Assembly: GCA_051453625.1 (NCBI GenBank)
Contig: JBOZIK010000001.1
Span: 5,674,356-5,726,283 of the forward strand
Direction of reading: 5' to 3'
Length of the DNA stretch: 51,928 bases
Source of the DNA: Welwitschia mirabilis
Lineage: Eukaryota
Below, one piece after another: positions 1-51,928 of the stretch; positions within the stretch are counted from its first letter, which is position 1; each line of letters opens with the position of its first letter. Under the pieces are notes generated by a model. That model ran no database searches and had not been told where the DNA came from. It saw only the letters and a list, made by a program, of their open reading frames with translations. Position numbers and translations under genes: made by a program.

Positions 1-1381
1 GGAAAAAAGTTTTAAATTAATATGTAATACAAGTAATTTTGCAATGGGTGGGGTACCTTGTCAAAAGTATGAAAATGATTTTAATATTATATGTTATCAT
101 AGTAGAACTCTGTCTAGAACTAAAATGAATTATGCTACTATAGAGAAAGAGATGTTAACAATTATCTTTTGCCTTAATATGCTTAGAAATTATCTTTTAG
201 GCTTCCATACAAATGTTTATACTAATCATACTATAATTTAATACCTTATAACTAAGAAATATTTAAGTGCTAGACTGATTAGGTGAATCCTCCTCATGCA
301 AGAATTTCATTTGACCATCATTGATAATGCAAGGAAGTATAATAGTATTACTAATCATTGTTCTCATCTTTTTTCTCCTCTTAATTATGTTATGATTGAT
401 GATTCTTTTTCAAATGAATAATGTTTTATTATATCGTTTAATTATCCCCCTTCTTGGTATGCTAATATTGTTAATTACCTTGTTACCATGAAAACACCAT
501 AACATTGGACTTATAACCAAATAAAATCCTTTATACATAGAATATATGACCATGAATGACAGAACCACATCTTTATCATAGGTGTAGAGACCAAATTATA
601 TGAAAATGTATGTCTGATTGGGAAAAATATAATATCCTTTATCTTTGTAACGGTGATGTTTGTCAAGCTCATTTTAGTGGACAGAAAATAACTATAAAAG
701 TTTTCCATTTTTCTTTCTATTGGCTGATTCTTTTTCAGGATTCTTTTAAATTTACTAGAAGGTGTGATCCTTATCAATTTTATTATAGCCTTATTCATGC
801 TTAAAAGATGTCTTTTAAATCTATTCTTGAATGTAATCCTTCTAATTATTGGGGAATTCATTTTATAGGTCCTATTCACCTACCTTCTAATGATAAGAAT
901 TATATTCTAGTGGCTATAGATTATGTTAGTAAATGAATTAAAGATATTCCTACTTTTTTGAATGATGCCTAAACTATTTGTACTTTTCTTAAAAATTATA
1001 TTTTCCAATGATTTGGTTTTCTAAGGATTATTATTAGTGACCAAGGAACTCATTTTATAAATTAACCTTTTAGCAAACTTCTTTTATCCATTGGAATAGA
1101 ACATAGAGTAGCTTGTGATTATCATCCCCAAACTAATGATCAAGCTAAAAATTCAAATAGAAAAATTAAGAAAATGTTATAAAAACTTGTCTCTATTAAT
1201 AAGAAATCTTAGGCTTCTAACCTTAATGATGTTCTTTAGGCTTACTATACTACTTGACATAATTCTCTTAGTTTTTCACCTTATAAACTTATGTACAGAA
1301 ACATTTTTGTTTTACCTATTAATATGTGCTATAACTATTATCATACTTCTTATTAACTTAATCTTGTAGACCTTTATGAGA
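1..1381 (+). pseudogene. Ty3/gypsy pol fragment (RNase H + integrase N-terminal and core regions)
   Basis: NYATIEKEMLTIIF, ARLIR*ILLMQEF, HFSGQK...FYW, WGIHFIGP, YILVAIDYVSK*, ISDQGTHF, YHPQTNDQ resemble Athila-type RNaseH/INT motifs; many stops. Confidence 0.92.
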
Positions 1382-1680
1382 TACTATAAGAAAAAATAAG
1401 CTTTTAAGCCATTTTTTAAAATAAACACCTTAATTATAGGTCTTTTAAGGCATTCATCTTAATCAACACCTTCAATAAAAACAATAATAATATTATTAAG
1501 GTATTTTTTTTAAATAAATGCCTAAAAACCCATTACCAAACTATTTTAAGATATTTAAAAAAAAACTCCTTAAAAATTTTGAGCTTTTAAGGTGCTTATG
1601 AAAAAAAAAAGATCTTAAAAATATGAGCTTTTAAGGCGTTTAATGGAACAAACACCATAATAGCTAGGTTTAAAACCTTT
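1382..1680. repeat. CACTA TIR plus subterminal repeats (TTTTAAGGC/GCCTTAAAA-like motif in both orientations); also at 9135-9490, 18200-18435, 19160-19471
   Basis: Repeated ttttaaggcatt / aaacaccttaaaa variants cluster at all four CACTA ends. Confidence 0.85.
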
Positions 1681-2530
1681 TTTACATGTCCTTTTAAAAA
1701 AATAATATCATCAAAATAGGAGGTTTTTTCTTACAAAAATGCACTGCACAACTCTATGCATCGAGAATCGACCCTCCATGTTGTAATTTTGTGCATCAAA
1801 AGAACTACTTTCTTCCTTTTACATTTTCAACCAGTGGTAGCAGATTCTATCTTAAGCATCTTTAATAATAACTTGTCAAGGGGTGATTTGTTTTCTACAA
1901 TGAGAGTTAAGGTACCATTTTTTCACTATGTACTTTGTTTTTTAATTGTTTTTCATCTTTTCTTCTTTGCATTGAAAATACTTACACTACAAAAACAAAT
2001 CTCACGATCTTCACATTTATAATTATTGTTTAAGGATTCGATCTATACCAATTGTGTTTATCACTCATGTTTTTCTTGATGTTTGAAATTGGAAATCTTT
2101 TACTTTCTTATTTATTTTGATGTGTGTTTTATGATAATTTTTATTTTTTACTTGTCCTTATTTGGTTACTTATTTGATGCAGTGGAAGAAAGAGCATATG
2201 AAATGCTTGAAAAGGAAGAAAAGAAAGATGAGATAAAGATCCAAGTAATATAGGTTCTGTTTTCTTGAATATATGAAAAGAGACATTATCGATAGCATAA
2301 TCATGACATAATGCTATAGGTTAGGGTTTTCATATTATTTAATTCTATTTATCATTGAGTTCAAATTTAAGTTTCATACGGTATCTGATCATTGACAGCT
2401 TATAAGAAAAAATCAACATAGGAAAATGTCCTATTTCAAAGGTTTAGGTCTTCTTTTTAAGCTGATTAACCTTATGCTTTCTATTGATTTTATTATAAAT
2501 TAATTAAATAGTTACTGTGATACTAATGTA

Positions 2531-2720
2531 GATCGGTTGGAACCACTAACCGTTGTTTGACAGGGATTTTGAACCGGCAGAGTGAGCAATGTATGTGCGG
2601 GTGACCATATAGTTCCCCGATACTGCCCTTACCTGGCAACTCGCCACTGGGTGTCATATGTACTTATTCTCCGGATGCGTAGTGATGCTGGATTGTTACG
2701 ACGGACGTAAATGGAGTACC
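2531..2720. other. Compositionally foreign CpG-rich segment of unknown identity
   Basis: Hand count: 95/190 G+C and 11 CpG, against strongly AT-rich, CpG-poor flanks. Confidence 0.8.
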
Positions 2721-3829
2721 TCTTTTTAATTTATCTTTTATAAGCCCTTATTTTACTTCAAAGAAGAAGGGCCAAGAAATTTGTTCTTAACATATGTTGA
2801 AAACTATATTTACAAAATACTTTTGCAAATCCTAGGAAACTTTAAAAATTATTAATTTTAATACTAGTTCAACATCTTTTGTAAATTTACTTAAAGAATT
2901 AGTTTCTTACACTTTAGAATGCTTAGCATAATCAATTACCTTAGAGTTCAAAAAAAGGGTAATGCTTGGCACAACCATTTACCTCCTTAAAGTTCAAAAA
3001 GGGATTGAGTATCTTCATGTTTCTTTTTCTTTTCTATTGCCTTTTTGCTAAATAAAATCTTCCTTTAATTAAAGTTTGAAACCTTTTTTAGGCCATAGCA
3101 TCCATCATAGCATCCACAGTGGAAGACTATAATGCAATGAGGCTTAGGTACTTTGATTATTTACATGTTAGGATTTGAGAGGCTTCAAAAGGAACAAACT
3201 TACTAGTTGACTTCTATTAGAATGACTTTTTAATGTTTTGCATTATTGTAGGTGTTATTTATGTGCATTTACATTTTCTATTATTTATTTTCAAGATAGC
3301 ATTTCATATGGTCATATTTTTTCATAATCCATCTAGAACTCTTTTGAAGGCCTGATCTATTCTTTGTGAGTTTGTGCATGACATTCAAATCAATATTTTT
3401 ATTGATTTTGCTATAAGATTTAAAGTGGTTAGCTATGAATCTAAGGATATAGATGTTTTATAAGATTTAGGAATGTCTGGAAAATTTCATTTTATGATAG
3501 TAATTTTTCTATTCTTGATAGTATCATGAAAAAATTATGTTCCCATTATGTTAAAGGTATAAAACTACTATCCATAGGACAGGTAGTAAACTAGTAACCA
3601 TTGAAGTTAGTATTAGTAATTTGAGGTGTTAAAGAAGACATGTTCTAAAAATCAGTTAGCATATCTTCATTATAAAAGAAAAATGTAAGCTAAAAAAAAA
3701 GGGGGTACATAGATTTTATGTGGTAGATCTTGTTAATGTAGAGTAAAATATTATAGAAAACATTTCACAAGACTAGAGTTTTAACAAAAAAATATGAGAA
3801 CTGTGTATAATTAATTCCTTCTAAAGCAA

Positions 3830-4490
3830 AGATAGGTGTCCATCTTAATAATGTTAGAAAAAACTAAGGTTATTAAACCTATGATTCTAATTCCCAAGTT
3901 AATTGACAAAATCAAATACATGTAGGGCATTCACAATATTTAATGCTTTTAATCATCATAGCTAAGTAAAGAACTATATTAGAAAGGCTTCATATTACAT
4001 TAAAACTATTAGTTTATTTTAGCTAGAATCACCCAAGATAATAGCATAATTGATGCATATGCTTCCTTATCTAGTTTATATAGGAATATCCTAAATGTTG
4101 TTTAGATTGTGAGATTTATCTCATTTTCTCACTTAAGGAGGTCTTTGTAGTAGGCTTTATGTCCATATTCAAAATGCATTAAAGTGGAAGAGTAGAACTT
4201 ATGAATATGTTTTATTTAATTACAAAAGGATGATCATAGTGATAGGCTATGGACTTACATTGGGAGACATGTAATTAGATTGCAAAGTGTATATCATAAC
4301 ATGTCGATTTGGAGACAATACTATATTTTAATATGATGACACTAAGAATATGATAACTTTTGTACCTATCTTCTGGTATCAATCTATGACCTTTTAGCTT
4401 ACAAATGATGAAGATAAACATAGTAATGTGCCATCTCATTAGGAGTTGTATACATGATAACCTACACCTATGATACATAAACATCGGGTT
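3830..4490 (+). mobile_element. Possible highly decayed Tat-type gypsy remnant (archaeal-type RNase H / integrase fragments)
   Basis: Weak motifs ARITQDNSIIDAYASLSS and DRLWTY only. Confidence 0.25.
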
Positions 4491-4703
4491 AGGCATTCCA
4501 TAAGACGTAGAACTATAATAAGTTATTTATGTCTTTGCATTACATCTTGTTTTTAAATGCTAGAGAACTAGATGTTTCCAAAAGTTAGTCTATCCTAATA
4601 ATATAAAATGACAAGATATACTATCTTATGAAGTGAAACAATTACCTTAGAATTAGATATGGGACTAACTGATACTTGCCCTAGTTAAGAAAGGATTTTT
4701 AAT

Positions 4704-6050
4704 ATGCTTGGAGTTATCAATAAGTTCTTCTTTCTTCTCTTCTTCTTACTTTCTTCTGAATAGATGAAGAGAGAAGACTGTAAACTCTATCTCTTTACAT
4801 GTGCTAATCTTTAGAGAGGTATTCACCATTATTTCACAGATACCTTCCTAAATTTATCCTTTAGGATTCTTTGGAATAGGCTATGTCTACAACCTTATCA
4901 ATAAGTCTAATGATTTTGAAGATAATCTCATTGGTTGATCTTTTTGCATTATTAAGAAAGAGAGATTTTCTCAAAATTTCCCAAAGAAAAGATCAAAGAA
5001 AATGTACTTGTAGAGAACATAGATGAAGATCTTGTAGTATCAGTGTGCAACAACTCCTTTGCAAGTCAATCATTGGAGAGATCTCTAGGTAACTATAAGA
5101 GGGCTATAATTATATAGTGAAAGGCTATGGAAATGATGATAGAGAGATCTCTTAAAAGCCTTCTAATTAATGGTTTCAATTATGATAATGTTGTGATCTC
5201 TCAATAGGGTTTGTACATATCCATTTTGGAGTTGCTTATTCTCTTTTCATCAATGGTAAAGAAATATTTATTCTAATGGAAACCATAAAAGAATACGTAA
5301 TTTCTTCAACTAATAGAGGTTGTAAGGGCATCCATATGTTTGGAGGTATTACCACTATCTTACTAAGTGATAGCATGAACAAATATTTAGTTGTAAGATT
5401 TCCACTAGTGAAACATGCCTCTGAACTTAAATTCTTCCTTGAGAATCCAAAAACATGAAGAACATTGCCATTGTGCTTAATAGATTAGTTTGTTAGCATT
5501 TTAGAAGTGTTGTATTTGTCAATCAATCTTATTATAAATGGGTAATTAGATAAAACTTTTTAGGAATTATTAAGTTATTCATTTAAGGTTTAATTCATAG
5601 GTTTTAAATACTAATTTGTGTTATTTGTTTTGAATTGAATAGCACAAGAAGGTTTGCAAGGATGGAGGCATAAAATGTTGCATTATAGGGAGGAACCTTT
5701 ACATGAGGTTCTGCTAAACCACAAGAAATGCTATGGAAATGAACATGATATCCAAGAACACTCTAAATGTGTTGAAGTTTCTAAAAGATATCCTTCAAAA
5801 CATGGATGTCATTAGTGCTTTGATAAACTATTGTGTAAACAGGAAAGCCATGAAAGTCAATTGTATAAAGAGGTATGGAAAATCCATGATAGTAAAGGTA
5901 GGGATATGAGGAGATGTGATGAAGAAGGTTCTTAACAAAAGTATTTTAATTTAAAGTTGAACACTCTAACATGATAAAAATCCTTTCGTTTGGGAGGTGA
6001 TAATGTGCTTACTTTTGATTTCATCAATGTAAATTTTATTAGCTACAAGG
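4704..6050 (+). pseudogene. HMGR: 3-hydroxy-3-methylglutaryl-CoA reductase pseudogene, 3'-truncated, intron 5484-5642
   Basis: Colinear motifs YFLLNR*REK..SLHV..IYPLGFFGI (membrane domain), DEDLVVSV..SLERSLGNYKRA, STNRGCKGI..GG, ELKFFLENP, RFAR..GRNLYMRF..NAMEMNMISK, MDVIS..NYC..YGKS, LGGDNV; stops and frameshifts. Confidence 0.92.
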
Positions 6051-6054
6051 AGGC

Positions 6055-6530
6055 AATGATATGCAACAAAGGCTCTTTTTTCAACCCCAATGATTGGTGG
6101 TCCTACAATGAGTTTGTTATCATATCTTTAACTAAATGTCTCCCTCTCTAATACTAAAGCTAAACACTTTACCTTCATAAAGGTGGCCAAAGAAATGATA
6201 TGGCTATAACATTTGCTTGGTGGATTTGAATAAGCATAAGTAGGAGATTTTGTGTGAAAGTTAGAGTGCTATATCTTTCTTGAAAATGTAGTATTACACA
6301 CATCCTTATATAAAACACATTAGGAAAGAGTTTGCTAAAAGTCCAAATATTGTAGATGTATTAAGAAAGACTCTAATAATTGAGGAGAATTCTCTCTATA
6401 AGAGGAGGGCTAGTTTGGATTTTACTTGATGATTAAGGCATGGGTTGCAGTGTAACTCTTGATGCTATGAAGCTAGAGCTTAATTTTAAGGATGAAAGAA
6501 TTTGTCTTCAAGTGGAAGAATATTGTTAAG
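6055..6530 (+). mobile_element. Ty1/copia RNase H remnant with PPT-like end, truncating HMGR
   Basis: VSLSNTKAK..VAKEMIWL..ILCES*SAI..NIVDVLRK resembles copia ALSTTEAEY..KEAIWL..CDSQSAI..ADMLTK; caagtggaagaatattgt at ~6510. Confidence 0.7.
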
Positions 6531-9500
6531 TGTAGCCATATTTATTTAATCCCTTGCTATGCTTTTTCCCTAGTTAAACCCATAAAGTTACATCCCTTAA
6601 TGATTTTGCTTGATTAATCCTTACATTTCTATAATATTCTAATTCCTTAAGTTGTTTTTAATGTTAATCTATTCTTTTGAAGTTTTTATATCTTTATGAA
6701 GTTTTGTGATATTGATTTCTATATTATTAAAATATCCATATCTAGTTTTAAAGATTCTCTATATGTTTTAAGATCCTAGCATTTAAGTGTTTGTGATATC
6801 ATTATTCATTTACATCATTAATCATTTGATTTTTAGGCCNNNNNNNNNNNNNNNNNNNNNNNNNNNNNNNNNNNNNNNNNNNNNNNNNNNNNNNNNAGAA
6901 ATGGTATCTAAAAGAATACTATTTTGATACTTTTTGGCTTTCCTTAAGTGATGAATAGATGATGACTTTATATATTCACTGATATGCTCTTATGCTTTTC
7001 TTTTTTTGACTAGCTAATGAGTGATGTTGTTACTAATTCTTTAATGTCATTTTCTTTTGAAGTTCTTGGGTCTACCTGTATAGCTAATATGATGTAAAGG
7101 TAGCCATAATCAAATAGCCATGCTAAGGCTAAAGCAGTATCCATTAGTTTATTTTTCTCTTCCTGAGATCAAGTGTAAGGCTTGTTTGTTGAGCAATTCT
7201 TCATGTCTTTGATCAATTTATTTTTGTGTTCTTATTTTTCATCCTTAAATGTTGGTCTAAAGTTATTAATAAACATGCTTACACATACATATATGTGTAT
7301 TTTCTTTTACTGAAGAAGATATAGGACAAGCTATTTGAAGAATGAACTACTTGACTTATCAAACCTTGAGTAATAATAAAGATCATACCTATGGAATGTT
7401 ATTATAAAAGGAAATTCTGCAACAAAACAAAAGATAATGCAAGCAATAAAACTAGAAAAAGCATACAAGAAGACTAAAGAATTTTAGTTACTTTTGAGCA
7501 TACATACTTGAGAAAGTAGTACAAAACTTTTATTATTCAAATTTAAGCTTTAAATAATACAACCACAAGAAAAAACAATATGAATGTGATCTCTAGTCAC
7601 ATATTTGGATTTAATGATAAAAAAGGGTAACTTTTGTGCCTATCTTTGATTTTGAGTTAAATCCTAACTATCTCCTATGAAATGATGATTGAACGCAATT
7701 TGAATATCACTAATAAGATAGTAATTCCCATTATTTATTCTCAATGAATTTGTAACTTGTCTTATTATTTTACAATTCCATTATGTGATATCAATCTCCT
7801 TTAATTCATACTTTATCCGGTTATTTCACAATTACATTACATTATTTGAATTTCCCTAAGTTTTTACTTCAGAGATTCTTGATGTAGTCTAAGGTTAGGT
7901 AATGAAAAACATTGCATCTTTCAAAGATCACCTTGGATGTTGTCATTATTATTTGCAATAGAAAACAACATGCCTCAGCATGATGATGAAAATATTCTGG
8001 TAATCATGCTTTAGATCAAGAGCTTGACTAGACTCCTTCTGCTAGGACATTCTATCTTGATGGTTTTAGGTATTGTTAGATTATTAATCCACCTTTCATA
8101 CCTAGAGCTCACGTGTTATATTTAAGTGTTAAGATTATTTTAAGACTTAGTTCTTGGGATCCTTGTTATATTATCATATTGAATGTTAATTATTAGCATA
8201 TGTATTAAAAGAAGGTATTATGTAAGATTATGAAGTGCAAGCTTGCACATGATAAAATACAAGAAACAAATATAATAAAAGAAAATAAATATAACAGAAC
8301 AACACCTAATAAGACATATGTAATAGTGATATGCTTAAGGGGCTAGAAGAGTAGCTAAGTTGGAATACAAAAAGAGTAGTATTATGAAAATACAAACGTA
8401 ATAAGCTTTTAGGGTTAGTGAGCTATGAAAATGATATTTAAATCCTTGTTTTAGGTTTAAGGCTATGGAACTCATTTTTGAGGTTCTCTACATTATAAAA
8501 TGAATGGAGCATAAAGTGAGATAAACAATTGTGATTAAGCTTAGCTCTAAAGATGCAATCATTATTCTCTACTCACTATGTTTAGCCAAGCTTTACTTTA
8601 AGTCCCAGCATGTGACATTCAATTCCATAGGCCTTACTACTAGTTCATCTTTTGGTTTTAATAGTTATCCTTCTATGTCCATGGCTCTAGCTTTTGGCAG
8701 CTCTGACTCTCAACTTATCTATGACATCTATGCATACAGTTCTATAAGGATGAAAAGGATGAACAAAAATCACTCTTTATGCATAGAAGGTGAGAAATGC
8801 AATACAATCAAAATAAGAGGGATGTAACAAAGTGGATTAGATGAAATAAGCTTACTGAGTATGGGTGTTAAGCATGGTTGTATCATTCACATATAACTTT
8901 TATTCATAAGCTTTCATAAATTCAAGTGTGCATATCATTTGTGCAGGATCAATGCTCAAGAATTTAACTTAGAGGTATTATCTTTAGTGGAACTTATCCA
9001 TTTCCTTGAACATCAATGCTAACACAACATTACTTATAAAAATGTTGCATTAGAAGATATCTATTTTAGTCATGATCTCTCTTCCTTTACTCAATTCTCT
9101 TTAATTTTACTACTTTTACTTTGTGTCTACAAATCACTATAAGAAATATAGGCTAAAATTCCTTAAAGTATTTTAAGGCATTTCTTCACAAAACACCTTC
9201 AAAATCATTTCCTTAAAATCCTAGAAGTTTTTAGGCCATTTCTAAGGCATTTGAATAAAAACACCTTAAAATGTCTTTTAACACGTTTTTGAAAAAAAAT
9301 GCCACAAAAGACTTTTGGGGAATTTATTTAATAAAACATCTCATAAGGATTTTTAAGGTAGTATATTAATTAAGCACCTCAAAAGGCCAAATCCTTTTTG
9401 AGGTGTTTTACAAAACAAATTTCTAAAAACCTTTAACTTTTGGGGAAAACAATTTATTACACAATGGTAAAAAATGTTGCCTTTAGACTTAATAATTTGT

Positions 9501-11249
9501 AAGCATAATGGTTGCACTGAATTATGGGAATGGTTTTTTTTAGGTAAGCAAAAGCCAACATTTCTAGTACCTATGGTATAGTTGAGTGATATATTCAAGT
9601 AAAAGTTCCCGCTAAAGCCTTCTAATACTTTCAAACTCATTCTCAGTTTATTAAAACAGGTTTAAATCTTTTTGAAATTATCATAGAATATGAACACTAC
9701 TATCTTCCTTGGGTTTAAAAAAACAATTATAATTAATTATAATTAAGTAGTTAAATTTAAGATTTAGCAAGGTCTCATATCCATCATTCATAATTAATGC
9801 ATATAAACATGGCAACAAAATTAAGAGTCATCAAAAAATTTTAAAATGAGCATGAAGTTTATAATAAAGATATAGACTTTTAATTAAATAAGTAGATGGC
9901 ATCAAAACCCATAAATCATCACCTAAAACATCAGTAAACCTAGTAGAAATAAAGATAGCTTACCTGATAAAGATGTAAAATCTTGGAAAAATATTAGAAC
10001 TTTGAGACATTTCTACACCTTTAGAAAGATAGTTACCCATGAAACTAGACAACTAAATGCACTTGGAGATACCCATGAGNNNNNNNNNNNNNNNNNNNNN
10101 NNNNNNNNNNNNNNNNNNNNNNNNNNNNNNNNNNNNNNNNNNNNNNNNNNNNNNNNNNNNNNNNNNNNNNNNNNNNNNNNNNNNNNNNNNNNNNNNNNNN
10201 NNNNNNNNNNNNNNNNNNNNNNNNNNNNNNNNNNNNNNNNNNNNNNNNNNNNNNNNNNNNNNNNNNNNNNNNNNNNNNNNNNNNNNNNNNNNNNNNNNNN
10301 NNNNNNNNNNNNNNNNNNNNNNNNNNNNNNNNNNNNNNNNNNNNNNNNNNNNNNNNNNNNNNNNNNNNNNNNNNNNNNNNNNNNNNNNNNNNNNNNNNNN
10401 NNNNNNNNNNNNNNNNNNNNNNNNNNNNNNNNNNNNNNNNNNNNNNNNNNNNNNNNNNNNNNNNNNNNNNNNNNNNNNNNNNNNNNNNNNNNNNNNNNNN
10501 NNNNNNNNNNNNNNNNNNNNNNNNNNNNNNNNNNNNNNNNNNNNNNNNNNNNNNNNNNNNNNNNNNNNNNNNNNNNNNNNNNNNNNNNNNNNNNNNNNNN
10601 NNNNNNNNNNNNNNNNNNNNNNNNNNNNNNNNNNNNNNNNNNNNNNNNNNNNNNNNNNNNNNNNNNNNNNNNNNNNNNNNNNNNNNNNNNNNNNNNNNNN
10701 NNNNNNNNNNNNNNNNNNNNNNNNNNNNNNNNNNNNNNNNNNNNNNNNNNNNNNNNNNNNNNNNNNNNNNNNNNNNNNNNNNNNNNNNNNNNNNNNNNNN
10801 NNNNNNNNNNNNNNNNNNNNNNNNNNNNNNNNNNNNNNNNNNNNNNNNNNNNNNNNNNNNNNNNNNNNNNNNNNNNNNNNNNNNNNNNNNNNNNNNNNNN
10901 NNNNNNNNNNNNNNNNNNNNNNNNNNNNNNNNNNNNNNNNNNNNNNNNNNNNNNNNNNNNNNNNNNNNNNNNNNNNNNNTACAATAGATATCCAATATGG
11001 TTCTGCTATAAGCCAAAAATGCTAAAGATTAGTCAGCATATTATTTGAAAGTATACCATGATGAAAGAATGATCCATCACTAACTCATGATATTACTTGT
11101 GATCTATCATTAAGTTAGATTTATAGAAAATAGTATTCACAATACTAATGAAGATAAACATATGAGGAAGATGTGGCATCACTATGCACCCCCCACATAC
11201 AGCAATGATGAATAAGGAAATCAGTCTTTAGACATGTTAAGGAATTTCC

Positions 11250-12460
11250 ATGTTTAAATTTTTTTACTTATTATTAGTTGAGTTGAGGCTTAGGCATTTC
11301 AAAATGATGATAGTTGTTTAATTTTAGGGTACTTGAAATTTTCCTAGAGAATGATATGAACTCATTGATGCAAAATGATGCTTAGGAATTATGTAATTTT
11401 TCTATGTTTCAATGGTAGAAAGGCAATGAGAAACATATTTCTCTACTATAGATTATAGAGGAAGCAAATAATAGAAACTTGCTACAAAGATAGAATGGTA
11501 GTTAAGAGGGCTTTGCATAGTAGAATGCTTTTGATATCATCAACATCATTTTGCTAGTGGTAAAGGTCATCTGTGGACATGTCATACTTTCAGCTGTAAC
11601 ACTTCTTCATCTAGAGCAATTGGACATTAAAACTGTAGGTTCTACCTAGTGGTTGTAATAAAGAATTTTATATCCAACATGTGCATAAAAGTAAATCTGA
11701 CTTACATTATAGACTTATGTAGTCTTTATTTCTTGAAATAAAATCATTGTGAATGCTATCATTAACACATCCTCTTTACATGGAGTTCCATTACAAATGA
11801 TTTAAAGAGGATAGATTTGTTTCTATGTAGAGTATGTTTCATCTAATTTTATCATCTTATTACTTGATGGAGATGATTTACTTAATGGCATCAATGTGAT
11901 AAGGGCTAGCAAGTTAAAGGAATGAATATAAGATTTGTAATGAAGGTTTATGAAATAGTTAAGAAATCTTCAGGACCTCTAAGAAAGATGAAAAAGAACC
12001 AAAAGTTATGGCTTTAACAAGAACAATATTTGGATGAGATACTAAAACAATTTATCATGTCCAAAGATAAACTAATAAGTTCAACTTTGACTTTGTGCAT
12101 GAAGTTTTTTAAGCATTGCTTCTCAACTATGATTAATAATTGGAGTATACAAAGCTAAATCCTTGTACATTAGTTTTTAGAAGCCTAATGAATGTGGAGG
12201 TTTTTACTAAGTTAGAGGGCCTATGAAGTGAGTGCTAATTTGTTTCATAAATAACTGTGGTTTTACACATTGACATTTTATTATTAGTATGTGCAGATGT
12301 TAGTGAGATGATTTTAATAGAATGTAACATGTATGAATGTGAACATGATGGGTGATTTAGATGGAAGGTAATGTTCTAATTATTTGTTTTGATGTAACTA
12401 CTTTGATATCTACATGACATTGTGGTATGATCTTATCTACCACTAAACTTATATTCATTA
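11250..12460 (+). pseudogene. Ty1/copia reverse transcriptase to RNase H remnant
   Basis: YKDRMVVK, LEQLDIKT, IILLLDGDDLL (YVDD equivalent), LWL*QEQYLDEILKQF, MMGDLDGR, LSTT. Confidence 0.8.
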
Positions 12461-12959
12461 TGATTTTATGAGGGTTCACTCATTTCAACGTTGAGGGTTT
12501 ACTAATTCTCATTCCTCCACTCTATTTCTTGCAATTTCATGTAGAACATCATGAATCTCAAATGCATCATAATGAGATAATCCATACGATATGAGTGTCT
12601 TACTCTGTACCAGATCATCACAACTACTTCCACTACAATCTCAACCTTCCTATTATCATAACAAACAAAGACACAATAAATATTTATAAAATTTTCTTTA
12701 GATTTATTTTCTATAGGCTCATGTGCAAATGCCTTCTTATAAGTATAGTCATCCATGAGGGTGTGCATTCTTTTATGTTAACTATCAATTATTGCAAATG
12801 ATATCATCTAAGAATGTAATTGATTCTATGAGCTTCCTTCCTTTTGATTTTGCTATTATTATTACTATTATTGATGATGCCTTTACTATTACTAGTATTG
12901 CTACTAATGTTGTTATCACTAAATCTTATTATTGGTAGTAATTCTACTATTTATATGAA

Positions 12960-13450
12960 CATTCTTATTACTATTGAAAATGAAAATGAGATTTGAAATG
13001 GGCCAAGGTCTCCTCCTTTCCCTTTGGTGTTGTTATTAGCTACTAAAACCTTTTGCTTCTTTTTTTATTTATCCTTTTAAGGATTTGCCTTTACATTTTT
13101 TTATATAGAATAATAAGAGTTCAAATTCCAAGCTATGTGAGTGATGGAAATCCTCCTTAAAGTTACTTTCAAAGCTTAGAGAAATTTGTATAAAGGAAGG
13201 ATTTGATTATGAACCTAACTTAGTAAAATATGAGTTTATCCCTTATGTCCTTGTTGACTTGCAAAATTATCTTTTTGCTATTGATGAATTAGTTTAAAGG
13301 TTTTGAACCAATGTGTGATCCTTCATAGCTTAATTTTAAATAAACTCATGAATCTGATGTCTTTAAGTTTGTCCAGTGAAACAATGTGCTACTCTTTGAT
13401 AGCAAAGCAATGAATCTAAGAAAACATCCAGTTTAATCAAAAAATTTAGC
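12960..13450 (-). mobile_element. Possible decayed gypsy gag remnant
   Basis: Weak HWFKTL*TNS motif on the minus strand next to a putative LTR. Confidence 0.25.
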
Positions 13451-15130
13451 ATTGCATAGTGCCTATCTTGTTTTATTTTATGGATCTTTCATGTAAAAAC
13501 ACTTATATGATGATTTTCTTTTTGTAAAGAGATCAAATGAATAGTATGGAAAAAATGAAAAGAGAAGCTACTAATTATACACCCAAATGGCGTAGATAGT
13601 AGTTGCAAAAAGGAAATGCATAATAAGAAAAATGGAGAAAGAGCATTTTTTTGATTTAAACAATTTTAATATTGTTTAAGAGTTGTTGCTAATCATTTTC
13701 AATATTGTCATTTGATGCATTTCATTAATGTTATTGGGAATCTATTTTTAGAATAACTCATAGGATTGTCTACAATTTTCAAGTGTTTTCTGAATACAAT
13801 CACCATGATTGAAGAGTCAACGATGTCGAAGATTTCAAATTCTTATGCTTTCTTCTTTTAGCTAAAGATAGTTCTAGAAGGAATGCTTTTATCCTTTGGA
13901 CTTGTATGTAGGAAAGCTTTATAGAATGCTGAAATGTTTTTTCTTTTAAGGGTTATAATTCTTTGAATGGATCTCTAGCATAATCGTCTCTGTAACTTCA
14001 TCGACTTATGTTTATTACCTAAGTAATTAAAACCAAATTCAAGAAATTCAAACCCATAGTAATGATGATTTAACCAAAAGAAAAATAATAGCCCATGTCT
14101 CTTGTATTATCTTTCCAATTTTTAGTCGACGGTAAACTCATTTTTATTTATTTTTTATTAAAATCCTATCAAAAAATTTGAATGTTTCTTTCACGAGTAT
14201 AACATAATCTTGTACTACCTATGTTTCTCATCTTCAAGCCTTTGTTATAGATTTTGAATAAATGATATATTATATGCACATTAAAAATCATTGATTAATG
14301 ATGTTAAAGGCCTCACATTTTTGTTTACTAGTAACTGCAGGTTGTTCACTACATTAGAGTGACCCAAGAAGAAAGAAAAATGTAGCTCCCTCATTAACTA
14401 AATCATTATTAACACTCAATTAGCAAATCTCATTCCTTATAAATCATCATTATTAGCACTCAATCAGCAAGTCCCCTTTATCATGAATCATAATAAATGC
14501 ATAGTAATGAAAATAACATTTGCATCAATATATTCTCTTTCTATGCTTTTAATGAAAATAACAACAAATGTACTAATAAATAAGTATTATCATGTAATGG
14601 ATAGAATCTTAAATTTCTTCTTCTATTATATTTATTTATGCCAAGTATTTCTTATGTCTTCAAGAAGAAAAATCATCATTCCATGTATCATAAAATTTCA
14701 AAGTAAAGTTCAAGTACTGCAAGCCATACACTTATGAATAAATATAATATGTCTCTCATCAAAATAACAATTGAAATAATGACTATTTATGAGTTTAAGT
14801 AATTAACTCCAATAGCCTAGGAGATACAATAAATCAGAGGATTTTTCCACCATTTTAGATCCAACAATCCATCATGAACTCATGCCATCTCAACAATTAG
14901 ACACCAGATTTTCCACCTGTCACAAAAAGATATGGAATGAAAACTGTGAAAATTTCACAGCTGCTATTATGGCCTAGGCAAAAATAAGTAGTTTTATAAG
15001 ATTCTTCAAGACTTGAGATAGAAATGAAATAGTTCAAGATTTATAATAAATCCAAGACATACATAGATAATGAGCTTATGATTATAAATGAGAATATCAA
15101 ATATATATATAATCTCAATCATCATTAACT

Positions 15131-15575
15131 TTACTACCTTGTTCGGCAATTTGTGAAGCTCACTGCCTCATTCGGCGACCTGTGATTCTCATATAATATT
15201 TAACTTCACTACCTCATTCAATGATCTATGAAGCCCACTACCTCATTCAACGATCTTTATATATATAAAATCTTAATCATCATTAACTTCACTGCCTTAT
15301 TCGGTGATCCATGAAGCTCACTGCCTCATTTGGTGATCTGTGGTAATATAATATCCTCACTGCCTCATTCAGTGATTTGTGGGATTCTCTTGTCACTACC
15401 TCATTTGACGATCTATGAAGTACACTACCTCATTNNNNNNNNNNNNNNNNNNNNNNNNNNNNNNNNNNNNNNNNNNNNNNNNNNNNNNNNNNNNNNNNNN
15501 NNNNNNNNNNNNNNNNNNNNNNNNNNNNNNNNNNGGCGATCTGTGAAGTCCACTGCCTCATTCGGCGATCTGTGG
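15131..15575. repeat. 29-bp tandem repeat (CACTGCCTCATTCGGCGATCTGTGAAGCT consensus), partly in an N gap
   Basis: About a dozen degenerate copies, some separated by short AT spacers. Confidence 0.9.
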
Positions 15576-15911
15576 AAAATCCATAACCATAAGCTTAACA
15601 AGATGATATCATAAATCTAAGAGAAGATTAATCACGACATAACACCTTGACAAACTTTAAAGGGATTACAGGATGAGTATGATGGATTTAATCATAAGCT
15701 TTCATCTCATACAAAAGATAATTTCAAGGTATTAAGGAATGGTACATAAAGATAAAATATGATTCAAATTAGGGTTTCTCTCATTTAAGCAACATAACCA
15801 TCTTTCAGGAAATTCACATGGATCAATCTCAATAAACAAACAAATATGAGAGGATCATCAATAATATACAAGAAAATAAAACCATACAATGCATGATAAT
15901 TTTGATATATA

Positions 15912-16085
15912 TTGCATAAGAAAGAACCAATAACAAAGCACAAAAGTAAAGAACCATATGATAAAGGTAACAATATCAATACAAAATGAATAAGAAAGGA
16001 TCAACAAGGAAGCACAAAAGTATAGAATCATACAAAAATGCATAAGAAAGGACCATTAAGAAAGAAAAAAGTACAGAATCATATC
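15912..16085. repeat. Three degenerate copies of an A-rich ~50-75-bp unit (ataagaaaggaccaataa..aagcacaaaagta.agaaccata)
   Basis: Visible direct repeats. Confidence 0.6.
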
Positions 16086-19000
16086 AAGTTTTAAGAAAAA
16101 CTCAAGATCTTTGCAAGTCTTCAAATCTTTTCAAGGCTCCAAGACTTGATAGCAGAAGATTATTCAAAAACAAAAGTAAGAAAAAAGGAAGAGAAGAGTC
16201 CTACTTATAATTAAGATTTGATGAAATGTGAAGAGTTACAAGAATATGAAGATAAAATGAAAGGTGTCAAAGATTCCATGCATGTGAAGATAAAACATCA
16301 AGAATAGGGCAGTTAAGAGAGGGGTTACATAATGTCTTATAAATGATTATCTGGCCATTAGATGCTTTTAATAATATAATTAAGATAATGTTTTACATTT
16401 AATAATGAGAAAAAGAAATAAATAACATGTCTTTATAGTATACATTCAATTCAGCATTTACATTCAATTGCATAAGTAAATAAAAGATATCATTTCCACC
16501 ATAAGAGGATATAAAAATTGGGTACAAATATTTACATAATACGGTATTCATATTGTAATTTAATAAAATCACATTTCACGAATCATATCATTTATACCAA
16601 TTGAGGGTTTCAAGTAAATTAAAATTTTTCAAATATTTCATTAAACATAAACTTACAAATTTTATAAGAAATGTAAAAATATGGATGTGACATATACAAA
16701 CTTTGTTTAAGCATTCATTATTTAGGTTTAAAAATAAGATTAAAGATGAATAAAAAAAGACATCGAAATGCTACATTAACTAAAATACCAGAGGCCTTTT
16801 GCCGCTTTATTTTTTGAATCTCCATGAAATAAATAATAGAGGCTTAGACACATTATACTATTTGTAAATAAGATAATAGTTAAATTAAAATAGTAGAAAT
16901 TTAAATATTTTATTTAAAAAACCTAAATATTTGTACAATACAGATACATACTAAATAGTGTACATTTTAAAAAAGAATCCAAAATCACTTTCTTGAAAAT
17001 AGCCTATGTTCTTACCTCATCAAATGTTCTTATTTTCTCATATGATTGTGTTTCACTTGTAAGCAATCTAACAATTCAAATGATAATCTAAAAAATAAAT
17101 TATAAAGTACAAAAATCTAATAATCTGAATCACAGAATCTAGCATACTGGCTAAATCTAAAGGAATAGTAAGGGAAAAGGTAAAAAACCCTAAATATAGG
17201 AGCCCAAGCATAGTTTTCCATTTAATTGCACAGGCATTAAATAGAAATCTCATGGAAATTCAAATTCATCCTAACATGCTATTACCTAAGCAATAGATTT
17301 TAGTGTAGCACAGAAAAGAAAGTTTTNNNNNNNNNNNNNNNNNNNAACCCTAGATTCCAGACAAAACTTTACAATGATCAGAAATTTAATCTAAGGATGA
17401 GATTATTTGATAGATGTACATAACGATCAGAATATCTTCACCATATGGATGGCAGAAGAAACCTAGGAAATGAGAACATAAATGAAGTATATAACTGTGA
17501 AAGAACATAATGCTAGTTTTCTAACTTATAAAATCATGAAACCCTATAATTTGAGCATTGCTAAGTCATATAACCATCTCATATCANNNNNNNNNNNNNN
17601 NNNNNNNNNNNNNNNNNNNNNNNNNNNNNNNNNNNNNNNNNNNNNNNNNNNNNNNNNNNNNNNNNNNNNNNNNNNNNNNNNNNNNNACCATCTCATATCA
17701 ATAGATAAGAGAGCCATGAAATCCTTCTAAAAGGATTTCAATATTTCCAATGATGGTATAAGAGCTAAAATGCATTGGATTAGGGTTAGCATTTTCTAAA
17801 GAAGTTAGCATTCTAGATGACCTATAATGTCAATTAATTAAAACTTTTACCTGATCGATAAGTTCTACCATTAGGGAGGATCACACCTCTTGTTGAAAAT
17901 CCTTAATCATAAGAAGCAACAAAATGCCATCTAAAAGGGAACAAACCATAGGTGGAAAAGCTGAAGTAATACAAAATAGCTTTGCCTCTATGACAAAGAA
18001 TACAAAACAATTTCTAAATCATGTCTTACAATTCTTATGTGAAATATGTCATTAAAAACCATGGTTTCTAGAAAGTTCAAGATTTTTTCCCACTTATCGA
18101 CTTCTTTAGAATGTCACTTCTTTGAGTTTAGTTTCAAAAATGCACATTTTAATCATTTTTTTTCATAAGAGGGTAGGACTTTTTTATTATTCTTGATAGC
18201 TATTATGGTGTTTGTTTCATTAAACTCCATAAAAGAGGAGTATTTTTTAAGGTTTTTTCAAGTAAAAGCTATTAAAAATATTTTTTAACAGCTTTTAAGG
18301 CATTTATTTTGAAAAACACCTTATAAATATAATTATTCTTTTTCAAGGCATTTACTAAAATGAACACATTAAAAAGGATTATAATTAAGGTGTTTATTTA
18401 AATAAACACCTTAAAAACCTATTTTTCTTATAGTAAATATCTTATCATATAATCAGTTCAGATCAAAACTCACTAGTACTAGAAGGGAAAACTTATAAGC
18501 GCTGAAAATTTACTTCAAGAAGTGTGCTGGTGGGGAGGAGATAAGTAAGGGAGGATCAACCATGTGGAATTAGCATTTGCAATGACTCCTACTCTTGTCA
18601 TCTTAATCTCCATAATTACCAAAGAGTCTAATCTCACATGCCCCAAAGACTATGAATAATACTGTAGAAAGCAACAATGCTAGCAACTTAAATAGAAGAT
18701 ATGCCAAGCCATGGAGTACTAGCATCATGATAAAGGATAGTAATAAAGTGAGAAGAGGGGGGAAAAGGTATTTAATAAACTATTTTTTTATCTTTTTCTA
18801 TGAGTCTGCTATTTAACTAGTTATGTATCTATGATGATAGTTAATTTTAAGGATGTATGTTTACATTTCTAGAAATCATGCATTCTGTAATATAATATTT
18901 TTATTAGATTCATTTCCTTTATATTATTTTACTAGATAAATCCTCTTGATATACATATTCATTGTTATTAAAAGGGAACTTGCCTAAATAAAGCATAAAA

Positions 19001-19471
19001 TAAATGTAATATATCATGGTGGACTATCTCAAAAATAAGTGTTAGAAGTAGGATAACAACAAATTTACATGCCACAATAAAACATTTGATTCATGAGAAA
19101 ATATTATGCAAGACAATTACATGAGATAACAATATCAATTAATCACAAAATATTATGTAAAAAATGCCTCATAATTGGTTTGAGGCATTTATTTTGTAAA
19201 ATGCATTGAAAGCATTTTAAGGAATTTATAATGAATTTTAAGGCATTTACACTATAAAATACATTAAAATTCTTTTAAGGAATTTCATAAACAAATGCCT
19301 CAAATATTTCTATAAGGAAGTTTTATTAAAATTCCTTAGAATGTCTTAAAAGCATGCAACTTTTAAGGTTAGGCTTTTTAAGTGTTTTTCTAACAAAACA
19401 CCTTAAAAGAGTTTAAGGTATTTCTTAAGTCCTTTTAAGGTGTGCCTTAAAAGCCTATATTTCTAATAGTA

Positions 19472-19790
19472 AGAATATTAAACATAAATTAGTCCAATTA
19501 GATCACCTTAATAAAAAATGTACTCATTCTGTACATTATCAATTAATCCACAAAGCCTAAGCTAAGTTTAAACATGATAGGAAGCTTCTTCACAAAAAGT
19601 TTGAACTTGGTCAACTTATCCTTTTATACAATACTAGAGTACATCTTTTAAATAACAAGTTGACCTCTAAATGATTAAGCTCTTATCTTATAGGAAGAGT
19701 ACATTCTAATGGCTCTATTGAGATTTTTGACTTAGAGACTAAGGATATTCAGAAAGTTAATGGATAAGGGTTAAAACTATATAAAAAATC
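19472..19790 (+). pseudogene. Integrase C-terminal part of A1
   Basis: NIKHKLVQLDHLNKKCTH..AKFKHDRKLLHKKFELGQL..NGSIEI..KVNG matches ORF 50427-50930(-). Confidence 0.9.
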
Positions 19791-22700
19791 TTTCAATGCA
19801 ATCTTGAACATGGTAGAAGCACTTGTTTTAGAGATTCTTCTCAATGAGAAGGCCTTCCATCCTATCATTATCTATATCATTTGTTAGCTTATTCCTTTAG
19901 TAGATGTTANNNNNNNNNNNNNNNNNNNNNNNNNNNNNNNNNNNNNNNNNNNNNNNNNNNNNNNNNNNNNNNNNNNNNNNNNNNNNNNNNNNNNNNNNNN
20001 NNNNNNNNNNNNNNNNNNNNNNNNNNNNNNNNNNNNNNNNNNNNNNNNNNNNNNNNNNNNNNNNNNNNNNNNNNNNNNNNNNNNNNNNNNNNNNNNNNNN
20101 NNNNNNNNNNNNNNNNNNNNNNNNNNNNNNNNNNNNNNNNNNNNNNNNNNNNNNNNNNNNNNNNNNNNNNNNNNNNNNNNNNNNNNNNNNNNNNNNNNNN
20201 NNNNNNNNNNNNNNNNNNNNNNNNNNNNNNNNNNNNNNNNNNNNNNNNNNNNNNNNNNNNNNNNNNNNNNNNNNNNNNNNNNNNNNNNNNNNNNNNNNNN
20301 NNNNNNNNNNNNNNNNNNNNNNNNNNNNNNNNNNNNNNNNNNNNNNNNNNNNNNNNNNNNNNNNNNNNNNNNNNNNNNNNNNNNNNNNNNNNNNNNNNNN
20401 NNNNNNNNNNNNNNNNNNNNNNNNNNNNNNNNNNNNNNNNNNNNNNNNNNNNNNNNNNNNNNNNNNNNNNNNNNNNNNNNNNNNNNNNNNNNNNNNNNNN
20501 NNNNNNNNNNNNNNNNNNNNNNNNNNNNNNNNNNNNNNNNNNNNNNNNNNNNNNNNNNNNNNNNNNNNNNNNNNNNNNNNNNNNNNNNNNNNNNNNNNAA
20601 GCACTTGTTTTAGAGATTCTTCTCAATGAGAAGGCCTTCCATCCAATCATTATCTAAATCATTTCTTAGCTTATTCCTTTAGTAGATGTTATGGTGTCAC
20701 TTGATTATATTTTAAACCTGACTTATATGTTAATTTATGAATTTTTGATAACTAGTATTTGTACTTGGGTATTTTATAGTAATAATAATAGATTCATCCA
20801 ATTTTGAAACATTCCCATGTTTAGGGACTTTACTTTAAAGTAATATGTCTTAGTTCTTATGCTTTTTTTTTTTAAATGGTATGAGGTCTTTAATTACTTA
20901 GGAGTGTTTTTTTTTTGTCTTNNNNNNNNNNNNNNNNNNNNNNNNNNNNNNNNNNNNNNNNNNNNNNNNNNNNNNNNNNNNNNNNNNNNNNNNNNNNNNN
21001 NNNNNNNNNNNNNNNNNNNNNNNNNNNNNNNNNNNNNNNNNNNNNNNNNNNNNNNNNNNNNNNNNNNNNNNNNNNNNNNNNNNNNNNNNNNNNNNNNNNN
21101 NNNNNNNNNNNNNNNNNNNNNNNNNNNNNNNNNNNNNNNNNNNNNNNNNNNNNNNNNNNNNNNNNNNNNNNNNNNNNNNNNNNNNNNNNNNNNNNNNNNN
21201 NNNNNNNNNNNNNNNNNNNNNNNNNNNNNNNNNNNNNNNNNNNNNNNNNNNNNNNNNNNNNNNNNNNNNNNATGGGATTAGTGGCATTCCTAATATCATT
21301 ATAAGCATTGCTCGGTTCCTAGATTCTTAGTATTCCCACATGATCATTTTACTTTTAAGGATTTGTATGTGTTTTAGGGTGTGAGGAGCTGAGTTCATTT
21401 CTAAGTAGCTTTTGATCTTATCATTCATTGTTATAAAAACTTAAATTTTTGGTATTATCATATTCAGTACCTTTTTGAGTGAAACTTTATGAAGTTTATA
21501 CATTTTTTCATGCATTTTTACTAAGGTGACTTTATAATATCTTCCATGAGGGTTTGCTAGGTTAGAATTTAGGATAGGTAAGCAATCTTCTCCATGTTCC
21601 TTGTTTTTATTTTCATTTTGCTTTTCTTCATTTTTTTAGTTTATTACTTTAAAGTCATTTCTGCATTTTCTCATCTTTGCATAGGATCTTATCATTTAGT
21701 AGTTTCCTTGTTGTTCAATCATGACATATCATTTTCTTTTAGCATTAAAATCAAACATAAAATCTTTTATGCTTTACTATTTTTTATAGGATTCCTTATA
21801 TATATTAGAGTTCTATACTACTCTTCAATTTAAGCACATTTATTTAGTTTTTTAAATCAAATTTTAACCTAGTTAGTATATTTTCCTTAGTTGTTTTTTT
21901 CATTTATTTAAAGTTTTCCTCATCATCCTAATTTATTATGATTTTCATTCTTTCCTATTTCTTTAAACTTATTGATAAATTCTAATACCTTTATGATAAT
22001 ATCTAAGCTTAACTTTCTTTATTGACATTTTAATTTTTGAAAAAAAATTTAAAGTCCCATCATCCACTTGGTTATTTAGATGATACATGTGGATGACAAT
22101 TTGATTTTTTCTGAGGGTCATCTTAGGGCTGTCATTTGGGTGGAGATGACTAGATGATAGTGTGATAACACCATAACCTAAACCATTTTTCCTCATTTTT
22201 CTCTACTTCTTCATCATTTCTGCTCATTCCTTTAAAAGATAGTAATCCCCATAATTCCTACCAATCCACTGGATCTTGTCCCTATAAGATTTACTCCTAG
22301 ATTTACCAGATTTTTGTGAATTTTTGAAAATGAGGTGTGTTCTCCTCTCCCTCATTTTTTTTTAATTTTTTCTCTTGTTTTCATTCTTTTGATGTATATT
22401 TTTCACATATATTAATTAAATTTTCATGATCTTTGATTTGGAATGTATGGATTGGATTTTCACTGCATATTTCAAAAGATATGATCAATTATGTGTTTTG
22501 AANNNNNNNNNNNNNNNNNNNNNNNNNNNNNNNNNNNNNNNNNNNNNNNNNNNNNNNNNNNNNNNNNNNNNNNNNNNNNNNNNNNNNNNNNNNNNNNNNN
22601 NNNNNNNNNNNNNNNNNNTATTTTTCATTTGAGGAATTTAAATTTTCACCTTATGTGGGGCCCACTTAAAAAATTATTTTTCCATTTTTTGCATGTTTTA

Positions 22701-22881
22701 AACTTTTCTTCTTATGACTAGATAATATAGGACATATTGATATCTTTAGAGGTAATAGGATACATTTTCATAATTGTTTACATCTTTTAATTAATTTTGA
22801 GGCCATTTTTTAGCATCCATGCAACATATTTAGCTTTGTAATTAGATTTCATGTAATTGTTTGCTTATTTTAATTGAGTAG

Positions 22882-24130
22882 GCCCCATATGCATAGATCT
22901 AGATAGGCTAAGGATGAGGTTGAAGCTATAGAGTAGGAGGTAGTACCACCTAAGGTAGAGCATGTGGATCCTATGCATTCCCTGCCTTGACACGAATGTT
23001 TGCTTATGATCTAGACTACTACCATCTATGTCGAGATATACTTTAGAGACTTTATGAGTAGATTAGAGGTAGAGGTCAATTATAGGCTTCTTGATTTATA
23101 GCTCCATTGTATTTTAGATGTACATAGAACATATTATGTATCAAAGACTAGGGAGTTTTATGACACTATGCACATAGAAGACAACCAAATTCTCGTGGTC
23201 AGTTTGTGGATGTGATTATAGCACTAATATGAGACCACAAGATCACAATGCTTCCAAATCACATTGTTATAGATCTAGGTAGTATTAGTAACTTACATAT
23301 TGATTCTGCTAGTGATATAAAAGAGCATCATATATATGGCATAACACTAGACATTCTAGCACACTTGACACTCGATAAGCAAGGTGTTCTTATTACATAG
23401 TTTACTTCTGCTTATAGAGTATTATGCAGATGGATAATTGACAACATTATTCCATCATTTTTTGATAGTCACACCATGTTTGCACACCTTTAGATATTGG
23501 CAGCATTCAAGCAAGACAAATAGATAAGCTTGCTAACTTTTATATGGAGGAGATTTAGGTCTATGATTAAGGCATAGGAGCTATAAAATCTAGGGTATTA
23601 ATGCCTTTTCTTAACCATGTTTCAATGGTTTGGAATACCAAATCATATGGGCGAGTAGTGCCTTATGCATATTCAGACTTCTACTTGCTATCTTTAGAAC
23701 ATGGGCATACATATATCAAGAGAGGAAGAGAGACCTTAGGTTCAGAGGCCTGTGGTTGGAGTTACATTAGAGTAGATCCTGGCTATCTTGGTAGAAACCA
23801 TTGATACCATCAAGGGTTCCATTGATAAAGGTATCTAGACACTTAATCAAAGGATCTAGTCATTAGAACAGAGGATCCAAAGAATTGATAAGAAAGTTTA
23901 TCATCTTAAGAAGTAGATACTTGATGTACATCAGTGCATTATATCTATTGAGTAGAGTGTAATAACTGACCTCCCAAAAGTAGCCCATGTATAGGGAGAT
24001 AAGTTAGTCCACTCCATTTCTACATCATTAGATCTTCATTTTCCTATAGATCCTAAGCATCCTACATCTTCTCTTCCTGCACCTGAGCCTGTTGCCCATA
24101 CTAAGTTTATTATGAGGCATCTAGGATAGT
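22882..24130 (+). pseudogene. 3' extra ORF of A1 (REFY motif, C-terminal coiled-coil, Pro-rich tail)
   Basis: First ~100 codons in one frame broken only by TAG/TGA; YYVSKTREFYDTM; heptads IDKGI*TLNQRI*SLEQRIQRIDKKV; homolog at 46890-48158(-). Confidence 0.7.
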
Positions 24131-24650
24131 GATTTTTATCATATTTTATATCTTCTCTTGTACACATTTTTATATTTAAAACTAATGATTATATATATTC
24201 ATTTTATTTGGAGTTCATCATGGTGTACTTTTTGGTTTTTATGCTTATCTTTCTTTTCACATTTTACAATGAGGATTAATTATATTTTCCATGATTATTT
24301 TACCTATTTGCTATATATTTTAGTAGAGGGATTTTTATTATTAGTGTATTTATTGATTATCTATCTAAAAATTTTTATCCCAAGTTTTTGTTTTCGAATA
24401 ATAATTTTTGATCCTGTCATCCCCCCATTATCTAGATGAAATCTAGATAATGATATGGCTAATATCTTCAATAGGTAAAACATTTAGTTTTCTAATTTTT
24501 GGCAATTCTATCTACATCTATGAGATTCTAAAATTCTTTTTGAGATAATTTTTCAATGCCTTAGTTGTTTTTATTTTTAGTTAAGTTGGTTTGTAGTCAT
24601 GGTTAATTGCCTAGTTTTATCAAGGACTATCAAGGCTAGCTAGGAGACTA

Positions 24651-25896
24651 TTTTGCACTGCTAACTTGCATGTATTTAATAGGTTATTTTGAGTAGTTTT
24701 TCAAGATATTAAATAGTTTTATACTAGACTTAATGGAAAGCTAAAATTAAAGATATAAAAATATGCAATCTTCATGATATTTTATAACATTTAAAGTAGT
24801 TCATAATATTTTCTATTTTAAAGTAAATTTCTTATAAAAATTAAGTCTAATGCATTACATGAATGCTTGCAAAAATCTATCATCCACCTCATCATCTAGA
24901 TAACTGTATAGATGATAGGATAATTAAGCCAATAAGGATGCTGATTGGAATTAATATGTTAGATGATATAAAATTCTTATGAGTTGCATCATCTCTTGCA
25001 TTGTTCAAATAACCAGTAAGATGACATCTAAAATAATGCTTTACTAAACTTCAGCTAACTTTGGCCATTTGTCTCTATTTTTTTCATGGTTGTTAGGGTT
25101 GTGCCTGCACCTATTTGTCTTTTTTATTTGTGAGTGTGTTTTTGTTAATAAGTATCAGGTCCACCCTCGACTCTTACTTGTCTTTATTTACATAAGAAAT
25201 TATTGTGATCAGAGATCAAAGAGCTGAAGTTCCATCCATTATAGTTGTAGAAAGACATCTTCCTTTGTATTGGGTTGTGCTTCCTCTATTGAGATGCAAC
25301 TGCTTTATAACACAGATGTTGGTTCAAAGCTCATTTAAAGAACTCTATTCTATTTTATTGTTCTTATTATGTGCATATTTCTTATAGTTTATATTACTTA
25401 TAATTTCGTGATAACTTCTTTAATGATATATATTATGAGGAAAACCTTTATTAAGATTGAGCAATATTAGTTTAGGTGCATTATCTTTTCTTTTCTAAAT
25501 TAACTTTGCATAGTTTTGTATTTTGTTTGATGTACCTGATCACTTAGTTTGATCTCAATTTGGTGATAGAAGTTCTTGATTAATCTAGATTATACAAGGT
25601 CGATCTCTATAATAGGATGATCTAGTAATTAGATGGAAGTTACATGAGCTTAGATTTGCATCACTGTGTTTGCATTATTATTTTCTACATTATTATTTAA
25701 TTTTACTATTAAAGTACGTAAGTGTTTCATCTTAAAATCAATTCTCTTTCTTCTAGCCTATGCCTTCAATGCATATATGACATTTGAGTTCATTCCCCTC
25801 TATACTAGTGTGGTGTGTTGTGCAAAATCTATATTTATTTATAAATAAGAGGATCTTCTTAGGAGCATGACCTTTGCACAAATATGCACCATAATA
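24651..25896 (+). repeat. 3' LTR of A1
   Basis: Follows purine tract aaggctagctaggagacta; homologous to 45245-46343(-); termini decayed. Confidence 0.75.
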
Positions 25897-26748
25897 CTAA
25901 TCATAGAAGCTTCCAACAAAAACATACTCTATTTTGATAGTTGAATGGATGGTTGAATTTTGCTTTTTACTACTCTAAGATCTTAAGCATTACCCAAGTA
26001 AGAAGCAATTTCCACTAGTGCTTCATCTATCATTTTTATAACCTATTCAGTTTGCATCATAACATCTAACTAGATTAAGGTAAGAGTATTTTGAATACCA
26101 AGGGCTCTAATTAGTTTTACATTTTAAATAGTGAAGTATTGTTTTGACTATCATAAGATGTAATTCTCTAAGATCAGTTTAATAATAGGCACAAATTTTT
26201 ATAATAAAAATGATATCACATTTACTAGCTATAATATATAATAAACTACTAATCATACCTTTATATAGCTCTTGATTAACTTTTTTATCATGTTTATCTT
26301 TATCTACTTTTAACTCATTGGAATATTCTTTATCTTTCAATCCCATAAGCCATATTTGATCAATAAATTTTTAACATATTTAGAATGAAAAACAAATGTA
26401 ACTTATTCATGTTACACAACTTGAAGTCCTAAGAAGTTTTTCATTTCTTCCATGAGGCTAATCTCAAATTTATCCTACATAATCTTGATATATTCTTACA
26501 TAATTATTCATTATTAGAACTGAAAATTATATCATTCATATATATTGATATAATGAAAAAATCTTTACCATCTATTTTACTGAATAACATAATATCAGAT
26601 GTAACTTTTTTAAATTCATTTGTTATTAGATGTTTTCAGAGTCTCTCATACCAAGCTCTAGATTCTTGATTAAGATCATAAAGAGCCTTTTTTAGCTTAT
26701 AAACGTAATCTAATTTATAAGAGTCATTAAAACCTTCAAGTTACTTAG

Positions 26749-29700
26749 TGTTTACAAACAAAAATTAACATTTCAAGAAAGTATAATTGATTAATTTTAT
26801 ATACATAAAGATATTTAATTCATTGCTTTATTATAAAATGATGTATTTTATCTTTTTAATCATGTTTTTATGAAAATATTAGCTTTTTTATAACATTAGC
26901 ATGTTTATTACTAGCTTTTTGGAAATTTTACAAAACTTGAAGAGATTACAACAAACAATACTAGTGTTTTCATTTTGGACTATACTATTGTTGACTTTCT
27001 AGGATAGAATGATGTAAAAATCATGTTCTTACACATGTTTAAGAAATTAATTAAATTACATTTATAAGCTAAATTAAAATTTGATTTAGAGTAAATCTTA
27101 AACTTCAACAATACTTGGTAAAAATATAAAATAATATAACATAATAACATGTGATAATAACAAGGATGATTACATAGAAGATACATAGCATACATTTGTT
27201 AATAGTGTCATCATCATAGAAGGAACATGTCATCATCTCTATTTCACATGAAGACAAATTAATATTTCTTTGTTACTACATGCCAAAATTTGTAACTTCC
27301 TCCTTACGTAACCACCCTTATAATCCTTCTTATGTAATCATCCATCTAACATAATTATTAAAAAGCTCTCTAAGTCTTTCCTAACCTATAAAAGGGCATT
27401 CATCCCTCATTATAATGGATCTTTTAGTTGGCTAATGTAGTGGGAAGAGTTAAAGTACTAGGATATCAAGATGTTATAATCATTTTTATTAAGGATAGAT
27501 TCTTCAAATGCTAGTTGAGAAGTTCTTCATCTTCATCTCTCTTCTTTTAATGTAATGTATATTTTTATATTTTTAACACAAGAATTGATTTTTCTTCCTT
27601 TCATTGCTAATGCACAATTCATATAATATTAGTAATATTTAGGTAAACATATTTTTTCATCAAGTTATTTTATTACAAAGTGACTTATTTGAGGTTATTT
27701 TTGAGATATTATACTTGTTATTATTTGATGGATCTTATGCATGTTCATTCGTACTTTCCATGCTAATGAAGTGCTATGAACTATCAAGTGAACTGAATAA
27801 CTCACTAGCACTTATGTGGTAGATGAGATTATTCCTCCACAATGATCCTTAATGACTTAATAATTTAGTTATATCTTAGAAATACAAGAGTCATTAGAAT
27901 GATAGTGAATAATTGGATGAATTAGCTAGATCCTTGAATCACTTTTATATCCTTATGATGTAAACTAAAGACCACTTGAGTTCTCAATGTTTTATTTGTT
28001 TTGAGTTCTATTATAAGTTAAAATAATTATTTTTCTTTTTTTTAGTTACCAAACATATATCCTTGTGGAAGAACTGTACTACATTTTCACCTAGTTTTAA
28101 ATCCATTTCATGGCTATACATGAATAGAATGTGGCACCATTGTTTGGGATATTAGCATAGTAGCTTTTTAAGAGTGCATGATTTTCTTTTTGTAATTTTT
28201 AATTAGTTTTATTTTATAGTCATGGCTACTAGTCCTTTTTTTAGAAACACCTAAAATAATCCTTCTCCATTTCATTTGGATGTTTTTTCTATCTTCCAAT
28301 GATGGGTACTACTTCTTTTCTAGTGAAATCCAAATTGGTCCAAATTGTTGAGTTTAATTTTATAATATAATAACTAAAATTTATTTTTACTTGTGATATT
28401 TCATGTTTCATGTCCAATTTCTTGTAGGTTTCAACCAAAACTAAGATTACAAATTAGAAAAATTATACTCTAATGATTTATTGTGTGTTTTATGTTTTTA
28501 TTATTTTTTATAATTTTCTATAAATTCTTCAATTTATTTATTTTTATTTTTGTTAAAGAATTAAAAACATTTAGGATTTATGTTCTTATGTTAAATTCAC
28601 TAAGTTGTAGTTCATTTGATTTTTGTAAACATTTTCTAAGATCTTATAACCCCAAACATATTACATAGACTTGAACTTAATCTCTATTCTTTTTCAAACT
28701 ACTTTTTCCCAAACAACTCATGCCAATGTCTTTCCTAAATGATGCCCGATTTATTACTTAAGTACTCTACAAATTTACTTATGTAATCTCTTTGAAACTT
28801 TTTTGATAATCGGAATCCTCTAAAACCTTAAAATATTAGAAAAACATAAACCTTTACTCAAAATTATAATTCATTTTCTAAAATCTAGTAATGAGTTAGG
28901 CATCTAATCCATTTCAAATAACTTCTGAACTAGAACCTATCTATTCCTATAATTTTTAGAATCATGAGTAACCTAAACAAACTATAGAAGATTTTATTTA
29001 GCCTAAGTAAATTCTAAGAAACTATCTTTATTGAAACTCATATCATTCATAACCCCTAAATTCTTTTGATACTAGATAGACTTTTGAAGAGTATTTTAGA
29101 AGCCTATAATTCCCTCCATACATAGAATAATATTTCTATAATGTTAAGTTTCAAAACCCATATATTGAACATTGGGAATTTGATCCCATTCCTTTTACTA
29201 CCTCTTACAAACCTTACCCTTCATATTCCTTTATATATTCTTCACTATTCGATTAATACCCTCCATATCATTATGCTCAATAAACCTTCTTACCTTTCTT
29301 TGAAGATACCTTTTAAATATTTTTACAAGGCACTACCTAGATATCTTCCCACATGCCTTAGAACCCTTCACTTCTTTGGAATAAATCACTAGGAATATTG
29401 AATAAATTCTTCAACAAATATCTAAAACTGATGCTTAAATATTTAGATCTCTTAAAAAATAACAAGAAGAAGAAAACCTTCATACATTCCATGAACCTAC
29501 CAATCCTAAAGCTTTGAAAGGATTAATAAGATAAAATTTATGATACCCAAATCATATCCTTCAAGAATAAGAAAGAAACCCATGAAGAAGTGAATGAAGA
29601 ACCTTATAAAGAAAGTTAAGAAAACCTTGAGTTTTAAAATTAATTAGAGAGTAAAGGACTATGTAAAAATAGGTTATATTTTAGACTATGATTATATACA

Positions 29701-31885
29701 TTTGATGATAAGAAATTAGTATAAAGTGAGCAACTATTTGAATAATACTTTAAATTAAAGAGCTATATAACATAGGATGAGTCATTAAGTGGTATTCATG
29801 AGTAAAAAAAATAAAAAACAACCATTGTTTCTTATGAAACCATAAAATAAAGAATCACTTATCTACCTCAATAAAGAGAAAAAAATTAGTGAAGAGTCCA
29901 TTCATGATCTAATCTATGAGTGATCCTTTTTCTCAAAAATCCCTTAATCCAATTCTATCATTTTCATCTTTACCTTTAAAGAAAGACCCATGTCTCAATG
30001 AAGAACACAAATCATGTTCATATTTGAAACCCTCTTTTGATACTTCTATTGATAATTATTTTCCTTTTTTAATGGTTTTTAATTCTTTTTTGTCTTCACT
30101 CCAAAATGATATCTTACATAAGTTATTAAATAAGCAAAAACAAGCTAAATAAGAGATTATTTATGATTTAGAATGCGTTATTCTTACTATTAGCATTAAT
30201 GTTCTTCTAATTTTTATGGATTCATGCATAAATATTTATAATTATTCTCTTTCATTGCTGAATGTTTTGTATAATCTTGATTCGTAATCTAACCATTTCA
30301 TTCATCGTTTGACTCATTATGCATGCATTATCTTGGAAATATTCTTTCTAATTTTTTAGCTTTGTAGTGTTTTTTTTAGATTAAACTACTCTTTCAAATT
30401 AGAGTTTCCTCTTAGAATAGATGTAGGTTTAAGAAAACTAAAAATATTAAAAACATTTGTACTTGATGTCCTTTCTTTCTTTAAATCACCTAATAATTGT
30501 CATCTATATGTTCATTACCTTAAATCCTTTCATCTTGGAAATCCCAAATTTCATCTACAATATAGAATCAATCATCACTACTTTAAACCCCATTAACTAT
30601 TCCATCCACTTTGGTGATCCCTAATAAATCTCATCAATCACCCTCTTCTTTCATCCATCTATAAGTTTTTAAGATTAGATGATCATAATTAATAAACTTA
30701 ATGAAATAAACTAATAATAAGTGATCACTTATCATTGCGAATCAAGTAGAACTTAAGTTTATTTGTAGTTATTTAAGAAAACATTTTGCTTATTTTCTAG
30801 TTAACTTATAAAGTTAGTTTCACTTAAGTTTCTTAACTAAAAAATATGATTTAACTAAGTTAGGATCTAGTTTCATGCTAAGTTTCATGTTTTCAAAGCA
30901 TTTTGAAAATAAGATTCTTCTTGATTAAACTAATATGTCAATGACCCCTTCATGTCCATCAAAATTAATTGAACATGAGAAGGATTAATTTAGAGAAAAT
31001 CAAATATCTTCTTTCTAAAAAGCATATTACACTTTTTTTAATTAAATGCTTAAAACAAGGAACAAAGTATGATCCTAGAAAAGGTGAAAAAAATTTGAAA
31101 TAGAAAAGGTGAAGTTGAAAGATTCTTTTGTATTTACTTTCTTTACCTTATGTACTTGAAATTTTACTTAACTAATTTTTTCTTACTCATAGGTTTTCTT
31201 AGAGGATATTTTATTTATTTAATATCATGATAAATTTTAAATTTAGAATAAAATTCATAAATTTACAATAAATTTGGTGATTAATTTGGGTAATCTATAG
31301 TTTTGGAATTTCAGAATGGTGCATTTTCATTAATGTTTGGTTTTTCCTAAGATTGCATTATAGCTTTTCCTAAATACTTACATTAAAATTATTTGCTAGT
31401 CTTGCATGAAAACCCTTGTAATATAAAATATTTTTAATACCTTGAATTATTCTTAAAATATATCTATAAAATTTCTTATCTTTAAAACTTTGATAATAAA
31501 ATCTAATTTTGGCTAGGAGGAATGACTTTTATTATTATAGATGTTTTTTTATTTTAGTATCTTAACTATCAAAAATTGATTAAAAATTTTTAAAAATAAT
31601 ATTATTTCTATACTTGAACATTTTTATTTAGGAAAATTTTCCATGTTAATCATTTCTTATTAACGTTTTACTAAGAGTTTAGCAAAAGTTTGGTTAGGAG
31701 GTGTATTTACATGCAAAGATTGATATTCTAAGAAAATATAGTTGATTAAATTTGCATAAGGAAAAACATTTAATTCATTGATTTATCATAAAAAGATTTC
31801 CTTCATCTTTTTTATCATGTTTTCATGAAAATATAAGCTTTGATTTAATGTTAGTAGGCTTTCTATAGCTTTTTGAGAACATTGC
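26749..31885 (+). mobile_element. Non-autonomous Athila-like element B (5' LTR 26749-28126, PBS, non-coding interior, PPT ~31690, 3' LTR from 31704 cut at 31885)
   Basis: TGTTTAC start; first ~170 bp repeated at 31704; PBS tggcaccattgtttggga at 28132; no pol motifs recognised. Confidence 0.7.
28132..28149 (+). promoter_or_regulatory. Primer binding site, decayed TGGCGCCGTTGCCGGGGA Athila type (others at ~34194 and ~42345)
   Basis: Immediately follows the LTR end in three elements. Confidence 0.7.
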
Positions 31886-34800
31886 TATTGTGGACTAAAT
31901 TGGCTACATTTAACATAATGTTTGAGGAAGTTTTCAAATCAAATTACATAGGTTACTCTAAGAATATAAAAAATTCATCAGAGCTTTATGATCAATATAA
32001 ATCAAATGGATTTCTAGTTATATTTAACTTATTTCTTATTCTAATTGAAGATTCATCTATGCTATCTTATAAGAAAGTAGAAGGGGTATTAGAACATTAA
32101 CTAAACAGACTCCACATTGCAATGATTACAATGAATTCATACTAGTTATAAAAGGTCTAAGAAATGCATTAAATTATGAAAACATTATGAAAATTCAAAA
32201 TATAACTTAAGGCCAATAATCAGAAGTAATAAAATTAAAAAAAATGTCATTCATCGCATCATTTAGATGATACTTCTAGATGACTACTAGAGATTTTTTA
32301 ATGGAAAGGGTTAAGTTTGGAATATTATCCACATCATTATCTAGATTAGACTTGAGATGACATGTTAGCAAAAGCATCCTTATGCAACCATGTATCTTGC
32401 ATCAATAGTAAATTTGAGCTATCGCCAAACATATCATCTTGATAATAGTAAGAATAGTAATTTGGATAAGCATCAAGCATTAAGAAGTAGTTATTACTAT
32501 CATCCACTCCACTGTCTCCACAACTGAGGTGGATGATAATTAGTTATTTATTAAAAAAATTAATCTTGTTATAATAAAAGTTTATTTTGATCATGCCTTT
32601 TTACATCACAAACTTGGCATAACTGAATATTGACTCCAAATTACAAATAAACCCCCCAGATCATACTTTACTATTATTTTCTACATATTATAAATTAGAT
32701 ATTAAAGGGATAAAGGAATCTATCTTAGCTTAAGAGAAATATATCCTTGATGTTCGACTATAACTCTTACACTAAGGAACTTTGGCTTACAAGTGGATGT
32801 ATAAAAATTTAAGTAATTAATAATGACTGGCTGAATTATCTTTCTTTCATAAACATTTTCTTTTATTCCTTATAATTCATGTTAATTACAATTTAGTGAT
32901 ACATTGAAAAGCCAAATTGACTTATTTAATACAATTGTGGAGTACATTTCCAAGTCCTATTGATAGGTTTTTTATGGATTTATGAAAATTATATAAAGAT
33001 TTCATATAGGTCAAAATATGCAATAATTTCCAAAATAAAAAGCTATTTTTACATGATGATGGACCAAAGCAATTTGATGAAGATAGTATGGTCATCCTCT
33101 ATATCATGGAGACGAAATAGGAGATGATAATCAACATAGTATGGTCATCCCCTATATCATGGAGATTATATTTAGAACAATAGTTACCATAGCTTTCACA
33201 ATTGACATGTGTTGAGTGTCAATTGATGGATGGAGTGATCATACTCTATGTCATGGGAATGACATGATGAATGATAGTTAATATCATTTGTAAAGTTAAT
33301 TAAATTATTATGAAAATATGGATTTAAGTTATACCTCTTTATTTTACACCCCATTAGTGACCTCTAACCATTCATCCCAACCTATAAATAAATCCTTTTA
33401 GATCCTATTCAAAATCATCTTTTATCATCTACATTCTTATGATGATTAAAGATTATTAGAGGCAAGAAAATCCATCCTACTTGTAAGAAGTATTGTCTTG
33501 GTGTTAGGTAGTGAATCTTCCATGAAGGAGTTGTTATTGCAAGTGGATGTACTTCAATTTTACTAGTAAAAATATCATCTTTTTTCATCTACATTCTTGT
33601 GATGATTGGATATTGTTAAAGCCAATGAGATCAATCCTACTTGTAAAAAGGACTACCTTGATGTTAGGCAGAGATTCTTCCATTGAGGAGTTATTATTAT
33701 AAGTGGATGTAATTCAATTTTATTAATAAAAATATTAATTGAATTTAAACTATTTCCAAAGGCTTTATTATTATTTCTTATAGCTTATCTTAATTATAAT
33801 TTAAGTGATAGGAATTAGTAATTGAAATGGGTTATAAGGATCAATCTAGTAATAGTAGATTAAAATTTCATTAATTAAGTACATTATAATTGCACTCATT
33901 CTACATTATATTACATTTGATTTTATTCCGTTGCATTGAATTTCATCTTCATCTTTGAATTATCTAATTTTAATTACTATAAAGCAAAATCCAAACATAT
34001 ATTATTCTTTTCTTCCTAAAGAAAATTTTCATATCCTTTTTAGAAGTCTTCTCTAAGTGCATGACATTTGGGTTGATCCCATTATACAAATGTGTATTAT
34101 GTGTAATTAGATTATGAGCTTTTCATATGTTTCAAATTAAATCCAATCTTTAGGATATTAGAATTAGAAGCATAAATATGCATTGTAACATTTTGGTAGT
34201 GTTGCTAAAAAAGACTTTAAGAGAAAAAAATATTTTCATTACTTAAGTAAGTATTTTAAATTCATTTCAAATTATGTAGTTGAATAGTATTGTATTTTAT
34301 CCTTTTGGATCTACTTATACTTGATTATTATTTTATCTATAAGTAATTGTTTAATTATCCATTTGAAGTGTAGTTTAATTTCCTTTCCTACAAATTGTAA
34401 TTTTTATTTCTTGTAATTTTTCTTTCTTTATTTTCAAGTGTAACTTTAATTTGAAGGATTTATATTTTAATTCAGCAATTTATTAGGTCCACCACTCACA
34501 CTTCATATAATCTTAGGAATTACCATATTGATTATTATTTTTCAACAAACTTGGCCTACACTTTATGCTTCATGTGATCATCTGATTGATTGCCACATTC
34601 CTTTGTTATATCCTAATCCTTGCACCTTTGAGTAATCTTGCAGATTGATGCTACTTAAATGTAAAGAAGTTTATTTAACATAATTTAACTTTACAAGGTA
34701 ATGATAAATAGTAGAAAAGGAAAATACACTCATAAAAGGCATTTTCTTAATAAAGAAATCAAAGAAGGGTTGATGGACTTTAATTCAAGAACTTGAGGTA

Positions 34801-35029
34801 AGAAAGAAAAATTTATTTCTTTAATTAAGTAAGATAATTATTCTGCATCTACTGCTTCTTATTCACATACCCTAAAATCTTTGAAAATTCTTAAAAATTA
34901 AGTAAGTTTTATGAAAAATCTTTCCTCTCCTCTTTTTCCTAATCATCCTAATATTCTTAACTCTATGGCATCAAATAAATCTTCATTAAAAATATTAGAA
35001 TCCTCTAATTTGAATATCACTTTAAAGGA

Positions 35030-36829
35030 TATGTTATCCAATAAAAAGAGAAATCTTCAAAACCCATTTGACCTACCCTCCAGTGATGACATAGAGTTAA
35101 AAAACTTGAATGCCTATCCTACCATTTTTAGAGAACTTAATAAAGACCCATTCCAACACATAGCTAAGATTGAACAAAATGAAAAAAATAAAACTTTAGA
35201 TAGAACCTATATAATAATCTTTCCATTTACCTTTAAATGAAAATTGAAAAATTAGCCTAAAACCATTACACATACAAGTCTTAAGTCATGGAATCAAGTA
35301 TAAGAAGTCTGTACTAAATGATTCATGAATGAGACAGTCATGAGGATGAGAAGAAAGGAAGTAACAAATTTTCAATAATACCCTTATGAATATTATTCTT
35401 CAACATATGAAAGATTCTTAATAGTTGTATCATTCAACTCAATGAATGAGTTTTATAAACAAGAACTTATTGATCACTTCTATAGTGGATTAAATAGTCA
35501 AACAAAACAAATGGTAGATTTTTCATGTGGTGGATATTTACTCAATTTAATCTTAAATGATGCTTGGAACTTATTAGAAGACCTTGTAAAAAGAAGTTAA
35601 AATTTTTTAAAAACTACATATAAAGACACTAGAACTATAGGTGAAATGCTTAAAGACTCTAAAAAATTCAACATGAGGAAGAACAACCAAAGGTTGACAT
35701 CCTACTTAGTAATCTTACTAGTATATTGGATAGTGGCACAAAAGCTTTAACTAATGCAAAATTGCTAAATCAACTGAATCATTGTGAAATATGTGATGAA
35801 AACTATCACTCTACTAAGGAATGCCCCATTTTACCAACTTGTAGAGAGGCCATATTCAACAAATTTTATGCATTTAATCAAAGGCCAAATGACTTTAAAG
35901 GTAACCAATAAGATCCATCATGAAATAATAAACCTTAAACATCTTTCAATCCCTTATTTAATAATAAATTTAGAAATCACAACTCTTAGCCACTATTGTA
36001 TATCATTTAAATTAAGATTATAACATGTGAAATAAATCAGATCTATAAAAATCACATGATATAACTATTAAAAGATAATATGCTACAATGCTAAGAAATG
36101 AATCTTGTATCATTTTAATTGTTTGATTTTTCATAGATCTAATGTATTTCACATGTTATACTCTTAATTTAAAGATTCAAGGGTAGCTACTATTGTATTG
36201 TTTTGGAAAGAAATAAGAAAATCAAGAAATACTTAATAGGCATAGGAACAAATGTAAACATTATACCTTTGCATATTTATAGAAAGTTTAGATTAGAAGA
36301 AAGGATTGAACCTATGAGAATAGTATTGGAATTTGATGATTCAATAATTAAGAAACTAATAGGAATAAATGAAGTCTTAGTTATTCAAATTTAGGAAGCT
36401 TTCAACTATATATATATGGTCATCATTGAGGTCGAACATAATGTAGGAAGAGCCTTTTGTGCAACAGCCCATTCTGTCATTGGTACTTGTATGGGGATGA
36501 TGGAATGTCATGTAGGTAATAAAATATTTAGTATTAAAGTATTTATTGCACTAAAAAATACATGAAAAGAAAATTTAATATAGACGAAAAAGTTAAGTCA
36601 TCCATGTTAGTTCAAAATTGTCCTTTAGAAGAAAGGCTTCTTTCATTACATGACTTAACTTTATTTAATTATGAAGAGGAATCATCTACTATTCTTAAAT
36701 CTTTAAACTCCTCCAATCCTTTCAATGTCAATCAAAACCTTTTAAACAACTCTTCTAATGATAATTTTCAATAGGACTTTTAACATAGACTTAATCATGA
36801 TATCCAACATGTAAGATCCATTGAAAAAC
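35030..36829 (+). pseudogene. gag (CX2CX4HX4C knuckle CEICDENYHSTKEC) and aspartic protease remnant, copy 1
   Basis: DPFQHI..IFPFT, HFYSGL..MVDFSCGG, zinc knuckle ~35783-35824, LIGIGTNVNIIP, VGRAFCAT. Confidence 0.85.
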
Positions 36830-36929
36830 NNNNNNNNNNNNNNNNNNNNNNNNNNNNNNNNNNNNNNNNNNNNNNNNNNNNNNNNNNNNNNNNNNNNNNN
36901 NNNNNNNNNNNNNNNNNNNNNNNNNNNNN

Positions 36930-39110
36930 CTATAGGTGAAATGCTTAGAGACTCAAAAAAAGTGCAACATGAAGAAGAATAACCAAAGGTTAACACCCTA
37001 CTTAGTAGTTTTACTAGCACATTAGAGAGTTACACAAAAGATTTAACTGATGTAAAATTACTAAATTAACTTAATCATTGTAAAATATGTGATGAAAGTT
37101 ATCACTCTATTAAGGAATGCCCAACTTTACCAACTTATAGAAAGCCCATATTCAATGAAGCTTATGCATTCAATCAAAGGACAAATAACTTTGGAGGTAA
37201 CCAACAATATCCACCAAGAAATAATAAACCTTTAACATCTTTTCAATCTTTATTTGACAACAAATATAGAAGTCATAACTCTCAGCCCAATTTTTCTAAT
37301 TATAATAAAAATGATACTTATAGAGAAATGATGGAGGAACTTAAAAAACATAAGATACCTACTAATAAGATCTTAGAAAATTAGAATAAAAACTTAGAAA
37401 ATTTGATTGGCCTTCTTCGACAAAACATGCTAGGCAATCAAAGACCTCAAGGATCACTTGCCATTCAAATTATTCCAAACCAAAATAATGTAAAGAAATA
37501 TTGAAAATTAGTAACTAGAAGTGGACATAACACTAGTCCTCATGAAAAACCTTTAACTTCTATCCATAAAGATAAGGAAAAAACCTCAAAGAGATGATAT
37601 TAAAATTCTTGATTAATTAAACTTTCCTTCTACTCTTAACTCTAAATCCAACAATAACAACCAACATTCAAATGAGTAGACTACCCCATGGCTAGAAAGA
37701 TTAAACAACAATCCAACTTATGATGAGTGTTTGAAAGCAATTATAAATGATGTTACTATCAATCTATCTTTTTGGAAGATCCTTTAAGACAACCCCATGT
37801 ACAACAAAATTTGGAAGGACTTAGTAAAGAGAAAACAAAAGAGGGTAATTCCAAGTAAAGTATTCATTACATAATCTCTTTTCAATTTACTTTCTCAAAA
37901 ATGTCCTAAGTTTAAAGATCCAAGAATAGCCACTATTGATGTTATTTTAGAAGGAAATAATAAAATCAAGAAATATCTAATAGATATAGGATCAAGTATC
38001 AGTATTATAACTTTGCACATTTATAAAAACTTGGATTAGAAGGGAGAATTAAACTTATCAAAATAGTGTTAAAATTGGCTGATGCATCAAATAAGAAACC
38101 TATAATTAAAGATTTCATGATTCAAAATAAATAAGATTTCCATCTTATAGATGTATTCATTATAGAGGTTGAACATAATGATTGATACCCTCTATTTTTA
38201 GGAAGAGATTTTTGTGCAAAAACTTATTGTGTCATTGATACTTGCATAGGAAAAATGAAATGTCATACAAGCAATAAAAAGTGTAGTATTAAAGTATTTG
38301 ATGCTACTGAAAAAGACTTGGAAGATGAAGTAGACATAGAAGAAAAAATTAGATCATCCATATTAGTTCAACTTCATCCTTTAGAAGAAATGCTCCTTTC
38401 ATTATATAATTCTACCTTGTTTAAGAATGAGTAAGAATATTTTATTATTTTTAAAGCTTTAAACTCCTTCAATTCTTACAACCTCAATCCAAATCTTTTA
38501 AACCACTCTTTTAATAATTATTTTCATGAGGACTTTAAACCCATACTTGATCATAATATCTAAGATATAAGATTCATTAAAAATATTTTACATCAAGATG
38601 GGTGTTCTACAACTATGAAGGATGAAAATAATCTTCAACTTAAAGACTTATCTAATGGCTTAAAATACATTTTCTTAAATAATAATCCTAATAAGCCATT
38701 TATCATTAGTTCTCAACTTCATCCTTCCCAAGAAAATGCTTTAATTCAACTTCTTACTTTAAAATTAGAAGAAAGACATTAATGCCATTCCTTCTCATAA
38801 TGTTCAACATAAAATTTACCTAGAGAATAATGCTAAGCTCATTAGATAACATTAAAGAATACTTAATCCTACCATTCAGCCAATATTCAAGGATAAAATC
38901 ATTAAACTTATGGATACTGAATAATTCATGCTTTTGTATAATACTCGAGTACATCTTATACATAACAAGCCAATCTCTAAATGTATTAATTCTTATCATG
39001 TGAAAAGGATACATTTCAATGGCTCTATTGAGATCTTTGATCTTCAACTTCAAGAAATCCAAAAAGTAAATGAACAAAGGTTAAAACTTTGTACATCTTC
39101 AGATGCTTAT
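36930..39110 (+). pseudogene. gag C-terminus, protease and RT start fused to integrase C-terminus, copy 2
   Basis: CKICDESYHSIKEC, LIDIGSSISII, PLFLGRDF, LKDLSNGLKYIFL, HKIYLENNAK..LNP, then directly LLYNTRVHL..NGSIEI..KVNEQRLK. Confidence 0.85.
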
Positions 39111-42100
39111 TCTTATATCTTAAACATGATAGAAGTAATTAACTTGGAAGATCTACTTTATAAGAAGGGGGATCCTCCCTTGGCCATCTACTAAATTCTT
39201 TCTTAGCTTTATTTCTTGATTTTAGTTATGAGACTACTTGATCATATTTAACTTGATTTATATTTGACTTTCATAAGTGTTACCATGATTAAGTAATTCT
39301 TTACTTTGGGTTTTCATGTAATAAAGATTATATTTAGCCAATCTTAAGATATTCCAATATCTACAATAAATCTCCTTGATTATTTTATGATAAAATATCA
39401 ATTATGTTAATTTAATGCTTATTTTCAGTCATATATTTTATTACCTCGTCATTTTAGTAATTAATCAATGCTATTAAAAATGAAAGTATAAGTCAATGGA
39501 AAAGAACAAAAGAAATGAAAATCAAGAGGGAAATATATATTTATATATATACGAGAAATAGAGAAATGAATTACACTATTGCAGTTATATCATGATGTAA
39601 TACCACAAGCATACTAGGGAAAATTTTCATAGAGGGGACCTTTGGCAGTACGATATGGTAGCTATGGAAACTTCATTAAAGGATTAGTTGGTCATGATCT
39701 AGCTTTGCCTTGTGAATTATTATTCTCTTGGCAGTGGTTGCACTTCCCTCATTATGATGAATGATGTTATTCAACACCCCATTGACTAAAAATTACCATT
39801 ACTTTAAGGCATAAAAGTTCATAAGGATATGAGTATATTGATCATTGAATGATATCTTATCAAAGTACTATGGTTTTCATAACTGAAGAGTGATTGAATT
39901 ATAGTCCAAACATGACTTGATACCTTACTAAACATAACCATTATATATTGTCATCATCACTACCCTTTCAAAGGGTACTCTATGGTGTGTTACAGTGAAT
40001 CATGCATTTCTATAACAATTAGCTTTCTAACCTTACTAAGACATTTTGCTAAGTTTAAATTTTATGTAAACAGTTAATCCTATTCATATTCTATCTTGTC
40101 CATTTTCCATTTCATTTTATCTTATTTTGTCGATTAGCCTTTTCAAAGTCATTTTTCTCATGTTTTTGAAAATAATGCTTAGTACTTCATCATTTTCTAG
40201 TTTACTTGTTACATTTTTTATTACTTAATTATTATGCATAAAGTCAAATTAACCTTTACCTTAACCATATTTTAGCATAATAGCATGATTCTCTTCTTTC
40301 CTTAATAATCTTTATTTTTGTAGCATTTCTTATCATTTAACCTTACAATCATGAGCTCTTACCTACTTTACCTTTTCTTCATGATTTATGCAACTGAAGA
40401 TGTCTTGATCATTTAGTTGATGGGATAGACATGTATATCACGTAATTTATAAGCCAAAACTCCTCACCTACCTTCACTTAACATAAATATATGTGATAAT
40501 GCTCCACTAATGATTGATAATATGCATCGATTTTACTTGTGATTTTTCATAGATCGGATGTATTTCATATGTTATACTCTTAATTTAAATGATATACATA
40601 TTTTAAGTTTTTTTTCTTAGTTGGTTCACAACTATTTATTTGCTTACTTTGTTAAGAACTGATAAATGCTAAGTGGATGGCTATGTTGTGAAGCCAAATT
40701 GATCTATTTAATACACTTGTGAAGTACATTTTTAAGTTCTATTAATAACTTTTTTAGAGATTTATGAAAATTATACAAAGCTTTGATACAAGTCAAAATA
40801 TGTAATAATTTCTAACACAAGAAGTTATTTTTACATGATGATGGACTAAAGCAACTTGATGAAGATAGTTTGATCATCCTTTATGTTATGGAAAGGACAT
40901 AAGAAACTACAATCAACATAGTATGTTCATCCCCTATGTCATGGGGACAATAGTCAAAATGAAAATAAGCATAAATTTAATAGTTAACAAATGTTAAGCA
41001 TTAGTTAGTAGAGGGAATGATCATCCTTTATGTTATGGGTACAACATGATGGACAATAGTTAATATCATTTGTAAAGTTAATTAAACTATTATGAAAATG
41101 TGGATTTAATTTGCACCTCTTTATTTCACATCTCTTAGAAACCTCTAATCATTCATCCAAACTTATAAATATATCCTTTTAGAACCTATTCAAAATCATC
41201 TTTTGTCATCTACATTCTTCTAATGATTGGAGATTGTTAGAAATACAGAAATCCATCCTACTTGTGAGAAGGACTACCTTAGTGTTAAGTAGTGAATCTT
41301 CCATTAAGAAGTTGTAGTTACAAGTGGATGTACTTCAATTTTAAAAATATCATCTTTTGTCATCTACATTTTTATGATAATTGGAAATTGTTGGAGGCAA
41401 GGATATCCATCCTACTTGTGAGATGGACTACCCTAGTATGAGATAAAGAACCTTCCATGCAGGAGTTGATATTGTAAGTGGACATAATTCAATTTTCTTA
41501 ATAAAAATATTGATTGAATTCAAACTATTTTTAAATTCTTTATTATTCTTCCTTATAGCTTATCTCAATTATAATTTAAGTGACAAAAATTAGTAATTAA
41601 AATAGGTTATAAGGACTAATCTAATGACAATAAATTAAACATTTCATTAATTAATTGCATTAGAGTTGCACCCATTTAACATTACATTGCATTTCATTTC
41701 ATTCCATTGCATTGAATTTCATCTTCATCTTTGTATTATTTAATTTTAATTACTATAAAGAAAAATCTAAAAATTATTATTTTCTTCCTTCTAAAGTAAC
41801 TTTTCATATTCTCTTTTAGAAGTATTCCGTAAGTGTAAAACACTTCGGTTGATTCCACTATATAAATATGTATTATTTGCAATTAGATTATTAAATTTTC
41901 AGATATTTCAAGTTAAATTTGATCTTTAGGATATTTTAATTAGAAGCATAAACATTTTATTTGTCATTAATATGAATTATAAGAACTAATATGAGTGATA
42001 TTAGATTGTTAAATTAGTTAATGTTCACATTTAGGTTGCATTAATTCAATTGCCTTACATTTTATTTTATTCCATTATCATCCATTGCATTCATTACATT

Positions 42101-43309
42101 CATATTTTATTCTTAATTAAATTTTTGATTTAAAGAAATTAGAAATTAAAAATCCTTTTCTCCTGTCTTTTAAATGATTTTTCTAATTCTTGTTTTACAA
42201 GTCTTCTCTATAGTATGATACTTTGGTTGATTTCACTATACAAGTATTTTTGTATAACCAAATATATATCTAATTTTAGGTTTTAAAGCAAAAATACACT
42301 AACAAAACTCAGATTTTTAAATCACAGTACACACCACAATATTTCGGTGCCATTGGTGAGGAAAACTTCAAGGAAATTAAAAAGTTGTCATTACTCAAAT
42401 AAGTATCTTTAATTTATTTAATTTTTTTTAAGTAGCATTGTAGCATATTCTCTTTGAATCTACTTGCTTCCACTTGATTATCTTTTAAGGTCTATAAATA
42501 ATTGTTTGATTATTCTCTTAGATGCACTTTAATTTCATTTCATTACAATTTTCTTTCATTGAAAAGTTTGTTTAATTTTTATGATTATTATATTTTGAGG
42601 AATTAATATTTCAAATCAATACTTTAAATTTTAAAGATCATTTTAATTATTAACATATTATATTTCTAAAATTATTATACATAGGCCTACTCTTTATTTT
42701 AAATAAGAGAGTGATACTTCTTAATTAGGTATGCTTCCTCATACTTCTTATTATCTTTGTAATTACCAAATTATTTTTTGTAAACTTAGCAAACTTCACA
42801 CTTCATGTAATCTAAGTGATTACCAAATCCACTTGGTTGAATCTACTTCTTATACCTTTGACTGATCCTATATATTATTTCCATGTCAGTACAAACAAGA
42901 TTGTTTAACATATGTTAACTATAAAGGAAAATGATAAATAAGTAAAAAGTTAAACACATAAGAGGGAAGAAACTTCTTGAAGAGACAACAAAAACAGTGT
43001 ATTGATTTTAATATAAGAACTTGATGTGAGAATGAAAATTTTATTTCTAAAATAGAACAAGATTCTTTTTCTACATTTACTATTTCTTATTCACTTTCTT
43101 CTAGAAATTTTGTTAATTTTAAAAATCAAGTAATTTTCAATTATGAAAATAAATTAATTTTCAATTCTTCACCAATAACTCCTTTACCCAAGTCTTTAAA
43201 TCCTAACATTTCAACTTTTAAACTAATTTTTACATCTAAAACTCCTTTAGAATCTTGTTATAAAAAACCTTCAAATAAAAAAATGTTAGGGGCCTCTAAT
43301 TCAAGAACT

Positions 43310-45020
43310 TCTAATACTATCATTACTTTTAGAAATCTATTGGAAAATAAAAAGAGATAACTTAAAAATCCTTTGACTTACTTACAAGTGATGATGTAGA
43401 GTTGAAAAACTTAAATGCATACCCTATATTTTTAGAATAACAAGAACCCTTTCTAACACATATTTTCATTTTTGAAAATGAAAAGAATAAAATTTCAGAT
43501 CACACCTATATGATCATTTCCCCTTTTACCCTTAGTAGGAAAGCAAAAAATTACTTGAAAATCATTCCATATAAAAACATTAAGAATAAAAAATAAGTTT
43601 AATAAGCCTTTATTAGGAGATTCATGAATGAAACAACTATGAAAAGGAGAGAATAGAGGGTCACTAACTTTCAAAAATACCCTCATGAGGATTATACTTA
43701 ATTTCTTTAATTTTAACCTAGTGAATGAATTTACAAAGGTCAAACTCATAAATCATTTTTGTAATGGATTAGATAGTGAAATAAAACAACTTAGAAACAT
43801 TTCATGTTGTGGAAATTTAGTCTAATTAACATTAAATGATGCTTGGAATTTGTTAAAATACCTAATCAAAGGAATTGAAACTTGACCTAAACCTTCACCT
43901 AAAGAAAAAAAACCATGGGTTAAATGCTTAAAGATTTGAAGAAGGTGCAACATAAAGAAGAATAACAAACTCTACCATCCTGATTAAATATTTTACTAGC
44001 ACTTTGGAGAGTCATACAAGATTATTAGTTAATGCTAAAATGATAATTCTAACTCCCTAATCTTTAACTTTTTTAAACCAAGGTAAAGTATGTGAAGAAA
44101 GCTCTTAGTCTACCAAGGAATATCCTATCCTATCAAGTTGTAAAGAAGTTATTTACAATAAAGTTTGTGAATTTAACCAAAGTTTAAATAACTTTTAAAG
44201 TAATTAATAATATATTTAAAGAAATAATAAACCTTCTTCATCATTTAAACCTTCATTTAAAAATAGATTTATAAGTAATAACTTTCAGCCCAACTTTTGC
44301 AACTATCATAGGAATGATTCGCTAAAAGAGTCTATGGAAGAATTGAAAAGGATGCAAGAAAATATCAATAAAAATCTATAAAGTTAAAATAAGAACTTGG
44401 AAAATTTAATTGTTACCTTTCAATGAACCATGTTAGGGAATCAAAAACCTCAAGAATCAGTTACCACCTAAACTATTTCAAACCTAATAATGAAAAGAAT
44501 GATTGAAAGGTAGTCATAAGAAATGGACATAACACTACTCCTTTTGAAGAAAATTCCACTTCTAACAATAAAGATAAAGAAGTAAATCATGAGGAAGATA
44601 TTAAAGTGCTTGATTAACAAAAATTGCCTTCAACATCTAACTAAAACCCATATCACAAAAAATGAATAAAATGGACACTACCCCATGGATGGATAGATTG
44701 AGTACCAATATAACTTAGGATAAATACTTAATCATGAATGATGTTAGTATCAACTTATCCTTTTATAAGATACTTCAAGATAATCTAAAACACAACAAAA
44801 TATGGAAGGAATTAGTGCAAAGGAAGCAAAAAGGACAATAATAAGTTAAGTTTTCATTACCCAATCTCTTTTCAACTTAGTTGTGTAAAAAGTGTCTTAA
44901 GTTTGAATACCTAAGGGCTACCACCATATGTGTTATTTTGGAGGAAAATAAAAAGATTAATAAATCCTTAATTAATACAAGAGAAAGTGTTAACATCACA
45001 ATCTTATACATTTATGAGAA
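43310..45020 (+). pseudogene. gag and truncated protease of element C
   Basis: SDDVELKNLNAYPIF, HFCNGLDSE, decayed knuckle GKVCEESS*STKEY, LINTRESVNI; colinear with D. Confidence 0.8.
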
Positions 45021-46889
45021 GTTAAAAGTACTTAACTTGGATTATCCCCTTGAGAATAAAGAGAATCTCCCCTTTGTTATCTTCTAAATGTTTTCTTAGC
45101 TCTATATCTTGGATTAAGTTATGATGCTACTAGATCATCTTTAACTTGATTCATGTTTAAATTCCATATGTCTCATCATGATTAATTTTTTGTTACCTTG
45201 GGCATTAAAATGAAAAGATTAGATTTAGCTAGTCTTCAAATATTTATTGCAGTGTATATTTGTGCAAACAATTACACTTAATAAGATCCTATTAGTTATA
45301 AATAAAATAGATATCTTGCACAACACAACTTACTAATATAAAAAAGAGTAGACCCAAATGTTATAATCCATCGAAGGTGTAGGCTAAAAGAAAGAGATAT
45401 AATTTAAGCAAGAAATACTTAAGTATTCTAGAAACAGAAGTAAATTACAATGCAGAAAAATACAATGCAATACACTTATGCAAAGTTAATCTAGAAAGAA
45501 AAAGGAATAATGCATCTAAAATAATAATGCTTAACCTTAACAAAAGTTTCCTTCATAACATATATCACTTAAGAAACTATCACTGAATCAAAAGTAACTA
45601 TGAGGAATAAGTAATAATAAACATAAAAAATGAAAAACAATTTTTTATATTAAAGTCAAACTATATTGTGTTGCAAAGTAGTCATACCTAGACAGAGGAA
45701 GCACAACCCAACACCAAGGAAGATGTCTCTTTGTAACTATTAAGGATGGATTTTTAGCTCTTCTATCTCCTATAACAAGAATTTCTATTTAAGCAAAGAC
45801 AAGATGGAGTTAAGTGTGAAATCAATACTTATTAATAATAAACACACAAATAACAAAATAGAAAAATAGGCATGGGAAAAACCCTAATAGCTATTTAAGA
45901 GACATACAAATAAACGACAAAATTTAGATGAATGTTCAGTGTAATATTATAATAGATGTTATCTTATTGGTCATCCGAATAATACAACGGATGATGCCAC
46001 CTCATAAGTATTCCATGTCATCTACTAAATTGATCATAGTTAGCATCCTCATTAACTTCAAGTGTTTTGTTGTTTGTACTTTTGTCTAGATGATGAGGTG
46101 GATGATAGGATTTTTACAAGTGTTTATCTGATGCATCATTCTCAATGTTTGCAAAAAATCTATCTCAAAAATAGAAAGTACTATAAACTACTCTAAATGT
46201 TGAAAAATGTCATGGAAATTACATGTTTTTGTATCTTTCATTTCAACTCTTCTTTATTGTGAAAATCTAATGTAAATCTATTTAATATCCTATAAAACTA
46301 CTTAAAATACCCTATTAAATATATGCAATTTGGTAGCATAACATAGTATCCCACTTAGCCTTATTAGTTCCTCACAAAAGTAGGCAATAAACCATGATTG
46401 CAAGTCAACTTATTAACTAATAAAAATAGCTAAGGTACTAAAAGGATTATCTCAGAAAAAAAATTCAAAAATTTCAGAGATATAAACTAAATTATAAAAA
46501 ATTAGAAAACTAAACATTTTACCTAGATGAGTAACTGGTTATACTGTCATCTAGATTATTATCTAGAGGATGTGAGGAATGACAAGCTGAAAAAATGGTC
46601 TTGAAAAATAAGAAGCTATGATAGAATTTTGTTTCAAATAAATAATCAATTAATGCATTTATAATTAAAAGCTCCTATTGAAATATACAGTAATTACTAT
46701 AGATATTACCTAAATAAAATCAATTCTCATCATAACATGTGAAAAAAGAAAATAATTATAAAAATTAGATTAAAAACATTTCATCATGCGAAACTGAAAA
46801 AATGATATGTATATATAACAATGAGTTTCAGTACAAAAATACATAAAAGGAGAGATACAAAATATGACAAAATCACTTCACTCATCATT

Positions 46890-48158
46890 ACATGATAAAC
46901 TTAGTCTAGGAAGCTAGCTTAGTTATAGGGCTAGAAGAAGGAGGATGCTTAGGATCAGTAAAGAAATAGAGATCTAATGATGTAGAAATAGAATAAATCT
47001 TCTCATCTACCTAAACATGAACAGCCTCTAAAATGTCTATCATAACTCTCTACTAAATGGAGACAATATGCTAGTGCACATCAACAATTTGGTCCCTAAA
47101 GTATTGGACTCTTTTTTCAACTATTAGGATACTATACTTCAATATATGAGCTCTTTAATCTAGAGCTTGAATCTGTTAGTTTAATGTCTAGATACCATAA
47201 TCCATGAAATCTCTAATGGTCTTGGTGATCTCCATCAGGATAACCTATATCCACTTAAGTATAACACCAACTACAAGTATTTATACTTGAGGTTACTTTA
47301 TCTCTCCTAGTATCTAAATATCCATTTCCTATAAATAGTGAGTGAAAGTTTATATATGAGAAAGATACTACTTGCAATGAGCTCTAGTACTCCAAATAGA
47401 TTAAGTAAAGTAAGAGAAGGCATGGATAACCCAAACTTTATAAGTATCATACCTCTACCACCAACTTGAGTCTCCTCCAAATAAAGGTTAGTAAATCCAT
47501 CTACTCTCCCTATTGAAAGCTATCAAAATCTATAAATATGAAACTATAGTGTATCTGTCATGACATGATGGACTAATTTTATAGATCAGCTCTCTATTAA
47601 GTACTCTATATGTGGAGTTCAACTATGTGATAAGAATTCCCCACCTATCTGTCATCAAATTAGCTGAAATATCTAATGTAGTGTCATATGAATGACACTT
47701 ATCAGTTCCTTCAGCTGAATAAATATGTAAACTCCTAAGCCCATCTAGACCTGTGACTACTGTGATGTAGGAAAGAAGTATGGCAACATCACGGTCCCAA
47801 AATTATGCTACAGTTATATTAACTAGGTGACCATGAGAATCTGCATGACATTCTATATGCATGATGTTATAGAACTCTCTCATCTCTGATATATAATATG
47901 AATCATGCACATTTAATAACTCATTGGAGCTATAGATCTGAAAGCCTATAGTTAAGATCAGGCTCTATCCTACTCATAAAATCTTTAAAATGATGCCTAA
48001 CATAGATAGTATCTATTTGAATTATCAAAGAACATTCATATCAAGGTGAAGGATGTACTAGCTTTGCATGCTCAACCTCTAGTAGTACTAAAGGGCCCAT
48101 CTTCTATACTATATCCTTGATCTTAATCTTAACCTATCTAAATCTATGTTTATAAGGC
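46890..48158 (-). pseudogene. 3' extra ORF of A2
   Basis: Homologous to 22882-24130, including the REFY-encoding segment. Confidence 0.65.
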
Positions 48159-50399
48159 CTACTTAATCAAAAACATACAAAAAGTGTCATGCGAGATCAA
48201 ATAGACACATTAAATACATCACATGAATGTGTAATAAATACTCCTAAATTCAATTAAAAATAAGAAAAATGATGAAAATACATCTTACCTTCACCCTAAA
48301 AGTGTCAATACATTTCATATTTCCTAATCATGATAAGAAAAATGTGAAACATGTGAAAAGTAAAAAAGCAGTTTTTTAAGTGGTTCCCATATATGGTGAA
48401 AATTTAAAGTGGTCAAATGAAAAAACTAATCAGTAGAATTGTAGAACACATTTAACTAATCAATTTTGCTTAAAGGACCATGATGTTTTAACTTATGGTT
48501 TGTGAGAAATCAAGTGTAAAAGATGGAAATTTAAAATTTTCTCATAAAATGCACAACTAATTATAACTTTGAAAATACGTAGTGAAAATTAAATCTATAA
48601 GTCCCCAATTGAAAAGTGCAAAAAACTGATAAACATACATGAAAACTATGTATTAAAAGGTTGAATAATAAAAGAAAAATTGAAAAATAAGAGAGAGAAA
48701 AAAACATACCTCATTTTAACAAGTTCACTGAAAACTTTAAAATCTTAATGGGGAGTTAAGTGGAACAAAATCCAAGGTGCTAGAAAGATTCTAAGGTGTT
48801 GTCATCTCTTAAAATAATGGGAAAAAATAATGAGAAAATAAAGAAAAAGGAGAAAAAGATTTTGGGTTGTGGTTTGTCACACTATCATTTGGTCATGTAG
48901 TTTGGACAATAGCCATAGGACTACTCTCATAAAAAATCATACTATCATCCACCTACATCATCTAGACGGCTAGGTGAATGATCAAATCATGAAAAGTTTT
49001 TATGAAAATAAAGATAACAATAAAGAAATTTATGCTTAGATATGATCATCAAAGTATCATATTTTATCAGAAAGCTCATAAAAATAGGAAATGGAAAATA
49101 AAATCATGAAAAATCAAGATGAAGTATAAAAACTTAAAATAAAAGAAAACTATGGCTTAAAAAAATTAATTATACTAAAATCTAATAATAAAAACTAAAT
49201 AAATGTGCCTGAACTAAAAATAAAATAAGATAAAGCATAGAACTCCAAAAGGTATAAGAAATCTTATAAAAGTTATGAAATGTAAAAGCTGTTCCGATTA
49301 ATTAAAATGCTAACTAATAATGATATTATAGGAACAAATAGTAAGGAAACTACTGAATAATAAGGTCTTATGTAAAGATTAGAAAATATGGAAACAACTT
49401 TAAAATAATAAATTAAAAAACCAAAAAAAAAGTAGAACAAAAGCAGACACAAGGAACAAGAAGAAGATTACTTACCTATCCTAAATTCCAACCTAATAAA
49501 CCCCTAAAGAAGATATCATAAAGTCACCTAAGTAAAATGTATAACAAAATCTATAAGCTCTATAAAGTTCCACTCAAAAAGGCAATTATTACGATGATAC
49601 CAAAACTCAAGTGCTTAGAATAATGAATGACAAGAACAAAAGCTACTCAGAATAGAACTCACCTACTCACACCTCACAAACACACCTAAATCTTTAAAGG
49701 TAAAATGGCCATATGGAAATACTAAAAGTAAAAAAATAATAAATGACTCTGATGACACCAAAAACAATATCTATCGCATAGCCTCAAAGTTTATTATAAC
49801 TTTTTTCATGGTAAGTGGAGTGTAATCATAGTTAAAGAAGTAAGGAATTATGAGGTATGACTAACTAACCTCCTAGTGGACTTCCCATAGCTACCAATAC
49901 TATCAAAGATTCCTTTCAAAAAACTTTATCCTAGTGTGATAGAACATCATAATGATCATGTATTTTTATTTTAAGCATAAAATACAATAGATCATGATTT
50001 TTTTTAATTTTTTTGATGAAAAATTCTTGTATGGTTCAAAAATATGAAGGTAAACAAATGAGATGGAAAAAAAAACACTTCTAAATAACCAAAGATCTTA
50101 TACCATTGATAAAAAACATAATAACTAAGGCATCTTCCTTTAAAGTCAAGTCCATAAACATGGGAATGTTTTAAGATTGGGTGAATATAATCTTACCACT
50201 ATAAAATACCCAAGTAAAAATACTAGTCATAAAAATCTTCATAAAGCAACACATAAGTCAAGCTTAAAAGATGATCAATCGATATCATAACATTCATCAA
50301 AGGAATAAGCTAAAAAATAATTCATACAATGATAAGATGGAAGTTCTCCTCATCAAGGAGAACCTCCAAAACAAGTTCTTCTACCATGTTCATAGTTGT

Positions 50400-51928
50400 A
50401 TCAAAAGATCCTTTATGTAGTTTCAATCATTTTCCATTAACTTTTTGAATCTTTGTAGTCTCTAAGTTAGAAATCTTAATAGAGATATTAAAATTTACTC
50501 TCTCTATAAGATAGATATCTAACCATTTATAAATCAACTTGTTATTCAAAATATGTACTATAGTAATGTATAAACGAACAAGTTGATAAGGTTCAAACTT
50601 TTTATGAAGTAACTTTTTATCATGTTTGAACTTAGCTTGGGCTTTATGAATTAATTGATGATGTATAGCATGAGTACATTTTTTATTAAGGTGATCTAAC
50701 TGGGTTAATCTATATTTCATATTTTCATAAAGGTTTACAAAATTAAGTTGATGAGAAGCATGATAAGAGTTATAGTACATATTAATAGGTAAAACACAAA
50801 CTTTTCCATACATAAGTTCATAACGTAAAAAACCAACAGAATTATGCCAAGTAGTACAGTAAGCCCAAAGAACATTGTTAAGCTTAGAAGATGAAGATTT
50901 ATTATTAATAAAGATAAGTTTTTTCAACATTTTCTTAATTTCTTTATTGGCATTTTAGCCTGTTCATTGGTCTAAGAATGATAAGCATAAGCTACTCTAT
51001 GTTCTATTCCAATAAATAAAATAAGTTTTCTAAAAAGCTAATTAATAAAATGAGTTTCTTAATTATTAATGATAATCCTAGGAAAATCAAACCTCTAAAA
51101 AAAAATGAGCTCTAAAAAAATGACAAACAGTTCGAGCATCATTCAAAAAAATAGAAATAGCTTCAATCCATTTAGTAACATAATCTATAGTCACTAAAAT
51201 GTAATATTTATTATGAAATAATGGGTGAATAGNNNNNNNNNNAAAATTAACTACCCAATAATAAAAAGTTTCACATTCAAGAATAGATCTAAGGGCATAT
51301 CCCAAGCATGAATAAGGCTATCATAAGACTAACAAGGATTACACCTTCTAGCAAAATCAAAATAATCCTAAAAAAGAGTAGGCCAATAAAAACTAGAATG
51401 AAAAATTTTTATAGTCATTTTCTATATACTAAAATAACCACTACAAATAACATCATGAAAATGATAAAGAATTTTATATTTTTCCTAATTAGGCATATAT
51501 TTTTAGATAATTTGATCTTTACACCACTGATACGAATGTGTCTCTATCCACTCATAGTCACCTATTCTATGGAGAAAAGACTTTCATTGATTATAAGTCC
51601 AATGTTATGGTGTTTTTAGGGTAACAAGGTAATTAAAAATATTAGCATACCAAGGACAAGGATGAGTAGAAGATAAAAAGAATCATCAATAACAAAATCA
51701 TCAAGAGGAAAAGAAAGATGAGACAAATGATCAGCAATACAATTATACTTTCCTACTTTATCAATGATGGTTCAGTTAAATTCTTGCATAAGGAGGATCC
51801 ATTTAATTAATTTAGCACTAGAATCTTTCTTAGTCATTAGGTAATGAATCATAGCATAGTCAGTATAAACATTTATATGAGATCTTAAAAGATAATGTCT
51901 AAGCATATCAAGGCAAAAGATGATTGCT
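50400..51928 (-). pseudogene. RNase H-integrase of A2
   Basis: YILVTIDYVTKWIEAI, VLWAYCTT..YGKVCVLP, KKFEPYQLV..KVNGK in the ORF track. Confidence 0.92.

Follow-up and report, generated by a model that had tools for sequence, protein, structure and literature searches.

The block at positions 1382-19471 of the window, by which the whole 51,928-base stretch of Welwitschia mirabilis DNA analysed is meant, is one precise insertion into a Ty3/gypsy integrase gene. It is probably an ancient, dead, non-autonomous CACTA (En/Spm-type) Pack transposon that carries a piece of the gene for HMG-CoA reductase (HMGR), the rate-limiting enzyme of the mevalonate pathway. As such, it is a clear but ordinary case of gene capture of a known type, in which the HMGR piece is now a functionless passenger.

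Insertion site

The left flank (1-1381, plus strand) is a decayed Ty3/gypsy pol region, in which RNase H is followed by an integrase core at approximately 862-1128 that is broken at 1381. Pfam scores were 82 bits for RT_RNaseH and 38.3 bits for rve (cutoff 32.6), and read depth over this flank is very high. The same integrase gene resumes in the right flank with its C-terminal part (19475-19909, plus strand), which extends to an N run. This flank was identified from the joints and from very high depth; its integrase-C-terminus-like translation was read by eye and is without a Pfam hit.

The block is flanked by an AGA target-site duplication (TSD; 1379-1381 and 19472-19474), which was read from the sequence and is reflected in an empty-site joint from 1378 to 19472. 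This joint skips 18,093 bases and retains a single AGA, whose three letters fit either side. It was present in 8, 6 and 1 contigs of X1, X5 and X7, respectively, and in 37 raw reads of X14. Since other gypsy integrase copies lack the block, its contents came with the element or afterwards. The gene-bearing unit has thus transposed as a Pack-TYPE element does: it has ends and a duplication, and its site is unoccupied elsewhere.

Element ends and nested element

The outer element (plus strand) is 18,090 bp long as assembled and 8,786 bp long after subtraction of a nested element of 9,301 bp; all of these are assembly lengths, and five N runs fall inside. The first-pass annotation had recognized terminal inverted repeats (TIRs) and an AGA TSD enclosing 18 kb (~8.8 kb without the inner element), in agreement with the four oriented ends, the duplications and the empty-site joint. 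Its description of the element as giant was overstated, as only 8.8 kb remain without the nested element.

With at most one mismatch, the 14-mer YACTAYWAGAAAAA occurs four times in the 51,928-base window: at 1382 and 9135 on the plus strand and at 18435 and 19471 on the minus strand (chance mean 1.08; four occurrences were reached in 1 of 100 shuffles). A CACTA start is found only at 9135, where the end reads CACTATAAGAAATA; the ends at 1382, 18435 and 19471 start with TACTA and read TACTAT(A/T)AGAAA. Positions 2-14 of the ends fit the En/Spm-type terminus, and the first base differs at both ends of the outer element. The latter is bounded by TACTA...TAGTA, as against the strict CACTA...TAGTG motif of the CACTA superfamily. 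The 3-bp target-site duplication of that superfamily is present at both elements (AGA/AGA outer, AAT/AAT inner). Short subterminal motifs in both orientations, a further mark of the superfamily, are also present: the 200-bp bins with at least two TTTAAGG/CCTTAAA motifs lie at the four end regions, apart from one additional bin (13001-13200). The left terminus (TACTATAAGAAAAA...) and its subterminal region with these motifs occupy 1382-1666. The outer right arm occupies 18439-19471 and includes the subterminal region, in which a 58-bp tandem repeat spans 19179-19290, as well as the terminus ...TATTTCTAATAGTA (both features plus strand).

The nested CACTA-type element (CACTATAAGAAATA... to ...TTTTTCTTATAGTA) lies at 9135-18435 on the plus strand, is non-coding and was delimited by its termini, the AAT duplication (9132-9134 and 18436-18438) and depth. 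A very high-copy repeat is located inside it at approximately 14609-17264. A joint from 19580 to 9136 in X5 marks an independent insertion, into a different gypsy copy, of an element with this left end type. The joint from 9134 to 18439, which would represent an outer sister without the nested element, was not found among the 15 joints listed, beyond which there were 2,243 more.

HMGR pseudogene

A tblastn search with a 598-aa plant HMGR (P0002) aligned aa 66-130, 184-241, 244-329 and 352-443 to 4759-5945, with E-values of 4e-30, 6e-20 and 4e-8. Pfam HMG-CoA_red (PF00368) scored above its cutoff of 27 bits twice (46.3 and 33.8 bits; model positions 33-118 and 157-217 of 368), so that the HMGR homology reported by the first-pass annotation is confirmed. 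By local alignment the match continues as far as aa 57 at 4732 (z 5.9); a further extension, up to aa 46 at 4707, is weak. The pseudogene (4707-5945) thus covers aa 46-443 of 598, about 66% of the protein, at 38-49% identity, with at least six in-frame stop codons and at least five frame changes. The last ~155 residues (aa 444-598), the C-terminal catalytic part, are absent. No complete catalytic-domain ORF of a functional plant HMGR is present, given the stops, the frameshifts and this missing part. The word near-complete, used earlier for this copy, was therefore too generous. The extent of 4704-6050 given with it, said to span most of the catalytic domain, is likewise somewhat generous, with nothing significant past 5945. 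Local alignments of HMGR past 5945 or upstream of 4707 were no better than shuffles (z 0.2-1.9), and a collinear continuation to approximately 6043 that had been seen by eye was without support from local alignment. No second HMGR match was found in the window by blastn of both outer arms, which gave only the inverted match of the 1382 end with the 18435 end, or by tblastn.

The exon-1 part (4707-5483, aa 46-342) comprises both membrane helices, the linker, which is shortened, and the start of the catalytic domain, and contains stops and frame changes. It is followed by a retained intron 1 of 159 nt (5484-5642, ATTAGT...AATAG, phase 2) and by the exon-2 part (5643-5945, aa 343-443), which includes the DAMGMNM region and after which homology ends; all three lie on the plus strand. 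The intron is located where the exon-1-only gene calls P0001 and P0004 end (...FNK; aa 342 of P0002), and the earlier argument from a retained intron to capture at the DNA level stands. Plant HMGR genes are described with "three introns, four exons". In a search for shorter relatives of P0002 residues 343-598, the 120 hits listed of 2,819 were mostly long, cDNA-like fragments in which exon ends are not visible.

Other coding content

HMG-CoA_red was the only Pfam domain above its curated cutoff in 1382-19471. No transposase domain was found by Pfam in the 119 ORFs of 38-69 aa in this interval or in the ORFs of at least 70 aa. Six-frame read-through Pfam scans of 1700-4761, 5900-9134, 9135-10079, 10980-15434 and 15535-17326 gave no transposase or other captured gene; 17346-18435 (both strands) and the minus strand of 18436-19471 were covered by Pfam on ORFs of at least 38 aa only. 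The ORF and read-through scans thus bear out the earlier statement that no transposase is recognizable. In keeping with a Pack-TYPE element, the internal sequence derives from a host protein-coding gene and no transposase domain was found. For the 100-aa ORFs at 1720-2019 and 8525-8824 all ESM Atlas matches were below 0.9, with low recognition. A Ty1/copia-like motif seen by eye near 11.8-12.2 kb had no Pfam support. A GC-rich island at 2530-2715 gave no tRNA, Rfam, Pfam or plasmid match.

Sibling copies

Diverged copies of the HMGR-bearing arm are present as contigs over 4455-4972, 4609-5055, 4993-5318, 5483-5852, 5499-6278 and 5553-5973. They differ from the window at 15-20 of every 100 letters (80-85% identity) and are collinear across both HMGR edges; the contigs stop short of the termini and the flanking loci. 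Because they cross both HMGR junctions, these junctions are ancestral to the family. At position 5157, within HMGR, 9 contigs of X1 and 11 contigs of X5 have G, where the window has A. The summed contig depth in X1 is 21-65 over 1993-8632, excluding the bin 5977-6640 (131), and single own-locus contigs have depths of about 4-5. Judged from read depth, the left arm as a whole may exist in roughly 4-15 copies; the summed contig depth is not a true copy number. The HMGR fragment looks like the passenger of a small amplified family. The siblings presumably carry the same ends as the outer element; they could instead be copies of another HMGR-carrying repeat.

Proposed history and alternatives

The proposal of the first-pass annotation, that a CACTA-type non-autonomous element mobilized a genomic piece of HMGR, is supported by the precise insertion, the intron and the collinear siblings. 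We infer that a CACTA transposase was the mobilizer; the order of events and the mechanism of capture given here are likewise reconstructions. About 1.24 kb of a host HMGR gene would have been picked up at the DNA level, from about codon 46 in exon 1 through intron 1 to about codon 443 in exon 2. A transposase supplied in trans would then have acted on the TACTA/CACTA ends and the subterminal repeats, giving rise to a handful of copies, and the present copy would have inserted into the Ty3/gypsy integrase gene with the 3-bp AGA duplication. Afterwards another element with ends of this type would have entered the outer element, generating the AAT duplication, as would other repeats, and final decay, mostly by transitions, would have led to about 28-30% G+C.

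How the HMGR piece entered the element may be read differently from its borders. It is enclosed by an 18-nt inverted repeat with 16 of 18 positions matching (left arm 4689-4706, right arm 5970-5987, both plus strand), the arms of which lie 0-25 nt from the limits of HMGR homology. Spotted post hoc, this repeat had its equal at the same spacing in 1 of 1500 random window pairs (p about 7e-4), and it could have been left by a separate carrier or by a discrete filler event. HMGR would then have entered before amplification as a discrete block of 1.26 kb, either as break-repair filler at a short palindrome of the element or within a small nested carrier bounded by inverted ends of 18 nt. We regard this as rather unlikely; it would be a variant of capture and not a denial of it, and the ancestral junctions crossed by the sibling contigs are in its favor. 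However, no target duplication was found beside the arms (left flank CTAGTTAA, right flank GTTTGGGA), and the complementarity stops at the arms without outward extension. The left arm may itself be N-terminal coding sequence of HMGR: it lies at a suitable distance from an upstream ATG at 4572 for a position in the poorly conserved N-terminal part, with a similarity that is not significant. The pseudogene-like decay and the collinear, uninterrupted exon-2 block (aa 343-443) would match the arrival of a processed retrocopy in the element. This origin is nevertheless very improbable, as the 159-nt intron, which has AG at its 3' end and agrees in phase, lies at the inferred exon 1/2 junction and argues against it, the edges have neither a poly(A) tract nor a duplication of their own, and the fragment begins and stops within coding sequence. 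That no capture took place, and that a resident HMGR pseudogene just happens to be flanked by solo CACTA ends unrelated to each other, has nothing in its favor except the decayed ends; with the whole of 1382-19471 missing to the base in other gypsy integrase copies, and one AGA left there, it can hardly be entertained.

The pairing of the four ends also allows more than one reading. By similarity, the end at 1382 belongs with that at 18435, and by duplication with that at 19471. The regions 1382-1666 and 18435-18197 are inverted collinear copies (73% over ~230 bp, and 92% over another stretch of 39 nt) with a local score of 212, as compared with 88-137 for the other five end pairs, among them 117 for the 1382 end against its own partner at 19471. 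Accordingly, 1382-18435 might be a long-TIR element and the next 1,033 bp to 19471 the right-hand part of an earlier host element, the ends at 1382 and 19471 having jumped together. The end at 9135 would then be that of a small nested element that has lost its right end or has it concealed in the 900-N gap at 10080-10979. Mobilization of two neighboring elements by their outer ends is a published model (PMC6379663 and PMC8903248). This composite origin is nonetheless judged improbable. The AAT/AAT match would be due to chance, at about 0.05 as estimated from base composition, and X1 depth, although coarse with 664-bp bins, is high in the bins of 9135 (1252) and 18435 (2655) and low in the 19471 subterminal bin (134), which pairs 9135 with 18435. 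More doubtful still is the proposal that the locus records how capture and end exchange took place in a natural Pack-CACTA family, with a break at a palindrome filled from the HMGR gene and with end types reciprocally mismatched between the outer and inner elements. The match of the 1382 end to the 18435 end would be expected if new elements pair ends of different neighboring or nested copies, and such pairing was proposed as a model from Arabidopsis epigenetic lines. The preferred reading remains a Pack element at 1382-19471 that was later entered by the element at 9135-18435.

Comparison with known elements and significance

The soybean Tgm-Express and morning-glory Tpn1-family elements are CACTA elements of several kb whose captured fragments retain introns; they are young, sometimes active, and known from mutable alleles. 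The Welwitschia element is, in contrast, an old relic, and the likeness is one of description. Rice Pack-MULEs represent gene-fragment transduplication by a non-autonomous DNA transposon with long TIRs and 9-bp duplications; transduplication is the common feature, whereas the duplication here is 3 bp.

The Arabidopsis Pack-CACTA elements (Catoni et al. 2019, PMC6379663) are likewise non-autonomous, with CACTA-type ends, a 3-bp duplication, host exons and introns inside, and small families. The Welwitschia element differs from them in its much greater size (8.8 kb without the nested element) and its far more advanced decay; T replaces C as the first base of three of its four ends, it contains a single recognizable gene piece of 1.24 kb, and its mobility is deduced from the empty site and the siblings. 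Soybean and morning glory are cited there for gene capture by CACTA elements, and rice Pack-MULEs are mentioned as well. Plant Pack-TYPE elements as presented by Gisby and Catoni (2022, PMC8903248) are similar in being TIR elements of several superfamilies that bear gene fragments. In the model given there, neighboring elements are mobilized as a single unit and internal ends are kept in a tandem left-right-left-right order, whereas the order here is left, left, right, right, with duplications that match a nested pair. The cotton pseudogenes GaHMGR1 and GhHMGR1A (PMC6017885) are also non-functional plant HMGR copies, but they are full-length duplicated genes with a 10-bp deletion and not transposon passengers.

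Among the papers listed by a literature search, none was on the capture of HMGR by a transposon. The locus adds a well-bounded CACTA capture at the DNA level, with an unusually long fragment, a retained intron and a site that is provably empty in paralogous copies, and is a natural test case for capture models. Young copies could have been a source of antisense RNAs or small RNAs directed at the HMGR of the host; the present copy, with 38-49% residual protein identity, is almost certainly no longer able to do so. Its main value is for annotation: this is not an HMGR gene, and the locus and its siblings should be excluded from gene-family counts.

Insertion into a Ty3/gypsy retroelement

On the plus strand, the left flank of the CACTA-type outer element at 1382-19471 carries decayed coding sequence of a Ty3/gypsy element, with an RNase H at 82 bits followed by an integrase core at 38.3 bits (cutoff 32.6). 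After position 19474 the gypsy frame runs on with sequence that by eye resembles an integrase C-terminus and was not scored by Pfam. Positions 1-19909 of the window were compared at 80% likeness with four public sequencing runs under two organism labels, three as contig sets (X1, X5 and X7) and one as raw reads (X14). Flank depth reached tens of thousands in the contigs and approximately 900-1,370 per orientation in the raw reads, so the gypsy retroelement is very abundant. In other gypsy copies, position 1378 is joined to 19472, with 18,093 bases skipped and three letters fitting either side; this joint was present in 8 contigs of X1, 6 of X5, 1 of X7 and 37 raw reads of X14, and the near variants 1379 to 19474 and 1379 to 19478 also occur. 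The joint is an empty site with a single AGA. The whole of 1382-19471 therefore came as one insertion or joined it later, which bears out the first-pass annotation of an 18-kb interval enclosed by decayed CACTA ends with an AGA target duplication.

The same locus was recovered at about 99% identity in the runs under the second organism label, B (X5 and a further run, X6; share of words 0.58), and the insertion is thus common to two labelled taxa or lines. A 93-nt direct repeat of 97% identity (family D20, 19817-19909 and 20599-20691) lies on either side of a 689-N run at 19910-20598 and may be a gap assembly artefact, or else the gypsy element may truly contain this duplication.

Element ends and target duplications

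Four sites in the window match the 14-mer YACTAYWAGAAAAA with one mismatch or none: 1382 and 9135 on the plus strand, 18435 and 19471 on the minus strand. Dinucleotide shuffles gave a mean of 1.08 such matches, and four were reached in 1 of 100 shuffles; with two mismatches allowed, the 21 matches against 15.9 expected are unremarkable. The alignment of all four ends holds over the first 20 or so bases, the first base being C solely at the 9135 end while the ends at 1382, 18435 and 19471 start with TACTA. TTTAAGG/CCTTAAA motifs are concentrated in the 200-bp bins adjoining the four ends, with one extra bin at 13001-13200. The outer element, 18,090 bp long in the assembly, is flanked by the three-base duplication AGA (1379-1381 and 19472-19474), and a 9,301-bp inner element at 9135-18435 is flanked by AAT (9132-9134 and 18436-18438). 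Ends and duplications are preferably read as a nested pair, the inner element inside the outer one. The outer element without the inner one measures 8,786 bp, in agreement with the approximately 8.8 kb proposed before.

HMG-CoA reductase fragment

The 89-aa ORF at 5189-5455, used as query, returned plant HMG-CoA reductases (HMGR). In tblastn with a 598-aa plant HMGR (P0002), residues 66-130 aligned to 4759-4932 (42% identity), 184-241 to 5022-5195 (38%), 244-329 to 5189-5446 (49%) and 352-443 to 5670-5945 (48%). Local alignment placed the start of homology at residue 57 (position 4732, z 5.9), with a weak further start at residue 46 (position 4707, 7 of 13 identical, z 1.4). The Pfam model HMG-CoA_red exceeded its cutoff on two ORFs, at model positions 33-118 and 157-217 of 368. 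At least six in-frame stops and no fewer than five frame changes interrupt the aligned segments, and the variable linker falls about 70 nt short of its length in P0002. Homology takes in both membrane helices, the linker region and the first 60% or so of the catalytic domain; residues 444-598 were undetectable anywhere in the window by tblastn and local alignment. Since the part covered amounts to only about 66% of the protein, the description of a near-complete gene at 4704-6050 was too strong.

The gene calls P0001 and P0004, made from short contigs, terminate at ...FNK, residue 342 of P0002. An exon-1-only call with its stop in the intron would end there, and residue 342 is accordingly taken as the putative exon 1/2 junction. 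The exon-1 reading of the window, NMKNIAIVLNR (NFDSLAVVFNK in P0004), stops at 5483, and the exon-2 reading, (N)TRRFARMEA against (K)SSRFARLQS, begins at 5643, directly after AATAG; the split codon retains phase 2. The intervening 159 nt start with ATTAGT, the GT at the 5' end of the intron appearing to have decayed to AT. The block corresponding to residues 343-443 is uninterrupted. An intron within the piece identifies the fragment as genomic DNA, as had been proposed from its retention, and this 159-nt interval at the putative junction argues against a processed HMGR copy.

Coding content of the element

Pfam scans covered 38 ORFs of at least 70 aa across the window (a 39th, 5189-5455, was scanned separately) and 119 ORFs of 38-69 aa in 1382-19471. 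Six-frame read-through scans, with stops rendered as X, covered 1700-4761, 5900-9134, 9135-10079, 10980-15434 and 15535-17326; 17346-18435 and, on the minus strand, 18436-19471 were scanned as ORFs only. No transposase was found inside the element by these ORF and read-through scans, in line with the initial reading; HMG-CoA_red alone exceeded its curated cutoff, and the few other Pfam matches were at chance level, all under their cutoffs. Two 100-aa ORFs (1720-2019 and 8525-8824) gave weak Atlas matches alone, below 0.9.

Copies of the left arm

Contigs over the HMGR piece differ from the window by 15-20 letters per 100. As the protein identity is below 50%, real HMGR genes cannot align to the pseudogene at 80% nucleotide identity. 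These sibling contigs cover 4455-4972 (88 differences in 517), 4609-5055, 4993-5318, 5483-5852, 5499-6278 (137 differences in 777) and 5553-5973, and they pass both limits of HMGR homology into the adjoining sequence. Similarly diverged contigs were found elsewhere in the element, at 3735-4603, 6057-6832, 8311-8899 and 18620-19094. Position 5157 is G in 9 contigs of X1 and 11 of X5, against A in the window. Summed contig depth, which does not equal copy number, was 21-65 (X1), 25-69 (X5) and 12-46 (X7) over 1993-8632 with the bin 5977-6640 omitted; single own-locus contigs had a depth of about 3-6. Raw-read depth in X14 over the same arm was 2-12, orientations summed. These depths suggest roughly 4-15 copies of the whole left arm, including the HMGR piece, the HMGR-bearing siblings being known from contig pieces within the arm.

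The bins holding the 9135 and 18435 ends had mean depths of 1,252 and 2,655 (X1). End regions are thus far more abundant than the arm, and the ends are common to a much larger family. In X5, one contig carries a 9135-type end inserted at a different place in another gypsy copy (joint 19580 to 9136), which indicates that this type of end was independently mobile.

The left arm also contains, at 2530-2715, an island of about 190 bp that is rich in GC and CpG (43% G+C at 2582-2781, approximately 28% around it), with read depth above its neighbours; at 2600 and 2677 nearly every other copy departs from the window. It gave no tRNA, Rfam, Pfam or plasmid match and may be another piece, captured or inserted more recently. 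A high-copy repeat begins at 6499, where loose left ends are seen in 631 raw reads of X14, and depth in the bin 5977-6640 exceeds that of the adjacent bins 3-6 times. Within the inner element, 14609-17264 is a very high-copy repeat with depth like that of the gypsy flanks; it includes a block of degenerate direct repeats of 40-85 bp at 15101-15578, and its copies show many internal joints; no protein domain was found in it.

Pairing of the ends

The duplications pair 1382 with 19471 and 9135 with 18435, at odds with pairing by similarity: 1382-1666 is a collinear inverted copy of 18435-18197, at 73% for about 230 bp and then at 92% for 39 nt, and this pair has a local score of 212, the other five pairs scoring 88-137. 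The likeness of these two ends would fit a composite in which a long-TIR element, 1382-18435, moved together with the right end of its former host element, the partner of the 9135 end being lost or hidden in the 900-N gap. It would also accord with the proposal, made in passages of two papers, that Pack-type elements form by re-pairing of the ends of neighbouring elements (PMC6379663, PMC8903248). Such a composite is nevertheless unlikely, and the nested reading is preferred, because the AGA and AAT duplications both match, the empty site proves the pairing through AGA, and the 9135 and 18435 ends both lie in high-depth bins whereas depth is low (134) in the subterminal bin at the 19471 end. 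Under either reading the HMGR piece is inside the unit that jumped.

The piece is itself bracketed by an inverted repeat of 18 nt, complementary at 16 positions, with arms at 4689-4706, directly before the first detectable HMGR homology, and 5970-5987, 25 nt past the last. An equal inverted repeat occurred in 1 of 1,500 random pairs of 60-bp windows with the same spacing in this window. No duplication was found beside the arms, and complementarity stops at the arms without extending outward. The repeat may represent a palindromic site into which HMGR DNA was filled, it may be the two ends of a small carrier, or it may have arisen by chance.

Comparison with known elements

CACTA elements with captured intron-bearing gene fragments occur in soybean and morning glory. 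Pack-CACTA elements have been described in Arabidopsis, and there are also reports of them from maize and other plants (PMC6379663, PMC8903248). The outer element fits this kind, and the core of the Pack-CACTA interpretation is supported, with the HMGR piece within a precisely inserted unit, the intron kept and no transposase found. What sets it apart is which gene piece was captured and how long that piece is, together with the element's size and great age. Among the literature entries listed for HMGR with CACTA, gene fragments or transduplication, none reported that a transposon had captured HMGR. The element is an old relic without present function and a further example of an already known type of gene capture; of its features, only the bracketing inverted repeat and the mismatch of the ends might teach something new.

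Sequence context

The window is very AT-rich, with 23-31% G+C in 2-kb windows free of long N runs. Five of its ten N runs lie within 1382-19471 (6840-6896, 10080-10979 with 900 N, 15435-15534, 17327-17345 and 17587-17686). No tRNA or Rfam family was found in the window. Long ORFs are very scarce; 11 stop-to-stop ORFs of at least 100 aa are present, about one being estimated by chance at this base composition, and most are probably relics of retroelement genes. Long direct repeats of 79-85% identity, about 7.8 kb apart, are accompanied by further repeats spaced 1.3-1.8 kb (families D1-D11; 32904-34161 and 40686-41937, and also 35433-38583 and 43712-45202) and are probably LTRs or tandem retroelement copies. 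On the minus strand, a 175-aa ORF and a weak match to rve, the integrase core (17.9 bits, under cutoff), at 50430-51616 suggest that the right end of the window holds a further relic of a retroelement.
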